Part shown: positions 1 through 64,000 of the stretch, piece after piece | Position numbering within the stretch: the stretch's first letter is position 1 | How the letters are laid out: the number at the start of each line of letters is the position of its first letter | IMG/VR virus record: IMGVR_UViG_3300009515_000001 | Strand: one strand, 5' to 3' | Origin: a virus | Lineage: Duplodnaviria > Heunggongvirae > Uroviricota > Caudoviricetes | Length of the DNA stretch: 64,000 nucleotides | The notes under the pieces: generated by a model | The model's input: the letters and a program-made list of their open reading frames with translations, nothing else | Database searches by the model: none | Told to the model about the DNA's origin: nothing | Translations under genes and position numbers: made by a program

Positions 1-2
1 TA

Positions 3-160
3 ATATTCCTAGCAGTAGCAATCGGCAGTTTGGGAGTGCTTGGATACTTTGATCCATTGACAGGTTCACCAACTGTAGGAAGCTCTCTAACATACTTTTG
101 GGGCTTTATCATATTTTTGACCTTAGTTGGAGCCTTTTTAGGAAAGAGGTTCTTCTAGAA
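3..160 (+). CDS. C-terminal fragment of a membrane protein running off the window start; ends ...GKRFF
   Basis: Frame-3 open from window edge to TAG at 158-160. Hydrophobic translation IFLAVAIGSLGVLGYF...; C-terminal RFF resembles the other basic F-ended proteins in the window. Confidence 0.3.
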
Positions 161-177
161 ACCTACGGTTATGGACC

Positions 178-420
178 ATGAAATACCAAAATAAACAACT
201 CATAGAAACATCAGTTTTATCAGTTCTATTGATATTTCTAAGCGGATCTTTTTTCATATTAATTACACCATTTTTGTATGAAAATCAGGAACAGTTAGGA
301 TCTTTGTATAATCTTTGGTTACTTTTTCCTATTTTTGTTGTAGGATCAGTATGTGTTTGGGTGATCTTTAGAGTAAGACACGCTGAAAAAATACAAAAAA
401 AGATCAACAAGTATTCTTAA
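178..420 (+). CDS. small membrane protein (2 TM)
   Basis: ORF track; hydrophobic helices, basic C-terminus. Confidence 0.45.
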   Translation: MKYQNKQLIETSVLSVLLIFLSGSFFILITPFLYENQEQLGSLYNLWLLFPIFVVGSVCVWVIFRVRHAEKIQKKINKYS

Positions 421-453
421 ATAATAAACAATTTACGTAATAAATGACAGTAC

Positions 454-1071
454 ATGGGAAAATTTAGCCTCAAAGGCCACTTTCCAATAATGGAATTTAG
501 GTTAATGAGAGGACCAATGGTTCTAATGAAGGTAGGTGATCGACAATTAGAACTACGAAAAGTTACACGCCATCAGGGAAAATACTTTAAAACAATAGAT
601 GGGATCTTTGAGTTAGACGGAGAGTATGCTTACAACTTATCAGGCCAACAACTTTTAATCTATAATTTATTTAATGCAAAACCAATATCAATAACTGGAA
701 TCGAAAGAGTTCAGCAGTTATACCGAGAAAAAAAGGCTTCATTATTAGTAAAAGAACTTGAAAGAATTAATTCAGCAGTAGAAGCTTCAAGTGAAAAACG
801 TTACCAAGATCCAATTCATGCTATGGCAGAACTTTACAAGGGAAAGCCAGACGAGTTAAACAGACAGACACAAAAATATTTGATTGATTCAAGGTTGTTT
901 GACAAAGATGATCTGAAACTACAAAATACAGCGATGATGAACGCAAGAAATGTCAACAAGGGATTATCATTAAAAGTTCCAACAATAATTCCATTATTAT
1001 TAATGTCTGTCATAGGAATTATGACAGTAGTTGTAATGTCACAGTTTAATCCTCTTCGGTGGATCAGTTGA
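454..1071 (+). CDS. hypothetical protein with C-terminal TM anchor; paralog of 1059-1925
   Basis: Shares motif G-I/V-FELD-x-E-x-Y ... Q ... IYN with the next ORF. C-terminal hydrophobic segment. Confidence 0.5.
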   Translation: MGKFSLKGHFPIMEFRLMRGPMVLMKVGDRQLELRKVTRHQGKYFKTIDGIFELDGEYAYNLSGQQLLIYNLFNAKPISITGIERVQQLYREKKASLLVKELERINSAVEASSEKRYQDPIHAMAELYKGKPDELNRQTQKYLIDSRLFDKDDLKLQNTAMMNARNVNKGLSLKVPTIIPLLLMSVIGIMTVVVMSQFNPLRWIS

Positions 1072-1925
1072 GCATATCATTAGTTGTTGATCCAAAAGTT
1101 GATTTTTCTGACTTTGGATTAATATGGTATGGCGGACCACTTGCATTAATTTTAACAGAAAAAAACCATTTCAAGCTAAGAAAAATTGAAAAGATGAGGG
1201 AGTATTTCATAAACGAGTACGGAGTTTTTGAGCTTGATTCTGAAACAGAATACCGTTATGGCAAACAACCAATCTCAATCTATAACAGTCATGGAACACG
1301 AATTCCAAGAAAGATTGTAAATCGTGTCAAAAAACATTACAGACAAGGCAAAAACATGGCAATTCGTAAAGACCTGGAAGAGATCTATCCAGAACTGAAA
1401 GCCTATAACTTCAAAAGCGTATATGAGATTTTTCAGTATTTAGTAAAATCCAGTGGTCATCAGGCAATAGATATTGATACCGAAAAATACCTACCATTTT
1501 ATCGTGCCTACAATCCAATCAGTATAAAAAGGCTAAACGAAGTATGCCAAGTTGGGCGTAAGGCAATAGATTCACTTCACCCATCATTAAAGCCACCATT
1601 TCCTGTGATTGTTGCAATTGTAGGTGGAATTCTTGGCTTGGCATTTATACAAAATGCGCCAAAATATGTGCGAGAGGCCGTTGGTTATTTTGAAAGTTTT
1701 AGTAAACCAGAACCAGTTCCACCACCACCAGCACCGGTTGAAGTGGATGTTGTATCTGTTCCAGCTACTGAAACTATTGCTGAAAATGCAACACAGGGAA
1801 TTCAAACAACAGTTGAAAATGGAGTAGAGATCATTTCAATACCAGAACCAGCAAACTTTCTGCTTAGTTTGTTAAATTACATAGATCCACTGGCGTTTTT
1901 AGGGAGTTTATTTTCTTTTTTATAA
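1059..1925 (+). CDS. hypothetical protein with TM segment; paralog of 454-1071
   Basis: Same FELD...IYN motif as the previous ORF. TM helix VIVAIVGGILGLAFI; PPPPAP linker. Confidence 0.5.
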   Translation: MDQLSISLVVDPKVDFSDFGLIWYGGPLALILTEKNHFKLRKIEKMREYFINEYGVFELDSETEYRYGKQPISIYNSHGTRIPRKIVNRVKKHYRQGKNMAIRKDLEEIYPELKAYNFKSVYEIFQYLVKSSGHQAIDIDTEKYLPFYRAYNPISIKRLNEVCQVGRKAIDSLHPSLKPPFPVIVAIVGGILGLAFIQNAPKYVREAVGYFESFSKPEPVPPPPAPVEVDVVSVPATETIAENATQGIQTTVENGVEIISIPEPANFLLSLLNYIDPLAFLGSLFSFL

Positions 1926-1931
1926 CTGAAA

Positions 1932-2411
1932 GTGAGTACTGGATCTATATTGGATAAAAAAAAGAAGTGGATGGTATTTGATAAATCAGTGATAACTATT
2001 GTTAGTTTTGTAATTGTATTGGGTTTTATTGGAATTGATTCAATTTCAGCATTTGGTCCAAATGATCCTGAATGTTTTGAAGTTCCAGACCAAGAAGATT
2101 GTCCAGATTTTTTTGATCAGCCATTTGATCGTTTATTTGATCCATACAATTCAGTATTCCAAGATTTCACTTATGTTGTAGTATGGGCTATTATCATCGG
2201 GATTCTATGGTTACGTGTAAGCAATACTATGATGGTTGCTGTGATCGGTGTATTGTTAGCTGCGCTATTTACAAGACCTGATCCTGCTACGGGAGCTCTA
2301 ACAGGATTTTCAGAAGAAGCACAAGTAGTAGGTTGGGGCTTGTTAATTTTGGCTGTAATAGTAGCATTATACCAGATATTAACGGTAAGAATCCACTTTC
2401 CGACCAATTGA
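1932..2411 (+). CDS. membrane protein (3-4 TM)
   Basis: ORF track, hydrophobic helices. Confidence 0.5.
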   Translation: MSTGSILDKKKKWMVFDKSVITIVSFVIVLGFIGIDSISAFGPNDPECFEVPDQEDCPDFFDQPFDRLFDPYNSVFQDFTYVVVWAIIIGILWLRVSNTMMVAVIGVLLAALFTRPDPATGALTGFSEEAQVVGWGLLILAVIVALYQILTVRIHFPTN

Positions 2412-2474
2412 CAAGTTTGGTTTAATAATATCAAACATTATTTTTATATAGGATTCATCAAAAACTAACAACCG

Positions 2475-2834
2475 TTGAGTGATCCCAATGGTGAAATTAG
2501 ATCTGTATTAGGTCTGATTACATCTGCAAGTGGAAGAAAACCTGAAAGGTTACTTTATCGGACTTTGGTTGGACCAAAACATCTGGCTGAAGTAGTTCAA
2601 AAAATAGAGCAGATAACTGCTGTCAAGGAAACGCTTCCTGAAAACATGCAAGACGTTGCTGATGAGGCAAAAGAAATTCTGATAAGATCATTAATTTCTA
2701 CAACATCAGTTAAAGGACACATGCTCACAATGTTGACAACCAACAAATCCGAAATCAAAGTCAATGATCCTAGAGTAAGACGTTCTGTAATGGGTGGATT
2801 GTTGAGGGAGCAGGGAGTTGGTGGCGACTATTAG
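2475..2834 (+). CDS. hypothetical protein
   Basis: ORF track; tight tandem arrangement on + strand. Confidence 0.4.
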   Translation: MSDPNGEIRSVLGLITSASGRKPERLLYRTLVGPKHLAEVVQKIEQITAVKETLPENMQDVADEAKEILIRSLISTTSVKGHMLTMLTTNKSEIKVNDPRVRRSVMGGLLREQGVGGDY

Positions 2835-3606
2835 TGAGCTGGACTTGGGAGAAATCTCTAGTCCAAAGGTTTCATTACAAAAACAGGCACAAAACGAAGG
2901 TAAAAACGGTAAAAAAACTAGGTTTAAAAAGAAAAATGGATGTAGATCACTACATCATAGCTGTCATTCACCACATTTAGAAACTGAATTCTGCAAGAAT
3001 TGTGATGCTTATGTTGAATTAATCAATAAAAATCAATGTGATTGCTGTGGAAAAGAGGTGATGAAGTTCCTAAAACATACTTGGTTGAGTAGAGTTTTGA
3101 AATTTGGAATAAGACAGCATAGAAATTTCATAAATGATTGGGTTATGTTCCCTGATCAAGGTATAGAATACAAGAAATTGGACAAGCCATACGCATATTA
3201 TCAAGAAATTATTGATCCAAAAACGCAAAAACCTGTAATAGATTCAAAGACAGGTAAGATAAAAAAAAGAAAGATTGTAGTTGAAGAAGTATATACCAAA
3301 CCACCAAAGCGAAGTCAGATGCTAGAGATCAAATACAGGGATACCGTTTACGAGATTGAAGTAAAATATCTTGCATTGGCATTAGAAACCATTGATGCAA
3401 GTGACGATAAAGCAGGGATACGTGGTGGTGAAGAAGCAAAATTAGAGATAATCAAGAAGCATATTGGTATTAAAGGACTTAGAATATGGATTCCTGATGG
3501 TGAAATAATGGATACCAAGTGCAACAGATGTCAATCATTTCTTAGATATGATAAAAAAGATAACTTTTTCTGCCCTAAATGTGGTAGAATTGATTCTTTT
3601 AAATAA
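2818..3606 (+). CDS. zinc-ribbon protein (two CxxC...CxxC clusters)
   Basis: CKNCDAYVELINKNQCDCCGKE and CNRCQSFLRYDKKDNFFCPKCGRI motifs. Confidence 0.55.
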   Translation: MVATISELDLGEISSPKVSLQKQAQNEGKNGKKTRFKKKNGCRSLHHSCHSPHLETEFCKNCDAYVELINKNQCDCCGKEVMKFLKHTWLSRVLKFGIRQHRNFINDWVMFPDQGIEYKKLDKPYAYYQEIIDPKTQKPVIDSKTGKIKKRKIVVEEVYTKPPKRSQMLEIKYRDTVYEIEVKYLALALETIDASDDKAGIRGGEEAKLEIIKKHIGIKGLRIWIPDGEIMDTKCNRCQSFLRYDKKDNFFCPKCGRIDSFK

Positions 3607-3607
3607 G
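3594..3607 (+). promoter_or_regulatory. TTCTTTTAAATAAG promoter box (archaeal TATA/BRE-like) about 20 nt upstream of ATG 3627; overlaps stop of preceding ORF
   Basis: Exact copy of a motif recurring at least 9 times upstream of start codons in this window. Confidence 0.5.
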
Positions 3608-3626
3608 TAAAGAAGAAAATAAAATT

Positions 3627-3869
3627 ATGTCATTGAATCCTAGCGATCAGCCTAAAAGAAAAAGCAGTGACTTTGATTTTACTAAACAGTTTGATATTTT
3701 CATTAAAGAAGGAAATGTTTTTGGAGTTAGAAAAGAACCCAAAAAAATAAGCACTTTTGTTCCACCAAGCCCTGATGTTGGACTTGATAGATCATTTAAT
3801 GCAGAACAATTATCAATTAAAAACAAAACTAGAAGTGCAAAATTAACAAAGAGGTTCTTTGACTTTTGA
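3627..3869 (+). CDS. small basic protein, FDF motifs, ends RFFDF
   Basis: ORF preceded by promoter box. Member of the basic F-ended protein family. Confidence 0.45.
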   Translation: MSLNPSDQPKRKSSDFDFTKQFDIFIKEGNVFGVRKEPKKISTFVPPSPDVGLDRSFNAEQLSIKNKTRSAKLTKRFFDF

Positions 3870-3938
3870 CTTTTACATCAACAAAAATTTCTTTGGGTAA
3901 AGGAAAAGGAAAGTTTATTCATGTAGATCCAAAGGAGT

Positions 3939-6900
3939 TTGAAAATGGTTCGTAGAATAGCAAAGTCATCAAGATTTTCAAGATCTGTTCCATCAATAAA
4001 ACCAGTTAGAGTTGCACCAGATGTAAAAACAACAAAAAAACCAACAAGAAAAACTACACCTAAAAAAGCAACAGCGCCACCACCAAAACCATCGCCAGTA
4101 ATTTCTTTACCAACAGCACCTGCACAACCTTCAAGAGTTTCAAAGGCAAGTAGGGTTTCTGGGGCTAGAGTTATCATTCCCAGTAGAACTGTAACACCTA
4201 CACCACGACCATCACCAGTGGTTCAAAGACCAACACCAACACCAACAACTACAAAAAAACCATCACCATCAGAACCAAAAGTAGTAGTTCAGCAACCAAC
4301 TACTGTGGTGAAAACATCAATTTCACAAGATGAAAAGGGAAATATTGCAAGCTCACAATCACAAGTTGTTGAAACACCTGCGGCTGTTCAGGAAGTAAAA
4401 CAACAACCATCAGGTGTTCCATTAATACCTGGTGTTCCTGGATTAATAGGTGGTATTCCATTGGCTGCAGGTGCTATACCATTTCAAGAAACAACATCAA
4501 AAAGTCAGGCAGAAGAATCATTATTTGGATTTAAAAAACCTGAAGGTGGCGCGGCTGAATCAAGGGCAGAAGCTTTAGATTTATCAGAAAAAGTTTTGAG
4601 TGAAGAAAGAATTAAAGTTCCCACCGAAGAAGTTGTAGAAGTAATTCCAGGTGGTGAACCAACACAAGAAACTAGAACATTCATTGATCCAAATACAGGA
4701 TTATTAACAACTGAAACAGTGACTACAACACCTGGAGATATTGAAGTAACCACACAGAAAGGTGGGGAGATTGTAAAACAGCAAATTGGACAATCAGAAG
4801 TAAAACCAGACTTTTCAGATCCGCTTGGAAGTTTGGTAAGTGGCGCAAGTCAATCAGCATTAAACGAAGTGATTGGAATTAAAAATTTACCAGCAGCTGT
4901 ATCAGGTGGTGAACAAGAAGAATTATTTGCAACTCCATCAGCAATATTAGGCGAAGGATTATTTTCAGCAGTTGGTAGAGTTGGCGGACAAATATTTGAT
5001 CTAGGGCGACAGGCCGCTGGAAAACCAGAAGCAAAACCTGGTGAACAGGTTACAACATTTGGAATAGCTGGAGATAAAGTTACATTTACACAACAGGAAA
5101 GAGGACCAGATGCTTTCCAAATTCTTGAAGAATCTGGACAAAGAGCAACTAGAATAGCAGTTGCAGATCCATTATTTGCTGTTGGTGACATCGCAGTACA
5201 AGTTCCATTGTTAGTAGTTGCACCAGTTAAAGCGGCTTCAGTTGCAATCAAAGGTGTTGGAGCGGCTGGCAAAGCAATCAAAGGCGTTACAAAAGCTGGG
5301 AAAACACAAAGGTTACTTTCAATAACAGGAGAAAAAGTAACATCACCAAAGCCAAAAACACCACTTTCAAAAACATTTGAACAGGAATTCTTACAAGCTG
5401 AACAAATAAAGAAAGCACAAGCCCCACAAAAAGGACAGATTGAACAATTTGGTTCATTATCAAAGGCAGAACAAGATAAGTTATTACAGTCACAAAGATC
5501 CCAGTTTGAAGAAGCATTAAGTAAAGCACAGCAAAGACAAAAAGTAAAAAGAGATCTTGGACCATCAGAACCAACAGCAGAATTTGCACAAAGACAAAGA
5601 GATGCAAGTGAGTTTGCAAGAATTCCACAAGAAAGAATCAGCCCATCACAAATTGATCCAAATTTACAAAAAGCAATTAAAGAGTTAGAAGGTGGTGGTG
5701 ATCCAGATCTTTTCAAAGTAAGAGAAACAGGAAGATTCACATCAACTCCAATAGAACTTGGAAGAGGAACAGGAATCAGGCTAGGTGATGATCTTGGGGA
5801 TGTTGGAAGAGGTGGTGGTGCAAGACCACCAAAGCCACCAAGTGGCGGTGAACCAAGAGTTTTGGGTGGAGAAGGATCACCGTTTGGTGAATCAGGATTG
5901 CCACTAAGACCAAGTAGTTTTCCAGGTGCTGCAGAAAGAGTTTCAGAAATTGGAAAAGCACAAGGAAGAACAGGATTTACAGGAACATCATTAGATTTAG
6001 GTAGAGCAACAGGAAGGGCTTCTGAAGAAGTAAGTGCAGGACTTGAGGGATTTACATCGGAAATAATAGGATTAGGAACAGGAGTGGCTAAAAAGTCAGC
6101 TAAAGTTACAAAATCACAAATCGATAATTTATCAAAATCAGCAAAAATACCAAAAGACAGGGCAGAAAAAATATTACGAGATGCAGCTGACAAAGGTTCT
6201 GATTCAGCAGAATTTAGAACGGTTACATCACCAGAAGGGTTAAACCTAATTCAAAAACAGGCTACTAAACAAACATCGGCATTAAAACAACTTGAAGAAG
6301 CTAGAAAAGCATTACAAAAGACAAAGAGTACGCAAAAAACAGTTTCAAGTGTAGCAGATCAAAAAACACAAAAAAGGTTATCAGATTTAATTAAAAAGGA
6401 AAAACAAAAGGCAAAAACAGCAGGAAAATCAGTTAGTGCTGAAAAGGCAACACAAAACGCTTTACGAAAATTAATTGCCGCAGAAAAAGCAAAAACAGGA
6501 ACAAAGGCAATATCTTCAACAGAAGATATTCTATTCCAAAAACCTAGAAAACTAAAGGGTGTAACAGATGATGTAAGTGAAATTCAGATACGAAGGCCTG
6601 GTCAAGTTGGAATTCTAGGCGGTATAGCAACTGGTGTAGCGATAGGATCAGCAGTAGGAATTGGTTTAAATCAAGACCAAATCACACAACCAAAAATACT
6701 TGAAAACCCAAATTTATTCAATAAGCAAATTTCAAGACTGGTTAAAGATCCAACAATACAAATAGAAAAAACAGTTCAAAAACCAAAGGTAACAACCGTA
6801 CAGCAACCAATTTCAGATACAATATTTACACAACGACAAGATCAAAGATTTGCAATTTCAACATTATTCCCACAGGAAAAAATAACAAAACAACAGCAAC

Positions 6901-7211
6901 AGCAATCATTTTTCCAACAGCAAAAAGTAACGCAACCGATCCAAGAAATTACTACACAACAACAACAGTTTCTAAGACCTGGCAGATTCCGATTCCCCGA
7001 TGGTGTTGATGATGATAAAGCGGCAGAATCACGATCACAACGCAGATTCTTTAGATTATTTGACATAGCAAAAACACCGTTTGGTAGGGTTGAGGTAGGC
7101 GTAGGCGCACAGATCCAAAGTGAAAGACCGATCTTTGAGTTTGATGAAGAGTTAGAAAAGCGTGGCAGACGTAGAGAAAGAAACTTAGCAGAAGCTTTCT
7201 TCGATGTATAG
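3939..7211 (+). CDS. giant low-complexity protein (1090 aa): basic Pro/Thr-rich N-terminus, Gly/Ala-rich middle, Gln-rich C-terminus, ends AFFDV. Candidate virion or tape-measure-like structural protein
   Basis: 3.27-kb uninterrupted ORF on the dominant strand. Compositional domains read directly from the translation. Confidence 0.75.
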   Translation: MKMVRRIAKSSRFSRSVPSIKPVRVAPDVKTTKKPTRKTTPKKATAPPPKPSPVISLPTAPAQPSRVSKASRVSGARVIIPSRTVTPTPRPSPVVQRPTPTPTTTKKPSPSEPKVVVQQPTTVVKTSISQDEKGNIASSQSQVVETPAAVQEVKQQPSGVPLIPGVPGLIGGIPLAAGAIPFQETTSKSQAEESLFGFKKPEGGAAESRAEALDLSEKVLSEERIKVPTEEVVEVIPGGEPTQETRTFIDPNTGLLTTETVTTTPGDIEVTTQKGGEIVKQQIGQSEVKPDFSDPLGSLVSGASQSALNEVIGIKNLPAAVSGGEQEELFATPSAILGEGLFSAVGRVGGQIFDLGRQAAGKPEAKPGEQVTTFGIAGDKVTFTQQERGPDAFQILEESGQRATRIAVADPLFAVGDIAVQVPLLVVAPVKAASVAIKGVGAAGKAIKGVTKAGKTQRLLSITGEKVTSPKPKTPLSKTFEQEFLQAEQIKKAQAPQKGQIEQFGSLSKAEQDKLLQSQRSQFEEALSKAQQRQKVKRDLGPSEPTAEFAQRQRDASEFARIPQERISPSQIDPNLQKAIKELEGGGDPDLFKVRETGRFTSTPIELGRGTGIRLGDDLGDVGRGGGARPPKPPSGGEPRVLGGEGSPFGESGLPLRPSSFPGAAERVSEIGKAQGRTGFTGTSLDLGRATGRASEEVSAGLEGFTSEIIGLGTGVAKKSAKVTKSQIDNLSKSAKIPKDRAEKILRDAADKGSDSAEFRTVTSPEGLNLIQKQATKQTSALKQLEEARKALQKTKSTQKTVSSVADQKTQKRLSDLIKKEKQKAKTAGKSVSAEKATQNALRKLIAAEKAKTGTKAISSTEDILFQKPRKLKGVTDDVSEIQIRRPGQVGILGGIATGVAIGSAVGIGLNQDQITQPKILENPNLFNKQISRLVKDPTIQIEKTVQKPKVTTVQQPISDTIFTQRQDQRFAISTLFPQEKITKQQQQQSFFQQQKVTQPIQEITTQQQQFLRPGRFRFPDGVDDDKAAESRSQRRFFRLFDIAKTPFGRVEVGVGAQIQSERPIFEFDEELEKRGRRRERNLAEAFFDV

Positions 7212-7267
7212 TTTAATTTTATTAATACCACTATGCTTATAACATCTAACTAACATGAAAAAAGTTA

Positions 7268-7450
7268 ATGGGTAAGTATTTTTGTAAAAAATGTTATGGA
7301 TTAACATTTTCATTAAGATACATGACCAATGGTAGATGGTTAAAACCAAAAGGCAACCCACAATATTGTAAAACATGTAATCTGATCGAACCACAAAAAA
7401 CATGTATCAGTGGATTAAATAAAATTAAAAAATTAAGGGAGGTGAATTAA
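7268..7450 (+). CDS. small zinc-ribbon protein
   Basis: CKKCYG...CKTC motifs. Confidence 0.4.
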   Translation: MGKYFCKKCYGLTFSLRYMTNGRWLKPKGNPQYCKTCNLIEPQKTCISGLNKIKKLREVN

Positions 7451-7677
7451 TGAGAATATATTATGATCTAGTAGTTTGGGAAGAGATAGATCAATACGAA
7501 TTAGAGAAGCTACAAAACCGTTCACAAGAGTTTGCAAAAAGACTAAATGGTTTCGGAATACTTTCATTTAACATGAGGGCGCAACCACCACAACAACAAC
7601 AAGTACAACCAGCCGAACAACCTGTTGAAGAAGTTGAAGAAGAATCACCACAGGAAGAGGAGATAATTGATGAGTGA
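7450..7677 (+). CDS. small acidic protein (Q/E-rich tail)
   Basis: ORF; GGGAGGTGA Shine-Dalgarno 7 nt upstream of ATG. Confidence 0.45.
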   Translation: MRIYYDLVVWEEIDQYELEKLQNRSQEFAKRLNGFGILSFNMRAQPPQQQQVQPAEQPVEEVEEESPQEEEIIDE

Positions 7678-9058
7678 ATTGGTAAACGCATGGGATAACA
7701 AAAGAATTGACGACAAAACAGCGAAAAAACTTCTTAAAGAAAGGGTTCTAGAACTAACCCTTCCACCACATAATCTTAACAGGATACAAATATCCCACAT
7801 GATTAATAGATCAGTCACTACTGTTCATAGAGTACAAAGAGAATTGGTTAAAGATGGTTTACTTCAAACCACTGAAAATGGGTATCTAATACGTGCGGCA
7901 CAGCCAAAACTACTAAAGAGATTCCAAGATATATCAAAAACTGAATTTCTGAATATTCCAAGTGTGAAAAAATGGAAGCAGAAAATGGAGGCAAATGAGG
8001 TCAAAAACATACCATATTTAATATCAAATTTCTGGAAGGTATGCCAAACAATAGACGTTCACCCTGATGCCTTTCTATTGGATATGGAAGAAGTAATTCC
8101 ATTAATTGAAAAATTCAAGCTAATGTTTCGAGATGGAAAAGTATTGTATATGAAAAAAAAACATCTTGATGATCCAATAAAACAATCACAGGCAAACCCA
8201 CAACACTACATTGAAGCTGTTAGAAGTTTCATAAAAGGAAATGGAAAGGAGATACCAAAAGGAGAATTAGAAGTAAAAAGAAAACAAAACAAGCTTTATG
8301 CACAAATAAGAATAAACGATCAAGAAAGAATTCTAGGAATGAAATACATGGCAAAATTCAGTAGTGACCTTAGAGTTTTGTTTACAATTCATAATGAAAT
8401 TGGAGTTAGAGCTGATACATTGTTTAAAATGCGACCAAAGTTTGAAAAATTTACAAGAACCTTTGAAGGAATACCTTGTGAGTGGTATAAAGCATATATC
8501 TTTGAATCAAAACAAGAGAATACAAAAGGTGGTGGCGTTTATGAAAAATATATAATTACACCAAATGCAAGACTGATTGTTTCAAAACTTAAACCAGGAA
8601 AACAAATTCACAGCTACACAAATATTAAAAAAGGAAAAGATGAGTACAACCAAAAGCTAAGAGATTTCTTTGCAAGTATAGGAAAGATAAGTGATGATCC
8701 ATTTGAACAAGCTAAATATGAAAAAGGAACACAGGAATATTATCTAGTTAATGAACCAACACATGCCATGCGACATTCATGCGTTCACTGGTTAATGAGA
8801 ATTACAGGTAATAGAACCGAAGAAGTATCAAGTCTGTTTTGGGAACAGCCACAAACATTAAAGATCTATGCAAAGCAATCATTTGAAGATATGCTGGAAG
8901 ATGACACATGTTCACTATGCAATCCAGATCCAAATGACGAAAGATATAGAAGGTTCTGCACATTAAAACACGCATTGATATTCTATAATACTGATAAAAA
9001 ACAAAGAGAAGATCTTAGAAATATAAAAAATTGGGGGGATAGAAATGAAATTAAATGA
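7667..9058 (+). CDS. tyrosine recombinase / integrase with N-terminal HTH
   Basis: HTH NRSVTTVHRVQRELVKDGLL. C-terminal catalytic signature R...HAMRH...HWL...KIYAK (box II H-x-x-R plus candidate Tyr nucleophile). Confidence 0.65.
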   Translation: MMSELVNAWDNKRIDDKTAKKLLKERVLELTLPPHNLNRIQISHMINRSVTTVHRVQRELVKDGLLQTTENGYLIRAAQPKLLKRFQDISKTEFLNIPSVKKWKQKMEANEVKNIPYLISNFWKVCQTIDVHPDAFLLDMEEVIPLIEKFKLMFRDGKVLYMKKKHLDDPIKQSQANPQHYIEAVRSFIKGNGKEIPKGELEVKRKQNKLYAQIRINDQERILGMKYMAKFSSDLRVLFTIHNEIGVRADTLFKMRPKFEKFTRTFEGIPCEWYKAYIFESKQENTKGGGVYEKYIITPNARLIVSKLKPGKQIHSYTNIKKGKDEYNQKLRDFFASIGKISDDPFEQAKYEKGTQEYYLVNEPTHAMRHSCVHWLMRITGNRTEEVSSLFWEQPQTLKIYAKQSFEDMLEDDTCSLCNPDPNDERYRRFCTLKHALIFYNTDKKQREDLRNIKNWGDRNEIK

Positions 9059-9491
9059 TAGGGAAAAATGGATGTTTATACTAACAGTAATTAAAACATC
9101 ACAGACAGGAAAATCAATGCCATTGAATATGCAGGTAGCAGTATGTGAGTTTCTTCGTGAAAAAATCTGTCCAACAATTAGTTACGAGGGCTGGAAACAA
9201 ATGGAATATGACATCAGGGAATTAAAAGCAGAAGTAATGGACTTGATGTTTAAGGGAATGGAATTAGCAAGTGGAAAAAGAAAGATCTCACCAGAAGCTA
9301 AAGAAATGTTTAGTGAGCTAGAAATGGCAAAATTAGATTCAAGAGTGAAACAAGAAATTAAAAAAATAGACTTTGACAAACTTAAAAAAACCATGAAAAA
9401 GTTACCAGAAGAACAGCAAGAAGAAATAGAACCATTGTTTGAAGCTATAGAGAATTTGACTGGTGAGTATTTCAATGAATCAAAAAGGTGA
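9045..9491 (+). CDS. hypothetical coiled-coil protein
   Basis: ORF track; E/K-rich. Confidence 0.45.
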   Translation: MKLNDREKWMFILTVIKTSQTGKSMPLNMQVAVCEFLREKICPTISYEGWKQMEYDIRELKAEVMDLMFKGMELASGKRKISPEAKEMFSELEMAKLDSRVKQEIKKIDFDKLKKTMKKLPEEQQEEIEPLFEAIENLTGEYFNESKR

Positions 9492-9497
9492 TTTAGT

Positions 9498-9623
9498 ATG
9501 ATGGCTGAACCGCCAAGCGAAACAGAAGGTCCTATATGTAAAAACTGTGGAAAACCAATGAATAGACATACATACTCTCAACAAATAAGATGTCAAAAAG
9601 AGGCAAAGGAAAACGGTTTCTAA
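9498..9623 (+). CDS. 41-aa zinc-ribbon peptide (ICKNCGKP...RCQKE)
   Basis: Read from sequence; below the 60-aa ORF-track cutoff. Confidence 0.3.
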   Translation: MMAEPPSETEGPICKNCGKPMNRHTYSQQIRCQKEAKENGF

Positions 9624-9721
9624 AAAATGGAGCAAAAAATCAATATTAATAGGTGGACTTGCTGGTGGTAATGCTATGATTTGGTTTATTCTTTTAGATT
9701 ATTTCATAAATGGATGATTAA

Positions 9722-9991
9722 ATGACAGAACATGAAGCAATACTAAACCAATTTTATTGGATCGCAGGGATTGGAATCCCATTATGCTTCGCTGGTTTAA
9801 TTGGATATAAAATTTATTTAACAAAACAAGTTAGAAAAAAAGCAACTTTACAGTTAAAAAAACAAAATGGTAAATGCTATCAATGTGGTATAAGATTAAA
9901 CGAATCTGTTGATGCGATTATTTATGGAAATTTTAAGGAAGATCGTCATGCGTATTGTACTAACTGTAAAACAGGAGAGGAAATATCATAA
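9722..9991 (+). CDS. TM helix plus zinc-ribbon protein
   Basis: CYQCG...CTNC motif. Confidence 0.45.
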   Translation: MTEHEAILNQFYWIAGIGIPLCFAGLIGYKIYLTKQVRKKATLQLKKQNGKCYQCGIRLNESVDAIIYGNFKEDRHAYCTNCKTGEEIS

Positions 9992-10142
9992 GAAAGTATA
10001 AAGGTAACATGTTAATTGAAAGAATGAAAAGATCTAATAAAAGAATTCAATGTGATGCACACTGTTGGAGATTTTATTGGGTAAAGTTCAGAACAGATTA
10101 TACAATACAAAGTAGAGAAAGAATGAACGAGAGCAAACTGAA

Positions 10143-10703
10143 TTGAGTTTACAAGAACATTTGATTAAAGTATTAGAAAAAAAACAATTACACCAAAGAA
10201 AAAGATCAAAAAAGAGTTTATCAAATGAATGGTGGACACCTGAAAAACTATACCAATACCTAACAAAGAATTGGAAAATAAAACCAAAATTAGATGTATG
10301 TGCAACCTATCAAAATTCAAAATGTGAATGGTATTTAGATAAAAAAGCAGATGCGACAAACCCTGAAACAGAATGGACAATACCAAAAAATAAAAGAGTT
10401 AATGTTTGGTGCAACCCACCTAATGAATTTACACAGGAATTACTTTATAGAGCATATATAGAATGGGCTTTATCAAATGGCAGACAAAAAATAATGATGA
10501 TCATACCAGCAAACGTACTTTCTTCACAGGGATTCAAGTATAATGTACGAATTCCTATTGATTATGGAGAGAATGTTCACTTTAGAGAGATAGAAGGTAG
10601 GCCAGAATTCTTGGAAAATGGAAAAAAACCAGATAGTTCATCAAGAAATGCCTACATTGTGATCGGTTGGGGAATAGAAGATCCATTCATACCGACATGT
10701 TAA
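10143..10703 (+). CDS. phage-type DNA N6-adenine methyltransferase (Dam_N6 / pfam05869-like)
   Basis: WWTP...DVCA...VWCNPP motifs in the family order. TTG start. Confidence 0.7.
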   Translation: MSLQEHLIKVLEKKQLHQRKRSKKSLSNEWWTPEKLYQYLTKNWKIKPKLDVCATYQNSKCEWYLDKKADATNPETEWTIPKNKRVNVWCNPPNEFTQELLYRAYIEWALSNGRQKIMMIIPANVLSSQGFKYNVRIPIDYGENVHFREIEGRPEFLENGKKPDSSSRNAYIVIGWGIEDPFIPTC

Positions 10704-10711
10704 ATAATATT

Positions 10712-10725
10712 TTCTTTTAAATAAG
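10712..10725 (+). promoter_or_regulatory. TTCTTTTAAATAAG promoter box upstream of ATG 10748
   Basis: Exact motif copy 23 nt before the start codon. Confidence 0.5.
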
Positions 10726-10747
10726 CAGTTTAACAAAAAAATAATGT

Positions 10748-11728
10748 ATGTCATTCTTTGGTGGAAGTCCTAGATTAGCTGATGTTGGAGATTTTTTACC
10801 AAAAAGAAAAAAGAAAAATGGTAAAAATGGAAGAAATGGCAGATCTGGTTTAGCAAATGGTCGAGGTGCCAAAGAAGCGGCTATGGGTTTTGAATCACCA
10901 GGATTTTTCAGTGGGCTTAGACAAAACGGAAATGGATCAAGAGGAATACCAAAGGCTGATCCAGTTGGTTTTGATAGAGGTTTAGAAATACCTGAATTAG
11001 GAAGTGGATTTAATTCAAGAATTGGAAACATTGGTTCAGGATTTGTAGAATCAGTAAATCCATTTAGAATTGGTTTTAGTGATGTATTAACAGGTAACGG
11101 TAGAACAGGCGAAATTATCAAAGGTAGTGGTGGATTTGTTACGCCATCTATTGGTAAAAGAAAGAGAGGCAGACCAAAGGGAAGTGGTAAAAAACAAAAA
11201 GTAGTTCAGAAAGGATTAGGAAAATCAAAGACATTAGAATTTGATACCAAAGGAGCAAAAAAATTACGAGCAGAAGCAATTCAATTAGCGAGAGAAGGAA
11301 AAACTGATGAAGCACGAGCTAAGCTTTCACAAATTCAAACTAAGAGTGTAGGTGGATTACTTAAGGAAGATATTAAATCTAAAGGTGGTAGATTAAAACA
11401 AAGTTTGGGTTTTACAGGCGATGATCAAAGAGAAGAAATTTCACTTGATGAAATTCAAGAAACAATTAGAGCAGATAGAGAACCAGGTGGACTTGGAACA
11501 AGACTAGAAGAAATAGAATTAGAAAGAGAAGTTGACGAAGAAAGTAGAGAAAGATTACAGGAAGCATTAGCAACTGAAAGAGCTAGTGAAGGTGCATTGG
11601 AAGAAGCAGTAGTTGAAGAAGTAGATGAAGAAGAAGAAAACGGATTAGATGAAGATTTGGATGAAATAGAAAAAGATGACTTTTCATTTGAAGTTGATGA
11701 ACAAGGACAAATACAAAGGAGGCGATAG
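10748..11728 (+). CDS. Gly/Lys/Arg-rich basic protein with acidic E/D tail (326 aa); candidate virion-associated protein
   Basis: ORF after promoter box; compositional bias. Confidence 0.55.
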   Translation: MSFFGGSPRLADVGDFLPKRKKKNGKNGRNGRSGLANGRGAKEAAMGFESPGFFSGLRQNGNGSRGIPKADPVGFDRGLEIPELGSGFNSRIGNIGSGFVESVNPFRIGFSDVLTGNGRTGEIIKGSGGFVTPSIGKRKRGRPKGSGKKQKVVQKGLGKSKTLEFDTKGAKKLRAEAIQLAREGKTDEARAKLSQIQTKSVGGLLKEDIKSKGGRLKQSLGFTGDDQREEISLDEIQETIRADREPGGLGTRLEEIELEREVDEESRERLQEALATERASEGALEEAVVEEVDEEEENGLDEDLDEIEKDDFSFEVDEQGQIQRRR

Positions 11729-11812
11729 TAGAATTGTCAATGGATGATATTTTTAAATTGCCAGGAACAAAGAAAAAAAAGAAAGGTAAACAGAAATTCA
11801 TAGATACACCCT

Positions 11813-12559
11813 ATGGGAGAATTCCAGTTGGTTAACGGAAAACGTAAACAATCAAATGATATAGGATTCAAAGAGGTAGATTTCTTTGCAGGTATTAGAA
11901 CACCGTCACCTGATGATGATAGAAGAGTTAAATTTGTTGCAAGAAAAAGAGGAAAGAAATCACCGTTACCAAGACCAAAGATTGCAAGACTACAAGGAAT
12001 TAACGGATTTGAGGGAATAAATACAAAACTACCAAAAGCAACAAAAAAACTTCCAGCAGGATTAGCTGAAGTTTCTGGTTTATCATTTGATAAAGTATTT
12101 GGTTTAGGTAAAACAAAGGATACAAATCCATTCAAATCAAAAATAGGAATTGATCCAGGATTTGGAAAGGGAACTTTTGATGTTGATTTTTCAGAAGGAT
12201 TTGCAAATCAAGAGTTTGACTTTGGTGAATCAACAATGATTAGTGACGATTTTCCAGAACCAGATCAAATAGATTTTGTCGGTGAATCAGATGTAGATCG
12301 TGATGTTCCAACATTATTAGATTCGATTCAACAACTAGGAGATGATCGTAGAGTTCCACTAACAGACGAAGAAGATGATATGACAAGGAATGAAAAATTA
12401 GAAAGAAAATTTAGAAGAGTGAGAGCTGAAGCATTGGAAACAGGTGCAAATCCATTGTCACCAGAAGAACAAAGGTCGTTTGAATCATCTACCAAATTTA
12501 CTAGAAATTTTGGAACTACATCGAAAAAATCAAGAGGCGCAGGATTTGAGGGATTTTAA
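11813..12559 (+). CDS. basic protein with FDxDF repeats, ends GAGFEGF
   Basis: ORF; member of the F-ended basic family. Confidence 0.55.
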   Translation: MGEFQLVNGKRKQSNDIGFKEVDFFAGIRTPSPDDDRRVKFVARKRGKKSPLPRPKIARLQGINGFEGINTKLPKATKKLPAGLAEVSGLSFDKVFGLGKTKDTNPFKSKIGIDPGFGKGTFDVDFSEGFANQEFDFGESTMISDDFPEPDQIDFVGESDVDRDVPTLLDSIQQLGDDRRVPLTDEEDDMTRNEKLERKFRRVRAEALETGANPLSPEEQRSFESSTKFTRNFGTTSKKSRGAGFEGF

Positions 12560-12837
12560 TGGCTAGAAAAAACAGAACTATAACAGATGAAGAAAAAATG
12601 TTCGGAGTATTCTATGCACATAACAATAAACGAAGTAAAAAAGCAAGAGAAGTTGACAATGCCAGTACAAAAGGCGTTGATACAAATCTGGCAAAGTGGT
12701 GGGCTGAAGGTGGAAAAAGAAGTGACTGGCCTGGAATTGATACGGTTGTTAGAGTAAAGCCAAGAGGCTATACAAAAATGAAAGGAAAAAAAGCATTTGA
12801 CAATATCACAGATATAATAGGAAAGGGTGGATTTTGA
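12559..12837 (+). CDS. small basic protein, ends GKGGF
   Basis: ORF; GAGGGAT SD-like sequence upstream. Confidence 0.5.
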   Translation: MARKNRTITDEEKMFGVFYAHNNKRSKKAREVDNASTKGVDTNLAKWWAEGGKRSDWPGIDTVVRVKPRGYTKMKGKKAFDNITDIIGKGGF

Positions 12838-12842
12838 AAAAT

Positions 12843-12857
12843 TTCCTTTTAAATAAG
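12843..12857 (+). promoter_or_regulatory. TTCCTTTTAAATAAG promoter-box variant; GGAGGTG SD follows before ATG 12877
   Basis: One-mismatch copy of the recurring box. Confidence 0.45.
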
Positions 12858-12876
12858 TGTAAAGGGAGGTGTAATT

Positions 12877-13131
12877 ATGGTTAATGGAGTTGGTAATGTA
12901 GCAGGAACAATTGGAACAGTCGTAGGACTAGGTGTGACATTAGGAGCATTAGGTTTAGCATTAGAGTTTGTTGACAGATCATTTGATCGTGCAACACCAA
13001 GAAATGCAAAAGGAAAAAGACGAAAGCGACAACCATTGTTTGACATGGGTTTTGATCAACCAAGAACAAAGTCAAAAGGAAGAAGATCAAATAACATATT
13101 TGATGTTCCAAGAGGAGGTGACTTCTTCTAA
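12877..13131 (+). CDS. small protein with Gly-rich hydrophobic N-terminus and basic tail, ends RGGDFF
   Basis: ORF with SD. Confidence 0.5.
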   Translation: MVNGVGNVAGTIGTVVGLGVTLGALGLALEFVDRSFDRATPRNAKGKRRKRQPLFDMGFDQPRTKSKGRRSNNIFDVPRGGDFF

Positions 13132-13343
13132 TGGGATTTGGATTTGGTAAAAAAGGCAAGAAAAAAAAATCAGTAGATGATATATTAGAAATTGATGAAG
13201 ATGTGATGAACCTTAAACTTGACGGTAGTAGGGGATAGCAAAATGCCGCATAAAGGACTAAAAGTTCCACTAAAGAACGCAGGAACTAAAAATAAATTTC
13301 TTAAAGTAGGAAAGAAAAATCCTTTTAGAGGTGAGATCTTCTA

Positions 13344-13754
13344 ATGGTTAGACGAATTTCAAGAGGTAGAACAGGCGGATTTTCTGAACGTGGAAGAATA
13401 AGAACAGGTGGATTCGTAACTTCATCATCAAAAACTAATATACAAAAAACTGGACAGAAAAGAAAAGCAGGAGCACAGATAGTAAAAGCAGAAAGAATAA
13501 GACAGGTTGCTTCATCAATCCGACCAAAAATAAGAGTTGCACAACAACCAAGATTAGTGAAGGCACCACCACCAAGAATAAGTTCACAGCAAAGAAAAGT
13601 TACAATAACGAACCCATTATCATCATTAATCAACGCAATAGAAACTACTTCATTAAGAAATGCACAAAGAAAAGAACAGTTAAGACAGCAAAGACTTAGA
13701 GGGGAAAGATCTGAAGCATTTTCAATAGATGAAATTTTTGGGGGATTCCTATGA
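13344..13754 (+). CDS. very basic Arg/Lys-rich protein, ends IFGGFL
   Basis: ORF; GAGGTGAG SD upstream. Confidence 0.5.
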   Translation: MVRRISRGRTGGFSERGRIRTGGFVTSSSKTNIQKTGQKRKAGAQIVKAERIRQVASSIRPKIRVAQQPRLVKAPPPRISSQQRKVTITNPLSSLINAIETTSLRNAQRKEQLRQQRLRGERSEAFSIDEIFGGFL

Positions 13755-13912
13755 GTATGTTAGTAAGAAAAATTGCAATAGAATTAGATGCAGATGAAAC
13801 TCAATGTTTTACAAATTATATGCGAAATAACAATTTAGATTCAGTAGATGAAGCAGTAAAACACGCTGCGTTAAAATCATTACCACCAAGAAAAAGATGG
13901 AAGGGAAAATAA
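13751..13912 (+). CDS. 54-aa possible ribbon-helix-helix-like small protein
   Basis: RKIAIELDADETQ...VDEAVKHAAL pattern (beta strand plus two helices). Below ORF-track cutoff; weak. Confidence 0.3.
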   Translation: MSMLVRKIAIELDADETQCFTNYMRNNNLDSVDEAVKHAALKSLPPRKRWKGK

Positions 13913-14104
13913 ATGGTAAATGGGAAAAAAAGAAAAAAACAGGATTCAAGACGTAAACCAAGAGTAAAGAAACACTCAAAGACAGTTGATTTTAACTTTG
14001 GAAGATTTCCTAAAGTAAAATTTTGTGACAAATGTTTAGTTCCACATACAATTAACGAACATAGATTTCATGGTGCAGGCGCATTTGATAGGACACATAA
14101 GTGA
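13913..14104 (+). CDS. small basic protein (KKRKKQDSRRKPRVKK)
   Basis: ORF with GGAAGGGA SD upstream. Confidence 0.4.
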   Translation: MVNGKKRKKQDSRRKPRVKKHSKTVDFNFGRFPKVKFCDKCLVPHTINEHRFHGAGAFDRTHK

Positions 14105-14316
14105 TTAAAATGGTATTTGACATGGACAAAGATCTAACAGAAGATTTCAAAGATATTGTCAGTGGTGGTAAGAAAAAGAAAACTTCAGTAAAAGATTTTG
14201 AATTTTCAAGAGAATCAGCTGCAAAGTTAGACTTGGGATTTGATGAAACAATATCAGATAAAGATCCTATTGCAGTAGGTCATAAACGTATTTTTGGAAA
14301 AGGAAAAAGGGGGTGA
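14101..14316 (+). CDS. small protein
   Basis: ORF track. Confidence 0.35.
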   Translation: MIKMVFDMDKDLTEDFKDIVSGGKKKKTSVKDFEFSRESAAKLDLGFDETISDKDPIAVGHKRIFGKGKRG

Positions 14317-14572
14317 ATTTATGGTAGGAAGAAAATTGCCCAAAGCATTAACATCAAACCCAAAACCTTTCGTTGATATATCCGCAGGACTAATGAATGT
14401 TCCAAAAAGCATGGGAGATTTACCAGCTTCAGGAGTTGACTTTACAGTTGGTGGAACAGTAAAAGCAAGAAAGAACGGTAACGGTAAGAAAGGATTCAAA
14501 GAAGGTAAACGAGAAGGTCAAAGACTAACTAAACTAAGCAGAAAGAGGGCTTCTAAGGTATTGAGGAAATAA
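14294..14572 (+). CDS. small basic protein; true start probably ATG 14321 after GGGGGTGA SD
   Basis: ORF track; SD position. Confidence 0.45.
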   Translation: MEKEKGGEFMVGRKLPKALTSNPKPFVDISAGLMNVPKSMGDLPASGVDFTVGGTVKARKNGNGKKGFKEGKREGQRLTKLSRKRASKVLRK

Positions 14573-14576
14573 GAAA

Positions 14577-16733
14577 ATGGGTGCAACACAGGAACTAAAA
14601 AATGCACAAGCTGGTGTTGAAAGGTCACAAGCATTAATCAAACAGGCAGAAGCACAAATAGCTAGTGCTAAGGCAAGTGGTCGTAGTACATCATCAGGAG
14701 AAAGATTACTAGCGGCTGCTAAGCAAAATTTAACAGTTTTTCAAAGTAGAGCTCAAACAGCTTTTCAAGAAGTAGCAAAAGAAGAGTTTGTAAAAAGAAA
14801 GGCACAAGCAGAACGTGAAAGAAAACAATTAGAAGCCCAAAGGAAAGCCGAAGCCGCAAGAAAGAAAAAAGAGGCTGAATTAATTGCACAAAGAAAAGCA
14901 ACAGAAGAATCAAAAAGATTACAAGAAGAAAGAGCAAAGGCAGAACAAGCTTCAATATTAGATGTAGCCACGACACCAAAACCGATAGCAACAACTGGTG
15001 AAGAAGCCCAATTACAAAAGTTAGAACAAAGAAGAGAAGATGTAATTGAAAAATTAGAGAAAACAAGAGCAATAGAAAGATTGGAAGCTGGAACAACTGT
15101 TTTTGAAACAGGAGCAGGTTTCAAACCTGTCAAAATAGATTCGGGGGCTGGTCAAGTTTTCAAAAGGCCAGACGGAACTATATTTGTAGTTAGGGATGGT
15201 AAAACGACAGAACTCCCAAATATTAGAACAATACAGCCAGGATCATCAGAAGGATTATTTATAACTGGTCAAGTACAATCACAGCAAGTAGATACCCTTA
15301 GTGATCTTTTAGATGTAGAAAAACAAATTGCAATTATCAAAACAGAAGAACCTGGAACACCAGAATCAAGATTTTCCGATAGTGACCTTGCAGGAGTAAA
15401 GGCTTTAGAAACAGCACAGCAAACAAGAGGGATTGAAGCAACACCAGATCTATTTCCTGGTGAAACAATTCTAGGAACAGCAGAAGAGTTTGGTGTAGCA
15501 GTTCCAGCTAAAGTAAAAGTAGGTCCAGGTGAGTTTGTTGAACTACCAAAAATTTCAGGAACATTATTTGCAGAAGTAGAATCACCTAGTCAATTAGCAA
15601 ACAGGTTAAATGAACAGTTTATTCCTGGTTCAGATTTTGTAGTTAAGGGCGGTGAAGTAACCGAATTTGTTAGAACTCCTCTTGATCCATTCCAAATAGC
15701 ACAGGAAGAACGTGAACAGACAGGATTAATTCCAGGTGAACCAGTGAAGTTTGGTGAGTTATTAGGTTTTGATATTCCAGATGAAAAGCCAAAAAAGACT
15801 ACAACCCAAACAAAAGTTACAAAATCAAAAGATCCATTACAAGCAATTGCAGAAGCTGGTTTACAACCATCATCACAACAAATCTCATCAGGTTTCATTC
15901 CATTTTCACCACAACAAGATGTAATATTGCCAACATTAGATGTAGGAGGTGGTGGAAAAAGAGGCCAAAGTGTATTCAACCAACAGTCAAAAGTTCCTGA
16001 AATAGACATTCCAACTACTGATAAAATAGGATTACCGCCAATCCCATCAGCAGGACTTGTTAAAGGCGCACCAACAGTGTTACCAACAGTCGAAACTTTT
16101 GGTGATTTTCTAGGAGATCTTGGAAAGAGTTTAGGAATTGCTGGAACAAGCTTTTTTGACACAATTTCAAAAGGTGTAAGTTTTACAGGTATATTTGGTG
16201 GATCTACATCGAAACCAAAATTAACAGAATCACAGAAAGCGAAAAATGAAATTGCTTCATTAAAAAGAAGAGGTGGATCAGTACCAGCTTCATTAATTAA
16301 CAAAGCATTTCCAGAAAAAGCAAAACAAGCTAAACAGTTAGGATTTCAGTTAAATTCACAAGGAGAATTTGTAGAAGGATTTAGATCAAAAGGAACGTTA
16401 ACAGGAGCTAAAGCAAGTTCAGCAAAAACATTACAAGCTTCAATAACAGCAAGAGAAAAAGCAAAAGCCGAAGCTGAAAGAAAGAAACGTGAGAGAGAAG
16501 CAAAGAAAAAAGCAGAAGCTGCAAAAAAACAAAGAAAAATAAGTAGAGCAAAAACACCAAAATCTGCAAGAATAATTGTAGGTAGTACTGGAAGAAAGAA
16601 AATTACAAAAACTTCAACGCCAACAAGAAGAAAAAAACCAAAAAGAGTTTCAAAACCATCACGTACAACCGAAATTAAAATCAGAAATCCATTTGAAAGC
16701 TTTGGATTTGGAGATAGGAGTGGGTTCTTCTAA
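14577..16733 (+). CDS. 718-aa protein: N-terminal A/K/E coiled coil, central Gly/Pro region, Lys/Arg-rich C-terminus ending RSGFF. Candidate structural protein
   Basis: Long ORF on the dominant strand; composition. Confidence 0.7.
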   Translation: MGATQELKNAQAGVERSQALIKQAEAQIASAKASGRSTSSGERLLAAAKQNLTVFQSRAQTAFQEVAKEEFVKRKAQAERERKQLEAQRKAEAARKKKEAELIAQRKATEESKRLQEERAKAEQASILDVATTPKPIATTGEEAQLQKLEQRREDVIEKLEKTRAIERLEAGTTVFETGAGFKPVKIDSGAGQVFKRPDGTIFVVRDGKTTELPNIRTIQPGSSEGLFITGQVQSQQVDTLSDLLDVEKQIAIIKTEEPGTPESRFSDSDLAGVKALETAQQTRGIEATPDLFPGETILGTAEEFGVAVPAKVKVGPGEFVELPKISGTLFAEVESPSQLANRLNEQFIPGSDFVVKGGEVTEFVRTPLDPFQIAQEEREQTGLIPGEPVKFGELLGFDIPDEKPKKTTTQTKVTKSKDPLQAIAEAGLQPSSQQISSGFIPFSPQQDVILPTLDVGGGGKRGQSVFNQQSKVPEIDIPTTDKIGLPPIPSAGLVKGAPTVLPTVETFGDFLGDLGKSLGIAGTSFFDTISKGVSFTGIFGGSTSKPKLTESQKAKNEIASLKRRGGSVPASLINKAFPEKAKQAKQLGFQLNSQGEFVEGFRSKGTLTGAKASSAKTLQASITAREKAKAEAERKKREREAKKKAEAAKKQRKISRAKTPKSARIIVGSTGRKKITKTSTPTRRKKPKRVSKPSRTTEIKIRNPFESFGFGDRSGFF

Positions 16734-16809
16734 TGAGTAAAAGAAACACAAATGATATGACATCAAAGAAATCAATAAAAAAAATTCTAAACAGGAGTTT
16801 AACAGAAGC

Positions 16810-17007
16810 ATGACTAGAAAAAGAATAGAAAATGCAGTAACAATAAGAAGGATACCTAAAACAGAAGAATTTTTCAATCTAGGTAAACAACCATCAATAC
16901 CAACTAGAGGGTTATCCACAATAATTTCTGATAAACCAAAAAGAAAAACCCTAAAGTTCAGCATTAATGAGTTAGCAAATAACAGGATGGAGAGTACACA
17001 TGGTTAA
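16810..17007 (+). CDS. small basic protein
   Basis: ORF track. Confidence 0.35.
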   Translation: MTRKRIENAVTIRRIPKTEEFFNLGKQPSIPTRGLSTIISDKPKRKTLKFSINELANNRMESTHG

Positions 17008-17257
17008 CAGTATTATTTCAAAAAGAGCTACAAAAAGCATTAGAAGTAAGGGTTTTATTAAAAATGATTTTGATCCTATCGACATAGTAGATACAGTAAA
17101 TGTATTCTTTCTAGGACCAAATGCGGCTTTATCAGAAAGAAATAGAAAGATTGCACAGAAAGATTTTTCAGCTCAACTTGGATCATTTGGTGGAGATTTT
17201 GGCATGTTTACACTGAAGGATAAAAAATCAAAAGAAATAAGGAGTTTTGGGGAATAA
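17000..17257 (+). CDS. small protein, ends RSFGE
   Basis: ORF with GGAGAGT SD-like upstream. Confidence 0.45.
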   Translation: MVNSIISKRATKSIRSKGFIKNDFDPIDIVDTVNVFFLGPNAALSERNRKIAQKDFSAQLGSFGGDFGMFTLKDKKSKEIRSFGE

Positions 17258-17520
17258 TGGTAGGAAAAAAATCAACTAGAGAAGCTGTAAACAAATTTAG
17301 AAGTATGAGATTTCCAGGAACTGAAAGAAGATTAGGATTGCCACCTGGTCACTTCATAGTTCCCAAAGGTCAAAAGATTTCAGATATTCATTTTCTTGGA
17401 ACTGAAAGAAGATTAGGATTGCCACCTGGAATGAAGTTGCCAAGTGTTGATCAAAGAAAAAAGGCTAGAAACCGTATAAAAAAGTTTGAAGAATTTGACA
17501 TCAGGGGTGAATTGATTTAG
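17257..17520 (+). CDS. small basic protein with internal duplicated GTERRLGLPPG repeat
   Basis: Exact 32-nt DNA repeat at 17317-17348 and 17398-17429; AGGAG SD upstream. Confidence 0.5.
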   Translation: MVGKKSTREAVNKFRSMRFPGTERRLGLPPGHFIVPKGQKISDIHFLGTERRLGLPPGMKLPSVDQRKKARNRIKKFEEFDIRGELI

Positions 17521-17561
17521 TAGATAAGACCTTAAAGAAAATTGAATCTAATAATATTAGA

Positions 17562-17744
17562 ATGTTAGGTAAAGCAGGAAAGTTCAATAATTCAAGTATT
17601 TTTACAGCACCTGGTTTAACAAAAGCTGATAAAATTATAACTAAAAGATTAAAGAAAAAAAATATCAAATCAACAAGAAAGGGATTTTTAACAGATGAAG
17701 AGTTTGATAGATTCAGTAATAAATTATTCAGGAGAGAAATTTAA
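17562..17744 (+). CDS. small basic protein
   Basis: ORF track. Confidence 0.35.
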   Translation: MLGKAGKFNNSSIFTAPGLTKADKIITKRLKKKNIKSTRKGFLTDEEFDRFSNKLFRREI

Positions 17745-18409
17745 TGGTATTATTCCTTGACAGACCTGATACAAAATTTTTAATCCAGCAAAAAGGATGT
17801 GCGCCATCAGAAGCATTTGCTATTCTTGAAAGAGGTGGAGATCCATCAAAAAAATGTGGTGGCAGACTTGGTAGTGCAAGAAACATTTCACAGCTAAGAG
17901 AGCAATTTCCAGGATTTGATTCAGCGTATAGTCAAACATTAGCAATCTTACAAGCAGAAGAAGAAGAAGCAAAAAAGTCAGCCCCACCACCACCACCACC
18001 TCCACCACCAGTAGTTGAAGAACCACCACCACCAGTAGTTGAACCACCACCAGTAGTTGAAGAACCACCACCACCAATACCAGATCCAATAGGTTCAGAT
18101 CCATTAGGGGTAACAGTAAAAAGAAAGAAATCAAGATTAGATAAGGTAAGACAAAAAACAGCTCAACGTAGGGGTAAACCAATACCAAAGGACATTGATA
18201 TTGCTGCACAGTTTGGATTTCAGGGGATAGTAACAAAACCTACAAGATTCTTGGTCGGTGAAGCAGGACCTGAAAGAGTAATGATTAAACCAATCAAAAA
18301 AGCAAAAAATATTTTTGATTTTAACTTTGCAAAACCAAGAAAATCAGCAAGAAGAAGAAAAAATAATAATTTCATGTTTGACTTTGACTTTGGGAAGGGC
18401 ATATTCTAA
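17744..18409 (+). CDS. protein with PPPPVVEE proline-repeat linker, ends FMFDFDFGKGIF
   Basis: Tandem CCACCACCAGTAGTTGAAGAA DNA repeats at about 17985-18078. Confidence 0.55.
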   Translation: MVLFLDRPDTKFLIQQKGCAPSEAFAILERGGDPSKKCGGRLGSARNISQLREQFPGFDSAYSQTLAILQAEEEEAKKSAPPPPPPPPPVVEEPPPPVVEPPPVVEEPPPPIPDPIGSDPLGVTVKRKKSRLDKVRQKTAQRRGKPIPKDIDIAAQFGFQGIVTKPTRFLVGEAGPERVMIKPIKKAKNIFDFNFAKPRKSARRRKNNNFMFDFDFGKGIF

Positions 18410-18645
18410 TGGTCAGATTAAGAAAAAAAAGAAAAATAAACATCTTTGGATTAGAGGTTAACGCACCAGACACAGTTCCAGATGACATACCAACATTGTT
18501 TAAAACATTTAGAGAAGCAGAAGGAAAACCAAAAAAAGAACTAGAAAGAATTAACAGATTTAAAAAAAGATTTGAAGAAATTGAGGAATATCAAGCATGG
18601 GAACAAAGCCAACGAAGTTCAGGAAGAAATGGGAGATTAAGATAA
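18409..18645 (+). CDS. small basic protein
   Basis: ORF track. Confidence 0.4.
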   Translation: MVRLRKKRKINIFGLEVNAPDTVPDDIPTLFKTFREAEGKPKKELERINRFKKRFEEIEEYQAWEQSQRSSGRNGRLR

Positions 18646-18829
18646 TGGGCTGTGCATGTGATCTAGGAGTTAAGGAAATAAAAAAAGCCAGAAAAAGATC
18701 AAAAAAGAAAGATGATTTCCAAACAATAACAATGGGGTTGATCTAGTTGGCTAGAACAATGTCAAGAGCAAAAGGAAAAAGAATCAAAACACCATTTGGT
18801 AAAATTACAGCTAGGAGTGAGGTAAAGTA

Positions 18830-19033
18830 ATGGTTCTATTAAGTTTATTTTTACTTGCAGGAATTGACGAAGCAATTAACCCACCAAGAAAAAGAACAAT
18901 CGCAAAGCGAGTAAAGCTTGGATTAACGCCAGAAGAACAAAGAAGGTTGTTTGCACCAGTTGATTTTACATCTTCAACTGGTTTGGGAGTTAGAAAACGA
19001 AAAAGAAAAGGTCGGAGAACCATAACATTTTGA
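18830..19033 (+). CDS. small basic protein (ends RRTITF)
   Basis: ORF track. Confidence 0.35.
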   Translation: MVLLSLFLLAGIDEAINPPRKRTIAKRVKLGLTPEEQRRLFAPVDFTSSTGLGVRKRKRKGRRTITF

Positions 19034-19164
19034 GCAAAAAAGGTAGAAGAAGAAAAAAAAGATTAAAAAAGAAAAAAGCTAGAACAATTACTAAAGGTTT
19101 ACCAGAACCATTCAGACCATACGGATAGTAATCTTTAACTAAAAGAGAATTTGCAACGATCATA

Positions 19165-19527
19165 TTGGAAGATGATACTGTCGAATACGAAGAAGTAGTT
19201 GATTTCAAAAAGATAGGACTGATAGCAACAATCTTAATTTTAGGTTCAATTATAATTGCTGTGTATGTTTTAGGTATGGATTTTCCAACCATTGAGATTC
19301 CAGAAATTAATTCAAATGAACAGATTGAACCAGAAACAGAAACAATACAAGCAGATCCAAGAATTAGAGATGAGTATAAAAAATACATTGATTTCGGTTT
19401 AAGTGAAGATGACATTCTAAACATACAGGAGTTGCCATGTGAGGCATTTGAAACAAAAGAAAACTTTTCACAAGATCCTAAATACGGAATGATATTCCAG
19501 CAAAGAGAATCCGAGTGTTCAGTATAA
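19165..19527 (+). CDS. TM-anchored acidic protein
   Basis: ORF track; one TM helix. Confidence 0.45.
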   Translation: MEDDTVEYEEVVDFKKIGLIATILILGSIIIAVYVLGMDFPTIEIPEINSNEQIEPETETIQADPRIRDEYKKYIDFGLSEDDILNIQELPCEAFETKENFSQDPKYGMIFQQRESECSV

Positions 19528-19560
19528 TCTTTTTAATAAGAGTTTTATCTAAAATAAATA

Positions 19561-19845
19561 TTGGTCATACACAAAAACGATTCATTCAATCCAAAGCGTA
19601 GGCAAGTAAATTCAAGGCTAAGAAGGCTGAAACTACTAAATAGAAAAAAGACAAACAAGCTTAGAAAAATAGAAAGAAAGCAAAGAAAGACATTCAATAA
19701 AACACTAAGAAAAAGAGTACCAGGAGAAAGATCCATTATTAACGGAAACAACTCATTAGATCGGGGAGCAACCATGCTATCAAAAAGAGTTGAGAAACAA
19801 ACCAAAAATATAGAACTAAAAATGAGTAAAATTAAATTTCTTTAG
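19561..19845 (+). CDS. K/R-rich basic protein
   Basis: TTG start about 25 nt after the TCTTTTTAATAAG box variant at 19525. Confidence 0.4.
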   Translation: MVIHKNDSFNPKRRQVNSRLRRLKLLNRKKTNKLRKIERKQRKTFNKTLRKRVPGERSIINGNNSLDRGATMLSKRVEKQTKNIELKMSKIKFL

Positions 19846-19914
19846 ATCGCACAAAAATGTCAAAATAGATCGACAATATCCTTAATACAAATGTATTATA
19901 AATTGTAGATCTCT

Positions 19915-20586
19915 ATGAATAAAAAGCAACGAGATGATGAATATGATAAATTATATGATAAACAACATGGTGAATATTGTAATGGATGTGGTGCAATTCC
20001 ACACCCAACCGTAGCAAAGTACAAACAACCAAAATCAACATTAGAACCATTTTATATTGTATCAAAAAAAGGAAAATTTCTACCATTAGAAATAGATCAT
20101 ATTGATGGTGATTCATTAAACATTATTTTAGAAAATGAGCAATTCATGTGTCCAAGTTGTAATAATATCAAAAAACCAAGAAAAAGAATGGAATTATCAG
20201 AAAGGCCAAAGACAGCAGAAATGCAAAGAGGTGATTTACAAGAGGACAATTACAGATCATGGTTGAACAGGCAGGTTGCACATGAAAGAGATTTCATAAC
20301 AGATGAAGAAGCAATTTATGGTGGTGCAGAATGGCTAACAAATTTTTCAGCGGGAGAAACAATATCCCCAGTAACAACAAGAAGATATTTGAAAAAACTC
20401 ACATCTTCGGTTGGAATATATTATTGGTATAAGGGATTCATAGGTTTAAAATCAAAGTTGGTAAACCTAGAGGAATACCTTAATGAGGTTCAAAGAAAAA
20501 AAGGTAGAAAAGTTAAAAAACTTGAAGAGTTTGTAGAAGCATATCAAAAAGATTTTGGACCATTAAATAATATTGATGAAGATTAG
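19915..20586 (+). CDS. HNH endonuclease
   Basis: HGEYCNGCG...EIDHIDGDSLN...N...MCPSCNN (Zn ligands plus H-N-H catalytic core). Confidence 0.7.
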   Translation: MNKKQRDDEYDKLYDKQHGEYCNGCGAIPHPTVAKYKQPKSTLEPFYIVSKKGKFLPLEIDHIDGDSLNIILENEQFMCPSCNNIKKPRKRMELSERPKTAEMQRGDLQEDNYRSWLNRQVAHERDFITDEEAIYGGAEWLTNFSAGETISPVTTRRYLKKLTSSVGIYYWYKGFIGLKSKLVNLEEYLNEVQRKKGRKVKKLEEFVEAYQKDFGPLNNIDED

Positions 20587-20679
20587 TCTAAGGCAAATCT
20601 AATGCAATTTTAAATCCGTACATGTTTTCAGGCACAAAAGTCTAAGGCAAATTAGCCTTGTGTGTGAGCTCGTAATAAT

Positions 20680-20769
20680 ATGCAGTATCAATGTGGCAAG
20701 TGCAAGAGGTTATTCGTATTTGAGTGTGATTACTATAAACATTGGGATAAGTGTGATCGCAAAAAATGA
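20680..20769 (+). CDS. 29-aa zinc-finger peptide inside a repeat-bounded cassette
   Basis: MQYQCGKCKRLFVFECDYYKHWDKCDRKK; flanked by direct and inverted repeats. Confidence 0.3.
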   Translation: MQYQCGKCKRLFVFECDYYKHWDKCDRKK

Positions 20770-20883
20770 AATTGCCTTCGACTTTGCATTAGACTTGTAG
20801 CCGACAGCCTCGACTTTGTGTGTGTGTGAGCTCCAAAAACGAGATCGCAAGAGAAAAGGTTTACCTATTGATTAAAATATAAT

Positions 20884-21111
20884 TTGGTAGATAGTAAAAA
20901 AATGGAAGATGACGAGTATATTAATGATGAAAACGATCCACAAAAAGTTGAGTTGATAACAGACCAAAACGATCCTGAAAAAGTAGAAGTTATAAAAAAC
21001 GATAGAAGAATCCATACGACTTCGATTGGTGACGAATTAATAGGTTCTGGTTCAGATATTATCAAACCAAAAAACAAAAAAGAAGGATCAAGGTCATGGT
21101 TTAACCTATGA
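20884..21111 (+). CDS. small acidic protein
   Basis: ORF track. Confidence 0.4.
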   Translation: MVDSKKMEDDEYINDENDPQKVELITDQNDPEKVEVIKNDRRIHTTSIGDELIGSGSDIIKPKNKKEGSRSWFNL

Positions 21112-21362
21112 GTTTATTTTCAAAAGACGATTATCTTAACGACACGAAAAGAGAAACTGGCAAAAAAAACAACAGGATAATCCAAAAGAAAACAAAACTC
21201 CCAACAAATCTGAAAACAAAATTTTCAGTTTGTCCTAGATGTAGTAAGGTAAAGTATGTAAGGAAAAAAGAATACTGTTTTAATTGCAAGTTTAGGTTTA
21301 CACCAGAAAAAGAGTTAGAATGGAGAAAACCAAGATTCAAAAAACCAAGATTCAAAACCTAA
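21108..21362 (+). CDS. zinc-ribbon protein
   Basis: CPRCSK...CFNC motif. Confidence 0.45.
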   Translation: MSLFSKDDYLNDTKRETGKKNNRIIQKKTKLPTNLKTKFSVCPRCSKVKYVRKKEYCFNCKFRFTPEKELEWRKPRFKKPRFKT

Positions 21363-21371
21363 AAAAATAGA

Positions 21372-21590
21372 CTAAGCAAGCTGTTTGACTTGCTTGTTTT
21401 TTCGTCTGTTGACGACTTTAACAATTAGTGCTAGGATACCAAATCCAACCCATATTTTTGCAACATCGAAGCTATTTGCACCAACTTCATAGAAAACATT
21501 CCCTGTTCCAAAGGAATAGAAGAATGGTGTAGCTATCCACCCTACTGATGCAATTGCTAGTATGATACCTAGTATTGCTAATTTTCGCAT
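21372..21590 (-). CDS. small 2-TM membrane protein (one of only two minus-strand CDSs called)
   Basis: Non-overlapping ORF with two clean hydrophobic helices. Confidence 0.4.
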   Translation of the reverse strand: MRKLAILGIILAIASVGWIATPFFYSFGTGNVFYEVGANSFDVAKIWVGFGILALIVKVVNRRKNKQVKQLA

Positions 21591-21689
21591 AGTTTTTGAA
21601 ACCAGAAATATGGTATATTAGATCGTGTATCTGCATTTGAACGCACATTGGTTTACCTTAACCTTAAATAGATCATATAATCATTTTTT

Positions 21690-22304
21690 GTGTTGGGAAA
21701 GTCAGAACAGTGGGATAAGAAAGAAATGGGAGAGTTGTCAATGACGATGATCTGCAAACATATTATAAAAAAAAGTATTCCGCCAGACGAATCTTATTTT
21801 CCAGAATCATTGGTCTGTAAAAAATGCTCAAAAAAGATGGAAAACGAATCTTTGACAACTGAAGAGCAGATCAAAGATGTTGTATTGGTATGTACTGATT
21901 GTGTTTCAAAGGAAATTAGGGATAGAAGTTATTGGAGAACTTGGTATCAATACAAGTTAAAAAAATTCAAAGAGTATGGGTTTGATTCGATTCCATGTAT
22001 GGAAGATCTAAAATCACACCAACCTTTGTTTGATCGTGAATGTGGTGTTTGTAACAACATAGAAAGTCCAAAGAATTGGCATATTGAAGATCCTGGCAAA
22101 CCAGATGAATTTGGCTGTTATATCAAACAGTACTTTCATTGTAAAAAATGTATAAATGAAAAACCAAAAGACCAATCAGCTTCTGAATGGGCTAGATTAA
22201 ACGCAGGGTTTACCGCAAAAGGATTGGAAATTTGGTGTAATAGACACAATATCTCAATAATTCATTTAGATTTCAAGGGAAACAAACCAGAATTTGTTAG
22301 TTAA
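21690..22304 (+). CDS. Cys-rich protein with multiple zinc-finger-like clusters
   Basis: CKKCSKK, CTDC, CGVCNN and CKKC clusters. Confidence 0.55.
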   Translation: MLGKSEQWDKKEMGELSMTMICKHIIKKSIPPDESYFPESLVCKKCSKKMENESLTTEEQIKDVVLVCTDCVSKEIRDRSYWRTWYQYKLKKFKEYGFDSIPCMEDLKSHQPLFDRECGVCNNIESPKNWHIEDPGKPDEFGCYIKQYFHCKKCINEKPKDQSASEWARLNAGFTAKGLEIWCNRHNISIIHLDFKGNKPEFVS

Positions 22305-22435
22305 GTTTTTTAATATTAGAAAGGATCTTATTAATGGAGAGGTTTAGTAACCCAATTAGCCCCAATTAATAGTGGAAAATCTGCTAAATTCCCCCTCTCC
22401 AAATCTTTTATTAAACCTGAAAACAATCAAAAGAT

Positions 22436-22558
22436 ATGTCAGCCCAACCAGCAACTGGAAGAAGAAATCCATTAACAAAACCTGTCTGTCCTACCTGTGG
22501 TAAACCAGTTCGATCAAACGTATTATGTCCTACATGTGCAATTGCAAGAAAAAAGTGA
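22436..22558 (+). CDS. 40-aa zinc-ribbon peptide (CPTCGKP...CPTC)
   Basis: Read from sequence; preferred over overlapping minus ORF 22411-22632. Confidence 0.35.
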   Translation: MSAQPATGRRNPLTKPVCPTCGKPVRSNVLCPTCAIARKK

Positions 22559-22955
22559 TCCGATGGCAAAAAACCTGTTGAAAACTCCTTCGGCTTACAG
22601 AAAAAAAGTAAGAATGGATGCCAGTCAAACAATCGCTAGTGGAAATTAACTAATAGAAAAATTTAAAAAATATTTTATTTACTACAAACTATGGCAAAAA
22701 AACTTGGTAAGCAAAAGATTTTCCGAAAAAAACAGGTTGAACATATCAACAAATTCGACAAGGTAGCAAGAGTATCACCTTAATTGCAACATGGAATGTC
22801 CTAAATGTAATTATGATGGGGGAAAATATGGGCATACTAAACAATTAAATCCTGAAAATCCTTTTAATTGGATTTGTTCTTCTTGTGGTTTCACATTTGG
22901 TAAAAAGGTTTTTGGTAATCAGAATCCTTAACTAACAACTGTTTCATAGAAAAAT

Positions 22956-23180
22956 ATGAAGCATTTGAATGAGAATTTAGAACCGATATGTGAAAAACAT
23001 ATTCAACATGATTTTTTAATAGACGATGGGTGTCCATTTTGCGGTGGAGAAATGTTTGGTCCTTGTGAGTGTTGTGAACAGTATTTTTGTCATGGAAAAT
23101 GTGAGATGCCTGTATATGATGACGATGATCTTAAGGAAGCTGATAACCTTCACATTAAATTCAAGAATAATTTAAAATGA
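22956..23180 (+). CDS. small Cys-rich protein
   Basis: CPFCGG...CECCEQYFCHGKC. Confidence 0.4.
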   Translation: MKHLNENLEPICEKHIQHDFLIDDGCPFCGGEMFGPCECCEQYFCHGKCEMPVYDDDDLKEADNLHIKFKNNLK

Positions 23181-23427
23181 AAAAACCAAAAATTAGCAGG
23201 ATAGATACTTTTCTTTGGGGAATGATAGCTGGAATGATCTAGATTGTTCAATAATTGGAAATCTACAAAAAATTCTTAAACATCTAGATCGAATGTGAAA
23301 AACTCTACAATTTCTAAAAACAACAAAATGAAAACGTATCTTGAAAGATTAATGGTTAATAATGATCTAAAAATACCAAAAAAATGGAAATAATAATACT
23401 TAAAAAGAAAGATGTTTTATAATTATT

Positions 23428-23940
23428 ATGGAGTTACAGACAACTGAAAGTGAACTTCCTGCTCTTGGTTGGGAAACTCCTGAAAAGAGATTAGAGAATA
23501 GTTATTCAAAATGTAGAATGAACCAATATGTCGATGGTCATTATGCAAAATATGAAAATGGAAAACTTAGTGTCTGTGGAATTGGTTGGGCATTAAAGGC
23601 GGCTGGTTGGACTGATCAAGAATTAAAAGCAGATCAAAATATTGGATGTTTAATCAAAAGTATAACAAGTTACAAAGATCCTAGTAAGGCACTTGATGAG
23701 TATGGTTTTTCAAAAGAAGTAGCTAAAAAACAAAGAACATGCCCAATGCCTGATTGTGTTCATACAGGTCGATTACGACACATGCTAGAACATCTTAACG
23801 AATCTCATCGTATTCCAATCCCAAATATAGGAAAACTTATTCCATTAATTCTAAAAGAAAATACAAAACCAAAGACAACGATAGCCGATCACTTGGTAGC
23901 ATTAAAAAAAGATATTAAACAATTAATTCTAGCAAAATAA
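23428..23940 (+). CDS. hypothetical protein with C-terminal C2H2-like zinc finger
   Basis: CPMPDC...HMLEH motif. Confidence 0.5.
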   Translation: MELQTTESELPALGWETPEKRLENSYSKCRMNQYVDGHYAKYENGKLSVCGIGWALKAAGWTDQELKADQNIGCLIKSITSYKDPSKALDEYGFSKEVAKKQRTCPMPDCVHTGRLRHMLEHLNESHRIPIPNIGKLIPLILKENTKPKTTIADHLVALKKDIKQLILAK

Positions 23941-24504
23941 GTGCCAAAAGATCTTATAAAGAAAATTAAAGACCAGTTCAAGACAACAGTTCCAGAAGAT
24001 TATGAATTAGAATTTGATATTTGTATGAAGTGTGGTAGAAGATTAGAGGACAAAAAACTTTCAACCTTAAGAAAACATCAAGAAAAGAATCACCCAATAG
24101 TTAGAAAACACAAGTTAAAAGAAATATTTTTCAAATATCCAGTAACATCGGTTGTAGTCTTAATGGTATCGGCTGTAATTTTTTTTGGATATGTTTTAGA
24201 TCCAGTCTTAGAATCTGTTTTAATTCAGTTGGGAGTAACAATGCCTGAACAAATTGATACAGTAAAATGCAGTGATGATGTTAGAGCATTAAAGGAACAA
24301 ATCTATTCATCAAAGGGATTTACTTCTGAACATACTGATGAATTTAATAGGCTTTTAACTGAATGTAATGTTAATTTTTTCGCAGTAACTAGGGAAGTTC
24401 CAATTTACGAACAAGAAAACTATAATCCAGACAAGGATTTTCTTTCACCAGTATTTGAAGATGGGGAAGAAATTCTTAACAGACCACAAAATCCAGAACC
24501 ATGA
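23941..24504 (+). CDS. C2H2-like zinc finger plus TM protein
   Basis: CMKCGRR...HQEKNH; one TM helix. Confidence 0.5.
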   Translation: MPKDLIKKIKDQFKTTVPEDYELEFDICMKCGRRLEDKKLSTLRKHQEKNHPIVRKHKLKEIFFKYPVTSVVVLMVSAVIFFGYVLDPVLESVLIQLGVTMPEQIDTVKCSDDVRALKEQIYSSKGFTSEHTDEFNRLLTECNVNFFAVTREVPIYEQENYNPDKDFLSPVFEDGEEILNRPQNPEP

Positions 24505-25427
24505 AGATTCTATCATTATACTGTGGAGCTGGCGGATTAGATCAAGGGTTAAAGCAAGCTGGATTAAAAACAACACTTGCAATAGATTACGTTGAAGATT
24601 GTTGCAAGACAATAAAACTGAATCACCCCGATTGCGAAGTGATCTGTGGTAAGGTTTCAGACTATAAGGAATCTTTATCAAACTTTGATGTTATCGTTGG
24701 CGGTCCACCATGTCCTGAATTTTCAAATGCAAAAACAAACAAAACATTTGATCCAACAGAAGTAAATCATTTTTGGGATATAGTAGATAAGATAAAACCA
24801 AAACATCATTTGATGGAAAACGTTCCAGGTGTCATTAAGGTTTGTAAAAGACGTAACATGCTTTTAAATTGTGCCAACTACGGAACACCTCAAACTAGAA
24901 TAAGGCGGTTCTTTACAAACCTTCCAGCACCGGTTGAAACTCATTCTGAATTTCCGTCAAAAAAATTATTTGAGGGAGAAACAAAAAAATGGGTTTCAGT
25001 AAAGGATGCTTTAGGTATCGAGGGAACAATAGAAGATCGAAAGACTAGCTTCGGAGAAGGATTAAGAAAGTACAATGTAGAAAACCCATCAATAACATTG
25101 TTGGCTGATTCAAGATTATGGATCACACCAACAGGATTTAAGAAAAAAAACGAGAAGATGATCTCAAGATCCATAGATGAACCAGCACAAACGATCTTGG
25201 TTGCAGGATCATTCATGGTAACAGACAAACCACTTCACTCGGAAAAATATATCAAATACAAAAATGAAAACTACCAAAGTCGGAAGCTTACAAACGAAGA
25301 ACTGAAAATATTACAGGGATTCCCAAAGGAATACAAGTTTGTCGGTAATATTCAAAGTATAAAGCGGCAGATCGGAAACGCTGTTCCGTCACAGATAATA
25401 GAATCCTTTTTCAGACAAATAGCATGA
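24501..25427 (+). CDS. DNA (cytosine-5)-methyltransferase
   Basis: Motif I LYCGAGG, IV GGPPCPEFS, VI ENVPG, VIII QTRIRRFF, X GNAVP. Confidence 0.8.
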   Translation: MKILSLYCGAGGLDQGLKQAGLKTTLAIDYVEDCCKTIKLNHPDCEVICGKVSDYKESLSNFDVIVGGPPCPEFSNAKTNKTFDPTEVNHFWDIVDKIKPKHHLMENVPGVIKVCKRRNMLLNCANYGTPQTRIRRFFTNLPAPVETHSEFPSKKLFEGETKKWVSVKDALGIEGTIEDRKTSFGEGLRKYNVENPSITLLADSRLWITPTGFKKKNEKMISRSIDEPAQTILVAGSFMVTDKPLHSEKYIKYKNENYQSRKLTNEELKILQGFPKEYKFVGNIQSIKRQIGNAVPSQIIESFFRQIA

Positions 25428-25720
25428 CGATAATAAAAACAAGTAAGGAATGGCAACTTTTCACCTTTATCCCATTTATCATAGGTGCAATATTTAGTGG
25501 TGTTGTGATCCCTATTTTTTGGATTTTAGAAATTATTCCAACATGGAGTTTGTTTTTTTTGGGTATAATTCCATTGATAATAGGATTATTTATTACAGAT
25601 GTTTTTAGACATTTAGAATACAAACCAGGTGAACCAAGCAGAAAATGTCACCAATGTGGTTTGGATGTTTATGTTTCTAGTATGGAAGAACATCTAAAAT
25701 TTTGTGGTGAATACAACTGA
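25424..25720 (+). CDS. membrane protein with C-terminal zinc-binding motif
   Basis: Two TM helices plus CHQCG...HLKFC. Confidence 0.45.
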   Translation: MTIIKTSKEWQLFTFIPFIIGAIFSGVVIPIFWILEIIPTWSLFFLGIIPLIIGLFITDVFRHLEYKPGEPSRKCHQCGLDVYVSSMEEHLKFCGEYN

Positions 25721-25919
25721 AAAAAAAATTTTCAAAAGATTTATTGATTGGAATATTTGGAATTCAGTTAGGAATTGCAGGATTACTTTTAGTTATTTGG
25801 TTTTTCTTAGAGTTGTTCAATTCGGTTGGATTACCTGAATACCTAATTATTTTATTTTTAGGCATGTTAATAGTATTATTTTTAGGCATGTTAACTGTTA
25901 GAAATATTGCTGGGAAATT

Positions 25920-26120
25920 TTGAGTGAATACTGTCCTATTTGTAATGAAAGACTTGCAAACTCGGATCATGTTATAAGGTGGATTCACGATATTATCAAA
26001 CATAGAAACTATTGGAAAGGTCAGACAGACGTTATGACAAAGAATCAGTTAAACGAAGTTCTATTTGAGATCATTGACTATTTTCATAAAAGAGAAAAGG
26101 ATGGAGTTGGAAGGATTTGA
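25920..26120 (+). CDS. small C2H2-like zinc-finger protein; 3' end overlaps tRNA on opposite strand
   Basis: CPICNERLANSDHVIRWIHDIIKH. Confidence 0.4.
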   Translation: MSEYCPICNERLANSDHVIRWIHDIIKHRNYWKGQTDVMTKNQLNEVLFEIIDYFHKREKDGVGRI

Positions 26121-26176
26121 ACCTTCGACCTCTAGCTCCCAAAGCTAGCTGGCTATCCAGACTACCGCACAACTCC
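26102..26176 (-). tRNA. tRNA-Pro (anticodon UGG)
   Basis: Minus-strand GGAGTTG acceptor stem pairs with CAACTCC. Anticodon stem CTAGC/GCTAG with loop TTTGGGA. T-arm GAAGG-TTCAAAT-CCTTC; D-loop AGTCTGGATA. D-stem has a C10-A25 mismatch and CCA is not encoded. Confidence 0.8.
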
Positions 26177-26784
26177 GATAGTCATTTGATGTGTAGGGAG
26201 GGCGTGCAGCGTTTTAACGCCACTTGGCAATTGAGAGTTCCCCACACACCAATAAAAGTAATCACATCATAATGTAATAACATCTATGGACTTGATAGTC
26301 TAGAACAGACTGTAAACTGTGCGGATAAACCGTACGGTTTGTTAAAGGATCGTTTAATTGGTATTTTCAGTAATCAGTTCGATCAGAAAGCTGAAACTTC
26401 AGTATTCAGTTTTAACGAATTACCATTAATCGGAAAGGCCGCAACACGCCTGGAGAAACACCAGCCCCTGGGGATTTAACCCATGCGTGGACCAGTTTCA
26501 GCAATTTCAAAATCCAACTACTGAAAATTTCAGTAGCGATCATGGATCTTGGAAAAGGAATATGAAGTTAAATGCAATTATCAATTCAGGAAACTGTTTT
26601 TATATTGCTTATAACATATTATAACTGATTCCTGGTGACAGTACCATTATTTTCACTTTGGGATCATTCAACAGGTGGCTGGCATTGGATGAGATTTCAT
26701 TCTTGCCCCACCAATAACTTTTTACGATTTAACAATGTAGTATAGTTGCTTCTGAATCAAGCGATGTCGAAGCGTACATTCGTT

Positions 26785-26826
26785 CAAGCAGGGGTGGATT
26801 TTGTTACCCCTTGCTTGAATTTTTTT
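26785..26826 (+). terminator. hairpin (about 11 bp, one bulge) followed by T7 tract; terminator-like on + strand
   Basis: CAAGCAGGGGT-loop-ACCCCTTGCTTG then AATTTTTTT. Confidence 0.4.
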
Positions 26827-26916
26827 GTCTAGTTGTTCTTATTACGATTGGAGATGTAGTATATTCACTCCGTTTGATTTGGTCGTCAATCGAGTATTGG
26901 GTGACAACCTAGTTGA

Positions 26917-27462
26917 ATGATCCCAAGTCATGTTTATAACATCTATTTAGTGATAGCAGTGATAATGGCATTAAAACATAAAATCAGCAGACTTTGGTTT
27001 TATTTTAGGGCTGGTTACGGTTTCTATTTCGTTTTTATCATTAGTGGTTTGAACGCATTGATGATCGCATACTTTCTTGTCTTGGGATCAGTAGAGTGTG
27101 AAGCTGGTCAACCTTTGGAACAGACAGGTAGATACATCTGTGCAATACGATGGATGTTCCCAACATTTGCCCACTTTGTTGTTGGGGCTATTGCAATAGG
27201 ATTTCCTTTGCTAATGACAGTTGGTTATTTTCATTATCAAAAAAACCAATATGGAACTCATGCACATGTTAACTGGACAACAAATCCATACCAAAAAATT
27301 ACACTTCAACTATTTCTAGAGTTGATAGCTGAAATGAAAAAAGAAGAGCTGAATGAAGAACGGAGAAAAAGGTTTGAAGAAATGGAAAATAAAATTATAG
27401 ATTTCTTAGAAGATAAAAGGTTACAGGACAAACCAGAAGATGAACTCTTTAAACAATTCTAA
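26917..27462 (+). CDS. membrane protein (4 TM) with charged coiled C-terminus
   Basis: ORF track. Confidence 0.5.
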   Translation: MIPSHVYNIYLVIAVIMALKHKISRLWFYFRAGYGFYFVFIISGLNALMIAYFLVLGSVECEAGQPLEQTGRYICAIRWMFPTFAHFVVGAIAIGFPLLMTVGYFHYQKNQYGTHAHVNWTTNPYQKITLQLFLELIAEMKKEELNEERRKRFEEMENKIIDFLEDKRLQDKPEDELFKQF

Positions 27463-27757
27463 AAAGAAAAAATGCAGAATTAGTGGGCATATTCATTTAA
27501 AAAATGGGGTGTGTGCTGAACTATTATGATCAAAGTTGATGGCGGTTTCATCTGTACGAGATGTAACCCAAGTGTTTTTATCGCAACAAAAAAACTTGAA
27601 CAACATATTAAGGAGTATCATTTCAAGGAGTGAATGGATGTTGAATACTGTAAGATATGTGGTAATCAATTAATGGGCGAATGTTGTGTTTGTGACAAAT
27701 GTTACCTTGATTCTAATTGACAAAAATTCATATTAATAATTTCAGACTACCAAAAAC

Positions 27758-27913
27758 ATGCTATTTAGAAAGTGTAAGGGTTGTAACAAAAGAATGATCG
27801 TTGGAATGTTTTGTAGGGAATGTGCTGAATCATTGGCTATTTGGGTTTATTCAAACGAGATCAGAAAAGAAGATCTAGAGAAACTTATTCATTATTACAA
27901 GACTAAAAAATAG
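27758..27913 (+). CDS. 51-aa zinc-ribbon peptide, representative of 4 such sub-60-aa ORFs in 27.5-28.1 kb
   Basis: MLFRKCKGCNK...CRECAE. Confidence 0.3.
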   Translation: MLFRKCKGCNKRMIVGMFCRECAESLAIWVYSNEIRKEDLEKLIHYYKTKK

Positions 27914-28167
27914 CGAAAATCTTAATACCTAAAATATCCAAAACAGGTTATGGAACTTCGGGAATCAATAGGCAAATGTTACATTTGTAGCCAGGATATT
28001 AATGGACAGGAATGGGTTTATAATCCAGACATAGATGAGCATTGTCATAGGAGTTGTTTTAATGGCAATAGCTGAAGTTACAATTTCAGTCTTGTTAGGA
28101 TTTATTAGTGGTGTTGCATGTGGTGTTATGGTAATGGCTTTCTGGATAAGGCATAAGGAGAAAAAAA

Positions 28168-28377
28168 TTGAAACTGGACAAGCTTGACAAATTCACAACA
28201 ATTTTAGGAATTAGTGCGTTAATTTTCTTCATGCCGATTATAGGTTACATGTTTGGTTGGGCTGCAACTGTTGAGTTTGATACGATCCAAAATGCTTTTG
28301 CAGATGAATTAATCGAAGGAGTAAAATACAAAGTTACTCTTCACGATGGTATAGATGGTTCAGATCAGCTTAGGTAG
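28168..28377 (+). CDS. small membrane protein
   Basis: ORF track. Confidence 0.35.
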   Translation: MKLDKLDKFTTILGISALIFFMPIIGYMFGWAATVEFDTIQNAFADELIEGVKYKVTLHDGIDGSDQLR

Positions 28378-29806
28378 AATCGTAGTCTTATCTGGAATTG
28401 TTATAGCAACATTACTTTATTTTGTATTACCTGGTTTACTATTTCAAGAGGCCGAAGGAGCTTACTGTGCAGATACATGCCAAAAAAGACTAGCTGAACA
28501 AAAAGGCCAAACCACAAAAAGCACAACTTCAAAAGCAACAACATCAAACGAACCTAAATGTTATGGAATCTATTGTGACAAAAACAATGATAAAAAAGAT
28601 AATGATTCTGTAACTAAATATCAGAAATCAATTACAAATAGAAACTTTATCTCAATCCAAGTTTCAGAAACATGTCAGCTTTCAGGAACATGTCCTACAT
28701 TAAAAGAACTTGCAGATATGTATGATAACTCGGATCGTTACCTAAGTGGTGACTTTTCATTTAATGAGGAAACACAAATGTGGGAAAGATCAAAACCACA
28801 AATTTACAATGTGTTTGAACTATACAAGTGGATGAACCTGCCTTGGGTTGTATTTGTAGCGCCTGATGACTATACATGGGATAGAAGTAAGCAAATTATT
28901 ATTGAATCACAACTACATTACATAGATTCTAAAGACCAAATAAAAGATCAAGTTAGGATAGAATACAAAGGACTAAGTATGGAATCCTGTAAATCTGCAA
29001 CCATTGGCTGGGTAAACAACGGTTCAGAAATTTTATTAGATGTTTTAAATCATTTTTATTCAAACTGTAAAGAACCAGTTCACTTTGATCCAAAGATTGA
29101 GATATTTATGAATAGTACAATTTTTCCAGAATGTGATAGAGAATGTTTCTATCTTAAAGATCAGTTCAAGCATGAATTAAAAGCCGAGCATTTAATTTCA
29201 TCAGAAGAATGGGAAAGAAACAACTGTAAAGACGATGATGAAAGTAAGTATAGTAAACTATCAAGTTACGACAGAAATAAAGCTGAATGTGATAGAATTA
29301 GGGCAAGTTTAGATCTTGAAGATGATGACGATGACGAACCATGCTACGGAATTTATTGTGATGATAAAAAGAAAAAACCAAAAGTAGAACCCAAAACTGC
29401 ATTTGAGATAAGGCAAGAACGTATAAAGGAACTAGAAGATATTCAACAATGTAAGGAAGATAAGATTTGGGATGAGTTGAAAATAGATGGAAAGTATCGA
29501 AGATTACTATATAACTGTGATGACAAAGAAGATCGAAATGAATATGCTGATATTTTACTTTGTGAACAGGTTTATGATGAAGATGTTGACTGTAATAATG
29601 ATGACCAAAGGAAAAAACAATTAGAAAAGATTAATGAAAAGCCACCGCCAGATTTAGAGGTTTTAGAATGTGAGAAATTCAAAGCCTATGAAATGACAAT
29701 TCCAGAAAGAAAAGCTAGGGCGACTATTGTGACCTGTGAAGATCAGTTCGAAAGAGATGAATACTTGCAGGAAATGAAAAACATATACCCTGAAGGTTTA
29801 CCATAA
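28355..29806 (+). CDS. N-terminally anchored or secreted Cys-rich protein (483 aa) with duplicated CYGIYCD motif
   Basis: TM/signal segment; PKCYGIYCDKNNDKK and EPCYGIYCDDKKKKP repeats; many paired Cys. Confidence 0.6.
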   Translation: MVQISLGRIVVLSGIVIATLLYFVLPGLLFQEAEGAYCADTCQKRLAEQKGQTTKSTTSKATTSNEPKCYGIYCDKNNDKKDNDSVTKYQKSITNRNFISIQVSETCQLSGTCPTLKELADMYDNSDRYLSGDFSFNEETQMWERSKPQIYNVFELYKWMNLPWVVFVAPDDYTWDRSKQIIIESQLHYIDSKDQIKDQVRIEYKGLSMESCKSATIGWVNNGSEILLDVLNHFYSNCKEPVHFDPKIEIFMNSTIFPECDRECFYLKDQFKHELKAEHLISSEEWERNNCKDDDESKYSKLSSYDRNKAECDRIRASLDLEDDDDDEPCYGIYCDDKKKKPKVEPKTAFEIRQERIKELEDIQQCKEDKIWDELKIDGKYRRLLYNCDDKEDRNEYADILLCEQVYDEDVDCNNDDQRKKQLEKINEKPPPDLEVLECEKFKAYEMTIPERKARATIVTCEDQFERDEYLQEMKNIYPEGLP

Positions 29807-29807
29807 A

Positions 29808-29821
29808 TTCTTTTAAATAAC
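29808..29821 (+). promoter_or_regulatory. TTCTTTTAAATAAC promoter box; implies true start ATG 29845 for the next gene
   Basis: One-mismatch copy of the recurring box. Confidence 0.45.
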
Positions 29822-29826
29822 CTAAA

Positions 29827-30906
29827 TTGTTAAAAAAAATTCGTATGGTACTGTCACTGGCGTTTATTATCGCTTTCATAGGTGCAGCAGTTGCTCTTTT
29901 AATAGGAATTTTAATATTTTCAGAAGTTTCAGACAGTCTGGTATGCCCAGCTCCCGCTGGTGGTGGGGGAACTGTTGATATTACAGGCTATGATAATCTT
30001 GGATCGATAGGTTCATCAGCGGATGCGAATTATTTTGATGATGGTGATCCATTTAATTTTACTTCTGTGACAGGTATAATTAATGAAGGTGCGTTCCAAA
30101 ACGGTACAGCAACAGGTGGTAATGAAGCTGTAATAGTATTTGCACCATCACTTGCAGTAACATCAGACTTTGACTTTTTACATCAAGGCACAACTGGTAA
30201 CAACATTACAAGCATAAATTTCTGGATGAAGGGAGATGTAGATGGAGCACCTGCATATCCAGTTTTAAACACTGGTTCTAGTGATTCTGGTGGCACAGGA
30301 TTATCAGTTTGGACACAATCTGGAACAACTACATACTTTACAATTTATGAAGGCGGTGGAACTTCACTTGTAGATCAAAGCTCAATAGCCCAAATTCCAG
30401 ATGATGCAAGTTGGCACATGATAACTTATGTTTATGATAAAGGTAATATGACTAGTAATTTCGGATTTATGTGCTTAGACGCTTCTTGTACTAACACTGG
30501 CACAATAATTGGAACTCCATTTTCTGCTGAAACAAATTCAGCAGCTAACCCATTAACATTAGGTGGTGGAACTGGTTATGCTTCTGGACCAGTCGAAAAT
30601 GAGTTTGATGTCGATGAAATTATAATTTGGCAAGGTTATCAATTAACACAGTCAGATATTGATAATATGTATAATTCTGGATCAGGTGCAACAGGAATAG
30701 GAATCGCAAGTGGTTCACAAGTTTTAGCAGTTACATTTGATGAAGGTTCACAACAAGTAGTTGTAAGTGGCGGTAGTGGTGGTCAAGGTTCAGACGAATG
30801 TGAACAAGCCAAAGATACTGCATGGACTGTTATAGGCATATTGCCTGTTGCTTTATTCTTTGCCCTCTTTGCAATATTTGGTAGCTTAGGTGGCAGACAA
30901 AGTTAA
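29827..30906 (+). CDS. membrane-anchored protein with concanavalin/LamG-like (Laminin_G_3-like) beta-sandwich domain
   Basis: N- and C-terminal TM helices; SWHMITYVYDKGNMTSNFGFMCLDASC resembles the Laminin_G_3 core; Gly/Thr/Ser-rich. Confidence 0.5.
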   Translation: MLKKIRMVLSLAFIIAFIGAAVALLIGILIFSEVSDSLVCPAPAGGGGTVDITGYDNLGSIGSSADANYFDDGDPFNFTSVTGIINEGAFQNGTATGGNEAVIVFAPSLAVTSDFDFLHQGTTGNNITSINFWMKGDVDGAPAYPVLNTGSSDSGGTGLSVWTQSGTTTYFTIYEGGGTSLVDQSSIAQIPDDASWHMITYVYDKGNMTSNFGFMCLDASCTNTGTIIGTPFSAETNSAANPLTLGGGTGYASGPVENEFDVDEIIIWQGYQLTQSDIDNMYNSGSGATGIGIASGSQVLAVTFDEGSQQVVVSGGSGGQGSDECEQAKDTAWTVIGILPVALFFALFAIFGSLGGRQS

Positions 30907-31091
30907 TTGGGCAAGAAAGGATCTTTTACAAAAAAAGGCGAGAAAGTAATCAAGGCAATCAAACGTAGAAACAAAAAACTACCAAAGTCTAAACGTATAA
31001 ATCCATTTGCTGTTGCAACAGCAAGAGGACTACGTAGAAAAAACAGATGAATTTCAAGCCTCTAAATATAAAATTTACTAACCAAACACCT

Positions 31092-31712
31092 TCATAATTT
31101 AAACCTGACACAATCAATATACACTATTGCTTTTTTGAAATCCTTCCATACAACAGGATAGTCTTTTTGTAAACATCTAAAGACCAATCCCTTATCTTGT
31201 GTTATTATAATATAGTCATCTTTCATAGCAAATTGTAAAAGAGTTTGATCTGCCACACCTATTCCTGTTGGGTGTCCATTATTTTTACATAAAGTCGTTG
31301 AGTTGATAACATTCGGGATAGTAGATTGAAAGTTGTTTGCGGCAAGGTTTTCATCTAATACAAATTTCTTATCAGTCTGGTTTGTTAGATCATAGAGTAT
31401 TTTCCAGAATGGGTTATGAACAGTCATTCTAATTCTCTTCAAAACAAGACTACGTTCAATCATTTTAGTAGGTCTTGCACTAACAGCTTTGAAGCCCTTT
31501 CTAGTCAGTTTTGGTGTCTTTGCCTTGTTTTTTTCAGTTCTATATGGTGGAAAAGCATAGTCATTTGGAAATCCACTCTTATCTTTAAACCTCTCATAGA
31601 ATTTAGGTTCAGTCAAATCAATGATTTTCTTGCCAGGATTAGGAATTTCCTTAAAACCATCTCGTTCCTTTATCGCTTTACTGGTAGAATAGAAAGGTTG
31701 CTCTTTCATCAA
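31092..31712 (-). CDS. hypothetical protein (206 aa), divergent from SPFH gene
   Basis: Non-overlapping minus-strand ORF; AT-rich divergent promoter region 31713-31804. Confidence 0.5.
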   Translation of the reverse strand: MMKEQPFYSTSKAIKERDGFKEIPNPGKKIIDLTEPKFYERFKDKSGFPNDYAFPPYRTEKNKAKTPKLTRKGFKAVSARPTKMIERSLVLKRIRMTVHNPFWKILYDLTNQTDKKFVLDENLAANNFQSTIPNVINSTTLCKNNGHPTGIGVADQTLLQFAMKDDYIIITQDKGLVFRCLQKDYPVVWKDFKKAIVYIDCVRFKL

Positions 31713-31804
31713 AAAATGAGATAAATACCATACTATATTAGTTATTAAGGCTTTAGGCTACAAGAATATTTTTAAATATGTTATAATGAAGATGTTATAA
31801 TGTT

Positions 31805-32992
31805 ATGTATAATGATGGGGTAATTGAAGAAGGGGGTTATGAAGAACGATCTGTTGTTTCCACTCCAGTAGGTTTAGTTGTACTGTTTTTAGGCGGTCTG
31901 ATCATTTTTACATTAATCACACTAGTATTAAAAAACCCAGTATGGACATGGTTCGACAACTTGATGATCCACGAAATTTTTGTAGATACAACAACTATGG
32001 ATCTAACAGACGAACAGGTAGAGGGGATTACCAATATGGCATTTGATTGGAATTGGATCTGGCAGGGATTTTTAATTTTAGTAGTAGTTATTATCATAGC
32101 AAAAGGCATTAGGATCATTAGACCAACTCATAGGGCGGCTGTTGAAACACTTGGGAAATATACTGGTTTTAAAAAATCAGGAATTACATACGTTCTGCCT
32201 TTCATTCAAAAGCTTTACGATGTAAATATCACAGATCAGTTGGTAGATGTTCAACGCCAAGAGGTAATCACAAAGGATAATCTTAACTGTAAAGTGGATG
32301 CACAGGTGTATTACAAGGTAGGAGAAACCGAATCTGAACTAAAAAAGGCATTATACAAGGTAAACAGCTATGAAAGACAGATTGTTCAGCTAGCTAGAAC
32401 CACTCTAAGAAACGTAATCGGTGATAATTTATTCAAAGATGTAAACTCTCAAAGGGGAAAACTTAACGTAGAAGTCTTTGAAACTATGGAAAAGGAAACA
32501 AGAGATTGGGGAATTAATCTGGTTCGTGTTGAATTAAAGGAAATTGAACCACCAGCAGACGTACAACAAACAATGAACATGGTTATCAAAGCAGAAAATG
32601 AAAAACAGTCAGCAATTGACTTTGCAAATGCAACAGAAACAAAGGCAGACGGTCAAAGAAGAGCAGAAATTAAGCTAGCAGAAGGAGAAAAACAATCACA
32701 AATACTAAAAGCACAAGGAGAAGCACAAGCTATAATTGCAGTTGCAGAAGCAAAAGCAAAACAAATTGAGTTGGTAAATAGTGCTGCAGATAAATATTTC
32801 AAAGGAAACGCACAGACTTTGGAGAAATTACAGGTTACAAGGGATTCACTTCAAATTAATACCAAGTATATTATGACAAAAGAAGGAATTACACCTACAT
32901 TGGTTGTTAATGAATCAGGTGAAAGTATAATTCCAATTAAAAAAGAAAGCCAAAAAAGTCAAATACATGAAGCTTATGAGGATATTCAGTAA
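31805..32992 (+). CDS. SPFH/band-7 (stomatin/prohibitin-like) membrane protein
   Basis: N-terminal TM, SPFH core (IRIIRPTHRAAVETLGKY...QVYYKV...), A/E/K coiled-coil tail. Confidence 0.75.
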   Translation: MYNDGVIEEGGYEERSVVSTPVGLVVLFLGGLIIFTLITLVLKNPVWTWFDNLMIHEIFVDTTTMDLTDEQVEGITNMAFDWNWIWQGFLILVVVIIIAKGIRIIRPTHRAAVETLGKYTGFKKSGITYVLPFIQKLYDVNITDQLVDVQRQEVITKDNLNCKVDAQVYYKVGETESELKKALYKVNSYERQIVQLARTTLRNVIGDNLFKDVNSQRGKLNVEVFETMEKETRDWGINLVRVELKEIEPPADVQQTMNMVIKAENEKQSAIDFANATETKADGQRRAEIKLAEGEKQSQILKAQGEAQAIIAVAEAKAKQIELVNSAADKYFKGNAQTLEKLQVTRDSLQINTKYIMTKEGITPTLVVNESGESIIPIKKESQKSQIHEAYEDIQ

Positions 32993-33654
32993 TGAGAATC
33001 GATACAAACTCCTGGCATTACAAAATGAATTACAGAAATTATGGTGATTCAATTCCCAAGAGTTTATGTCCTTATTTCTGGTCAACAGTTCTTTCAGTAA
33101 TTATGATCAGTTGGCTGTCTGCTTTATTTAACTTGATTGAAAAACAACATTGGCACTTACCAGAAGTAAATATTGGGATTTTTAATTTTCTCGGTAAACA
33201 TCGTATGGCTATGTTAATTGCTTTAAACGGAGGAGTTTTTTCAATGGGAGCTATAAGTTACTTTGGCTATGGGAATATTTCAGGGTTTTTTTCTATGGGT
33301 ATTGGTGCAGGAATGACAATTTTTATGCTCTTTTCAGATAGGATTTTCAAAGCAACTTCAAGAACCACATATAAAATTCCAGACAGAAACACACAACCAT
33401 CTATTTTTAAAGAGTTTGTAAAAGCCAAACATAAATCAGTTTGTCCAATGTTGGAGTTTGTAGATGTAAAAAAGGAAGAGTTTAACAAAAATGTAAAGAA
33501 AATCGGAGAGAAAGAATCACCAATAATCATATTCGATGATGTTTCATTTGAATTAGATAATCTTTCAGAAGATGATAAAAATATGTTAAACAGAAAATAT
33601 CAACAACAAAATTGGCGACCAAACCAAGTGGAGAGTGAAGCACACGAAAGTTAG
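32992..33654 (+). CDS. polytopic membrane protein
   Basis: ORF track; start overlaps stop of SPFH gene. Confidence 0.5.
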   Translation: MRIDTNSWHYKMNYRNYGDSIPKSLCPYFWSTVLSVIMISWLSALFNLIEKQHWHLPEVNIGIFNFLGKHRMAMLIALNGGVFSMGAISYFGYGNISGFFSMGIGAGMTIFMLFSDRIFKATSRTTYKIPDRNTQPSIFKEFVKAKHKSVCPMLEFVDVKKEEFNKNVKKIGEKESPIIIFDDVSFELDNLSEDDKNMLNRKYQQQNWRPNQVESEAHES

Positions 33655-33694
33655 AAAAACAATCGCCTTTAATCAATTTTCGGGAGGTGATTAA

Positions 33695-33937
33695 ATGGCA
33701 AGAAAAATAAAAAGAAAAACCACCAGAAGAAAAACTAGAAGAAGAACCACTAAAAGAAAAACTAAGAGTAAAACTTCAAAGAAAAAAAGAAAGCCCTTTG
33801 GAGGTTACTCAATAAATTTCACTAATAGACATGAAACAATGGAAGAAGTGTTTGGCAAGAAGCAGATTACTCCTGCTCAAATGACTAAGATCCTATGGAA
33901 GTTCATTAAGAAACATAGGTTAGCTAGTCATGGATGA
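33695..33937 (+). CDS. very basic KRKT-rich small protein; C-terminal helix weakly SWIB/MDM2-like
   Basis: GGGAGGTGAT SD 4 nt upstream; KILWKFIKKHRL resembles the SWIB helix (weak). Confidence 0.45.
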   Translation: MARKIKRKTTRRKTRRRTTKRKTKSKTSKKKRKPFGGYSINFTNRHETMEEVFGKKQITPAQMTKILWKFIKKHRLASHG

Positions 33938-34724
33938 GATCATTAAATTACGAGAGTTAGATCAAATTTCCAAAAATCTTCCAGATGGAATGAAAGAAAT
34001 TGCAAAGCAGATGATGTTTAATTATCAAAATGCACTTATATCTACTGGTTCAGTAAAGGGAAATTTAATTAAAAAACTTTCAAACAGACACATAGACAAA
34101 CACGATAACGATGATCTTTTTTATGAAAAGTTACTTCATCAACCACTTATAGAAATTGGAAGGTTCAGACAGTTTTTCATTTCAGCCATGTCAAAAGGAG
34201 ATAGAAAAACTGCAATCCAGTGTCTTTACAATATAGTTGGAAGGTTGCCACAAGAACTTGAGTTTGATTTTGATGACAGGTTTTACCATGATCTAGAAAA
34301 AAGGTATCCTAGTATTGAGTTACTAGAGAAATTATCATCAAGAATTGAAAATGCAATTACGAAATATACTGAATTTCTCATAAATGATTCTAGTAACAAC
34401 TGGAAACAACGAAGGGATCGAAGAAGAGAAATGGCAAGAAATTTGATGATGAAACGAAAAAGATTTGCTGAAATTGCAAGACAAAGAAAATTAACCAACT
34501 ACGGTCAAGAACCAATGAAACCAAAAAGAATTTGCAGATTTGGGCACCCAATAATTGTTTCAACATGCAAATTTCATCATAGGGAAGGAACGATCGATAA
34601 GAGAGCAAAAATAGAAAAAGAATTCTTAAGGATAATTCACCAGAAATTCCAACCCAAACACTGGCTTAAAGAAGCTTACACAAGGTTTTTTTGGCTTGAT
34701 TATAAAAAAAGGATTGAGGCTTGA
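33930..34724 (+). CDS. hypothetical protein (264 aa)
   Basis: ORF track. Confidence 0.5.
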   Translation: MDEIIKLRELDQISKNLPDGMKEIAKQMMFNYQNALISTGSVKGNLIKKLSNRHIDKHDNDDLFYEKLLHQPLIEIGRFRQFFISAMSKGDRKTAIQCLYNIVGRLPQELEFDFDDRFYHDLEKRYPSIELLEKLSSRIENAITKYTEFLINDSSNNWKQRRDRRREMARNLMMKRKRFAEIARQRKLTNYGQEPMKPKRICRFGHPIIVSTCKFHHREGTIDKRAKIEKEFLRIIHQKFQPKHWLKEAYTRFFWLDYKKRIEA

Positions 34725-34903
34725 TGGTCAGACTTTGGAAGATTACGCATAAAGGAAATTGGGAAGAACAAACTCTAACAGTTAAAGGAGATACATTAGA
34801 AGAAGCTGTTCTCGCTTTTGAATTATATGAAGAAAAACAACAATCACAAGCTAGAGCAAAACATATCATAAAAGCTGAAATGATCGGGGATAGTGTTAAC
34901 TGA
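34721..34903 (+). CDS. small protein
   Basis: ORF track. Confidence 0.35.
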   Translation: MMVRLWKITHKGNWEEQTLTVKGDTLEEAVLAFELYEEKQQSQARAKHIIKAEMIGDSVN

Positions 34904-35362
34904 AAGTGAGGCATATTATTGAACTGTAAAAAATGCGGATTTGAACATTTTGGAATGACATGTGATAACTTCATAGATGCTATGAGGGCATGGGATCATG
35001 AACCATGCAACGACTGTGGTTTTGGACCAATGTGGCCTCATAAAGATTGTAAGGAGTGTAATTCGTTTTTTGAGTAATTGTCAAAGAATAGGAAATTATA
35101 CTTTGATGTATGAAAATCCCTATGACGATGAAGTGAAATTAATAGTATGGAAAACACATAGAGAAGATGACATACCTTTCAGTGAGGTAATAAAAATTGA
35201 CTGAAATAATGGATTGTCTGAAATGCAGATTTCCAGATTACACCTGGTATGAAGTCTTAAAAGATAATTGTGGGAATGGTAAAAGTGTAAAAGAAGTATT
35301 TGATGAGTGTCTTTGTCCAAAACATTACAAAGAATTAAGAAAAATCGTAAACGAGATCGGAT

Positions 35363-35665
35363 ATGAACGAGTATGATGATCTAGTTAAACAGTTTTGGAA
35401 AACAAGAAACGGAATTTTCAGGTTTAGAAAATGGTTGATTGTTCAATGTATAGCAGGGATTGGTTCACAAATTTTAGCAGTTAGTTTACTTTCGGATACA
35501 CCGTATTTTTTTGGATTGGTTTTATTTGGAACTATCATTTTCATTAGTGGTGCTTTCTTTTTAAACAGAAATAATAAACATGTAGAAGAAATTAATAAGC
35601 AAGGTGATAGATTGTTTTACCGAGATCCAAATTGGAGAGAAAAAAATGGGAGAACTGTTTATTAA
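35363..35665 (+). CDS. 2-TM membrane protein
   Basis: ORF track. Confidence 0.4.
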   Translation: MNEYDDLVKQFWKTRNGIFRFRKWLIVQCIAGIGSQILAVSLLSDTPYFFGLVLFGTIIFISGAFFLNRNNKHVEEINKQGDRLFYRDPNWREKNGRTVY

Positions 35666-35810
35666 AATAATACCAAAAGACAGTGAAGTTGCTGAAGAAG
35701 TTTCAGTAATGAAGTTTGATTCCAATTATGTTTGGGATAAAACTGTCTTGGATACAATAGATCACTATCTAAAAAACGACCAGATTATAGAGGTTAAATT
35801 AATAAAATGA
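35604..35810 (+). CDS. small protein
   Basis: ORF track. Confidence 0.35.
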   Translation: MIDCFTEIQIGEKKMGELFIKIIPKDSEVAEEVSVMKFDSNYVWDKTVLDTIDHYLKNDQIIEVKLIK

Positions 35811-36172
35811 TGAGATGTGCAGTACCAGAAATTAGAATTGGTGATCTAGTTAAAGTAACCTTAGCAAAGGATTCAAAAGTTTATGAACTGGTTGATATTG
35901 CAGTCTGGAACAAAGCCCAAACAATAAAAACAATCGAAATGCAAGAGCTAAAACTTCCTTATGATCCAACAAAAAAAGATAAAATATTATTCAAAAAGAA
36001 GCAATCAAAGGCAAAGATCAGGCTAAGACATAATGATCGAATAATGATAAAGACAAAAACTGATGCTAAACCATACCAAGTTTTCGTTTCATCGGCTTAT
36101 CAAAACGACAAAGAGATAGGCAAAGTATTTTTCACAAAACTGATGAATCCCGCGTTTAGGTGTAATGTTTAG
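35807..36172 (+). CDS. hypothetical protein
   Basis: ORF track. Confidence 0.45.
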   Translation: MMRCAVPEIRIGDLVKVTLAKDSKVYELVDIAVWNKAQTIKTIEMQELKLPYDPTKKDKILFKKKQSKAKIRLRHNDRIMIKTKTDAKPYQVFVSSAYQNDKEIGKVFFTKLMNPAFRCNV

Positions 36173-36374
36173 TTTGAATTTCAATCAATGGATAATGGTT
36201 TTCATGTTAATAACAAGCAACCTAAGTATGATCTTTGGTGTTTTTTTTCTTATAAATTCACTTGAAATTGATAATGAAATCGCTTCATGGCAATCCTATT
36301 TTATGATAGTTTTGGGTGCATTGGGTGTAGTTGTTTTTTCAAGGTTTTATGAAAAACTTTTTGTTTTAAAATGA
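36165..36374 (+). CDS. small 2-TM membrane protein
   Basis: ORF track. Confidence 0.35.
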   Translation: MFSLNFNQWIMVFMLITSNLSMIFGVFFLINSLEIDNEIASWQSYFMIVLGALGVVVFSRFYEKLFVLK

Positions 36375-36548
36375 GATTAAAATGCGATAAATGTAACCAC
36401 CAAGCCTTCTCACATACAAAAGAAGGTTGCCAAGTATGGTATTGTGATTGCCCTAGATATATAGGACCAATGGGGAAAACAATCAACCCATACAAAAAAT
36501 AATTGTATTATACGAAAATAAGTTTATAACATATACAATTATAGTTTT

Positions 36549-38540
36549 TTGATGAGTAAAAATTTAAATAATAAAATTAAGAAGGGTAAAACGAACGAAG
36601 TAAAGGGTGTTCCTATTAACTTTCAATCGGTGAAAAATTACACCCCACTTGTTCAATCTACATTAAGATTATTCAACGCAGTTCCAATAGAATCAAAAAC
36701 GAAGAAAAATCCATCAAAAAAGATCCTTTCAAAGACACTAAATCATGGGTTTATTATTTCACCAGAAGTAGTTTCAAACTATTCAGAAGATGAGATACTT
36801 GACATTATAGAAGAAGTTTCTAACGAGATCGGTTTAACACCAGAACAAATGAATTCATCATTCCATAAGTCCTGGAAAAAAGTTAGGGAAGCACCAATAT
36901 TCCAATTAGTAGTAGAACAGATATTTCATTACATTACAACTTATGGATATGAAAGACTTGGTATCTATGATAAAAATTCCGTTTTCATTCCTAATGAAGA
37001 ACTAAAAATCTCAAAACTAAAAGATGGAATAAAACTTACAGTAATAAACGGATACACAAAATCACAGTTAAAAGAAAAAATAATCAATCTACTTGGAAGT
37101 GGAATTGCTTTAAAATCAATTGATGAAATCATTGAAGTTGCTACATTTTGTGAATTCAAACTAAAGGATTTTACAAATATAAAAAACAAGGAAATTAGAA
37201 TCAGGCTTTATGATAAAATGCAAATACTTCCAGAATTGCCTTTAGAGTTCTTAAGGTTCATAATCTACAAAAAAACAGATGATTCTTTACTAATTATTAA
37301 CAAGGATACAATCTCAAAAATAAAGGATTCAAACACAGATGTAAAATTCTTATTCAGACAATACGATGAAACATTTGCATTTGGTTACAAGAGATTAGCA
37401 GAAATCTTCTTAAGGTTTAAGCCATTATTTTTAGCACTTAGACAAGAAGATAGAATGGCTCCGATTATAAACAAAATCAGTCATTTATCAAATAAATATC
37501 ACAAGCCATTGGAAAGATCAGTACTAAATGATGTTACTGGTCTATTAAAAAACAAACAAATGGGAATTGAAAAATACACAAAACTAAAAAAAGAATTAGA
37601 AAACTGCAATATTTTTAGAAAGATCAGACTTCTTTCTGCACTAAATTATCGAATAAACGGTTCACCAAGTATGTTATACAAAATTAGAAATGGAAAAGGT
37701 TATGCTAAAAGATCTGAATTTTTAAACATTGGTGAAGCAAAGAGTGTTTTTGACATTGTAATGGAATCAATTCTTTTGGATCTACAACATCTAAAAGGTA
37801 AAAAATTCTTTATTCCAAGAAATATCAAGTATGCTTTACCAGCAACAGCAAAACAGTTTACAGGAAATATTCCTTCGGGGAGTTATATTATTATTCCTAA
37901 AGATATGATTTTTGGAGTTTATTGGGTAAATGTAGGTAGCCATAGAATTGATTTGGATTTGAGTACAATCTCTTTAAAACATGGAAAGGTTGGCTGGGAT
38001 TCATTATACAGATCCGATGATGAAAACATTCTATTTAGTGGTGATATAACAGATGCACCAAACGGAGCTTCTGAATTGTTTTATGTTGCAAGAAACTATG
38101 ATGATGTTATTTTGCTTTGTCTTAATTATTACAATTATAACCAAGATATTCCAGTTCCTTACAAGATTTTAATTGCCGAAGAAAAACCACGAAAATCATT
38201 TCATTCGTACATGGTAAATCCAAATAAGATCCAATGCGTAACAAAGGCAGAAATAAAGCATAAACAAAGAATTCTAGGAATTGTAAAAATTACTAACAAC
38301 GAATGTAGATTCTACTTTTCAGAAACTGCTTTAGGCAAGTCAATAACATCAAGAGAAAATGATTACAGTTTGACATCAAGGGAGTATTTGCAACATTATA
38401 CGACAAATATGATAACATTAAACGATGTATTGGAAATGGCAGGTGCAGAAATAACTTCAAAAAAACAAAACAATTCAATAGACCTTTCACCAGAAACACT
38501 ACAAAAAGACACAATTATTGGACTGTTAATTGGCAAATGA
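36549..38540 (+). CDS. large hypothetical protein (663 aa); no recognisable motif
   Basis: 2-kb ORF on the dominant strand. Confidence 0.65.
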   Translation: MMSKNLNNKIKKGKTNEVKGVPINFQSVKNYTPLVQSTLRLFNAVPIESKTKKNPSKKILSKTLNHGFIISPEVVSNYSEDEILDIIEEVSNEIGLTPEQMNSSFHKSWKKVREAPIFQLVVEQIFHYITTYGYERLGIYDKNSVFIPNEELKISKLKDGIKLTVINGYTKSQLKEKIINLLGSGIALKSIDEIIEVATFCEFKLKDFTNIKNKEIRIRLYDKMQILPELPLEFLRFIIYKKTDDSLLIINKDTISKIKDSNTDVKFLFRQYDETFAFGYKRLAEIFLRFKPLFLALRQEDRMAPIINKISHLSNKYHKPLERSVLNDVTGLLKNKQMGIEKYTKLKKELENCNIFRKIRLLSALNYRINGSPSMLYKIRNGKGYAKRSEFLNIGEAKSVFDIVMESILLDLQHLKGKKFFIPRNIKYALPATAKQFTGNIPSGSYIIIPKDMIFGVYWVNVGSHRIDLDLSTISLKHGKVGWDSLYRSDDENILFSGDITDAPNGASELFYVARNYDDVILLCLNYYNYNQDIPVPYKILIAEEKPRKSFHSYMVNPNKIQCVTKAEIKHKQRILGIVKITNNECRFYFSETALGKSITSRENDYSLTSREYLQHYTTNMITLNDVLEMAGAEITSKKQNNSIDLSPETLQKDTIIGLLIGK

Positions 38541-38992
38541 GTGAAATAGATATACTTACTCAACAGATCATAGAGTTAGAACCACTAATAGAATCAAGAC
38601 GATATGAAATCGGATTTATGTTCGCTGGGCTATTTGGCACTTTAATCGCTGGATCAATTCTAAGTGCAACCTTTAATGATCCAGGAAGATTATTAGGATT
38701 CGCTTTACTTTGTGCAACATTACCAATTGGAGTATTATTATTTTCTGAACTTAATTCACCAGATTCGCCAATTATTAAACAAAATGAGTTAATTGATCTT
38801 AGAAGTAATATGACTAAAGCACAGATCAAATCTTTATCTTGTGAGGAATTACGATTAGATATTTTAGAAAAATTAGAAAGTGATAATATTCCAGAATGGA
38901 TCAAGGAACATGACGAGTTTCAACGAGATCTTTATTATCACAAATGTGAAATCCCATTAAGGGAAGAAGTAATGAAGTTAGGTGATAAATAA
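38537..38992 (+). CDS. membrane protein
   Basis: ORF track; 2 TM. Confidence 0.5.
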   Translation: MSEIDILTQQIIELEPLIESRRYEIGFMFAGLFGTLIAGSILSATFNDPGRLLGFALLCATLPIGVLLFSELNSPDSPIIKQNELIDLRSNMTKAQIKSLSCEELRLDILEKLESDNIPEWIKEHDEFQRDLYYHKCEIPLREEVMKLGDK

Positions 38993-39198
38993 TGGCAAAT
39001 CACATTAGTGTTTATCTAAATAAAGATCCAAGAAATCTAAAGGCAAAAGAAAAATCCAGAAAAATAAAAAAACAACCAAAGGCAAAAAAAGTTGAACCAG
39101 ATGAACCGAAAACATTCTTTGATCCTAAAAACATTCCAAAATTAAAAAAAATCCAAAACAAGATCGAATCAATGCAAATTCCTAAGAAGTGGGAATGA
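38992..39198 (+). CDS. small basic protein
   Basis: ORF track. Confidence 0.4.
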   Translation: MANHISVYLNKDPRNLKAKEKSRKIKKQPKAKKVEPDEPKTFFDPKNIPKLKKIQNKIESMQIPKKWE

Positions 39199-39446
39199 TG
39201 AGAAAGATAAACCCTAAAACATATTCATTAATTAAAGCAGAAAAAGAGTTAGAAAAAATAAATCAAAGAATAGTAAAGAACACAGAACAAATAATGACAC
39301 TAAAAAAATTAACCGAAAAATCAGAAGAAACAATATGTCAAGTTATTGCAAGAAAGATCTATATCAAATCAATACTTACTCAAAAGAAAAAATTTGTAAA
39401 AAGATATACAAAAATACGAGAGATCGATAGGTTGCTAAAACAATGA
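39189..39446 (+). CDS. small coiled-coil protein
   Basis: ORF track. Confidence 0.4.
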   Translation: MGMMRKINPKTYSLIKAEKELEKINQRIVKNTEQIMTLKKLTEKSEETICQVIARKIYIKSILTQKKKFVKRYTKIREIDRLLKQ

Positions 39447-39783
39447 CAGACCAACTTTTCTTCAAACTTCCCTGTCAATGGTGCGGAACAATAGTGCATG
39501 AAAAAATTCCAACACCAGCAAAAGACGATGGTTTTATTATTACTTGCCAAAGATGTCAGAAAACAGTCCTAGAATTTCATTGGCATGAGATAGATGAATG
39601 AGGTTCAAGATCGTGAAGTTATCGGAAGTTTTAAAAAATAAGAAACTAACATTTTTACCAGAAGATTACATTGAAGAAAATTAAGTGTATAAATTGCGGA
39701 AAAACATTTCCACCAAAATGGGGAACTTTGGAGTTGGAAAAACATAGTTCAACACATTATTTCAAGGGATACGAGATGATCGA

Positions 39784-40029
39784 ATGAAGTTAAGTGACGA
39801 AGAAAAAAACTTGGGAAAAACAATTTTTGAACACATGTTAAAAAATTCAAAACTAAGTAAAGATGAATTAATTAAAAATTGGAAAGATAACAATCTAAAT
39901 CCTGATAAACCATTTTGCGGTCCATGTATGATAGGAAACCATAACAAATGTACTTTTAAAAAAGACAAGCGAAGAAAATGTAATTGCAAACAGTGTACTG
40001 TTTCATATATTTCAAAAAAATGGAGTTAA
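39784..40029 (+). CDS. Cys-rich zinc-binding protein
   Basis: CGPC...HNKC...CNCKQC. Confidence 0.4.
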   Translation: MKLSDEEKNLGKTIFEHMLKNSKLSKDELIKNWKDNNLNPDKPFCGPCMIGNHNKCTFKKDKRRKCNCKQCTVSYISKKWS

Positions 40030-40030
40030 A

Positions 40031-40759
40031 ATGAAAGACACAGCTATTGAATGGGCAGAAAACACAATCAACTTCTACATGGGATGTACTAAGGTTTCAC
40101 CAGGTTGTACTAATTGTTACATGTATAGGCTTATGCCAAGATTCGGTAGAGATCCAAATGTAGTTAATAAAATGAATTTTAAAAATATAGAAAAGAATTT
40201 AAAAAAATGGAATCCATCAAGAATTTTTGTAAACTCAATGTCTGATACTTTTCACAAAGATATTACAGATCAGGAGATAAATCAAATGTTTTCACTTATG
40301 GAACAGTATGATAAACATCAATACCTTGTATTAACAAAAAGAATTCAGCGAGCTTACGAATATTTCAAAGGAATTAAAATACCAGATAACATTTGGATAG
40401 GAACATCAGTTGAAAGTGAAAAATATGCAGATAGGATAGATCATTTAAGAAAAATAAACGCAAAGATTCACTTTGTAAGTTTTGAACCACTTCTAAATGA
40501 GATGATTAATTTCAATTTAGACAATATCCAATGGGTAATAGTTGGAGGTGAATCAGATCCTAAACCAAGAGGAATGAGATCTGAATGGGTTGATAAGATT
40601 TTTGACAAGTGTAGAGAAAAACAAATTCCATTTTTCTTCAAACAGTGGGGTGGAAAATCAAAATGCAAATGTCATAAAGCTTGGGGATGCAGAATTTACA
40701 AAGAAAAAACTTGGGATCAAATTCCAACTGATTTATTTTTTATTGAGGTAAACCAGTAA
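40031..40759 (+). CDS. phage Gp37/Gp68 family protein (DUF5131-like)
   Basis: N-terminal IEWAENT...GCTKVSPGCTNCYM matches the family's IEWT...GC...GC.nCY signature. Confidence 0.55.
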   Translation: MKDTAIEWAENTINFYMGCTKVSPGCTNCYMYRLMPRFGRDPNVVNKMNFKNIEKNLKKWNPSRIFVNSMSDTFHKDITDQEINQMFSLMEQYDKHQYLVLTKRIQRAYEYFKGIKIPDNIWIGTSVESEKYADRIDHLRKINAKIHFVSFEPLLNEMINFNLDNIQWVIVGGESDPKPRGMRSEWVDKIFDKCREKQIPFFFKQWGGKSKCKCHKAWGCRIYKEKTWDQIPTDLFFIEVNQ

Positions 40760-41007
40760 TGCCAGCTACTTGTAGAGGACTTTGCAACAGATTAGAAATG
40801 CCAAAACCACTTAAGAGAGGTGGTTTCTATCGAAATGGTTTCAAACGTTGTAGCTATTGTGTCTGGTGGATGAGTGTCGAGGAATTAAAAAGATTAGGAT
40901 ACAAGCCAAACAGATGTCCATGTTGCAATTTATTATTAAAAAAACGACCAAACAAAAAGGAGTTCAAGAAAAAATATGACAAAACCATGCAAGTGCTGTC
41001 AGGGTAA
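40759..41007 (+). CDS. zinc-ribbon protein
   Basis: CRGLC...CSYC...CPCC. Confidence 0.45.
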   Translation: MPATCRGLCNRLEMPKPLKRGGFYRNGFKRCSYCVWWMSVEELKRLGYKPNRCPCCNLLLKKRPNKKEFKKKYDKTMQVLSG

Positions 41008-41081
41008 ATATGAATGTCCTGATTGCGTTTTCAGCTTTGAAAACAAACAAGACTTAAAAATACATAGTTATAATCATCTTA

Positions 41082-41336
41082 ATGTTCGGAAGGGAACAAA
41101 AGATCAAACTAAACCATGAAGAAACAATTATGTTTGAAGAATTATGGCAGATATACCAGAATGAAAAATCACTTGGTATAGAAAATTTTCCAGAACCACC
41201 AGAAGATATGTTTAACCATTACATTGAATATCTAGCATTAAAGTATAGGTTCGATCCAAACAACTTTACTATTCACAACCACAAAGGAAAGTTTCTACAT
41301 TCAAGAGTTGAAAGGGCAAAGGAATCTGTAAATTGA
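41082..41336 (+). CDS. small protein
   Basis: ORF track. Confidence 0.4.
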   Translation: MFGREQKIKLNHEETIMFEELWQIYQNEKSLGIENFPEPPEDMFNHYIEYLALKYRFDPNNFTIHNHKGKFLHSRVERAKESVN

Positions 41337-41905
41337 ACTGGTTTGCTGTAATTTGGTTTGGGATTGGTGCGGCATTAATTGGAATTATGCTTTTTGCATA
41401 TACACTACCAGAAGATCCACAACCACACCCCACAAGGTCTGAAAAATCTGCAAGATTATACTGGCAACCGATAGTTCAAGAGATGTCATGTGTTGAATTA
41501 AAACAAATTTTAGATGAAGATAACGATAACAGGTTTAACCCATTTCCTAACATGGAAGTTACAGAAAATGTAAAAAGACAATTTACAAGATGGGAGTACA
41601 TGGATTATGAAAAAATATTTCCTTCCCCAAGAGGAAGAGAGTGTATTGAAGAACTTGGTTATCCAAGAGATGCACCTGCATATTGTCAAGAATATAGAAG
41701 ATATTGTTATGCGTATAACTTTACAAGATCAGATGAACCTAAGAGATGGTTAGAAGATAATCCACAATTAAAAACAATGTGGTTTCCCAAAGACTGGTTT
41801 TACACCGATCCATTTACAATGGAAAAATATACTGAACCAAATGAATTTTTATCAAAGTACAGACCTGATTTAGATCACTATAATGGAGTAATTAGAGATG
41901 ACTAA
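41333..41905 (+). CDS. N-terminally anchored Cys-containing protein
   Basis: ORF track; TM at N-terminus. Confidence 0.5.
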   Translation: MNWFAVIWFGIGAALIGIMLFAYTLPEDPQPHPTRSEKSARLYWQPIVQEMSCVELKQILDEDNDNRFNPFPNMEVTENVKRQFTRWEYMDYEKIFPSPRGRECIEELGYPRDAPAYCQEYRRYCYAYNFTRSDEPKRWLEDNPQLKTMWFPKDWFYTDPFTMEKYTEPNEFLSKYRPDLDHYNGVIRDD

Positions 41906-42186
41906 AAAATGAGTACAAGAATATGTTTTAATTGTCATCATGTTACTGATCAATCTGAAGTGAATTGCTATTTCTGTGGGGTTACATTTGATGACTGAAT
42001 GGTATGATCAAGCATTAAAATTGACTAAGATCGATCCAAGTTTTTCAAAAGAATTAAACTTTATAGCAAAAGAAATTACATCGCAAAGCTGAATAATACA
42101 TATTAACAGTGGTTATTAATGAAAAGATTATGTGCAGTTTGCTTGGAAGCAAAAGACGATACAAAATTTGTAGAAGGTGTTAGGAA

Positions 42187-42399
42187 ATGTGCGAGTTGTG
42201 TCCACAATGGGTGGTCAAGGAAGATTTCACCAGAAAACATGGAAGTAACTACTCCCTCAATTCAGGACTTGAAGAGGAAGTGGGAAAGACGATAGATGAG
42301 CATGATCCATGCAAACATTTTTCAGTTTCTAGATTACAGAACGGAAATTTTTATTGTCATCAATGTCAGCAAGAACTAAAATTAATTCTGAATAACTAA
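42187..42399 (+). CDS. small Cys/His protein
   Basis: ORF track. Confidence 0.35.
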   Translation: MCELCPQWVVKEDFTRKHGSNYSLNSGLEEEVGKTIDEHDPCKHFSVSRLQNGNFYCHQCQQELKLILNN

Positions 42400-42755
42400 T
42401 GCCATTTTTCCATTTTGCTGAAAAAGATAAGGTAGCTGACAGTAGAATTGGTTTTAGAAAAGAGATCAAATGTGAAAAATGTGATTATTTTGCAATAAAC
42501 TTAAAAGATTTAAAATCACATGTTAGAGAGGTTCATGCCTATTGACATGTGGTAAAGAAGGATGTCTAAAAAATACAAGATGGCCTAACAAACATGAGTG
42601 TTGGAGAAATGGGTTTTGTCCTGATCATTATTGGGGAGATTCCAATTGGAGATACAGAAAAAAAAGATTTAGGTCAAGAGAATTTCCAGGTGTAGAATAA
42701 TTCACGCCTGGCTTTAACAAAAAACCTTAACTACCAATTTTGTTTTACCTGGATA

Positions 42756-43058
42756 ATGGAAAGTGATTTTTTAACAAAGCCAGAAATCTTTGATAAATAT
42801 CCAGAAGAATTAACCTTTGATGAGTTTGATAGTATTAAATGGGATTTTGAAAAGCAATTTGGTTTAAATGATGACAGACCATGTGGAGAAATTTGTGAAT
42901 CAATTTTTGATCACATGAAAAAATTAGATGGATCATACGTGCTATACACACAAGTTGATGGAGATGATGGTGACAGAATTTATGAAAAAGGAAATCATTT
43001 GGTAAACAGAACTGGTATTTGGTGGGTTGTAAAATCAAAGGAGATTGAAAAAAAATGA
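42756..43058 (+). CDS. small acidic protein
   Basis: ORF track. Confidence 0.4.
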   Translation: MESDFLTKPEIFDKYPEELTFDEFDSIKWDFEKQFGLNDDRPCGEICESIFDHMKKLDGSYVLYTQVDGDDGDRIYEKGNHLVNRTGIWWVVKSKEIEKK

Positions 43059-43552
43059 AATCAGTGATGAATGGCGAATGTGTTTATCCAGTTAAAGAAG
43101 ATGACCGAAGAATAACAGTAACTGACAAAGACATCAAAAAAATGAAAGACCTTAGAAGGAAAGGTCTTTCCTATGACATGATTGCAGAATTATTAAAAAG
43201 ACAAAAAAATGTAGTAAAGTCTTATCTTCAAGAAGATTTTAGTAAAAATTTTACAAGGTATGTTGTAAAAAGTAATTCAAAAAGATATGCAAATGACAAA
43301 AAATTTAGAGAAACAATCAAAAAAACTGTAAGAAAAAATCAGAAAAAAAGATATGAAAATGACATTGAATATAGGATTTATATTGCATGTAAAAAACTTG
43401 GCTGTAAGTTTGTTAAAGAAAGATTTGGTTCTCTTGAAAGATATAGAGAATATAGGATAAAATTATTCAAGCTTGAAAAAGATCCAAAGATTAACAAACC
43501 TAAATACTTGGAATTGAGAAGGGAATTAAGAAAGAGGTATCATATTGGTTAA
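43055..43552 (+). CDS. basic protein with HTH-like segment (LRRKGLSYDMIAELLKRQKNVVKSYL)
   Basis: Motif read from translation. Confidence 0.45.
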   Translation: MKSVMNGECVYPVKEDDRRITVTDKDIKKMKDLRRKGLSYDMIAELLKRQKNVVKSYLQEDFSKNFTRYVVKSNSKRYANDKKFRETIKKTVRKNQKKRYENDIEYRIYIACKKLGCKFVKERFGSLERYREYRIKLFKLEKDPKINKPKYLELRRELRKRYHIG

Positions 43553-43790
43553 AGATTACGTTCCAGCCATGACTAGTGTTTTTCCAGTTAACGGAACATT
43601 AGCTGAAAAAATACAGTTTCTAAAAAGACAGGTTTCAGAATTAGAACAGCAAAAAAAATGCTATGACAAAATGATCCGAGATAGAAAAAAAACTATTAAA
43701 CAACTACAAAAACACATAGGATTCATTGATGTTATACCGATGGTATTCAAATGTCCAGTTAAAAAGAAGAGGCCGAGAAAAAGAAAATGA
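43545..43790 (+). CDS. small coiled-coil basic protein
   Basis: ORF track. Confidence 0.4.
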   Translation: MVKDYVPAMTSVFPVNGTLAEKIQFLKRQVSELEQQKKCYDKMIRDRKKTIKQLQKHIGFIDVIPMVFKCPVKKKRPRKRK

Positions 43791-44005
43791 GTGAAATAGT
43801 TGGTAATGAATCAGTCTTAATTCCAATCTGGAAACAATGTCCAAAATGCAAGTCAGTTGATATTACAGTTCAAGAAACTGGACATTATTCTGAAACTTTC
43901 AAGTATGGTGTTTTGATTGGAAGAAACGTAGAGTTTGCAAAGCTGGGACCTACAATAACAACTTGCGAAAAATGTGGACATGAAGAAGAGGAAGATGTGA
44001 ATTGA
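43787..44005 (+). CDS. zinc-ribbon protein
   Basis: CPKCKS...CEKCGH. Confidence 0.45.
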   Translation: MSEIVGNESVLIPIWKQCPKCKSVDITVQETGHYSETFKYGVLIGRNVEFAKLGPTITTCEKCGHEEEEDVN

Positions 44006-44236
44006 GGTTTGAAGTTTTGAAAAGAATATGGGAAATGCTGGATGAGGGTTATTCAGGAAAAGAGATCGCCAATTTTTTTTATATAAATCCAGATATTATC
44101 GATTCGATAATTGAATTAAAAAAAGCAAAGGTAAACTTGGATGTGTACGCATGAGGTGTCACGATTGCAACTCAAATCATTTGTTAATCAATCCAGATAA
44201 AACAATAACCTGTCGTCAATGTGGTGGAAATGAGGC

Positions 44237-44428
44237 ATGGTCAAGATAATTAGTATTAACGAGTTTTTCAAAAGAGAAAAAATATTTGAAAAATGCTTCA
44301 GGTGTGGATATAAAAGATATAATGAATTCTATGTAGCAGAACATCTTTTTCGGGTTTGTAGCAAATGTTTGAAAGAAAAGAAAGTGCAAGATCATTTTAG
44401 GAGATTAAAGGAGTTTAACAATGGATAA
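44237..44428 (+). CDS. zinc-ribbon protein
   Basis: CFRCGY...CSKC. Confidence 0.4.
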   Translation: MVKIISINEFFKREKIFEKCFRCGYKRYNEFYVAEHLFRVCSKCLKEKKVQDHFRRLKEFNNG

Positions 44429-44741
44429 GATTAACGTAACAGCTTATAAGATTAACGTAACAGCTTCTGGTGACGGTAAAAACAGGGATAAGCTAACAAG
44501 AAATTCTGATTATGTCGCACTACTAACCGAAAATTTTCATAAAAACGACAAATGCTTGGGTGAAATGCGAGATGCAAAAGCCATGAACATACCAATGTAT
44601 GCAATTGTAAAACATGGTGACATTATTCCAAAATGGATTTTACAAATGCCTTGGCGCAAAATGATTTACTTTAATGGTGAAGATGATATGCAGATAGTTG
44701 CAAAAATATTGATCAAAGAAATCCAAGAAGGAAAAAGATGA
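44421..44741 (+). CDS. small protein, possibly nucleoside 2-deoxyribosyltransferase-like fold; immediately upstream of C5-MTase
   Basis: SDYVALL...GEMRDAKAMNIPMYAIV loosely fits the D..A.l...G..E.G.A.a.g.P family pattern; weak. Confidence 0.4.
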   Translation: MDKINVTAYKINVTASGDGKNRDKLTRNSDYVALLTENFHKNDKCLGEMRDAKAMNIPMYAIVKHGDIIPKWILQMPWRKMIYFNGEDDMQIVAKILIKEIQEGKR

Positions 44742-45527
44742 AATGTTTTTCATTGTTCACAGGTATAGGCGGTTTCGATCTTGCATTAAAAAATTTAGGG
44801 CATGAGATTGTAGGTGCATGTGAAATTGACAGAAACGCTAGACGAGTTTATTCCGAACACTTCCCAAATGTCCGAATCTGGGAAGATGCTACAAAAATTA
44901 ATCCAAGAGAACTCCCCGATTTCGATCTCCTTTGTGCAGGATTTCCTTGCCAATCTTTTTCAATCGCTGGAAAAAGGAGAGGATTCGATGATCTACGAGG
45001 CACAGTATTTTTTGAAATTGCAAGAATCGTTAAAGAAAAACGGCCTAAACTACTTTTGCTTGAAAACGTTGCAGGGATTCTCAATCACGACAAAGGGGAA
45101 ACGTTCCAAATTATCCTCGAAACGCTTTCTGAATTACGGTATTGTATCCAATGGGAAGTGCTTGACAGCAGATATTTTGTTCCACAAGCAAGGAAACGTA
45201 TCTTCATTATTGGAAATCTTGGAGAAGAACCCATCAGAAAAGTATTACCTATCGGAGAAATATCTGACTTATTTGAAAAGGAATCTACCACCTACCTCCC
45301 TTCACTTACTGCAAGTGACTACAAAGGACCGAGTAAACAACGTATCGCCAACATCATTGTCGAAGAAGAAAGTTAGAGTTAGAAGATTAACACCATTAGA
45401 GTGTGAAAGATTACAAGGACTGCCTGATAATTACACTGATTTGATTGCAGATGGTCCAAGATGGAAAGCACTTGGAAACTCCGTTACGATACCTGTGGTT
45501 GAGTATGTAGTTAAAAACATAAGCTAA
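44738..45527 (+). CDS. DNA (cytosine-5)-methyltransferase interrupted by a 1-nt frameshift near 45350-45370
   Basis: Frame 1 (44738-45376): motif I FTGIGGF, IV FPCQSFS, VI ENVAG, VIII QARKR. Frame 2 continues RRLTPLECERLQGLPD ... GNSVTIPV (IX/X). Shift lies in the GAAGAAGAAAG run. Confidence 0.7.
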
Positions 45528-45557
45528 TTTAAATAGAATGATTATAACATAAATTTA

Positions 45558-45770
45558 ATGAAGTATTGCCTAAACTGTGAGCAAAACGTAGAACCAAAAC
45601 GACATTTCAATATGGCAATTCTCTTTATACTTTTACTTTTGGGAATTATTCCTGGAATTATCTATTATATTATTTTAGGTAAATCATGTCCAATGTGTAA
45701 TAGTAACAACTGGGGAATAAGGAAAAAACCAAAACCTGAAAAACAGCCAGAAGAATCAGAAGAACAATAA
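45558..45770 (+). CDS. zinc-ribbon/TM hairpin small protein
   Basis: CLNCEQ...TM...CPMCNS. Confidence 0.45.
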   Translation: MKYCLNCEQNVEPKRHFNMAILFILLLLGIIPGIIYYIILGKSCPMCNSNNWGIRKKPKPEKQPEESEEQ

Positions 45771-45806
45771 GCATATTAAAAAAGAATAAAAAATTCTAAT
45801 TAATAC

Positions 45807-46262
45807 ATGAGAATTGAAAGATCATGGGCTATGCCAAGCCATGAAACATTCAGTATTTTACCAATAAAGAAACTAATTAAAGAAGAACTTGGTGATTCTT
45901 ACATTGATCCTTTTCCATATCCGTTCAAAAGAGATGCCTTAGAATATCTAAAGACATTTGAAACTGAATCAGTTGGCAAACTAGCATTTGATCCACCATA
46001 TTCAGTTAGACAGCTTAAAGAAAAATACTCAAAAGCTGGTCTAAGTTATGAAACACGACCTACATACTGGAAAAACCTAAAGCAAGAGATCTCTCGAATT
46101 ATCAAACCAGGTGGCAAAGTAGTATCATTTGGTTGGAATAGTGGTGGTATTGGTATAACTTTGGGCTTTGAAATAACAAGAATACTTCTGGTAGCTCATG
46201 GTGGAATACACAACGATACGATCTGCACCGTTGAACGAAAGATTCAAGAACGATTAATGTAA
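45807..46262 (+). CDS. short DPPY-motif protein resembling the core of a beta-class N6A/N4C DNA methyltransferase
   Basis: LAFDPPYS followed by IIKPGGKVVSFG (post-IV RvLKpgG-like motif). Only 151 aa, possibly truncated. Confidence 0.45.
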   Translation: MRIERSWAMPSHETFSILPIKKLIKEELGDSYIDPFPYPFKRDALEYLKTFETESVGKLAFDPPYSVRQLKEKYSKAGLSYETRPTYWKNLKQEISRIIKPGGKVVSFGWNSGGIGITLGFEITRILLVAHGGIHNDTICTVERKIQERLM

Positions 46263-46409
46263 TGGTATAACAAGCAGATTGAATTCTAGAGTAGTAGATC
46301 TGTGGCACTTGCTTCTTGTGGAGTTGAAGCCAACGACTAGGGTGGATCGGTAACTGTTCGGTGAAGCCCTTCAACATCTTTTTAAATTAGAAGATTATAA
46401 CAAACTTGA

Positions 46410-47111
46410 TTGAAAACAATTCCCAACGATCACAAATCTGAAGCTGGTAAGTGGTATGATTTCGATGGACAGATTAAAGTCGAGGAAGTTGAAAAGGATT
46501 TTGACCAGTATGATCACAACGAAAAACAACCAGTTTATAGAATCTCACTAAAAATCCCATCAAAATATGCAGTTGGAATTCATAAAAAAGAATGTGTAAT
46601 TAGCGGCGTAGAAAGGAATTGGGCTACATATTACTATCAAGGTTTGAGTGATCCAATACCAAAAGCCATGATGAACATGTCCTCAAAAATTCGGGATTTA
46701 AATCGTCAGCTAAATGAACTAAAACAAAGAAACCACGCACTAGAATTACACTTTACAAGAACAAGATTTGAAGAAGATTTAGAGTATTCCCGAAGGAAAA
46801 AAGAAAAAGAGGAATGTCAATATTGTTACAAAGAGATTGAAAAAACAAAACAGATTGAAGGAAGAGATTGGTTCTACCTAAACGAAGATGGAATCATGCA
46901 CATTAATTGCGGTGTAAAATGCTTTGATTCAATCTGTACTGAATGTAACGCAGTCTTTGAAGCAGATTATTGTGAAGAAGATGGTTGTCCAAACTGTGAC
47001 GGAAGAATGAGATCTGCAAAGAAAAAAGAGATTAAGGAACATCTTGTGTATAACGCAATCAAACGTTACCTTCCAAATGAGCTACAAAACAAAGTAGTAA
47101 TGAAAGAATAG
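46410..47111 (+). CDS. Cys-rich multi-zinc-finger protein
   Basis: CQYCYKE...CGVKC...CTECN...CPNCDG. Confidence 0.5.
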   Translation: MKTIPNDHKSEAGKWYDFDGQIKVEEVEKDFDQYDHNEKQPVYRISLKIPSKYAVGIHKKECVISGVERNWATYYYQGLSDPIPKAMMNMSSKIRDLNRQLNELKQRNHALELHFTRTRFEEDLEYSRRKKEKEECQYCYKEIEKTKQIEGRDWFYLNEDGIMHINCGVKCFDSICTECNAVFEADYCEEDGCPNCDGRMRSAKKKEIKEHLVYNAIKRYLPNELQNKVVMKE

Positions 47112-47154
47112 ATCGCCAACACGCATTTATAATATCATTATAACACATTATTAA

Positions 47155-48912
47155 ATGATAATTGGGCATGACTTTGATAATAAAGCGATAAATATCGATG
47201 TTCAGCGTGTTGTGGAAGGAAGGTTGCTTTTCCAAGCCAACAGTGGCGGTGGTAAAAGCTACGCATTAAGAAAGTTTTGTGAGGTCACTCATGGTAAGGT
47301 TCAGCAGATCATTTTAGATGTAGAAGGTGAGTTTGCTTCACTTAGGGAGAAATTTGACTATATTTTAGTTGGAAAAGAAGGTGACATACCAGTTAACCTA
47401 AGAGCTTCAGAACTTTTGGCAAAAAGATTGTTAGAACTTAATACTTCAGCAATTATAGATCTTTATGAGCTAAAACACCATGAAAGGAAAAGATTTGTTA
47501 GAAATTTCCTAGATTCATTAATTAATTCACCAAAAGAGCTTTGGCACCCTTGTTTAGTTATAATTGATGAATGTCACATCTTTGCACCTGAAAAGACAAG
47601 TGGAGAATCAGAATCTCTTGATTCTGTAAAAGATTTAGCTACAAGGGGAAGAAAACGAGGATTTGCATTGGTAGCTGCAACACAAAGGCTTTCAAAGTTG
47701 AACAAAGACGTAGTTGCAGAACTAAATACAAAACTAATCGGTAGAAGCTCTCTTGATGTGGATATGAAACGTGCGGCATTTGAGCTTGGTTTTACCGATA
47801 AAAAAGATGTTTTGTCACTTAGAAATATGAACAAGGGAGAATTTTATGCTTTTGGACCTGCATTAACCAATGAAGTAACAAAAATAATGGTTGATAATGT
47901 TTTGACAACACACCCTGAAGCTGGTAAAACATACCAGAAAACCAAATCAGCGCCTGCTGAAAAAGTAAAAAGAGTGCTTGAAAAACTCAAAGATCTACCT
48001 GTTGAAGCAGAAGAAGAACTAAAGACACATGAAGATCTAAAGAGAAAAATTATCGAGTTAAAACGTGAAATTACAACTCTAAAACGAGCAAAACCCACTC
48101 AAAAAATAGATGAAAATCTGTTAAAAGAGCATTATGAAAGAGGCTATAAAGATGCTACAAAGCAAAGAAATGATAAATTACCAAGTATGATTAGGAGTAT
48201 TAACAGTGAATTAAAGGCAATCAACACTTTAAAACGACAAACTGAAATAACTTTAAAGAAATCTAACGAGAATCTTAGCTACATTCTTGGTTCAATGGAA
48301 TCATTAAAGCAAGTTTCAACACCTAAACAAAGAAAAATTAATTTAAAACCAGCACCATTAGGTTATGTAGGTAGTGTAGTTGCAACACAAGTTGGAATTC
48401 CACTTATTAAACAAACACCAGAACTAGAATCAGAATCAGAAATTGGAGCAGGACCAATAAAGATACTAAACGCAATAGCACAGTTTGATCCAAATCCAAT
48501 CTCTATTTATCAAACAGGAACTTTTGCTGGATATTCAGTTGGTTCAGGAACATGGACTAACTATATTTCAATACTAAAAAAGAATTATTTGATTAACAAA
48601 ACAGGTAAAATGCTAAGTTTAACTGAACAGGGAAGGGAAATGACAAAAGATATTGAACCACTTCCAACAGATCCAGATTCATTACTTCACATTTGGAAGA
48701 ATAAACTTCCAGCTGGACCAGCCAAGATCTTACAAGTTTTGTTTGATAATTATCCAGATTCAATAGAAAGGACTGAACTTGCAGATAGATCGGGATATTC
48801 TTTTGGTTCAGGAACATGGACAAATTACATATCCATTCTTAGAAAGAATCACCTAATAGAAGATGATTCGGGAAATTATAAGGTATCAAAAACTTTGTTT
48901 CCACTTCAATAA
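47155..48912 (+). CDS. HerA/FtsK-superfamily (DUF87-like) P-loop ATPase with two C-terminal repeated winged-helix-like modules
   Basis: IGHD...RLLFQANSGGGKSY (Walker A), VIIDECH (Walker B), ATQRLSKL. Repeats GYSVGSGTWTNYISILKKNYLI and GYSFGSGTWTNYISILRKNHLI. Confidence 0.7.
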   Translation: MIIGHDFDNKAINIDVQRVVEGRLLFQANSGGGKSYALRKFCEVTHGKVQQIILDVEGEFASLREKFDYILVGKEGDIPVNLRASELLAKRLLELNTSAIIDLYELKHHERKRFVRNFLDSLINSPKELWHPCLVIIDECHIFAPEKTSGESESLDSVKDLATRGRKRGFALVAATQRLSKLNKDVVAELNTKLIGRSSLDVDMKRAAFELGFTDKKDVLSLRNMNKGEFYAFGPALTNEVTKIMVDNVLTTHPEAGKTYQKTKSAPAEKVKRVLEKLKDLPVEAEEELKTHEDLKRKIIELKREITTLKRAKPTQKIDENLLKEHYERGYKDATKQRNDKLPSMIRSINSELKAINTLKRQTEITLKKSNENLSYILGSMESLKQVSTPKQRKINLKPAPLGYVGSVVATQVGIPLIKQTPELESESEIGAGPIKILNAIAQFDPNPISIYQTGTFAGYSVGSGTWTNYISILKKNYLINKTGKMLSLTEQGREMTKDIEPLPTDPDSLLHIWKNKLPAGPAKILQVLFDNYPDSIERTELADRSGYSFGSGTWTNYISILRKNHLIEDDSGNYKVSKTLFPLQ

Positions 48913-48946
48913 AATTAAAAACAAGTAATACAAAGAATCTAACAGT

Positions 48947-51076
48947 TTGAGGCTGGAAAATCGTACAATTTTGATCGGAGATGTGATGGAAAAGATTAAA
49001 GAGATTCCAGACAGTACAGTTGATTGCGTTATAAGTAGCCCACCTTACTGGGCACTGCGAGATTACGGAACAGGAAAGTGGGTTGGTGGTAACAACCCTA
49101 ACTGTCAGCATGAAGCTATACGTCACAAAACAAGAGATGAAAGAAAATCAAATGCTTGGATGGAAGAAAAATTAACTGAAGGAACATACGGTGATGAATT
49201 CAAGTGGAAAGCAAGAAGATGCCCTGATTGTAACGCTGAATATACGGACTTGCAGTGGGGTTTAGAACCTGATTTCAAAGATTATTTAAAAAAATTAGAT
49301 GATTTAATGGAACAATTACGCAGGGTTCTAAAGGATACAGGTTCAATCTGGATTAATTTAGGTGACACTTACTCTTCTTCTGGTAGTGGAACAAACTCAA
49401 AAACCACTGGATTGCATGGAAAAGATTGCAAATGCCAGACATGTGTAGCAACTCATGGAACTTCTTATTATAGAAAGGGCTTAAACTATATTCAAACCAA
49501 AAGCAGGATAGGAATTCCTGAAAGATTTTACATAAATTGTATTGATAAGGGATTCATAGCACGTAATCATATTCCCTGGATTAAACCAAACGCCATGCCA
49601 AGTTCAGTTCAAGATCGTTTTACAAACAAATGGGAATCAGTTTTCTTCTTTGCAAAGAAGCAAAAGTATTACTTTAACCTAGACGCTGTTCGGGAAAAGA
49701 CTATCACTGAATTAAAGCCACCAAAAGAAAAAACAAAAACAAAACTGAAACCATTATTTGATAATACTGAAAACGAACCAGATCGAAAGATGTTAGATGT
49801 TCCTGGTCAACCAACTCATTCAATTCACAAGAGAAGAGAACAAGGATTATCAGATTATGAAGAAAAGGGAAATCATCAACCAGAAGGAAGATCACATTTT
49901 GGAACAGGATCAGACATCAAACAAAACATGTTAAAGGCAAGATTCAAACAAAGAGAACTAAACAAGGCACAAGATCAATACACACAAAGAATCCTAGAAG
50001 CTAGGGCAGAAGGAGCTGGACATGACAATCCACTTGGAAATCCAATGGGTAAGAATCCTGGCGATGTGTTTGTAGAACAAAATGATGATTCAAGATGGCG
50101 TAAACACTTTGATGAAAATGGAAATTGTTACGGTTGTGGGAAACATTATACAAAACATACAGTAAAAAATAGAGCACAGGGATCTGAAAATAGGGATCAA
50201 AGACAACAAGATGGGTACTGCTGGTGTAACCCTCAAGGAAAAAATCCTGGAGATGTAATCTACGACAAATCAAAACCTTATTCAGTTGTCGAAAGATTTG
50301 GAGAAGTAATTTACAGAAAACTTCCAGCTCACGATGCTTTGAGAGAATATCTAAACGAATCACGAAACAAAGAGGGAATTACAATAGATTACATTGAAGA
50401 GTATTTTGGCAACCAAGCAGGACATCATTGGTTTGAAAAAAACGGATCTTACCCAAGTGTTTCAGACTGGCTAAAACTGAAAAAACTGCTAAAATTAGAC
50501 AATACTTATGATGACCAATTACTAACAGAATACACAAAGCCAGCAGAAAAGCAGAATGATCCAAGAGGAAAGAATCCTGGTGACGTATTCATAATAAACA
50601 CAAAACCCTTCACATCAGCCCATTTTGCAACTTTCAACCTTGATCTTCCACTAAAAATACTGAAATGTTCATGCCCACAAAATGTATGCAAGAAATGTGG
50701 AAAGCCAAGAGAAGCAATATGGAAGAGGGCTTCCTTGCAGGATACAACAGATGAGTGTGAGTTAAAGATTGAAAAATCTCAATACAAACTTGGAAAATCA
50801 TCAGCATTACGATTGAGTGGCGGTGGAGATACGTATAACGCATGGAAAGCTGAAAACCCTGACGAGTTAGTTGGTTACACTGATTGTGGTTGTCATCAAG
50901 GGTATGAACCAGGTGTTGTACTAGATCCTTTCTTCGGTTCTGGAACTGTTGGAGTTGCTGCAGAAAAATTAGGATTAAACTGGATAGGCATTGAAATCAA
51001 TCCGCAATATGTTTCAGAAATTATAACAAAAAGACTTGATAAACACAAAAACGAAAGGATGACTGAATTCTTTTGA
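48947..51076 (+). CDS. beta-class (SPPY) N4C/N6A DNA methyltransferase, unusually long (709 aa), with triplicated GKNPGDV motif and a Cys-cluster insertion
   Basis: ILIGDVMEKIKEIPDSTVDCVISSPPYWALRDY (motif IV); HFATFNLDLP (HPAxFP-like); VLDPFFGSGTVG (motif I); three copies of G-K-N-P-G-D-V. Confidence 0.8.
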   Translation: MRLENRTILIGDVMEKIKEIPDSTVDCVISSPPYWALRDYGTGKWVGGNNPNCQHEAIRHKTRDERKSNAWMEEKLTEGTYGDEFKWKARRCPDCNAEYTDLQWGLEPDFKDYLKKLDDLMEQLRRVLKDTGSIWINLGDTYSSSGSGTNSKTTGLHGKDCKCQTCVATHGTSYYRKGLNYIQTKSRIGIPERFYINCIDKGFIARNHIPWIKPNAMPSSVQDRFTNKWESVFFFAKKQKYYFNLDAVREKTITELKPPKEKTKTKLKPLFDNTENEPDRKMLDVPGQPTHSIHKRREQGLSDYEEKGNHQPEGRSHFGTGSDIKQNMLKARFKQRELNKAQDQYTQRILEARAEGAGHDNPLGNPMGKNPGDVFVEQNDDSRWRKHFDENGNCYGCGKHYTKHTVKNRAQGSENRDQRQQDGYCWCNPQGKNPGDVIYDKSKPYSVVERFGEVIYRKLPAHDALREYLNESRNKEGITIDYIEEYFGNQAGHHWFEKNGSYPSVSDWLKLKKLLKLDNTYDDQLLTEYTKPAEKQNDPRGKNPGDVFIINTKPFTSAHFATFNLDLPLKILKCSCPQNVCKKCGKPREAIWKRASLQDTTDECELKIEKSQYKLGKSSALRLSGGGDTYNAWKAENPDELVGYTDCGCHQGYEPGVVLDPFFGSGTVGVAAEKLGLNWIGIEINPQYVSEIITKRLDKHKNERMTEFF

Positions 51077-51333
51077 AGCTTGTGATCGCACTTTCAGTTT
51101 TACTTGTAGCAACATTAACAGCCTTAGTTTTAAACACAAACTTTTCAGAAAGTAAGATCTTAAACCCTGATCGCACTTCTTATGTATTACCAGATTGGGT
51201 AAAACATAATGCCTATTGGTGGTCACAAGACATGATCAGTCAAGAAGAATTTTCATTTTCAATAGAATACTTATTTGAGGAAGGAATCATTAAAGAATCA
51301 AAATGTGTGGGGGAATGTATTGGTGAACATTAA
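51073..51333 (+). CDS. N-terminally anchored small protein
   Basis: ORF track. Confidence 0.4.
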   Translation: MKLVIALSVLLVATLTALVLNTNFSESKILNPDRTSYVLPDWVKHNAYWWSQDMISQEEFSFSIEYLFEEGIIKESKCVGECIGEH

Positions 51334-51550
51334 TTTTAGAAACAAATGTAAAATTTGCACAAATCCTGATGAAGATCTTTCAGTACTGTGGAAATTTACA
51401 GATAAAGATATTAGAAATCTTTGCGTGAACTGTAAAGTAAAATTTTTAGAAATACAGCCATATCTTGAAGAACAACGAGAGAGGTTAATAAAAGCATTGG
51501 AAACAGAAATACAAAAAAGAAATATGGGGATTGGACCACGAGATGACTAA
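51275..51550 (+). CDS. small zinc-ribbon protein (start probably internal)
   Basis: CKICTN...CVNCK. Confidence 0.4.
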   Translation: MRKESLKNQNVWGNVLVNINFRNKCKICTNPDEDLSVLWKFTDKDIRNLCVNCKVKFLEIQPYLEEQRERLIKALETEIQKRNMGIGPRDD

Positions 51551-51624
51551 AAATTTAGATGAACTTTGTATTTTTTCAGACTTTGAAAAAGAATGGATAA
51601 GAGATCAAATGGAGAGCAAAAAAA

Positions 51625-52050
51625 TTGAAGAGTGATCAATTATACAATCTAATTACAAAAATTGTTGTATTTACACTTGTAATTGGAATTACAACGTTTC
51701 TTTTTTTGGATTGGTGGTTATTTCCAATATCAGAAGCTTTCAACTATACCTATGACTTTCTAAATGATTCTAACTACATGGAATTATTTGCAGAACAAAA
51801 GGCTACCCAAATCAACGAAGAACTGCTATCTGATATTGAAAGTGGTATTGAAATTGATGACGAGTATGCACGTAATTTCTGGATAAATGCAAGAGAAGAA
51901 GCTGGTAACTCAATTCATGGATTTTTTTTGTTTCTGTTTGCTCCCTGGATTGCGACAATTTGTGTAGGTTATTTTGCTTATAAATTCAGTTGGAAATCTT
52001 CTGAAAAGATCAATAAGTTAATTCTAAAATACATGGGTGATAAAAAATGA
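51625..52050 (+). CDS. membrane protein
   Basis: ORF track. Confidence 0.45.
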   Translation: MKSDQLYNLITKIVVFTLVIGITTFLFLDWWLFPISEAFNYTYDFLNDSNYMELFAEQKATQINEELLSDIESGIEIDDEYARNFWINAREEAGNSIHGFFLFLFAPWIATICVGYFAYKFSWKSSEKINKLILKYMGDKK

Positions 52051-52149
52051 GTTTTGCAGGTGCAATAACAGCGGCTTTACTTCACATGGAAAAAATGAAA
52101 AAACTTCGTAAGAAGAAATTAGAATATCAGATCCACAAGACAATAACAC

Positions 52150-52893
52150 ATGGAGTGTAAACTAATGTCAAAAACTGAAAAAGCTGTGCTAAGAAAAGTA
52201 ATTGAAGCTTACACAAGAGATGTGGGAAGGGGAGTTTGCAGGTTAGATTATGACACTATGGACATGCTAGATATTGCAACAGGTGATCCGTTAAAACTAA
52301 AAAACAAGGATACGGTCACTGGTGCAAAGGCATTACCACTTTATCCATCAGACGAAGGAAAGGATATTGTAAGAATTGATGGTTTGTTAAGACAGAATCT
52401 TCATGTTCAAGTAGGACTTCCAATAGAAATTACAAAGACAGAAGCTTCACCAGCCCAAGAATTAACACTATTCCCACTTCGAGAGATCCCACCATTAGAA
52501 GAAAAATACATAGCTGATGCTTTGGAAAGTGTTCCTGTAACCAAAAATGATATTGTCAACGTTCCTTATTTCGGGGGAAGATTAGAGTTTAAAGTTAAAA
52601 AAACAATACCAAACGGTATAGTGGTTATTACACAAGTGACTAAAGTAAACCTAATCATTGAAGATCTTCCTGACGAGTTGGATGATTATGAAAAATATAT
52701 TACAAGAGAGAGAAATAAATTATTACGTGATGTTAAAAAACAGATCAAAGATTCATTAGTAAAGAAAGATTTTGCAAGGATACAAGAACTTTCATCATTT
52801 TATGAAAAAAAGATTGATGATTTAGAATCAACATGGAGGATTGCAAGACACATCTTACAGAAAAAAGAAGATAGTGATAATAATGTGTCCTAA
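52150..52893 (+). CDS. stand-alone CDC48/VCP N-terminal-domain-like protein (double-psi barrel) without AAA modules
   Basis: VIEAYTRDVGRGVCRLDYDTMDMLDIATGDPLKL...GKDIVRIDGLLRQNLHVQVGLPIEI matches the CDC48_N pattern. Confidence 0.55.
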   Translation: MECKLMSKTEKAVLRKVIEAYTRDVGRGVCRLDYDTMDMLDIATGDPLKLKNKDTVTGAKALPLYPSDEGKDIVRIDGLLRQNLHVQVGLPIEITKTEASPAQELTLFPLREIPPLEEKYIADALESVPVTKNDIVNVPYFGGRLEFKVKKTIPNGIVVITQVTKVNLIIEDLPDELDDYEKYITRERNKLLRDVKKQIKDSLVKKDFARIQELSSFYEKKIDDLESTWRIARHILQKKEDSDNNVS

Positions 52894-53196
52894 CTGCGTT
52901 TGGAATCATAATAACAAAATCGATATAGAAAAGTCTGGTCACTGCAATTGCAACTGTCATCGCATGGGCGGTTTTGGTTTAAAATGACTGAAAATATTAC
53001 AAAAAATGTTTGTAATGATTTCCCATTTTGTGATTGGGAATGTTTAGAATGGAAAAAGAATGATGGAGTATTAACTAATGTCAAAAACTGAAAAAGCTAT
53101 GACCACATCCCTTATTTTTTGTTATTTCTGTATGGAGTTCAAATTATTAACCTATGATGAAATTGAAGAACATTTCTTTAATCACTGGTGTAAAGT

Positions 53197-53379
53197 ATGA
53201 ATCATTACCTTAGAATACCGACCTGGACATGCCCCAACTGTAATTCAGAAAAAGAGATACCATTGTTCTGTAAAGAGTGCGATCTTTGGATTTGTAGTGC
53301 ATGTTGGCTTGACCACGATGTTAAAATGATGAAACAAAAAGGCTTGTTAGTTTGTCCTTGTGGAGAAAAACATGGATGA
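53197..53379 (+). CDS. zinc-finger protein
   Basis: CPNCNS...CKECDLWICSAC...CPCGEKHG. Confidence 0.4.
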   Translation: MNHYLRIPTWTCPNCNSEKEIPLFCKECDLWICSACWLDHDVKMMKQKGLLVCPCGEKHG

Positions 53380-53653
53380 ACGTCAGAAGAATAACGCAAA
53401 AGCAATCATAGCTTCAGTAGTAACCATTGTATTTTTGTATGGTTTGGCGTTTGTATTTCTAGTTCCAATACACGAACATCAGACACAAAAATTAATTGAA
53501 GAGAACTGTCCAGATGGTTTGGAAAATTGCGGATTAATAATTGATCCCTCACCAATATGGATGCTTTTGGGTATGCCAGCAGTAATTGTTTACTTTGTGA
53601 CATTCAAACACTTGGAAAATAAGCGGTTCAAAACATGGAGTTCGTATAGATAA
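53360..53653 (+). CDS. membrane protein
   Basis: ORF track. Confidence 0.4.
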   Translation: MEKNMDERQKNNAKAIIASVVTIVFLYGLAFVFLVPIHEHQTQKLIEENCPDGLENCGLIIDPSPIWMLLGMPAVIVYFVTFKHLENKRFKTWSSYR

Positions 53654-53859
53654 TGGGTATCGAACTTAATACAGATTCTTCAGGTTCAGCTGCAGGTTCA
53701 CTAAACGAAGGATTTGGTGGCTTTAGCGGTGGTTTGAGAAGCATTTTGGATTTCTTTTACAACATTGATCAGGCATTTGATGGTATGGTCACATTCCTAA
53801 AGGGAACGTTTCTTGGTTGGGAGAACATTGAATTTCTATTTGGAGTGTTTTTGTCTTGA
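53653..53859 (+). CDS. small Gly/Ser/Phe-rich protein
   Basis: ORF track. Confidence 0.35.
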   Translation: MGIELNTDSSGSAAGSLNEGFGGFSGGLRSILDFFYNIDQAFDGMVTFLKGTFLGWENIEFLFGVFLS

Positions 53860-54071
53860 AGGAACACCAAAAAATTACGCAGGAAGATATGGATCATCTT
53901 GTAGAAATTGCAGATAATGATCCAAAATTCAAAAAAACATTAAGAGAGTTGGATCAGCTTGCAAATGCAAGGGGATTAAATCTAAACGAGGTAATCGAAA
54001 CAGCATGTGCATTATACTTGGTAAAGCAAAAAGCAAAGGAGTGGAATAATGCCAGAAGAAAAACCATATAA
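53856..54071 (+). CDS. small helical protein
   Basis: ORF track. Confidence 0.4.
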   Translation: MKEHQKITQEDMDHLVEIADNDPKFKKTLRELDQLANARGLNLNEVIETACALYLVKQKAKEWNNARRKTI

Positions 54072-54419
54072 GAAATTAAGTTCATGTCACTATCGTGTAT
54101 CTAAAAAGAAGATCTGTGGTTCTAAAGATTTGTGCAGACATCCAGGCTGGCCTACTCTATGCAAAAAACATTGTGAGATGATGTAAGAGGCGATGAAGAT
54201 CTTTGGTTGAATGTCCTAGATGTAACACTAAAATGGAAAAATATGTAGCATGTGAACTTAGGTGTCCTAATTGCAAGGGATTAGTTGATTGTAGTGATTT
54301 ACTATGAATTCAATTTTACACTGTCCGATCTGTCAAGAATCTTTTATTTTACAAAAATATCTAAAAGCTCACATCACATCAAAACATAAAGACGACAAAT
54401 TTTTACAAGATAATTAGTC

Positions 54420-54827
54420 ATGGATTGCCCTTATTGTAGTATGCCATATCAAGAATGGCGGATGGATGAAGTAATTTCAAAGAACAAATTATTTGATACA
54501 AATCTAGGTATTTGGCATGATTGTAAAAAATCACCAGAAGCTAAAAGAAAAAAGAAGGAACAGGAATTTAAAAAACAGCGTGAAAAGGAACTACTTGAAA
54601 TGAGAAAAGAAAAAGTTAGGAAGCTAAAAACTCCTGTTTTTTGCCACGCATGTAACAAAGCCTTCAGACCAAAAGAACCATGTAAGCACATGATAGCTGA
54701 TGGTTTTGAGATCGGTGTTGATGGCGGTGATTTTTATTCAGATACATTCAAAGCTATTGAACGTAGAAAGTATTTAAAAAGTAAAATGAAGGAGAAGAAA
54801 AGAATGAAGATGGAGAACTTCTTCTAA
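54420..54827 (+). CDS. zinc-finger plus basic coiled-coil protein
   Basis: CPYCSMP...CHACNK...CKH. Confidence 0.5.
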   Translation: MDCPYCSMPYQEWRMDEVISKNKLFDTNLGIWHDCKKSPEAKRKKKEQEFKKQREKELLEMRKEKVRKLKTPVFCHACNKAFRPKEPCKHMIADGFEIGVDGGDFYSDTFKAIERRKYLKSKMKEKKRMKMENFF

Positions 54828-54863
54828 CAATATGTTTATATCATAAAAAAGTAGAGGGTTTTT

Positions 54864-55127
54864 GTGGAACAGATCGATATTATGGACATCAAAAAGGGGC
54901 ATGAAACAAAATTCTTCGATCCAGAAAACAAGTCTGACGTAAACAAAATGATGAAATTAATTAAAGAAAAAATAAGTCAAGGATATTATTTCTATGCGGC
55001 AAAAAAGAATGGTGAATATTATGTTGTCAATAAACCAAGTGAAATCAAAGATAAAGATCTAGAGAAGTTTCTTCTAGCAAAACAATCCAAGAAAAGACTG
55101 ATCACCCCACCAGTAACAGGTGGTTAG
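54864..55127 (+). CDS. small protein
   Basis: ORF track. Confidence 0.4.
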   Translation: MEQIDIMDIKKGHETKFFDPENKSDVNKMMKLIKEKISQGYYFYAAKKNGEYYVVNKPSEIKDKDLEKFLLAKQSKKRLITPPVTGG

Positions 55128-55409
55128 ATGAAAGTATCGGTAGAACTTGGTGAAGATGTAATTGAAATAAAAAAAGCAAAGGTATGTTGTATTAAGGAAT
55201 GTAAAGAATATGCGACTGAAAATTTATGTAGTTTAGGTATGTGTAAAAAACATCATAATCAAATGAGGGATTAAAAATGGCACACATGACATGTAAGATG
55301 TGTTTGGATGGTAAACACGATAACTGTTCTCTTGATAAAGCCTGTTATTGTAATCAGTTAAAACACCCAGCAAACATCTTAGAAATCTTAGCAAAGGAGA
55401 TCTAATCAC

Positions 55410-56435
55410 ATGTTTGACTGTAAAAGAACTTGGCCTCTACAAAGGCCAAAAAAGAAGGATGATTTGGCCTCTACGAATCAAGTAATGAAAGTCAATAAAG
55501 AGGTTCACAGCATTATCAGTGACAACGAAGAAACGTTATCAAGAGATAGTAAAGAAAATGGTTTCATTTTAATGCGAAATAAAACACCAGCTCAAACTCC
55601 TTTGGGAAGTTTACAACCACAGACTAGATCCAGGTTTCAAATATTTGATGAGGGTGGTCATTTTAAAGATGGTTTTGATGTGTATGATCGACAAACAAAA
55701 CAACGTCACAAAATTGATTTTGCTTTTTGTGGAAACGATGAAAATCAATGTGCAACATGGGATTTTGCACCATTATGTGAAATGAGAGAAGTTGATGGAA
55801 TAGGGTTCAATAGTTTTAGAACTAGATTACATCAAGATGATCTTTTCGTAGAACAGCAATTACGAATGAACAGACGAGAAAATATCTTTCATCAAGCTGG
55901 TATTGGGAAGGGAGTAACAGACAACGGACTTCACATGTTCGGTGGTCAGTTCCAAGATCCAATAACAAAAACCAACTTCTTTATGACTTCTGATGTAAGA
56001 TATGGTAAAGATCCACCACCATTATTACAAAGATTAGAATATCAAATCAATCCAATCTTCAAACCACTAATAAGAAAAACTTACAGTACAACAAGATGGA
56101 TTAACAAATATCTAAAACTAAACAGATCCCCTGATGAAATTCTAAGAGAGTTTGCTGAAAAGAAATCAAAAACATTACTAAAATCCTGGTTAACTGAAAA
56201 AGAATATGATTCATTGATGACTCTAGGAAAGATGGAGATCTATAACGATGATGAGATCTTCATTGTAAAGAAGAATCCACACGACACCGTTCTTGTAAAG
56301 AAGGGAGATAAAAAAGAAGAGTTCTGTATAATACCCAAAAACTTTGGTTATGCAAGTGGTGATATATTATTAACAAAGGTAATGATGATTAAGACTGATC
56401 CATCTAACTTCAAAAAGGTAGCGATTAAAAGATGA
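55410..56435 (+). CDS. hypothetical protein (341 aa)
   Basis: ORF track; no motif recognised. Confidence 0.55.
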   Translation: MFDCKRTWPLQRPKKKDDLASTNQVMKVNKEVHSIISDNEETLSRDSKENGFILMRNKTPAQTPLGSLQPQTRSRFQIFDEGGHFKDGFDVYDRQTKQRHKIDFAFCGNDENQCATWDFAPLCEMREVDGIGFNSFRTRLHQDDLFVEQQLRMNRRENIFHQAGIGKGVTDNGLHMFGGQFQDPITKTNFFMTSDVRYGKDPPPLLQRLEYQINPIFKPLIRKTYSTTRWINKYLKLNRSPDEILREFAEKKSKTLLKSWLTEKEYDSLMTLGKMEIYNDDEIFIVKKNPHDTVLVKKGDKKEEFCIIPKNFGYASGDILLTKVMMIKTDPSNFKKVAIKR

Positions 56436-56594
56436 GTGGTGGACAAATTGCATGGTTTGTATTTATGTCCAAACTGTAATGCAAAAATGCAAAAAATTAG
56501 CGTAACAAATTATCGATGTCATGTTTGTAGATTGGAATGGAAACTTACTGAATGGGTGGATAAAAAATGAATAAAAAAAGGGGTTAGATTTCTA

Positions 56595-56924
56595 ATGATT
56601 ATGAACATGTATGATTACAAATTAATGGAAAAATTAATCACCGTTGCAAAGATGCACAACGAGTTAGATCAAGTAAAGGAACGCTTGGAAGCTAGAGTTT
56701 GGTGGGATGATGGCTTTAAGGCATTATTTGACATGGTTCTAAAAGACGTAGAAAAAAACGAAACAGATCCACATACCCCGATAGATCCACATCATTTTAA
56801 CTCAATGCAGTTCAAAGATTCAGAAGCTGTAGATGGAGAAGCTAACAAAATCAAGGTGAATCGTTATGTTAGATCTTGTCTAAGGATAGTTACAGATTAC
56901 ATGGATAGGAAAGAAAATGGGTAA
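56595..56924 (+). CDS. small protein
   Basis: ORF track. Confidence 0.45.
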   Translation: MIMNMYDYKLMEKLITVAKMHNELDQVKERLEARVWWDDGFKALFDMVLKDVEKNETDPHTPIDPHHFNSMQFKDSEAVDGEANKIKVNRYVRSCLRIVTDYMDRKENG

Positions 56925-57426
56925 GTCAGGTTACAGTGGATTAGTTATAATCTGCATGGTTTGGAGTATTTACTTCGGTTTTATTGCTATTGGAAACAAC
57001 AGTGGTTACAACTCTTGTATTGAAGATCCAATAAAGTTTTTTGAAGAAAATCCAGACATGAATGTTTTTGGAATGTGGGATCTAAATGAGTGTATTGATT
57101 TTAAGGATGCTAGAGATCTCTTCTTATTATTGTCAATGCCATTTGTTTTCTTGGCCTCAATCAAACAACAACATAATGTATGGAATAATGATAAGAAAGA
57201 AAACCTAAAAAAATACAACCCAACTCAACCGTTAATGTTCTATATCCTAATAATGCTAATTTCTGCAATTTGTTTCATTGGTGGAATTTGGTATTTCCTT
57301 CAAATGCAAGGTGACGATTGGCTTTTGATAATTGGAATATTTTTCCTGCCACTGGTTGCTGGTGGAATATTCACAAGTGCATTGAAGAGATATTGGGCTT
57401 TGAAAGAGCAAAAAGTTTTCAGATAG
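56917..57426 (+). CDS. polytopic membrane protein
   Basis: ORF track; 4 TM. Confidence 0.5.
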   Translation: MGKSGYSGLVIICMVWSIYFGFIAIGNNSGYNSCIEDPIKFFEENPDMNVFGMWDLNECIDFKDARDLFLLLSMPFVFLASIKQQHNVWNNDKKENLKKYNPTQPLMFYILIMLISAICFIGGIWYFLQMQGDDWLLIIGIFFLPLVAGGIFTSALKRYWALKEQKVFR

Positions 57427-57448
57427 ATATAAGTGATAAACAAAATAT

Positions 57449-57462
57449 TTCTTTTAAATAAG
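57449..57462 (+). promoter_or_regulatory. TTCTTTTAAATAAG promoter box with no ORF downstream; precedes hairpin-rich 57487-57563 segment
   Basis: Exact motif copy. Confidence 0.45.
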
Positions 57463-57556
57463 CAAATAACGTAACATTTTGTAATTGGTTTTAGGGGAGA
57501 ACCAACATGTGATCTTCAAAAAAGATCCGACACATGGGTGTTAATCACCCATTTTT

Positions 57557-57570
57557 ATCTTTTAAATAAC
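57557..57570 (+). promoter_or_regulatory. ATCTTTTAAATAAC promoter-box variant upstream of 57575/57590 start
   Basis: Motif variant. Confidence 0.4.
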
Positions 57571-57574
57571 TGGT

Positions 57575-57790
57575 ATGTCTAGTAAAAACATGAGTGGGGT
57601 AATAGATCCAAAGGTAAGAAAAACAGTTACAACTGGTGCCAAAAACCTGAAATTAACTCCGCCTGGAAGTACTGGTAGTAATTTAGGTTCTGTTCCAATG
57701 TCAGATGGACCATCAAACAAGGCAACAAAAAGACTTGAGAAACGTTCCCAAGCACAAGAAAAAGCACTTAGAAGAGGATTAGGATTCTAA
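57575..57790 (+). CDS. small basic protein, ends RRGLGF (start may be ATG 57590)
   Basis: ORF track. Confidence 0.45.
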   Translation: MSSKNMSGVIDPKVRKTVTTGAKNLKLTPPGSTGSNLGSVPMSDGPSNKATKRLEKRSQAQEKALRRGLGF

Positions 57791-58228
57791 TTCAACTTGA
57801 TCAACATGGGAACAATTGCATTAAACCACGAAATAATTCAACAGATCTATTCTAAATTAAAGACACCAAATGAAAAAGCATTGTTTCTAATTCAACTTAA
57901 TTCGTTTTTACATTAATTTCAACTCTTAATTACTAGGTGTTACACCAATAAGACATGAAGAAATACACATTAAAAAAAATAGGAGCTACTAAAACAAAGG
58001 GAAGATTACCAACTGGAGGATTCTAAATTTGCCAAAGAGATCTAAGCCAAAAAAACTAAAACTTAACAAAGCCCCAAAAGGATTAATGACAAGTAAATCA
58101 CAGGACTTTTAATGTCAAGATCGAATAAATCCGCTTCAAATAGTGCAAGAAAAGCTAGTAGTCCAAAGTTCAAAGGAATCAAAGCAAATGCTGTAAATGG
58201 TAAAATGCCAAGAACGATGAAATTTTAA

Positions 58229-58242
58229 TTCTTTTAAATAAG
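58229..58242 (+). promoter_or_regulatory. TTCTTTTAAATAAG promoter box 20 nt upstream of ATG 58262
   Basis: Exact motif copy. Confidence 0.5.
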
Positions 58243-58261
58243 TGTTAACCCAATTTTCAAT

Positions 58262-58375
58262 ATGCCAGGTCTAACTAAAAAGGGCATGATGATGGTAAAG
58301 AAAGCTCGTGATATGAGAAAAGATGCCATGATGATGCGTAAGAAAGGTATGATGATGAAAAAGAAACGTGGATAA
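58262..58375 (+). CDS. 37-aa Met/Lys-rich peptide with three KGMMM/DAMMM repeats
   Basis: MPGLTKKGMMMVKKARDMRKDAMMMRKKGMMMKKKRG; promoter box upstream. Confidence 0.3.
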   Translation: MPGLTKKGMMMVKKARDMRKDAMMMRKKGMMMKKKRG

Positions 58376-58390
58376 TTCCACTTCATTTTT

Positions 58391-58404
58391 TTCTTTTAAA
58401 TAAG
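58391..58404 (+). promoter_or_regulatory. TTCTTTTAAATAAG promoter box upstream of ATG 58426
   Basis: Exact motif copy. Confidence 0.5.
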
Positions 58405-58425
58405 TAAGAATCAAATTAATTTTTA

Positions 58426-58521
58426 ATGATATGTTCAGAACATGATAGACTTTTCGATCACACAGATGATTGTCCTGATTGTGAAGCTGAAAGATTAACA
58501 ACACTAGCAAGAAGTTGATTC
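58426..58521 (+). CDS. 31-aa zinc-binding peptide (C-x3-H ... C-x2-C)
   Basis: MICSEHDRLFDHTDDCPDCEAERLTTLARS. Confidence 0.3.
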
Positions 58522-58784
58522 AAGATATTGTGTGTGAACACAAATCAAATCTGAATTGCCCCTGCTGTGCCAAGAAATTCTGCTATACATGTATCTATAA
58601 GCATATCAAAATTCACTCTCAAAGGCTAGAGAGTATTGGAGTTGAGTTGAAACATGTTTCAAAACCCCCCACTCATTCTGCTAAGATCTCACCTAAAACA
58701 ATCAAAGCCCCCAAAATTCCTTCATTGAATATTTCAAATCCTGTACTAAACAGTTCACCTAAACCCAAAAACACTTTTCTTTAA
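58515..58784 (+). CDS. zinc-finger plus Ser/Pro-rich protein
   Basis: CEHKSNLNCPCC...CYTC. Confidence 0.45.
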   Translation: MIQDIVCEHKSNLNCPCCAKKFCYTCIYKHIKIHSQRLESIGVELKHVSKPPTHSAKISPKTIKAPKIPSLNISNPVLNSSPKPKNTFL

Positions 58785-58917
58785 AATAAGTCAACAACAA
58801 ACTATCTTTGGGCTGGATTGGAAAAAGTAGCCAATGTCCTATCTCGATGTACGTGTACTGTCATCTTCTAGTATATCCAATCCCCAATCCAGTTCCTTTA
58901 TAATTATTATCAATATA

Positions 58918-58974
58918 CTAGTGCTACTACTAGTAACTAGTGCTACTACTAGTAACTAGTCCTGCTACTGGTTA
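58918..58974. repeat. tandem 19-nt repeat CTAGTGCTACTACTAGTAA (2 exact plus 1 degenerate copy) in 855-bp ORF-free region
   Basis: Read directly from sequence. Confidence 0.8.
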
Positions 58975-59641
58975 TTGACTTGTATCAATTCTTTTCAAAT
59001 TACCCTAGTGATTCTATCGATGTTTGTATCATACTGTTATTTCAAAAAAAAGTCCATTACAGAATTGATTTGAAAAACCCCTTCTCCTAAACCCCGATTT
59101 TCCTTCACTGGAAAATTCGACAAAGAAATTGGAATAGCAATAAGGTGTTGTAACACCTAGTATTCGTAATATCGTTCCTGACTTGAAACAATTCTGTGCT
59201 ATTTGACGATACATCTAGGCATAAGCAATTAGTGGTATATTCGGACTAGCTAAAGTAGGTTATTTGACAATATTACTGATCCGAAAGATCTTAAAATCAG
59301 ATCCGTATCAAAACTATTCCTAGATCCAAGTTTTCTAAGTGATCAGATCTGCGAGAGATCGAATCATGGATTTTCCATACGTAGTCGAATCCTCTTTTAT
59401 TAATTACTAGTTAATACTAGGAAGAGAATGGCTGCCCATTGTATACCCAAACGTAGAAAAATAGAAAAGTCTTTAAAAAAAAATTAAAATAGAGAGCTCG
59501 ATTTCGGGCTTTTTGTTCTAAAAAAGTAAAAAATCGAATTTGAAATAAAAATTTGGAATGTCAAAAAAATTTTTTTTTAAAAATTGAATTTAAATAGTAG
59601 ATAACTCATGCTCAAGTTGATGGGGAGGTGTTGCCAACTAA

Positions 59642-59959
59642 TTGTCTGCTAGTTCAGCATTGATCGCCACCGCTTTCAGCCAGTTAAGAAACGCATACAT
59701 ATCCTGCATAATAAACAAGGCCGATCCATTCAACGCCACCACAATGATAATGAATATGGTTGCTATGTTGCCACCAGATTCTAGACCAGAACTGAAAGAC
59801 CTTGAAGATGAACCTAGTCGTAAAGAATTTCTAGATGATGTCGATGAAGATCTATACATGGCAGAAGCTTGGGCTTACGTTAGGAAGCTAGGGTATCTTG
59901 TAGAAGAATGTGTAGCAAAGTATGTGAGTAATATTCAATCGAGAAGGAGTATGGCATAA
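59642..59959 (+). CDS. small acidic protein; TTG start after GGGGAGGTG SD
   Basis: ORF abuts next gene; SD 13 nt upstream. Confidence 0.4.
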   Translation: MSASSALIATAFSQLRNAYISCIINKADPFNATTMIMNMVAMLPPDSRPELKDLEDEPSRKEFLDDVDEDLYMAEAWAYVRKLGYLVEECVAKYVSNIQSRRSMA

Positions 59960-61263
59960 TGGCATTAGAAGAAGTGGGTGAAGAGATAGTTGAACAGGAT
60001 ATTGAAGCTAAGATACAAGCTAAGGCAGTTGAAAAGAAGAAGGCTTTCACTGGAGTAAAGACAACTCTCTTTAAAGATCCTCGTGATGGTCAACGCTATC
60101 CAATACCTGTATCGATGTCACCAATGCCAACGGTAGATCGTATCCTAACCTATTCAGCAAGGACAGGTTTCTGTGGTATCTTGTGCATTGGAATGTCAGG
60201 CACTGGAAAGAGTACACTTGCCAGATTCTTGGTCCATCAACTGCACCAAAAGAAGAACTTTAACATTCACTGGTATGAGAGAGATGACATTCAAAGGCTG
60301 GACAAGATCATAGCCAGCTTGCAGAAGGGGTTGGACCATATCATAGTGATGGATGACGCTTCATTCAGTTTAGAACAACTGAAACGTGAGGACATTACCA
60401 AGATTGCACAGAAGCTTACCTACGTTAGACACGATGTTAGAGGACAGGTGATAGTGATAATGAATATACATTATTCTAAAGCAATTTCCAGGTTCTTTAG
60501 GAACGTTCCATTCGCTTTCCTCACTTCAATCACACAAGAAGAAGTACATACATTCCAAGATGTTTGGCCTCATGGTAGGTGGAAGTTCAAAGACTTTGCA
60601 TGGTATTACCAACAGATGATGTTCACAGATAAGTGGACATTCGATGTTGATAGGTGGGAGAACAAGACCATGACGTATAGAACAGATGATCCTTTCAGAC
60701 TTGGACTAGCTATGGAAGGGAACTACATACACTTCATAGTGTATTTAAAAGATGGTTGTACTTTATGCGATGCACAATTTGATATAAAGAAGATAGTAAA
60801 TAGTAAAGAGTTGGTTGATTACTTTGTCAAGTCATACGGATTACCTAGAGCAAGAAGTATACTGAACCTCTATGCCTTTACTAAGCATGGACAGAAGGCA
60901 TTAGATTCAAACAGACAGGCTATCTGGAATAGCATAGCAGACTTTGATAAGAACAATAAGATTAACTGGGTGAATGTTGTGCAGGAATTACGTAAGACAT
61001 TGAAGAGTAGAAGAAGAACCTATGTAAAGAAGTCTGTACTAAAAGAGAACGCAGAACAACTTGAAGATCTACCCGAAGGTGATCCTGAATTGGAACGTGT
61101 CAAGACAGAACAGGAGTTAGAACTACAAGAACAACTAGCAGACTTGGAAGAGAACCAAGACAAAGTAATACCTATGGGATATGATCCTGATACATCAAAC
61201 CCTAATCAAATGCCATACGGTGAGGAAGAAATAGACAGGCAACTTGATCAAGATAACCAATGA
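59959..61263 (+). CDS. P-loop NTPase (SF3-helicase-like or A32/FtsK-like ATPase); candidate replication or packaging protein
   Basis: Walker A GMSGTGKST, Walker B HIIVMDDAS, downstream VIVIMNIHY (motif C-like Asn). Confidence 0.6.
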   Translation: MALEEVGEEIVEQDIEAKIQAKAVEKKKAFTGVKTTLFKDPRDGQRYPIPVSMSPMPTVDRILTYSARTGFCGILCIGMSGTGKSTLARFLVHQLHQKKNFNIHWYERDDIQRLDKIIASLQKGLDHIIVMDDASFSLEQLKREDITKIAQKLTYVRHDVRGQVIVIMNIHYSKAISRFFRNVPFAFLTSITQEEVHTFQDVWPHGRWKFKDFAWYYQQMMFTDKWTFDVDRWENKTMTYRTDDPFRLGLAMEGNYIHFIVYLKDGCTLCDAQFDIKKIVNSKELVDYFVKSYGLPRARSILNLYAFTKHGQKALDSNRQAIWNSIADFDKNNKINWVNVVQELRKTLKSRRRTYVKKSVLKENAEQLEDLPEGDPELERVKTEQELELQEQLADLEENQDKVIPMGYDPDTSNPNQMPYGEEEIDRQLDQDNQ

Positions 61264-61274
61264 TCTATATTCAG

Positions 61275-61397
61275 TTAGTGATACCAAGTAGTGATAATAA
61301 TTTATCATTTTTATTATCACTTAGATCTATTTTCAGTTAGTGATAATGTAGACCACTAGTGATAACAAGTAGTGATAACCTGGAAGGTAGTGATACC
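61275..61397. repeat. cluster of 6 direct plus 1 inverted TAGTGATA(A/C) iteron-like repeats, ending in palindrome CCTGGCAACCAGG
   Basis: Read directly from sequence. Confidence 0.75.
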
Positions 61398-61487
61398 TGG
61401 CAACCAGGCGCACAATTATTTTTGTATTTTTCTGACAACAATTTTTCAGTTACGTGCCTGTAATAATTTTCAGTTATAATTTTTTAG

Positions 61488-61554
61488 TGGTTAACATATT
61501 GTTGGTTAACATATTGTTGGTTAACATATTGTTGGTTAACATATTGTTGGTTAA
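61488..61554. repeat. 4.5 tandem copies of 15-mer GGTTAACATATTGTT
   Basis: Read directly from sequence. Confidence 0.9.
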
Positions 61555-61799
61555 CTACCTAAGATTAATCTTAATTCAATCTTAGAATTTATACCTAGAT
61601 TTATTTAATAAATAAAATACCTTGATCTTTAATCTTAAATTAAGATCTGAAATTTCAGATAATCATTTTATATTAAAATCTGAAAAGCTGAAATTTTTTA
61701 AAGTCTGTAATTTACGCCTAAGCATTTTTAGATATACCCTTTTTGTATGTTCATTTAAACACACAAGTGATTTATTAATATACGTACATATTTAAAATT

Positions 61800-63026
61800 A
61801 TGAATGAGGATACCACAAGATCCAACAATAACCCAACTAATGAAAATTCATCTAATGAAAATTCAGTTTCTGAAAATTCAGATCACAAATACAATCCATC
61901 AAAAGATCACTTAGAAATTTGTGAACCATGCAGAATAGAAAAGAAAAGAAAAAATGATCTATACTATGCAAACAATAAGGATAAAGTTTTAGCTAAAAGA
62001 AAAGCTGAACGTGAACAAAAATTATCTAAGTTGAATAAAGCAATTAACGATCCAAATAAAACAACTTTAACAAAAGACGATCTACATTTAGCAAACACGA
62101 TCCCGATCCAAGAAATAGATCCACAAAACTATATGTTAAAACAAACAACTAAGTTTATTTTTCCAAAAGGATCTGAAAATCTTTTGAAAAAATATTCAAT
62201 GAAAAAAGTATCTAAAGGATTAATTTTATTTGGTCATGCTGGAAACGGTAAAACCGAGCTTCCAAAACAATGGTCTATTAAAAATAAAGTGCCTAATGTT
62301 TTTCTAAGTTGTCATAACGATATTAGATCAACCGATCTTCTTGGATCTTTTTCACTTAAAGAAGGTTCAAGCGTTTTTGTATTAGGAAAAATAATTGAAG
62401 CTATCGAGATCGCAAACAAACATAGTTCTAAACAATGTGTTTTAGTTCTTGATGAGATTAACACAATGGATAATAATGTTCAAAAGATCTTAAACACTAA
62501 TTTAGATTTCAGATCTGGAATTAATATTCCATTGGTTAACAAACAATATAGATTAAACGATGAATCAAAAATAATCGTTGTAGCTACAATGAACCCTAGT
62601 TCTTATAGTGGCACATATCCATTAAACTTAGAACTAAATTCAAGGTTCGACTTTAAAGAAATTAAAACCATGCCAGATAAATTAATTAAAGATCTTTTAA
62701 AGTCAAAAAACATCGATGAAAAAACAATCGAATCTTTATTGATTACACAAAAAGAATTATTGAAAGCTTTTGAAGCTGATAAGATACAACAACCGATCGA
62801 TCCAAGAGGATTATTAAAATTTGCAGAAGATTATAATCTAAACAAAACTGAATTTAAAATGGATCATTCAGAAGCTTTGCAAGAAGCTTTAGAATTAACT
62901 TTAGTTGGTAGATACCTAGACAATAAAGAAGATCTCAAATTTGTAAATGAAATTATAGAATCTAATTTCAGCTTTGAAGATCCAGAAGTAAACGAACAAA
63001 CAGAAAAAGAAGATAACGAACAATAG
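61800..63026 (+). CDS. AAA_5-type (MoxR/McrB-like) ATPase
   Basis: Walker A GHAGNGKTE, Walker B LVLDEINTMD, sensor VVATMNP, arginine finger SRF. Confidence 0.7.
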   Translation: MNEDTTRSNNNPTNENSSNENSVSENSDHKYNPSKDHLEICEPCRIEKKRKNDLYYANNKDKVLAKRKAEREQKLSKLNKAINDPNKTTLTKDDLHLANTIPIQEIDPQNYMLKQTTKFIFPKGSENLLKKYSMKKVSKGLILFGHAGNGKTELPKQWSIKNKVPNVFLSCHNDIRSTDLLGSFSLKEGSSVFVLGKIIEAIEIANKHSSKQCVLVLDEINTMDNNVQKILNTNLDFRSGINIPLVNKQYRLNDESKIIVVATMNPSSYSGTYPLNLELNSRFDFKEIKTMPDKLIKDLLKSKNIDEKTIESLLITQKELLKAFEADKIQQPIDPRGLLKFAEDYNLNKTEFKMDHSEALQEALELTLVGRYLDNKEDLKFVNEIIESNFSFEDPEVNEQTEKEDNEQ

Positions 63027-63038
63027 GAGATCTAAAAA

Positions 63039-64000
63039 TTGTCTATACAAAATTCCCAAAAAATCGATCCTTCTTCTGATGATTCATTAAAAGAATTTTC
63101 AGAAGAAGATCGAAAATTTGTTTTAGATTTTATTAGTATGTTTTCAGCAATTAAAAATAAACCATTAAAAATATTTTTCAATAATAATTCAGGTAAGCAT
63201 TTTATTACTTATAATAAATATGAAAAAGAATATCAGATCTATACAGATCCTTATGATGAAAAAATTTATTGGAAAACTGCGATCGAGCATGAAGTAAGCC
63301 ATTTATTATTTGATACAAAATTCGATTCATTCAAAAGATATGCTAATGAAATAATTTCTAATTGTCCTTATGAATTAAGATCAATTAGTTTCAAAAGTAT
63401 TCACACGATCTATAATGTGTTTGAAGATATGAGGATCGAATCATGGTTCGGAAAATACAAACAAGGATTTAGAAAAAGAATAATTCAAACTAGAAAATCA
63501 TTAGGAAAAGATCCGCAAATAGTAAAAGGCGATCCAGATAATCCAATTTCAGCTTTATTATATTCTAGATTTTTTAGAAACGATTTAGTAAGATTATCTA
63601 ATTTTAAAGTGTGTGAAGATTACATAAACAAATCTGAATTTATTAACCCTAAAGGATCAATTCTTTTAGTTAAAGATTTTTACGATAAAGTTTTTCTACC
63701 ATTCTTAAAAGAACAAAAAGAAAAACAAAAGGAAAAAGAAAAACAAAAAGAGAATCAAAAAAATGAAACTGAAAATTCAGATCCAAAAGGAACTGAAAAT
63801 TCAAAAGATGATTCAAATAAAAAACAATCAGAAGATCAAAAAGATAATTCAGACAATGAAGATCCAGAAGATAAAGATCCAGAAGATAAAGATCCAGACT
63901 TTAACGATTTAGATTCTGATGATTCAGATAACGATTTAGATTCTGATGATTCAGATAACGATTTAGATTCTGATGATTCAGATAACGATTTAGATTCTGA
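63039..64000 (+). CDS. partial CDS (runs off window): HExxH-motif protein with Asp/Ser-rich acidic repeat tail; possible metallopeptidase-like partner of the AAA_5 ATPase
   Basis: TTG start 63039; AIEHEVSHLL (HExxH); frame stays open to window end. Confidence 0.5.
   Translation, partial: MSIQNSQKIDPSSDDSLKEFSEEDRKFVLDFISMFSAIKNKPLKIFFNNNSGKHFITYNKYEKEYQIYTDPYDEKIYWKTAIEHEVSHLLFDTKFDSFKRYANEIISNCPYELRSISFKSIHTIYNVFEDMRIESWFGKYKQGFRKRIIQTRKSLGKDPQIVKGDPDNPISALLYSRFFRNDLVRLSNFKVCEDYINKSEFINPKGSILLVKDFYDKVFLPFLKEQKEKQKEKEKQKENQKNETENSDPKGTENSKDDSNKKQSEDQKDNSDNEDPEDKDPEDKDPDFNDLDSDDSDNDLDSDDSDNDLDSDDSDNDLDS
63906..64000. repeat. 3.5 tandem copies of 27-nt GATTTAGATTCTGATGATTCAGATAAC (encodes DLDSDDSDN repeats)
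   Basis: Read directly from sequence. Confidence 0.9.

Follow-up and report, generated by a model that had tools for sequence, protein, structure and literature searches.

The 64,000-nucleotide stretch of DNA analysed here (the window) contains, next to a tRNA gene, an island of about 0.75 kb that carries no genes, and the question is what such an island does in a virus-like genome. An earlier note, made from the sequence by eye, had proposed one or more structured non-coding RNAs, with a long structured tRNA leader or a remnant integration target as further options. By comparison with related loci, the island reads as a conserved cluster of small non-coding RNA genes, being neither one RNA nor mainly a tRNA leader. 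It holds at least three units with promoter-like boxes, covarying helices and U-run ends, in line with the first of these proposals, and most of its structured RNA reads on the plus strand, not on the strand of the tRNA. The overall explanation that we favour, with a probability of about 0.7, is that the island serves a probably archaeal virus-like element as a conserved, non-coding control hub, composed of small transcription units and protein-binding sites, in which one RNA (RNA1) would act on leaderless start codons.

Composition and conservation of the island

The island is flanked by a block of DNA methylase genes on one side and by the gene of a ~165-residue membrane protein on the other, with syntenic genes of the element on both sides. 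A homologous gene-free gap of 580–960 nt is found upstream of the membrane-protein gene in every relative fetched (~13 distinct metagenomic relatives). The relatives form about five subgroups, and the compensatory events described below are few and phylogenetically non-independent. Identity between the window and relative L013 is 93–98% in the core and RNA1 and ~79% over the whole aligned stretch, the adjacent gene included.

The GC enrichment described earlier is present but modest: the island has 38.6% GC, compared with 33.6% on average for the window, and ranks among the top 5% of 740-nt windows. This excess is concentrated in the tRNA (52%), the stem element (HE, 52%), the core (43%) and RNA1 (41%). 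The island is free of conserved ORFs, as the note had claimed; four small ORFs of 43–51 residues contain in-frame stops in three relatives (L013, L024 and L008), for which reason their coding potential was rejected. Relative to shuffled sequence, both strands of the island have more stable folds, with z = −6.6 for the plus and −4.3 for the minus strand.

The earlier reader could not place the island in any known RNA family, and an Rfam 15 scan of the window agrees, with the tRNA as its only match (RNase P, SRP, tmRNA, GOLLD, ROOL, riboswitches, self-cleaving ribozymes, C/D and H/ACA RNAs are absent). At E ≤ 10, positions 25500–27500 give, beyond the tRNA, only scores of 16–22 bits against thresholds of 53–105. 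A scan of 13 related loci returns nothing, and that of five loci at E ≤ 5 returns chance-level matches only. The island has no BLAST match among 50,697 phage records, and IMG/VR scans with the downstream protein, the core 24-mer and the RNA2 5′ end find no match either. The pattern TATA...GTGRCAGTACCA gives seven matches in IMG/VR (L026–L032), all of them chance matches without homology, and the sole match in a genome collection, a Terriglobales MAG (L014), is a GC-rich chance match.

Promoter motifs and probable host

The element, with a contig of at least 93 kb, is uncultured, AT-rich, virus-like and probably archaeal. The window encodes a CDC48_N domain and an Sso10a-type wHTH, and its tRNA-Pro carries G1–C72 with A73, which we take to be the archaeal type of tRNA-Pro identity. 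No integrase, Rep protein or capsid protein is detected with Pfam or PHROGs. The motif TTCTTTTAAATAA is seen 10 times where 1.3 occurrences are expected, and an ORF-starting ATG lies 33–37 nt past the motif start for six of the nine plus-strand copies. Shine–Dalgarno sequences were looked for and none were seen. A scan for sigma-70 promoters and intrinsic terminators yields fewer promoter-like sites than shuffled sequence and is uninformative for this element. From these motifs we infer transcription of the units below, and their starts and ends are predicted from motif spacing.

RNA1, a candidate small RNA of the plus strand

The best-supported part of the island is RNA1, predicted to be a plus-strand RNA of ~100–200 nt. 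Its TATA box 1 (TTTTTATATT, 26597–26606, plus strand) is conserved in 13 of 13 relatives and is followed, at a kept spacing of 20–23 nt, by GAT(T/C)(C/T) (GAUYY in the RNA), which begins helix P1. RNA1 probably starts at GAUUCC, ~22 nt past this box. Its minimal form would span 26627–26723 on the plus strand, possibly extending to a T7 run that ends at 26826.

The proposed fold consists of the 5′-terminal helix P1, a variable hairpin P2 and a terminal hairpin P3, which would be followed by U-runs. P1 (26627–26632 with 26660–26665) forms in 12 of 13 loci, and its extensions covary by group (CC/GG, CU/AG, UAAAA/UUUUG and UGAAUG/CAUUUG). The pairing of P2 differs among subgroups. P3 (GGTGGCTGGCA...TGCCCCACC) lies at 26674–26713, and so confirms a hairpin that had been noticed near 26672–26712. 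Its base helix is 98.7% paired with two compensatory pairs, is predicted independently by RNAalifold, and has a covariation score that none of 500 shuffles reaches. A U5 run (26719–26723) follows. Conservation and covariation among relatives, by which the earlier note would have had its helices judged, are found for both P1 and P3. Across the RNA1 region, folding favours the plus over the minus strand by 10–20 kcal/mol in 9 of 11 loci.

Two invariant segments of RNA1 are of particular relevance to its proposed function: seed 1 (GUGACAGUACCAU, 26635–26647) and seed 2 (UUGGGAUCAUUCAAC, 26658–26672). In L008, P1 and seed 2 are degenerate. The segment that follows the minimal form (26724–26826, plus strand) is variable, and relatives hold different hairpins there. 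A second copy of the RNA2 promoter box (22 of 27 nt) at 26718–26744 overlaps its start. The terminator-like hairpin reported earlier is present in the window, where a stem at 26783–26819 on the plus strand precedes T7 at 26820–26826, but the stem is not conserved in L013 and L024, in which only a T7–8 run is kept.

Complementarity of RNA1 to two start codons

Seed 1 is the reverse complement of the first 12–19 nt of the apparently leaderless mRNA of gene X, AUG included. Within the window, an exact 12-mer complement of seed 1 occurs once elsewhere, on the gene X start codon. This region (29808–29861, plus strand) comprises a promoter box with the motif TTCTTTTAAATAA at 29808–29820 and then the gene X 5′ end with ATG 29845 (AUGGUACUGUCAC). 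The gene X product is a membrane-anchored, conserved LamG-like protein of 353 residues, two homologs of which carry PF13385 (Laminin_G_3). Gene X, ORF 2475 (described below) and the ~165-residue protein have no significant match in Pfam or NCBIfam.

Seed complementarity to a start region, conserved with compensatory changes, is what characterizes a base-pairing small RNA, and the seed 1–gene X pairing displays it in 10 of 10 loci that hold both parts, with 12–19 contiguous base pairs. Compensatory changes affect four positions. At base 1 of the start codon, A–U has become U–A in L001, where the gene starts with TTG; position −1 is U–A or C–G, position −2 is G–C or A–U, and the third base of codon 5 forms U–A, A–U or G·U. 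All single-sided changes give G·U pairs in the RNA1/mRNA sense. The third positions of gene X codons 2–4 are invariant, while later codons vary. In most loci the gene X site is the best or near-best duplex of RNA1; in the window it ranks 71st of 21,324 segments when the whole of RNA1 serves as the query. Part of the conservation of the target site is due to coding constraint, because the first 30 residues of the protein are highly conserved and common to ~40 other proteins. In two distant relatives (L003 and L007), no analogous antisense pairing is found, only AT-rich background matches.

Seed 2 has its counterpart at 2440–2488 on the plus strand, where a TATA box (ATTTTTATAT, 2440–2449) is followed ~24 nt later by GUUGAGUGAUCCCAA (2474–2488). 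The latter contains the 5′ end and TTG start of ORF 2475–2834 and forms 15 base pairs with seed 2, one of them G·U. With −35.5 kcal/mol, this site is the top RNA1 duplex on the whole 64-kb plus strand. The pairing is known from the window only; the loci of the relatives end short of the 2475 region. In the window, seed 2 also has a perfect 15-nt complement inside RNA2.

The mRNAs of gene X and ORF 2475 are apparently leaderless. Since RNA1 is complementary to the start codons of both, it most likely switches them off and thereby silences two of the element's own genes. Seed 1 would cover the very beginning of the leaderless gene X mRNA, including its start codon, 3.2 kb downstream, and seed 2 would pair with the 5′ end and TTG start of the ORF 2475 mRNA as well as with the internal site of RNA2. 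An RNA1 molecule lying across a 5′-terminal start codon would block the loading of the ribosome and initiator tRNA, or mark the duplex for cleavage, or both. In this way RNA1 would time or silence the expression of two genes, one of which encodes a surface or structural protein.

RNA2 and the downstream membrane-protein gene

TATA box 2 (CTTATTACGATT, 26838–26849, plus strand) precedes RNA2 (26867–26935, plus strand), with its TTATTAC core starting 28 nt before the predicted RNA. RNA2 combines a nearly invariant 5′ end of 24 nt (ACUCCGUUUGAUUUGGUCGUCAAU, 26867–26890) with a covarying hairpin, which has five compensatory pairs across five loci. In the window, its plus strand is more stable than the minus strand. 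The complement of seed 2 (GUUGAAUGAUCCCAA, 26912–26926, a perfect 15-nt match) is a property of the window's group. In other groups a local 12-bp hairpin takes its place, and RNA2 lacks the complement in the groups of L001, L008, L005 and L022. Complements of the RNA2 5′ end are 9–10-mers at chance level, with the exception of GAUUGACGAC in the RNA1 hairpin of the L011 group. RNA2 might itself be a regulator, the second of the island, or else serve as a decoy or target of seed 2 within the window's subgroup.

Farther along the plus strand (26933–26967), TATA box 3 (TTTATAAC, 26933–26940) is followed 24 nt later by ATG 26965. To judge from its homologs, this ATG is the true start of the ~165-residue membrane-protein gene, as opposed to 26917, from which the ORF is called: the homologs cover only 91% of the ORF from 26917, and in L013 the 26917 frame is broken. 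The start at 26965 would also explain why an exact-protein look-up of the longer ORF found nothing.

tRNA-Pro and the stem element

The minus-strand tRNA-Pro(UGG) of the earlier note is found at 26102–26176 by ARAGORN (Pro, anticodon UGG) and by the Rfam tRNA model (RF00005, 56.2 bits in cmscan against a gathering score of 29). Its peculiarities were also read correctly. Position 10–25 in the D-stem is C10·A25, which cmscan marks as non-standard and which departs from the canonical 10–25 pair of RF00005, and CCA is not encoded. The other three D-stem pairs form, with U·G at 13–22. Directly after the tRNA, a U-rich tract (UCCUUUUCUCUUUUAUG in the minus-strand reading, 26085–26101) may end a joint transcript of the stem element and the tRNA. 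A tRNA-Pro at the island edge occurs in the window alone among all relatives examined: none of 30 related loci has a complete tRNA at the homologous position, and L024 has a weak, cut-off tRNA match at its contig end.

HE is a ~67-nt element on the minus strand (26186–26252) that is found in 10 loci. Two of the pairs in its 14-bp terminal helix (26186–26199 with 26239–26252) are G·U and exist only in the minus-strand reading. The minus-only helix with two G·U pairs reported earlier is therefore real, but it is 14 bp long, not 12, and had been placed ~12–15 nt off. The helix encloses the invariant motifs CUCUCAAUUGCCA (26225–26237) and CUGCACGCCC (26200–26209) around a small hairpin, and HE may be rod-shaped, with CUCUCAAU facing ACGCCC in an asymmetric internal loop that is invariant. 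On the upstream side, a TATA-like box (GTTATTACATTA, 26270–26281, minus strand) is conserved in L024, with which a BLAST block at 26273–26307 has 86% identity. The TTATTAC core of this box precedes the first base of HE by 28 nt, a spacing identical to that of the RNA2 box, and the box presumably serves as the HE promoter. At the other side, HE ends 10 nt before the 5′ end of tRNA-Pro on the same strand with no T-run between them, and it probably reads into the tRNA.

The copies of HE in the 10 loci lie on either strand, at varied genome positions and in two circular permutations. In the five loci with the A-then-B motif order, the G·U pairs form on one strand only. HE appears to be a unit in its own right, since it is found in relatives with no tRNA beside it and the copies in L001 and L008, which have a promoter box, end in their own T6. 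The tRNA-Pro thus appears as an addition to a pre-existing HE small-RNA unit.

No targets complementary to the loop motifs of HE are found in the 64 kb. C (RUGAUGA), D (CUGA) and ACA boxes are absent from the required positions and there is no Rfam match, so that HE is not placed among the C/D or H/ACA RNAs; its circular permutation is also incompatible with the fixed position of ACA in the latter. A resemblance of AGAGAAGUCAA in the L012 copy to the hairpin ribozyme was put down to coincidence, since Rfam gives no match. A structure that is circularly permuted but keeps its loop nucleotides invariant is characteristic of self-cleaving ribozymes and specific protein-recognition modules. Being circularly permuted with an invariant loop, HE is possibly catalytic, or the handle of an unknown ribonucleoprotein. 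A tentative and bolder reading, which we consider unlikely, would make HE an undescribed RNA class, an independent gene of ~70 nt that moves about the genomes of this virus family, exists in two circular permutations and is fused here to a tRNA, and the island an RNA switch of an archaeal virus with a regulator, a decoy and a host-targeting third RNA.

Palindromes, repeat boxes and the core

Two direct copies of a self-complementary box, AAAC(T/C)GT(G/A)CGG, are located at 26314–26338 and are also found in L013, L024, L015–L017 and L022. Next to them lies a control-region-like core (26391–26533) between two palindromes, CTGAAACTTCAG (26391–26402) and CTGAAAATTTCAG (26521–26533). This arrangement around a GC-rich core had been recognized earlier, with the first palindrome set at 26389 instead of 26391. 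The GC-rich segment contains an imperfect inverted repeat, CACGCCTGG (26445–26453) and CCATGCGTG (26481–26489). The pattern CTGAA-N1–5-TTCAG is seen seven times in the window against 0.59 expected. Five of these palindromes are outside the island, including those at 35692 and 61647, between ORFs of at least 100 residues, and at 63769, after the last such ORF. The island palindromes are spaced by exactly 130 nt in six of eight loci. In the L011 group, two to three GGGACC repeats replace the core.

The GC-rich core has neither a strand preference nor a consistent fold across loci. The palindromes and the core look more like DNA-binding sites than RNA, and the palindromes and repeat boxes, situated between divergent units, most likely bind regulators. 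Beside CTGAA-N-TTCAG, ACCGTACGGT is a candidate protein-binding sequence, for which the small zinc-finger and wHTH proteins of the element could be the partners. A further repeat-rich, iteron-like region at 61264–61799 is a better origin candidate than the island.

Alternative explanations

The island, or its left half (26253–26600), could be a DNA element, either a replication origin or an operator/enhancer, whose dyad symmetry yields RNA folds as a by-product. The excess of CTGAA-N-TTCAG, the constant spacing of the two island palindromes, the GGGACC repeats of the L011 group, the folding of the core without strand bias or common structure and the similarity to the repeat-rich region at 61264–61799 are all in favour of this reading, which for the left half is compatible with the best explanation and is adopted there. 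As a rival to the control hub it is unlikely: there is no adjacent replication-initiator gene, the cumulative GC skew rises across the region without a turn, and the strand-specific G·U pairs, compensatory changes and U-run ends of RNA1, RNA2 and HE are left unexplained. The DNA between the two seeds and their complements might instead be invertible. Phage phase variation by invertible segments is known from Mu (G) and P1 (C), and such segments typically sit at the 5′ ends of surface-protein genes. The complementary segments would then be crossover sites of a site-specific invertase, with flips uncoupling gene X or the downstream gene from its promoter. They are indeed perfect inverted repeats (13 bp, 26635–26647 and 29845–29857; 15 bp, 26658–26672 and 26912–26926), and one overlaps the 5′ end of a putative surface-protein gene. 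Even so, this reading is improbable, given that no recombinase or invertase domain is found among 53 ORFs scanned and the orientation is the same in 10 of 10 relatives. Every mismatch between the repeats is a transition and leaves a G·U pair in the RNA sense, which fits RNA pairing better than DNA identity, and the left copy keeps a fixed distance from a conserved TATA box, within a unit whose terminal hairpin covaries and which has a U-run.

Readings centred on the tRNA are still harder to maintain. HE lies 10 nt upstream of tRNA-Pro on the same strand, with strand-only G·U pairs and no intervening T-run, as would befit a long structured 5′ leader or precursor, and tRNA genes are common integration targets. 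Yet a leader fits only the stem element (26186–26252), that is, the first ~90 nt, and is contradicted for everything beyond ~26262: relatives without a tRNA there retain the rest of the island, which is read from the opposite strand, the plus-strand folds of RNA1 and RNA2 are by far the more stable ones, and HE is found elsewhere with its own T6 end. The idea of a remnant integration target fares no better. There is no second copy of at least 12 nt of any tRNA segment within the 64 kb of the contig of at least 93 kb, so the direct repeat expected of an integration site is missing there, as is an integrase domain (Pfam, 53 ORFs of the window), and syntenic element genes lie on both sides. Both forms of the tRNA-centred explanation are thus highly improbable. 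The least credible reading is that of one large structured RNA resembling GOLLD or ROOL, which are phage-associated and often found beside tRNA genes. The size of the island, its lack of ORFs, its position next to a tRNA and its folding well below shuffled sequence on both strands would suit it. However, Rfam searches of the window and of 13 related loci, even at E ≤ 10, find no family that matches the island, the TATA boxes and U-runs that are conserved lie within it, subdomains are gained, lost and moved independently among relatives, and long-range helices are not conserved.

Relation to known systems

A control hub built around RNA1 has partial parallels. The c4 (immI) RNA of phages P1 and P7 and the sar RNA of P22 are phage antisense RNAs that block translation starts. 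Like them, RNA1 would be a virus-encoded small RNA that applies short exposed seeds to the initiation regions of the virus's own mRNAs, with a presumed role in timing or immunity, and c4 also uses two separate seed segments. c4 and sar act on Shine–Dalgarno regions of their own or an overlapping operon in bacteria. The proposed targets of RNA1 are 3.2 kb and 24 kb away and apparently leaderless, the duplex would cover a 5′-terminal start codon, the host is probably archaeal, and there is no sequence or structural homology to either RNA.

The archaeal sRNA162 of Methanosarcina mazei has two distinct domains that pair with two different mRNAs, and a single-stranded linker of it masks a ribosome-binding site (PMC3510493). 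RNA1 resembles sRNA162 in that each of its two proposed target mRNAs has a seed of its own, and one seed lies in a linker between helices. sRNA162 is encoded on the chromosome, and its targets are an internal ribosome-binding site and, in a cis-encoded mRNA, the 5′ UTR (PMC3510493). RNA1 is borne by a mobile element and would pair with apparently leaderless 5′ termini; the two sequences are unrelated, and RNA1 has no Rfam match. T-ant of halovirus phiH is a cis-encoded, fully complementary antisense RNA of ~150 nt linked to the lysis/lysogeny decision. As proposed, RNA1 would share with it an archaeal viral origin and an antisense role against the 5′ region of viral transcripts, but RNA1 is trans-encoded and has seeds of 12–19 nt.

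With the bacterial families GOLLD (RF01998) and ROOL (RF03087), the island shares a structured, ORF-free stretch of several hundred nucleotides beside a tRNA in a virus-like genome. It differs in giving no covariance-model match and in being a mosaic of short units with internal promoter-like boxes and U-runs. Small RNAs freed from tRNA co-transcripts are known from the archaeal C/D-box sRNA–tRNA dicistrons and from the tRNA–miRNA units of MHV68. HE and tRNA-Pro resemble these in sharing a strand and a single upstream promoter-like box, with 10 nt between them, and cleavage by RNase P at the tRNA-Pro 5′ end would define the 3′ end of HE. Unlike those RNAs, HE has no C/D or H/ACA boxes and matches no described family, and in relatives it would be expressed without a tRNA.

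To our knowledge, small-RNA regulation is barely documented in archaeal viruses. Leaderless mRNAs, which are common in several archaeal lineages, have no ribosome-binding site that a small RNA could mask. RNA1 and gene X offer a concrete and testable case in which a base-pairing RNA would control the leaderless mRNA of a putative surface protein, with natural compensatory mutations that point to selection on the seed 1–gene X duplex. RNA2 and HE add two further conserved RNA candidates that match no known family; HE is circularly permuted and apparently shares a transcript with a tRNA. Promoter motifs of an uncultured lineage of viruses are a further outcome of the analysis.

Gene content and expression signals of the element

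The window (33.6% GC) is part of a 92,862-bp metagenomic contig, and nearly all of its ORFs lie on the plus strand. Few domains are recognised in them by Pfam, PHROGs and NCBIfam: profile matches comprise a HerA/FtsK-type ATPase with an Sso10a-like wHTH, several DNA methyltransferases, an SPFH protein, AAA ATPases, a CDC48_N-domain protein and DUF5131. Scans of 53 ORFs turned up no integrase, Rep protein or capsid. In-frame tandem repeats occur within ORFs at 17978–18085 and 63902–64000; one is proline-rich with a ~21-nt unit, and the other consists of three perfect 27-nt units and reaches the window end.

The motif TTCTTTTAAATAA is present in 10 copies versus 1.3 expected. Nine are on the plus strand (3594, 10712, 12844, 29808, 57449, 57557, 58229, 58391 and 58777), and in six of these an ORF-starting ATG lies 33–37 nt downstream of the motif start, which suggests a promoter-like motif of a co-regulated set of leaderless genes. 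Shine-Dalgarno sequences are absent from the gene starts in the window. The TTCTTTTAAATAA spacing, the lack of Shine-Dalgarno sequences and the G1-C72 pair and A73 of the tRNA-Pro agree with what is established about archaeal promoters and the identity of tRNA-Pro; the element is probably an archaeal virus or mobile element whose mRNAs are leaderless.

A conserved island with an accessory tRNA

The gene-free island (~26177–26900) lies between the tRNA and a gene for a ~165-residue membrane protein. The true start of this gene is ATG 26965; its 20 homologs cover 91% of the longer ORF. Their contigs, together with a scan with the 5′ end of RNA2 (a putative small RNA described below), gave ~13 distinct related loci, in every one of which a gene-free gap of 580–960 nt precedes the gene. 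Because these gaps are homologous (collinear, ~70% identity) and none of the ~13 loci holds a complete tRNA, the island is a conserved trait of the family, with the tRNA as an accessory of this genome.

Much of the earlier note's description holds. The tRNA-Pro(UGG) is real (26102–26176, minus strand, 56 bits), with the C10·A25 mismatch and without an encoded CCA. The island is indeed GC-rich (38.6%, top 5% of windows), an excess that stems from its structured parts, and it is devoid of genes, its four small ORFs being broken by stop codons in relatives. All listed hairpins and palindromes exist, but the long minus-strand helix placed at 26201–26262 is in fact formed by 26186–26199 and 26239–26252. 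An Rfam scan matched the tRNA and no other RNA family. Both strands of the island fold better than shuffled sequence, the plus strand by the larger margin.

A 66-aa ORF (25920–26120, plus strand) overlaps the tRNA 3′ end by 19 nt and the U-rich tract after it. L024, a close relative that opens with GGATTTGAACC..., carries a weak tRNA match (1–127, minus strand, 20.9 bits, 3′ end cut off) ~350 nt beyond its stem element on the minus strand; the 127-nt span may reflect an intron. TTGCGACTTT occurs in 4–5 copies in the homologous gaps of more distant relatives (L003 5417–5700 and L022 1370–1720) and is absent from the island of the window.

RNA1 and its complementarity to gene X

A TTTTTATA(T/A)T box (window 26597–26606) is found in 13 of 13 loci and is followed after 20–23 nt, the spacing expected from an archaeal TATA box to the transcription start, by GAU(U/C)(C/U). 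This would be the 5′ end of a plus-strand small RNA, RNA1 (~26627–26723/26826). The structured RNAs proposed earlier are borne out by helices kept across relatives. P1, in which GAUYY pairs with a conserved GGAUC, forms in 12 of the 13 loci with extensions that vary by subgroup (CC/GG, CU/AG, UAAAA/UUUUG, UGAAUG/CAUUUG). The base helix of the terminal hairpin P3 (26674–26713), independently predicted by RNAalifold, is 98.7% paired with two pairs changed on both sides; its covariation score is reached by 0 of 500 shuffles, and no slid register comes close. U-runs lie 3′ of P3, and the plus strand of RNA1 exceeds the minus strand in stability by 10–20 kcal/mol in 9 of 11 loci.

The most conserved stretch of RNA1, seed 1 (GUGACAGUACCA(U), 26635–26647), has a single other exact copy in the window. 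It is located on the opposite strand at 29846–29857, where a conserved gene of 353 aa, gene X, begins (ATG 29845). Because the start is 25 nt after a TTCTTTTAAATAA box, the mRNA of gene X is apparently leaderless. The complementarity is found in all 10 loci that hold both parts, with duplexes of 12–19 contiguous base pairs, and the sequences themselves show that the pairing covaries. Where gene X of L001 starts with TTG, RNA1 reads ...ACCAA in place of ...ACCAU; at positions −1/−2 of gene X, L008 has AC against GU in its RNA1, and L011, L016 and L017 have GU against AC. Codon 5 ends in U, A or G, faced by A, U or U respectively, and single-sided changes (L013, L012, L019) yield G·U. Third positions of codons 2–4 are invariant and those of later codons vary. 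The gene X site is the best RNA1 duplex of the whole locus in L011, L016, L005, L012 and L019.

The gene X protein has hydrophobic segments at both termini, and two homologs match PF13385 (Laminin_G_3); the product is plausibly a surface or virion protein. Its first ~35 residues (MVLSLGFILAFIGAAVALLIGILIFSEVSD, window 29845–29950) are common to ~40 otherwise different proteins (P0055–P0094; 240–560 aa, two with BNR repeats) at up to 94% and mostly 50–90% identity. This N-terminus looks like a portable membrane module, the coding sequence of which may be a shared RNA1 target.

Seed 2 and RNA2

The second invariant stretch of RNA1, seed 2 (UUGGGAUCAUUCAAC, 26658–26672), comprises the 3′ strand of P1 and a linker. 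It can pair over 15 bp, one of them G·U, with 2474–2488. This site, 24 nt after a ATTTTTATAT box, covers the TTG start of ORF 2475–2834 and ranks first for RNA1 duplexes across the plus strand of all 64 kb. Another match to the complement of seed 2, the third, is 11 nt long (TTGAGTGATCC; 46644–46654, plus strand) and internal to ORF 46410–47111; it may be chance or a further target.

A perfect 15-nt complement of seed 2 (26912–26926) lies within RNA2, a putative plus-strand RNA with a TATA-like box (26838–26849) 28 nt before its 5′ end. This end (ACUCCGUUUGAUUUGGUCGUCAAU, 26867–26890) is near-invariant in the family; a complement of the 24-mer was looked for and none was found. In five loci (L001/L008, L005/L012 and L022 subgroups) a 12-bp hairpin with five compensatory pairs and then a U-rich stretch follow, and in the window and L011 subgroups the seed 2 complement replaces the hairpin. 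A third TATA box (26933–26940, plus strand) lies 24 nt before ATG 26965. Directly before this ATG, (T/C)AGTGATA occurs twice (TTAGTGATAGCAGTGATAATG, 26950–26964); it is also repeated at 61264–61400 and may be a common regulator-binding site.

A permuted stem element on the minus strand

The minus-strand helix of the ~67-nt stem element (26186–26252) encloses two invariant motifs, A and B (CUCUCAAU..GCCA and CUG(C/U)ACGCCC), and the element recurs in 10 loci. Its order is stem-A-hairpin-B-stem in the window, L024, L003, L001 and L008, and stem-B-hairpin-A-stem in L022, L012, L019 and L005. The latter form does not arise from the former by DNA inversion; it is a circular permutation of a rod with a conserved internal loop (CUCUCAAU opposite ACGCCC). 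The sense strand of the five A-then-B loci is more stable by 3–8 kcal/mol and has 2–5 G·U pairs. In L001 and L008 the element lies 2.4–3 kb from the gap, flanked by a TTCTTTTAAT box on its 5′ side and a T6 run on its 3′ side, and is a small gene in its own right. A GTTATTAC box that is also conserved in L024 precedes the helix of the window by 28 nt. The tRNA follows the helix after 10 nt, no T-run separates the two, and a U-rich tract lies 3′ of the tRNA. Stem element and tRNA would form one transcript cut by RNase P, the tRNA having been captured into a pre-existing small-RNA unit.

The middle part and the 61.3-kb region

Between the divergent stem element/tRNA (minus) and RNA1 (plus) units, 26253–26600 contains two ACYGTRCGG boxes, a GC-rich imperfect inverted repeat and a pair of CTGAA-N-TTCAG palindromes, separated by exactly 130 nt in six of eight loci; GGGACC repeats replace the core in the L011 group. 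Its folding has no strand bias and no shared structure. We read this part as putative regulator-binding sites; it might also hold a further RNA domain.

Palindromes of this type are over-represented in the window, with a cluster in another repeat-rich gap, 61264–61799. This second large ORF-free region has five tandem copies of TTGGTTAACATATTG (61477–61555), ~7 AGTGATA / TTCAGTTAGTGATA repeats and the palindrome AGATCTGAAATTTCAGAT. The repeats look like iterons, and the region could be an origin or another control region.

Proposed mechanism and alternatives

RNA1 most likely binds two leaderless viral mRNAs at their 5′-terminal start codons and would block their translation or destabilise them; in some lineages RNA2 would serve as a partner or a decoy. 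Transcription, the direction of the effect and its timing are what we infer. The complementary segments might instead be sites of DNA inversion, a reading disfavoured by the single orientation in 10 loci, the G·U type of the mismatches and the absence of an invertase among 53 ORFs scanned. An origin or operator fits only the middle part of the island.

The earlier note had also offered a long tRNA leader or a remnant integration target. Both fail, since relatives keep the island where the tRNA is missing, the 64 kb hold no att repeat, and no integrase turned up among 53 ORFs. One large RNA spanning the island fails as well, given the internal promoters and U-runs and the lack of an Rfam match.

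By mode of action, the closest known systems include the phage antisense RNAs c4 (P1/P7) and sar (P22) and the antisense RNA T-ant of halovirus phiH, none of them homologous to RNA1. Also among the closest, and likewise not homologous, is M. mazei sRNA162, whose two domains act on two targets (PMC3510493). RNA1 would be distinctive in its trans-acting seeds at the very 5′ end of apparently leaderless mRNAs, in the permuted stem element that accompanies it, and in its carrier, an uncultured virus family of probable archaeal type.

What the first reader, a model, noticed from the sequence alone, without database searches (positions are those of the whole stretch)
47155..51076. HerA/DUF87-like ATPase with duplicated wH-like tail, followed by a 709-aa MTase with triplicated GKNPGDV motif and Cys-cluster insert
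The ATPase (Walker A NSGGGKS, Walker B IIDECH) ends in two near-identical 22-aa modules (GYS[VF]GSGTWTNYISIL[KR]KN[YH]LI), plausibly DNA-binding. The downstream beta-class MTase is about twice the usual length. The normally single kNPgDVw motif that precedes the HPAxFP segment occurs three times, at roughly aa 365, 430 and 545. An 80-aa insertion with CSCPQNVCKKCGKP...CGCH Cys ligands sits before motif I (VLDPFFGSGT).

The juxtaposition could be a coupled ATPase-MTase module, for example packaging-linked methylation or a defence/anti-defence system. It could equally be coincidental adjacency of a packaging ATPase.
Basis: partly seen in the sequence, partly recalled or inferred. Interest (0 to 1): 0.6.

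Follow-up and report, generated by a model that had tools for sequence, protein, structure and literature searches.

The report
Modular viral methylase beside DNA-pump ATPase
Two neighbouring genes of an uncultivated virus-like element linked to marine ammonia-oxidising archaea are real and each unusual: a DNA methylase whose DNA-recognition slot holds three stacked modules, and a DNA-motor ATPase with twin DNA-binding tails. They do not form a conserved two-gene system.

Summary

**ATPase (47155-48912).** It has a minimal FtsK/HerA-superfamily P-loop domain, a coiled coil, and two winged-helix (wH) domains. This layout is shared by more than 2,800 proteins from phages, prophages, plasmids and archaeal elements. 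The two recognition segments co-vary within each protein and are kept alike by selection on the protein. This suggests a DNA translocase that loads at a specific site.

**MTase (48947-51076).** It is an orphan beta-class amino-methyltransferase with an SPPY motif, so probably N4-cytosine. Its target-recognition slot holds three different units, each closed by GKNPGDV: a loop-type unit, a Cys-rich unit Z, and a helical unit H. Homologues carry one to five such units in shuffled orders. Minimal enzymes carry only Z or only H. The Cys insert occurs across the subfamily and is shared with haloarchaeal-virus and mycobacteriophage MTases.

**The pairing.** Direct adjacency holds only in relatives with at least 75% ATPase identity. 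It is lost at 65-67%. Only 6 of 161 ATPase loci have an adjacent beta MTase. The window itself carries at least five MTase-like genes. The coupled-module idea is therefore not supported.

The packaging-motor reading is unlikely for the family, because members sit next to canonical TerL genes.

The parts
47155..48912 (+). Gene for a 585-aa FtsK/HerA-superfamily ATPase with a coiled coil and a twin winged-helix tail
   Evidence: ORF. Pfam DUF87, Zot and HTH_45. More than 2,800 homologues with the same architecture. AF2 mean pLDDT 82.6.
47155..47904 (+). P-loop ATPase domain (aa 1-250): Walker A GGGKS 31-35, Walker B DE 138-139, nearly invariant TRGRKRG 163-169
   Evidence: Invariant columns. Foldseek matches to HerA 9x1m and 4d2i, and to STIV2 B204 (TMt 0.76). 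Matches to viral packaging-type NTPases.
47959..48309 (+). Long helices or coiled coil (aa 269-385), followed by a disordered linker (aa 386-427)
   Evidence: AF2 secondary structure and pLDDT. This region is variable in length and sequence across the family.
48448..48654 (+). Winged-helix domain 1 (aa 432-500), recognition segment GYSVGSGTWTNYISILKKNYLI
   Evidence: HTH_45 at aa 468-501. Sso10a-like match. pLDDT above 90.
48673..48894 (+). Winged-helix domain 2 (aa 507-580), recognition segment GYSFGSGTWTNYISILRKNHLI
   Evidence: AF2. Identity between the two recognition segments is 0.68 within a protein and 0.48 between proteins. Of the 19 identical residues, 10 use different codons.
48947..51076 (+). 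Gene for a 709-aa orphan beta-class amino-DNA methyltransferase (SPPY, probably N4-cytosine)
   Evidence: PF01555 at 134.7 bits. phrog_67. Foldseek core matches to CcrM, RsrI, PvuII, MboIIA and the A. vaga N4CMT.
48947..49726 (+). Catalytic half (aa 1-260): motif IV SPPY 31-34, Cys/His cluster C53/H55/C92/C95, motif VIII region ESVFFFAKK
   Evidence: Invariant columns in A2. PDB alignments. pLDDT.
49727..50068 (+). Unit 1 (aa 261-374): charged segment with one long helix, ending ...ARAEGAGHDNPLGNPMGKNPGDV (motif copy 1 at 50048-50068)
   Evidence: Similar '...AR..G.DHD....NP.GKNPGDV' ends occur in other homologues.
50069..50257 (+). Unit 2, 'Z' (aa 375-437): Cys-rich segment WRKHFDENGNCYGCGKHYTKH...CWCNPQGKNPGDV (motif copy 2 at 50237-50257)
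   Evidence: Conserved module in 18 or more homologues. It is the sole slot occupant in minimal enzymes such as P0229. No Pfam or PDB match.
50258..50587 (+). Unit 3, 'H' (aa 438-547): beta-hairpin plus helical domain ...HHWFEKNGSYPSVSDWLKLKKLL..., ending GKNPGDV (motif copy 3 at 50567-50587, the canonical copy before HFATF)
   Evidence: pLDDT 80-94 for aa 460-530. Module HMM map. Found in 133 clusters among 1.84 billion representatives, essentially all inside beta MTases. No Pfam or PDB match.
50588..50896 (+). Motif-X segment HFATF (aa 559-563) followed by the Cys insert (C574, C576, C581, C584 ... C647, C649)
   Evidence: A2 consensus KILKCACPxxVCxKCGxP...CxCN. Shared with phiCh1 and phiH N4C MTases and with mycobacteriophage MTases.
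50897..51073 (+). AdoMet-binding half (aa 651-709), motif I VLDPFFGSGT
   Evidence: PDB sequence matches to CcrM, MboIIA and M.BceJIV. pLDDT 86-94.
45807..46262 (+). Context: 151-aa DPPY methylase-like gene, which lies directly upstream of the ATPase in the close relatives
   Evidence: phrog_11619 at 8e-34. Order 151-aa gene, ATPase, long MTase, 86-aa gene is conserved in L001 and L002.

Best explanation
These are two independent genes in the DNA-modification region of an uncultivated virus-like element. The element has 33% GC, nearly all genes on one strand and at least five MTase-like genes. Its closest genomic relative is a contig binned to a Nitrosopumilaceae archaeon.

**(1) The MTase.** The 709-aa protein is an orphan beta-class amino-methyltransferase. 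Its SPPY motif points to N4-cytosine. It most likely methylates the element's own DNA to escape host restriction.
- Its length comes from its target-recognition slot, between motif VIII and the beta6/motif-X segment. The slot holds three different units in tandem: a loop-type unit, a Cys-rich unit Z and a helical unit H.
- Each unit ends in the framework motif GKNPGDV. A further Cys-cluster subdomain sits before motif I.
- Inferred: the units were stacked by out-of-register recombination between paralogous or co-infecting MTase genes at the conserved motif.
- Inferred: each unit is kept because it contributes DNA binding or recognition.

**(2) The ATPase.** The 585-aa protein belongs to a very large, uncharacterised family carried by mobile elements. 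The family layout is a minimal FtsK/HerA-type ATPase, a coiled coil and two winged-helix domains.
- The two recognition segments are kept alike by selection.
- Inferred: the wH pair reads a repeated DNA site and loads a ring translocase there, in the manner of FtsK-gamma/KOPS or TraB/TRS.
- Its biological role is not settled. It probably acts in DNA processing at the junction of replication, recombination and the late phase, or in establishment of the element.

**(3) The adjacency.** It is a feature of one shallow lineage, not a conserved functional module.
For: **Shown for the MTase.**
- Family, motif order and fold are established.
- The motif occurs three times, and the three copies differ at synonymous sites.
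- The internal copy 2 is present in 45 of 63 aligned homologues and is at least 90% conserved at G, K, N, P, G and D.
- Architectures found include *, Z*, H*, *H*, *Z*H*, Z*Z*, H*Z* and **H*H**. Relatives at 65% identity or more already differ in architecture.
- Minimal 390-400-aa enzymes have only Z or only H in the slot.
- H folds confidently in the AF2 model. It is confined to beta MTases, in 133 clusters of 1.84 billion representatives, some in tandem H-H.
- In CcrM the equivalent stretch, beta6 plus Loop-6E, contacts DNA phosphates and the target base (PMC6787082).
- The Cys insert is shared with phiCh1 and phiH N4C MTases and with mycobacteriophage MTases.
- MTase homologues sit in viral-type contigs beside other orphan MTases.

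**Shown for the ATPase.**
- The architecture is conserved in 40 of 40 aligned homologues.
- The fold is established.
- The two wH recognition segments co-vary within proteins. Of the identical residues, 10 of 19 use different codons.
- Hosts range from Nitrosopumilaceae, DPANN archaea and CPR bacteria to Proteobacteria and Acidobacteria.
- Contexts include a Mu-like element, loci with TerL, integrase and RusA, and plasmids.

**Shown for the adjacency.**
Against: - No experiment bears on either protein.
- In the AF2 model unit 1, unit Z and all three motif copies have low confidence. Whether Z and unit 1 fold or bind DNA is therefore inferred from conservation only.
- H is about as conserved as the catalytic core (0.62 against 0.67). 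This is unlike a hypervariable specificity domain.
- The order 151-aa DPPY gene, ATPase, long MTase survives flank rearrangements in three genomes. A lineage-specific functional link therefore cannot be excluded.
- No terminase, portal or capsid gene was recognised in the 64-kb window. A packaging role in this particular element is not excluded.
- The host assignment rests on one binned MAG contig.
Confidence: 0.6

Rival explanations
1. The ATPase and the MTase work together. For example, a translocase might carry or load the methylase along viral DNA, or the pair might form a defence or anti-defence module.
For: - The gene order is conserved in the window, L001 and L002 despite rearranged flanks.
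- Matching contig lengths suggest that three further contigs (21,960, 17,924 and 17,389 bp) also carry both genes.
- The gap between the genes is 34 nt, with no terminator-like site.
- 46 of 161 ATPase loci (29%) have some DNA MTase within 5 kb. The figure is 42% when radical-SAM DUF5131 is counted.
- Clavibacter plasmid pCSL1 has a C5 MTase 2 kb from its homologue.
- The ATPase domain matches the PADLOC mad8 model of the methylation-associated MADS system at 6e-13.
Against: - Adjacency is lost at 67% identity, at 65% (L087) and at 50% or below.
- Only 6 of 161 loci have an adjacent beta MTase, and only three of these are outside the window's own clade.
- Neighbouring MTases belong to three unrelated classes. 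They lie on either side at -3.8 to +4.3 kb.
- The intergenic distance varies from 34 to 287 nt among close relatives.
- The window carries at least five MTase-like genes, so chance adjacency is likely.
- The mad8 model was built from PDB-derived HHpred alignments, and the match scores no better than generic HerA models. It shows superfamily-level similarity only.
Confidence: 0.12
2. The ATPase is the genome-packaging motor of a non-tailed, membrane-containing type of virus. Its wH pair would recognise the packaging signal.
For: - The ATPase domain resembles STIV2 B204 (TMt 0.76), the Haloarcula virus PH1 ATPase (TMt 0.77), a Corticoviridae NTPase and A32-like ATPases.
- The best PHROG hit is labelled 'terminase large subunit' (phrog_2666, 1e-18).
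- No TerL, portal or capsid gene was detected in the window.
Against: - Family members lie 1.5-3.9 kb from canonical TerL genes, which carry both the TerL_ATPase and TerL_nuclease domains, in five loci.
- Members also occur in a Mu-like element, next to integrases and on plasmids.
- HerA matches are as good as or better than the packaging-ATPase matches.
- Known packaging ATPases of this clade are single-domain proteins of about 200-250 aa encoded next to the capsid gene. That is not the case here.
- The window covers only 64 kb of a 92.9-kb contig, so a terminase may lie outside it.
Confidence: 0.12
3. The extra GKNPGDV copies and the stretches between them are functionally inert. They would be recombination scars or flexible linkers tolerated in a surface loop.
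For: - AF2 gives pLDDT below 50 around all three motif copies, most of unit 1 and much of Z.
- No Pfam or PDB relatives were found for any unit.
- Unit content changes quickly among close relatives.
Against: - The internal motif copy is conserved at 90% or more across 45 sequences, as strongly as the catalytic motifs.
- The three copies differ at synonymous sites, so they are maintained at the protein level.
- Z and H are conserved over 50-110 aa. Each can be the only occupant of the recognition slot in minimal enzymes.
- H is predicted to fold with pLDDT up to 94.
Confidence: 0.15
4. The ATPase is a replication initiator or helicase. Its wH pair would bind origin repeats.
For: - It lies in replication and recombination neighbourhoods: Cdc6/Orc two genes upstream, PriL nearby, RusA, and Gam and GemA.
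- Twin wH domains with matched recognition helices would suit iteron binding.
- A repeat-rich 540-bp non-coding stretch exists at 61263-61800.
Against: - Mu-like elements replicate by transposition and need no such initiator.
- The relative L002 carries a different repeat (a 32-bp unit) downstream of its nSTAND ATPase gene, although its wH recognition segments are nearly identical to the window's.
- No primase or polymerase partner is consistently linked.
Confidence: 0.15

Closest known systems
Beta-class N4/N6 amino-DNA methyltransferases (PF01555): CcrM, M.RsrI, M.MboIIA, M.PvuII; closest in sequence are the putative N4C MTases of haloarchaeal viruses phiCh1 and phiH and mycobacteriophage MTases
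   Same: - Motif order IV (SPPY), recognition slot, motif X (HFATF), motif I (FGSGT).
- Rossmann-type core fold.
- The segment GKNPGDV...HFATFP...CxxC...CxxCG is shared with phiCh1, phiH and mycobacteriophage enzymes.
   Different: - The recognition slot is expanded to about 290 aa.
- It holds three unrelated units, each ending in its own copy of the framework motif.
- H and Z units are absent from all 50,697 cultured or deposited phage records searched, from Pfam and from the PDB.
Multispecific C5-cytosine MTases of Bacillus phages (SPR, phi3T, rho11s), with tandem target-recognising domains (Trautner and colleagues; cited from PMC7544214 refs 86-87 and from my own knowledge)
   Same: - Phage-borne orphan MTases.
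- Several short recognition modules sit in tandem in the variable region.
- Module number and order differ between relatives.
   Different: - A different enzyme class: C5 against amino-MTase.
- Here every unit carries a conserved 7-aa framework motif.
- Multispecificity is untested here.
FtsK (gamma domain/KOPS) and Streptomyces TraB (wHTH/TRS): ring DNA translocases directed by C-terminal winged-helix domains (own knowledge)
   Same: An FtsK-HerA-superfamily P-loop motor, a linker and C-terminal wH DNA-reading domains. Carriage by mobile elements resembles TraB.
   Different: - No PF01580 FtsK_SpoIIIE match and no N-terminal membrane anchor.
- Two wH domains per chain rather than one.
- The ATPase domain is a minimal 250-aa HerA/DUF87 type.
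HerA helicases (HerA-NurA repair; SIR2-HerA, DUF4297-HerA and Nezha defence systems)
   Same: These are the best sequence and structure matches for the RecA-like core.
   Different: - It lacks the N-terminal HAS-barrel and helical domains.
- NCBIfam HerA scores reach at most 48 bits against cut-offs of 800-970.
- There is no NurA, SIR2 or DUF4297 partner gene nearby.
Packaging NTPases of membrane-containing viruses (STIV2 B204, PRD1 P9 / corticovirus type, A32-like)
   Same: The ATPase core has similar size and fold (TMt 0.72-0.78).
   Different: - It carries 335 extra residues: a coiled coil and twin wH domains.
- It is not next to a capsid gene.
- Family members coexist with TerL terminases.

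Membership tests
Beta-class amino-DNA methyltransferase (PF01555 N6_N4_Mtase) | Profile score above the curated cut-off | tested here: met
   134.7 bits against 26.7, matched in two stretches split by the insert.
Beta-class amino-DNA methyltransferase (PF01555 N6_N4_Mtase) | Circular order: motif IV (D/N/S-P-P-Y/F/W), then the recognition region, then motif X, then motif I (FxGxG) | tested here: met
   SPPY at aa 31-34, HFATF at 559-563, FFGSGT at 661-666. Order as defined in PMC7544214.
Beta-class amino-DNA methyltransferase (PF01555 N6_N4_Mtase) | Core fold like solved beta-class enzymes | tested here: met
   Foldseek matches to CcrM 6pbd (7e-9), RsrI, A. vaga N4CMT, MboIIA and PvuII.
N4-cytosine-specific subgroup | Produces N4-methylcytosine | not testable with these tools
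   The only indications are the SPPY motif, source labels on relatives ('cytosine-N4-specific', P0175) and the phiCh1 annotation.
Type II restriction-modification system | A cognate restriction endonuclease gene next to the MTase | tested here: not met
   The neighbours are the ATPase and small ORFs without nuclease matches. Homologues sit beside other MTases in viral contigs. The enzyme is therefore an orphan.
FtsK-HerA superfamily of P-loop ATPases | Walker A and Walker B motifs in a RecA-like core resembling HerA, FtsK and packaging ATPases | tested here: met
   GGGKS and DE are invariant. DUF87 scores 28.4 bits against 23.2. Foldseek E values are 1e-12 to 1e-9.
HerA proper (DSB-repair or defence HerA) | Full-length match including the HAS-barrel and helical domains, and a partner nuclease or effector gene | tested here: not met
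   NCBIfam HerA models score 15-48 bits against cut-offs of 800-970, and only over aa 75-240. The ATPase core starts at residue 1. No NurA, SIR2 or DUF4297 gene is nearby.
FtsK/SpoIIIE-TraB translocases | PF01580 motor domain and an N-terminal membrane anchor | tested here: not met
   No PF01580 hit at E of 0.01 or better. The only related match is the weak phrog_1358 'FtsK/SpoIIIE-like' at 2e-4. The AF2 model has no N-terminal segment before the ATPase core.
FtsK/SpoIIIE-TraB translocases | C-terminal winged-helix domain that reads a DNA motif | tested here: inconclusive
   Two wH domains are present, and their recognition segments co-vary. DNA binding itself cannot be tested here.
Viral genome-packaging ATPase (terminase, or A32/B204/P9 type) | It is the only packaging-type ATPase of the element and is linked to capsid genes | tested here: not met
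   Relatives co-occur with canonical TerL, sit in a Mu-like element and occur on plasmids. No capsid gene was recognised nearby. For this element itself the result is inconclusive, because 29 kb of the contig was not seen.
Conserved ATPase-MTase two-gene system | The pair is kept as neighbours across the family | tested here: not met
   6 of 161 loci have an adjacent beta MTase. Adjacency is lost at 65-67% identity.

The most novel reading that the evidence does not exclude
The MTase is a multispecific amino-methyltransferase. Z, H and the loop-type unit would be alternative target-recognition modules. Each would carry its own copy of the beta6-framework motif GKNPGDV. H even repeats the following '..KP[YF]..' segment. 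Any one unit could then dock on the catalytic core and present a different DNA target. This would be the amino-MTase counterpart of the multispecific C5 MTases of Bacillus phages, with unit number (1-5) tuned by recombination at the motif.
Probability: 0.15. Interest if true: 0.7.

Novelty: new variant of a known kind. Interest (0 to 1): 0.4.

Why it matters
If the stacked, motif-terminated units set specificity or processivity, this family would show how viral amino-methyltransferases widen their protection against restriction by shuffling modules. That would also offer a natural scaffold for engineering MTase specificity.

The ATPase family is large, spread across bacterial and archaeal mobile elements, and uncharacterised. 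Its matched twin winged-helix readers give a concrete, testable handle: find the DNA site, then test site-directed translocation.

The negative result also has value. The tempting ATPase-MTase 'system' is a shallow-lineage adjacency and should not be entered in catalogues of defence or anti-defence systems.

Tried and rejected
- **Source contig.** The lookup through P0001 found nothing on record. The remaining 29 kb could therefore not be checked for a terminase or capsid gene.
- **Twin-wH tail alone.** A search with this segment returned nothing. This is probably a limit of the word index for short queries, so alternative fusions of the tail remain unknown.
- **Units H, Z, unit 1 and the Cys insert.** Pfam and PDB searches gave no significant matches.
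- **PADLOC mad8 (MADS) hit.** I considered it as support for a methylation-linked ATPase. I rejected it as specific evidence because the MADS models were built from PDB-derived HHpred alignments and the score equals that of generic HerA models.
- **Literature.** Searches for DUF87 with phage and winged helix, for FtsK-HerA with prophage and winged helix, for the peptide motif, and for multispecific N4/N6 MTases found no description of either feature.
- **Promoter and terminator scan.** It gave no signal above shuffled controls and does not cover archaeal promoters.
- **Tandem repeats as wH targets.** The related genome L002 carries a different repeat (a 32-bp unit) downstream of its nSTAND ATPase gene, yet has nearly identical wH segments. 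No link could be made.
- **Recent duplication or gene conversion.** This was rejected for both the wH segments and the MTase motif copies because of synonymous differences.
- **2A-like or intein-like readings of 'NPGD'.** These were considered from memory and dropped: there is no NPGP and there are no intein blocks.

Full report
**1. Observation**

The region holds two plus-strand ORFs separated by 34 nt: 47155..48912 (585 aa) and 48947..51076 (709 aa, TTG start).
- In the ATPase, Walker A is NSGGGKS and Walker B is IIDECH.
- Two 22-aa segments lie at aa 459-480 and 547-568 and are 19/22 identical.
- In the MTase, GKNPGDV occurs exactly three times, at aa 368-374, 431-437 and 541-547.
- A Cys cluster (C574...C649) lies between HFATF and motif I, VLDPFFGSGT.

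**2. Setting**

The window has about 33% GC. Nearly every ORF of 120 aa or more is on the plus strand, and most large proteins have no Pfam or PHROG match.

It carries at least five MTase-like genes: 10143-10703, 24501-25427, 44738-45527, 45807-46262 and 48947-51076.

Syntenic relatives are 75-87-kb metagenomic contigs (L001, L002). The closest hit in a species-level genome set is a contig binned to a Nitrosopumilaceae archaeon. Its ATPase is 64-65% identical and it shares five other genes with the window.

I read the window as a virus-like element of marine ammonia-oxidising archaea. The host call rests on binning alone.

**3. The ATPase**

*Family matches.* Pfam gives DUF87/HerA (aa 11-122), Zot (weak) and HTH_45 (aa 468-501). 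PDB sequence search, NCBIfam and PADLOC hit only the core of HerA proteins, far below the family cut-offs.

*Predicted structure.* The AF2 model has mean pLDDT 82.6. It shows:
- a RecA-like domain at aa 1-250;
- long helices at aa 269-385;
- a disordered linker;
- two winged-helix domains at aa 432-500 and 507-580.

*Structural neighbours.* Foldseek places the core with HerA (1e-12). It matches packaging NTPases of membrane-containing viruses about equally well: STIV2 B204 at TMt 0.76, Haloarcula virus PH1, a corticovirus and A32-like enzymes. The HAS-barrel and helical domains of true HerA are absent.

*Family size and range.* More than 2,800 database proteins share the full architecture. All 40 aligned members have both wH domains. 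Carriers include DPANN archaea, CPR bacteria, Ignavibacteria, Acidobacteriota, Proteobacteria and Actinobacteria plasmids.

*The twin wH segments.* The two recognition segments co-vary within each protein. Examples are GTWIQYISTL twice, GTFQAYLSEL twice, and GAYMNILGKL with GAFSNMLGNL. Mean identity is 0.68 within a protein and 0.48 between proteins. In the window gene, 10 of the 19 identical residues use different codons. The likeness is therefore kept by selection on the protein, not by gene conversion. The simplest reading is that both domains read the same half-site of a repeated DNA target. By analogy with FtsK-gamma/KOPS and TraB/TRS (my own knowledge), the family would be site-directed translocases. 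That step is inferred.

*Genomic contexts.*
- A short Mu-like element, after Gam and GemA.
- Archaeal elements with PriL or Cdc6.
- Temperate-phage regions with integrase, RusA, HNH and canonical TerL 1.5-3.9 kb away.
- Plasmids.

The coexistence with TerL argues against a packaging role for the family. For this element it remains possible, because no terminase or capsid gene was recognised and 29 kb of the contig was not available.

**4. The MTase**

*Identity.* PF01555 scores 134.7 bits. The motif order (SPPY, slot, HFATF, FGSGT) and Foldseek matches to CcrM, RsrI, PvuII, MboIIA and the rotifer N4CMT make it a beta-class amino-MTase. SPPY and the labels on relatives suggest N4-cytosine. No nuclease gene is adjacent, so it is an orphan.

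*The three stretches are different.* The stretches that end in GKNPGDV are unrelated to one another. Across 120 homologues the motif occurs 0-5 times. The stretches fall into conserved types:
- H, about 110 aa (KPYAVVEREG...LPxHDEIREYL...HHWFEKDGSYPTREDW...);
- Z, about 60 aa (WRKHYDENGNCLGCGK...WCNP);
- several shorter types, including the '...AR..G.DHD..NP' end seen in unit 1.

*Shuffled architectures.* An HMM map gives *, Z*, H*, *H*, *Z*H* (the window), Z*Z*, H*Z*, **H*H** and others. Relatives at 65% identity or more already differ. Minimal 390-400-aa enzymes have only Z (P0229) or only H (P0167) between motif VIII and the motif. These units therefore occupy the class-beta recognition slot.

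*Position in a solved structure.* In CcrM the homologous 'SDW' strand is beta6. The following Loop-6E contacts DNA phosphates and the target base (PMC6787082).

*The internal motif copies are under selection.* The three copies differ at synonymous sites. Copy 2 is present in 45 of 63 aligned sequences and is at least 90% conserved.

*Predicted structure.* AF2 has mean pLDDT 64.
- It models the core and H (aa 460-530, pLDDT 80-94, helical) with confidence.
- Unit 1, Z and the motif copies themselves are not modelled with confidence.

*Rarity of H.* A whole-library search finds H in only 133 clusters of 1.84 billion. Essentially all are inside beta MTases, and some carry H-H tandems. H, Z and unit 1 have no Pfam or PDB relatives and are absent from deposited phage genomes.

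*The Cys insert.* By contrast, it is a known subfamily trait shared with phiCh1, phiH and mycobacteriophage MTases.

*Reading.* I infer that units were stacked by out-of-register recombination at the motif. This is comparable to the tandem recognition domains of multispecific C5 MTases and to 'domain movement' in Helicobacter MTase genes (my own knowledge). I infer that the units are retained because they contribute DNA binding. Whether they confer several specificities is open.

**5. Are the two genes a module?**

Direct adjacency is seen in the window, L001 and L002, all at 75% ATPase identity or more. The order 151-aa DPPY gene, ATPase, MTase, 86-aa gene is preserved there despite rearranged flanks.

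It is absent in more distant relatives:
- at 67% identity, where the MTase lies more than 8 kb away on the same contig;
- at 65% identity (L087);
- at 50% identity or below.

Among 161 ATPase loci:
- 30 have a beta MTase within 5 kb, at positions from -3.8 to +4.3 kb;
- 11 have a C5 MTase;
- 9 have a Dam-type MTase;
- 32 have a DUF5131 radical-SAM protein;
- only 6 have an adjacent beta MTase.

MTase homologues sit with other orphan MTases and without the ATPase. With at least five MTase-like genes in this genome, incidental adjacency is the economical reading. A loose regional association with DNA-modification genes exists, but it could not be tested against a proper null.

**6. Verdict**

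The coupled-system interpretation is not supported.

What remains of interest is twofold. The first is an undescribed modular, motif-terminated expansion of the recognition slot in a small group of viral beta MTases. The second is a very large uncharacterised ATPase family of mobile elements with co-varying twin winged-helix readers.

Novelty: new variant of a known kind. Interest: 0.4.

Noticed in passing
window 44738-45527 (also L001 6890-7685, L002 5965-6754): The C5-cytosine MTase is split over two overlapping frames. Motifs I-VIII end at ...GAA GAA GAA AGT TAG. Motifs IX-X continue in the +1 frame (GTT AGA GTT AGA AGA TTA = VRVRRL). The same split, with different nucleotides (GAA GAA GGT TAG A), occurs in related genomes. 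This points to a conserved +1 frameshift or a two-subunit (M.AquI-like) enzyme rather than a sequencing error.
   Followed up: partly
window 61263-61800: A 540-bp non-coding stretch lies between an nSTAND/DUF815-type ATPase gene and a MoxR-like AAA gene. It is packed with repeat families: TAGTGATA about 7 times, TTTTCAGTTA about 4 times, and a perfect 15-mer TGGTTAACATATTGT 4.5 times. It looks like an origin or a regulatory region.
   Followed up: partly
window 10143-10703, 24501-25427, 44738-45527, 45807-46262, 48947-51076: The 64 kb holds at least five DNA-methyltransferase-like genes of different classes. This is an unusually heavy anti-restriction load.
   Followed up: partly
window 52150-52893: A 247-aa protein consists of the CDC48 N-terminal double domain (CDC48_N 5e-19, CDC48_2 1e-13) with no AAA ATPase domain, followed by a charged helical tail. 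It might be a decoy or adaptor for the host Cdc48/proteasome system.
   Followed up: no
window 31805-33654: An SPFH/Band-7 protein (2e-35) is followed by a membrane protein (phrog_944). This is a stomatin-type pair carried by the element.
   Followed up: no
window 26102-26176: A tRNA-Pro (TGG) gene lies on the minus strand of a genome that otherwise codes almost entirely on the plus strand.
   Followed up: no
window 63902-64000: A perfect 27-bp tandem repeat (3.7 copies, TAACGATTTAGATTCTGATGATTCAGA) runs into the end of the window.
   Followed up: no
L003 1-14000 (JGI 3300025408 Ga0208462_1000001, 2.3-Mb contig): An ATPase homologue (42% identity) is the last large gene of a short Mu-like element (repressor, Ner-like, MuA, MuB, Gam, GemA). 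A few small ORFs and a LexA-like gene follow, then the host genes uppS-bamA-skp-lpxD. No late genes are present. This is either a truncated prophage or a small Mu-like element with the ATPase as cargo.
   Followed up: partly
161 ATPase loci (L007-L163): DUF5131 (PF07505, an uncharacterised radical-SAM-superfamily protein) is the most frequent conserved neighbour of the ATPase family. It occurs in 32 loci and is directly adjacent in 5.
   Followed up: partly
window 46410-47111: A 233-aa protein with a coiled coil and Cys-rich, zinc-finger-like segments lies between the 151-aa DPPY gene and the ATPase in this genome only. It has no family match.
   Followed up: no

Follow-up and report, generated by a model that had tools for sequence, protein, structure and literature searches.

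A stand-alone Cdc48 N domain and a locally copied gene junction on a virus-like element of ammonia-oxidising archaea

The window analysed here, by which we mean the whole 64,000-nt stretch of the IMG/VR virus record IMGVR_UViG_3300009515_000001, encodes a 242-aa protein that is a complete Cdc48/VAT/p97 N domain, composed of a double-psi barrel and a beta-clam, without an ATPase. It is probable that this captured N domain, together with the helical hairpin attached to it, acts on the host Cdc48 network, and that a 39-nt repeat at the start of its gene is a gene junction that was copied once. In many archaea, Cdc48 together with the 20S proteasome is the central machine for regulated protein degradation. 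Full-text literature searches turned up no account of a Cdc48 N domain encoded on its own by a virus.

A complete N domain with a helical tail

The gene occupies positions 52165-52893 on the + strand of the window (ORF list; MSKTEKAVLRKVIEAYTRDVGRG...), and the database protein P0001 is identical to its 242-aa product. A preliminary description of this DNA had placed the gene at 52150-52893. An open reading frame of that extent exists, but homologues of the protein begin MS(E/I)TKK and the database copy has 242 aa, so the true start is the ATG at 52165, the 'ATG' at 52150 being part of the ribosome-binding site ATGGAGT.

Profile and structure searches bore out the stand-alone N domain that the same description had proposed. 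Pfam assigns the double-psi beta-barrel subdomain (aa 11-93; 52195-52443, + strand) to CDC48_N (PF02359; 5e-19, 68.7 bits against a curated cut-off of 35.1) and the beta-clam subdomain (aa 112-163; 52498-52653, + strand) to CDC48_2 (PF02933; 1.1e-13, 51 bits against a curated cut-off of 22.4). Among PDB entries, the barrel matches VAT-N (1cz4, 4e-14) as well as designed DPBB proteins. In the AF2 model (pLDDT 87.6 for the whole protein, 92-96 for the barrel subdomain), the N-domain topology is followed by helices at 170-199 and 203-240, and the structural check against the CDC48_N fold that had been suggested gave a match by Foldseek to the p97 N domain (3tiw_A; E 1.5e-14, TM 0.87, rmsd 2.2 A over 163 columns). 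The reported absence of an AAA ATPase module also holds, with no AAA domain found by Pfam in the 242-aa protein and the NCBIfam model TIGR01243 (CDC48 family AAA ATPase) matched only at positions 5-190 of 733, its whole-protein score of 106.4 bits lying below the curated cut-off of 802.65. The protein ends at aa 242, and the D1 and D2 AAA+ modules with their Walker motifs are absent.

Where Cdc48 has its ATPase modules, the window protein carries a C-terminal helical hairpin of 70 residues (52672-52884, + strand; helices aa 170-199 and 203-240, AF2 pLDDT about 80-89). Of the coiled tail described earlier, the helical character was retained, in the form of these two long predicted helices. A tail-only profile retrieved just 4 true cluster representatives among 1.84 billion, three of them full-length proteins bearing the tail on a Cdc48 N domain and the fourth an 85-aa fragment, while the leftover weak matches were repeats or giant proteins. 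The search thus placed the hairpin in no other context, and the tail is private to the stand-alone Cdc48-N family. The tail alignment is too variable for locus searches.

Relatives, host origin and selection

The combination of a stand-alone Cdc48 N domain with a helical hairpin defines a rare family, encountered only on virus-like contigs dense in ORFans. Members (P0002-P0008, P0012 and P0122; 235-257 aa) span 93-98% of the query, tail included, and 41 columns are invariant across 13 members. The nine further loci are ORFan-dense arrays with genes mostly on one strand, and three of them lie on IMG/VR viral contigs. Other stand-alone versions of the N domain on similar contigs have unrelated tails or a short CPxCG ending. 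Many of the database matches that appear to be 'stand-alone' are truncated gene calls.

The best cellular matches are the N domains of Nitrososphaeria Cdc48 ATPases, which are 50-60% (about 55%) identical, and of 97 columns conserved in the host proteins, 57 are retained by at least 80% of the stand-alone versions. The gene encodes a Cdc48 N domain captured from the host and truncated at the N-D1 linker. No match to it was found by tblastn in 50,697 deposited phage and archaeal-virus genomes, and no close relatives that could serve as a provirus or host pointer occur in GTDB genomes. PADLOC and PHROG likewise gave no match for the N-domain protein, and a defence or anti-defence reading was set aside on these results.

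Against the two syntenic relatives, L001 and L002, dN/dS is 0.11-0.20 at a dS of about 1.4; the gene is kept under purifying selection and is functional. It is extremely improbable that it represents a decaying, functionless fragment of a captured host Cdc48 gene. Such a fragment could be suspected from the partial match to the Cdc48 family model and from the truncated calls among database proteins, but low dN/dS across saturated synonymous divergence, a reading frame intact in at least nine loci, the conserved non-AAA tail and the 41 invariant columns all argue against decay.

The virus-like element

The window (34% GC) has genes in common with the Nitrosopumilaceae spindle-shaped virus NYM1 and forms a section of a virus-like element from the Nitrososphaeria (thaumarchaea), the ammonia-oxidising archaea. 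Its gene content includes a HerA/FtsK-type, terminase-like ATPase (phrog_2666, 9.8e-19), three DNA methyltransferases and a DUF5131 protein, a MoxR-type AAA_5 ATPase (61800-63026, 5.2e-15) and a P-loop/AAA/STAND-like NTPase (59959-61263) that is also present in NYM1. As none of the genes in the window was recognised as encoding a capsid protein, the 'virus' could also be a mobile element of a different kind. The sole Rfam find in the window is a tRNA.

Overlaps of the ATGA type are frequent in the window, at 43 of the 104 gene starts, and the starts are enriched in Shine-Dalgarno (SD) motifs: GGAG occurs at -16 to -5 of 20 of the 104 ORFs, as against 51 of 1388 for all ATGs. A dispersed, promoter-like intergenic motif resembling TATA/BRE (TTCTTTTAAATAAG) has 14 sites in the window. 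From 39964 to 56290 none of these lies on the + strand; that span has a single site (49281-49294), and it is on the - strand.

Proposed action on the host Cdc48 network

Lacking the D1 and D2 rings, the window protein can neither hexamerise through them nor unfold substrates; since it cannot unfold, yet keeps most host-conserved N-domain residues, it most likely acts in trans on the host Cdc48 network. A host target is also suggested by the gene neighbourhoods, in which no conserved partner gene stands beside the Cdc48-N gene beyond the trio formed by the window, L001 and L002. The protein may engage partners or substrates that would otherwise bind to the N domain of host Cdc48, with the hairpin serving as an oligomerisation or tethering module. 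Judging from sequence and predicted structure, its most likely role is that of a decoy, which would blunt Cdc48/proteasome-dependent turnover, or of a Ufd1-like adaptor, which would redirect it. To our knowledge, little has been established about the binding partners of Cdc48 N domains in archaea.

The preliminary description had also suggested looking for AAA+ partners elsewhere in the genome, and the two ATPase genes named above do qualify as candidates, the NTPase being shared with NYM1. They would allow the N-domain protein to be a detachable substrate adaptor working in trans for an element-encoded AAA+ ATPase that has no N domain of its own. We regard this as quite unlikely: both candidates lie 7-9 kb from the Cdc48-N gene, conserved AAA+ neighbours are absent from the other eight loci, so that the link is not seen in other family members, and the N domain resembles that of host Cdc48, which has the D1 ring of Cdc48 and the Cdc48 cofactors as its own partners rather than MoxR-type proteins.

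More generally, and as a tentative extension that we hold to be possible but not probable, viruses or mobile elements of ammonia-oxidising archaea may have repeatedly captured the Cdc48 N domain as a free mimic that blinds or redirects the host Cdc48-proteasome pathway. Part of the same tentative reading is that captured N domains might carry interchangeable tails, such as helical hairpins or the CPxCG ending.

A gene junction copied into a hot-spot

The repeat beside the gene had been described as 25 nt long, with about 36 of 39 nt shared when extended, and this was confirmed. The 25-mer ACTAATGTCAAAAACTGAAAAAGCT lies at 52161-52185 and 53074-53098, the exact run is 26 nt (52160-52185 and 53073-53098), and the extended direct repeat covers 52150-52188 and 53063-53101 on the + strand, with 36 of 39 positions identical and the copies 913 bp apart. 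Copy 1 contains GGAG (52152-52155), the TAA (52158-52160) that is the stop of the upstream 37-aa ORF, the ATG at 52165 and codons 1-7 of the Cdc48-N gene. In copy 2, GGAG (53065-53068) is followed by the ATG at 53078, seven codons and a further ATG at 53099; the same stretch encodes the last nine codons and the stop (TGA, 53089-53091) of a 35-aa ORF. The repeat is the translation initiation region of the Cdc48-N gene, consisting of an SD sequence, a spacer, the ATG and seven A-rich codons.

Coincidence, a dispersed motif and an error of assembly are all extremely unlikely to account for the pair. An A-rich genome with weaker AAAACTGAAAAA-like matches and the metagenomic origin of the contig would speak for them; yet two matches to the 25-mer arose in 0 of 100 shuffles, the 64 kb hold only the two copies and no third at up to 3 mismatches, the supposed third member at 57845 is 69% identical and amounts to noise, and assemblers do not invent a 39-nt internal duplication.

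The earlier proposal of a duplicated promoter was not upheld, as the element comprises SD, start and seven codons, is situated inside a long same-strand gene array, and is without the TTCTTTTAAATAAG motif, which is absent from the region. A structured regulatory RNA was rejected as well, on the grounds that no stable structure (z-scores of 0.28 and -0.48 for the repeat) and no Rfam family were found.

Comparison with the relatives shows where copy 2 came from. In both L001 and L002 the Cdc48-N gene is found in the corresponding place, accompanied by only one copy of the element, which contradicts the initial picture of a gene bracketed by repeats. Copy 2 shares with copy 1 the window-specific codons GAA (E5) and GCT (A7), in place of which L001 and L002 have AAA and ATT/ATC; these lineage-specific substitutions identify a local duplication, copied from the Cdc48-N gene of the window's own lineage, and with only two copies present the suggested duplication of the gene's 5' end is sustained over a dispersed motif. 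At two upstream positions, copy 2 retains the L002 state where copy 1 differs, which indicates that copy 1 changed after the copying and thereby acquired the TAA of the 37-aa ORF.

The copy landed in new sequence. Between the Cdc48-N gene and a gene for a 60-aa B-box-type zinc-finger protein (53197-53379, + strand; PF00643, 5.3e-6), blastn collinearity and ORF lists delimit a window-specific insert of 255 bp (52975-53229, + strand) where L002 has 33 bp, and L001 has a different insert of 574 bp at this site. The differing inserts mark a variable hot-spot. Copy 2 is the sole part of the 255-bp insert that matches L002, namely its Cdc48-N start, at 91% over 33 nt; collinear homology to L001 and L002 resumes inside the B-box gene, at 53224-53230. 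The B-box gene is 74-77% identical in L001 and L002, and a search for relatives by means of this gene reached only two JGI contigs and one IMG/VR contig, none of which has a Cdc48-N gene nearby. The copying of the repeat took place a single time in this lineage, and its target was the newly inserted segment of 255 bp. A transposon or target-site-duplication cassette was rejected, given that the Cdc48-N gene is present in L001 and L002 with a single copy and that copy 2 lies 88 nt inside the insert.

The small ORFs of the region, all on the + strand, differ in conservation. The upstream 37-aa ORF (52047-52160; MSFAGAITAALLHM...) is conserved in L002, and a 34-aa Cys-rich ORF (52883-52987; MCPNCVWNH...CNCNCH) is conserved in L002 and as ORF53 of NYM1. 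The 35-aa ORF (52984-53091; MTENITKNVCNDFPFCDWECLEWKKNDGVLTNVKN) is an orphan without a homologue in any fetched locus by tblastn. The second gene reported earlier at 53085-53200 does begin with the copied MSKTEKA, while its extent is 53078-53200, encoding 40 aa. This orphan has no homologue among 5.8 billion proteins or, by tblastn, in the fetched loci, and no Pfam family at E up to 1. A zinc-finger-like nature is not supported: the AF2 single-sequence model is a helix-loop-helix (pLDDT 83.6), and a C2H2 zinc finger was rejected, Cys and His being present with a spacing that is not classical. The internal ATG at 53099 is probably the former start of the 40-aa ORF. Copy 2 would then supply the 35-aa ORF with its last nine codons and stop, and would place an SD, a start and the leader MSKTEKA ahead of the former ATG of the 40-aa ORF. 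Both orphans are without homologues and may not be expressed; copy 2 would in that case be a neutral scar. The repeat is best interpreted as a transplanted gene junction and not as a promoter, a cassette border or a structured RNA.

The copies could instead go back to an event in which the entire Cdc48-N segment was duplicated in tandem, the second gene then being mostly deleted and its first seven codons fused to a downstream ORF. The direct orientation, the 913-bp spacing, the exact end of copy 2 at an ATG and the location in an indel hot-spot would suit such a course, which is nevertheless unlikely, with unrelated flanks on copy 2 that show no trace of a second gene on either side, and no single reading frame restored by deleting the 39 nt. 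The outcome of that route, a transplanted 5' end, is the same as in the favoured explanation, and only the path differs. Splitting of one older gene by a 39-nt insertion was dismissed, as the two small ORFs do not form one continuous frame once the element is excised.

Finally, the two copies might be a working recombination substrate that removes the Cdc48-N gene, the 34-aa ORF and most of the 35-aa ORF, giving rise to population variants. The 26 nt of exact identity in direct orientation would permit this, and the deletion would leave an intact gene, with SD and MSKTEKA leader, for the 40-aa ORF right after the 37-aa ORF. The homology is, however, very short, selection for switching is without support, and a degenerate pattern of the element (GGAGTNNNAAYTAATGTCAANAACTRAAAAA) was unmatched in IMG/VR, JGI metagenome contigs and GTDB genomes, in which the window's own contig was likewise absent. 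We judge this substrate highly improbable, and retain the single copying of a gene junction as the explanation of the repeat.

Significance

A free Cdc48 N domain that a virus has kept at about 55% identity to the host's is a natural bait for N-domain partners, and its partners in Nitrosopumilus would reveal both the ligands of the host N domain and the way in which the virus interferes. Should the reading of repeatedly captured mimics prove true, the protein would be the first factor directed against Cdc48 to come from a virus of archaea, and could protect viral proteins or stall proteasome-dependent steps of the cell cycle. The gene adds a class of host mimics to the repertoire of viruses that infect ammonia-oxidising archaea; these viruses are very poorly annotated and are relevant to nitrogen cycling in the sea and in soil. 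Of smaller interest, the repeat is a clean and dated case in which a ribosome-binding site, a start and leader codons were copied to launch a small ORF in a viral hot-spot.

Comparison with known systems

The window protein has the same two-subdomain fold as the N domains of Cdc48, VAT and p97 (PDB 1cz4 and 3tiw) and belongs to the same sequence family, but it lacks the D1 and D2 rings, has a private helical hairpin and resides on a virus-like element. Another ATPase-less protein with a Cdc48-N-type fold and a C-terminal extension is Ufd1, through its UT3 domain; its fold binds ubiquitin and its tail docks on Cdc48. The best matches in a viral structure library are giant-virus Ufd1 proteins (Hyperionvirus A0A3G5A970, E 3.4e-10), although sequence identity to these viral models is only 13-14% and the UFD1 Pfam family is not among the matches of the window protein at E up to 1. 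Not Ufd1 but the N domain of an archaeal Cdc48 is the recent source of the window protein.

Phages encode modulators of host AAA+ proteases, such as SPO1 Gp53 acting on ClpC and T4 PinA and T7 Gp4.5 acting on Lon, and the mycobacterial ClpC2 and ClpC3 are stand-alone homologues of the ClpC1 N domain that act as decoys. The concept proposed for the window protein is the same, namely a small protein tuning or shielding a host unfoldase or protease. ClpC2 and ClpC3 come particularly close in being free copies of the unfoldase's own N domain, as the window protein is, whereas the phage modulators are not copies of a domain of the ATPase. These systems concern another unfoldase family and another domain of life. 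CDC48-family ATPases of archaeal viruses and plasmids have been classified in arCOG01308 as 'virus/plasmid associated' (PMC4158269). Those entries are ATPases and the window protein is the N domain alone, so that what they have in common is Cdc48-family cargo on archaeal mobile elements.

With regard to the repeat, translational coupling is familiar from prokaryotic and viral operons, where gene junctions overlap and contain a Shine-Dalgarno site. Like these coupled junctions, the 39-nt element holds an upstream stop, an SD and a downstream start within about 40 nt; unlike ordinary ones, the whole junction has been duplicated together with seven codons and serves two unrelated gene pairs.

A complete Cdc48 N domain without ATPase modules

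The protein encoded by the Cdc48-N gene (52165-52893, 242 aa) is a complete Cdc48 N domain without ATPase modules, as indicated by Pfam, solved-structure, modelling, Foldseek and NCBIfam comparisons. Both Pfam families of the N domain are matched above their curated cut-offs (CDC48_N, 5e-19, aa 11-93; CDC48_2, 1.1e-13, aa 112-163), with no further Pfam family detected, and the nearest solved structures by sequence are Thermoplasma VAT-N (1cz4, 4e-14) and archaeal Cdc48 barrels. An AlphaFold2 model computed from 13 family members (mean pLDDT 87.6) shows the strands of the N domain as far as residue 163 and then two long helices (170-199 and 203-240), and Foldseek matches it to the p97 N domain (3tiw_A; E 1.5e-14, TM 0.87, rmsd 2.2 Å) and also to VAT-N. 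The NCBIfam CDC48 model aligns over no more than positions 5-190 of 733 (106 bits; cut-off 803), and in the functional sense the protein is outside the Cdc48 ATPase family. The stand-alone CDC48-N-like domain without an AAA module, its coiled C-terminal tail and the proposed structural similarity to the CDC48 N domain, all put forward in the preliminary description, are thus borne out.

Distribution and evolution of stand-alone N domains

Full-length relatives are few (P0002-P0008 and P0012; 235-257 aa, 43-64% identical, tail covered). A tail-only profile searched against 1.84 billion cluster representatives gave just four true matches, three of them full-length proteins in which a Cdc48 N domain bears the tail and the fourth an 85-aa fragment, which makes the hairpin private to this family. 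The contigs carrying family members (L001, 22 kb; L002; L009, 40 kb; L011, 49 kb; and L016) are ORFan-dense arrays of mostly one-stranded genes with an occasional methylase, helicase, phosphatase or integrase, and conservation of neighbouring genes within the family does not extend outside the trio formed by the window and its close, syntenic relatives L001 and L002. Of the best 120 database matches, true AAA proteins and pieces of such proteins account for 66; another 23 bear long tails that are not AAA modules and fall into several unrelated, mostly helical types, and 7-8 are proteins of about 175 aa with a CPxCG ending. These last form a second stand-alone architecture, without the helical tail and with a C-terminal CPxCG half-zinc-ribbon motif (P0010, P0015, P0029, P0030, P0064 and P0120; genes at 4480-5007 in locus L003, 9965-10507 in L004 and 8001-8525 in L012); IMG/VR viral contigs carry two of them, and another lies on a virus-like contig of 50 kb included in MAG assembly GCA_025464665.1. 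In addition, P0041 (331 aa, from a 1.4-kb ENA contig) has a Cys/His-rich N-terminal extension of ~95 residues before its N domain and tail, which hints that the N-domain protein and the small zinc-binding proteins are connected.

In a neighbour-joining tree, host-linked N domains cluster tightly on short branches, and the stand-alone ones lie on long branches, with the window protein grouping with P0002-P0008 and P0122. The best cellular matches of the domain are the N domains of Nitrososphaeria Cdc48 ATPases (50-60% identity), including those of Nitrosopumilaceae, Nitrososphaeraceae and Nitrosocaldus. Purifying selection acts on the gene (dN/dS 0.11-0.20 against L001 and L002, dS about 1.4), a signal that excludes a dead gene fragment, and 57 of the 97 columns with ≥90% conservation among host N domains are retained in ≥80% of stand-alone copies.

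The virus-like element

The window is coded over its whole length on one strand, has a GC content of 34% and consists almost entirely of ORFans. Its recognizable genes encode a winged-helix ATPase of the HerA/FtsK type (47155-48912; phrog_2666 'terminase large subunit', 9.8e-19), three DNA methyltransferases (10143-10703, 24501-25427 and 48947-51076), a DUF5131 protein (40031-40759) and an SPFH protein (31805-32992); no capsid gene was recognized in the window. Two further P-loop/AAA+ proteins (59959-61263 and 61800-63026) show that AAA+ genes are present elsewhere in the element, where the preliminary description had suggested looking for partners. It is possible that the Cdc48-N protein serves these as an in-trans adaptor, but gene linkage gives no support to this. 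The only DNA match of the window in a set of 50,697 deposited genomes of phages and archaeal viruses is its 34-aa Cys-rich gene (52883-52987), which corresponds to ORF53 of Nitrosopumilaceae spindle-shaped virus NYM1; at the protein level, just two further ORFs match NYM1, a 434-aa NTPase and a 35-aa ORF (61372-61479). The window is read as a virus, or an element resembling one, of ammonia-oxidising archaea, its host being assigned by similarity and base composition only.

Several other features accompany this gene set. A tRNA-Pro (TGG; 26102-26176, minus strand) is the sole confidently identified minus-strand feature and could be a viral tRNA or an integration-site remnant. A 57-nt direct repeat (82% identical; 48529-48585 and 48793-48849) in the C-terminal part of the HerA/FtsK-like gene indicates an internal duplication 3' of the winged-helix match, and a 31-nt segment encoding G-K-N-P-G-D-V occurs three times (50040-50070, 50229-50259 and 50559-50589) in a long insert of the 709-aa N6/N4 DNA methyltransferase (48947-51076). 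Repeats of 21 nt of the CCACCACCAGTAGTTGAAGAA type (17978-18085) would encode a Pro-Pro-Pro-Val-Val-Glu-Glu repeat in ORF 17744-18409. About five head-to-tail copies of the 15-nt unit TAACATATTGTTGGT (61477-61555), in the gap 5' of the MoxR-type AAA_5 ATPase gene (61800-63026), resemble iterons, which could point to an origin or operator. A perfect 27-nt tandem repeat, TAACGATTTAGATTCTGATGATTCAGA (63902-64000), runs past the window end in the region of lowest GC (27%); since its unit length is divisible by three, it may code for a repeated acidic peptide.

The 39-nt repeat at the gene start

The exact 25-mer noted earlier at 52161-52185 and 53074-53098 is correctly placed and belongs to a 26-nt exact run within a 39-nt repeat, 36/39 identical (copy 1, 52150-52188; copy 2, 53063-53101). 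No third copy of the 25-mer at ≤3 mismatches exists within the 64-kb window, and 0/100 dinucleotide-preserving shuffles yielded two 25-mer matches. The ORF described at 52150-52893 exists, with its true start at ATG 52165, as the relatives begin MSETKKI or MSITKKI and the database copy has 242 aa; the 'ATG' at 52150 is part of ATGGAGT, a Shine-Dalgarno (SD) site 9 nt 5' of the true start, and its counterpart in copy 2 meets a stop codon two codons later. Likewise, the second small gene is present, as a 40-aa ORF at 53078-53200 instead of one starting at 53085. SD-like GGAG at -16 to -5 precedes 20/104 plus-strand ORFs versus 51/1388 of all ATGs, and the repeat's SD half is a common signal in the element, its coding half being unique. 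ATGGAGT also lies before the gene at 53653 (53637-53652), and GGAG(T/A)-kind sites before 54049 and 55410.

The gene is not bracketed by the repeats, as had been proposed, since L001 and L002 have it in the same position with a single element copy. By blastn, window 51546-52974 corresponds to L002 1099-2523 and window 53230-54186 to L002 2557-3523, so that 255 bp of the window (52975-53229) stand against 33 bp in L002; the insert of L001 at this place is a different one, of 574 bp. The sole segment of the 255-bp insert with a match is 53063-53095, which resembles the Cdc48-N start of L002 (91%) and copy 1. Alignment of the three orthologous gene starts with copy 2 polarises the event: both copies share the window-specific codons GAA (E5) and GCT (A7), where L001 and L002 have AAA and ATT/ATC, so copy 2 was made from the gene of this lineage once the lineage had parted from that of L002. 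At the upstream differences (52157/53070 and 52159/53072), copy 2 has the L002 state; copy 1 therefore changed later, creating the TAA (52158-52160) that now ends the 37-aa ORF (52047-52160). The third difference is GTG in copy 1 (codon 8) versus ATG in copy 2 (53099), probably the earlier start of the 40-aa ORF. Copy 2 also supplies the final nine codons and stop of the 35-aa ORF (52984-53091; DGVLTNVKN*, TGA 53089-53091), so that the element would serve as a transplanted junction between genes, made up of upstream stop, SD, start and A-rich leader. Template switching is one possible origin of copy 2, and a tandem duplication with later deletion is another. As a structured RNA the repeat was rejected, with no significant structure and no Rfam match. 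Overall, it is a neat but minor evolutionary footnote.

Nor is the repeat a duplicated promoter, being unlike the dispersed motif TTCTTTTAAATAAG, which looks like the element's archaeal BRE/TATA-type promoter. This motif has 14 sites at ≤2 mismatches versus 4.1 expected (5/14 exact), the majority in intergenic gaps. Plus-strand sites lie at 3594-3607, 10712-10725, 12844-12857, 29808-29821, 57449-57462, 57557-57570, 58229-58242, 58391-58404 and 58777-58790, with three or four copies clustered at 57.4-58.8 kb and none on that strand between 39964 and 56290.

No homologues were found for the predicted 35-aa and 40-aa ORFs, and a classical zinc finger was rejected for the 40-aa product, whose predicted model is a helical hairpin. 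The adjoining gene (53197-53379) encodes a zinc-finger protein of the B-box type (60 aa; PF00643, 5.3e-6) whose CSACWLDHDVKMMKQKGLL core is invariant and which is 74-77% conserved across relatives with saturated synonymous sites. Its loci outside the window are L001 (11111-11302), L002 (2527-2706), L006 (774-1022) and L007 (5920-6168), and two JGI contigs without the Cdc48-N gene carry it. A 26-nt repeat (96% identical; 44108-44133 and 55159-55184) encoding IE(L/I)KKAKV, carried by two unrelated small genes, one at its 3' end (44002-44154) and the other close to its 5' end (55128-55274), is another short patch common to small ORFs of the element.

Proposed function and relation to known systems

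The observation of a free N domain is solid, and its function is inferred. Lacking an ATPase, the domain cannot unfold proteins by itself. The most likely reading is that it works in trans on the host Cdc48 network and not on a viral ATPase, because host-like residues are kept, the gene is under selection, the family is restricted to mobile elements and no viral partner is conserved. As a decoy, it would titrate partners that dock on the host N domain; as a Ufd1-like adaptor, its N-type fold would bind a target and its tail something else. The helical hairpin may serve in oligomerisation or tethering. The best matches of the model in a viral structure library are giant-virus Ufd1 homologues, so ATPase-less proteins with an N-type fold do serve as Cdc48 cofactors.

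The Cdc48 N domain itself is a textbook domain. Cdc48-family ATPases have already been listed among virus- or plasmid-associated archaeal 'dark matter' (PMC4158269). Full-text literature searches found no stand-alone Cdc48 N domain in archaeal viruses, and the protein had no match by tblastn in deposited phage and archaeal-virus genomes or in PHROGs. For an unfoldase other than Cdc48, free decoys of the N-domain kind are known in the form of mycobacterial ClpC2/3.
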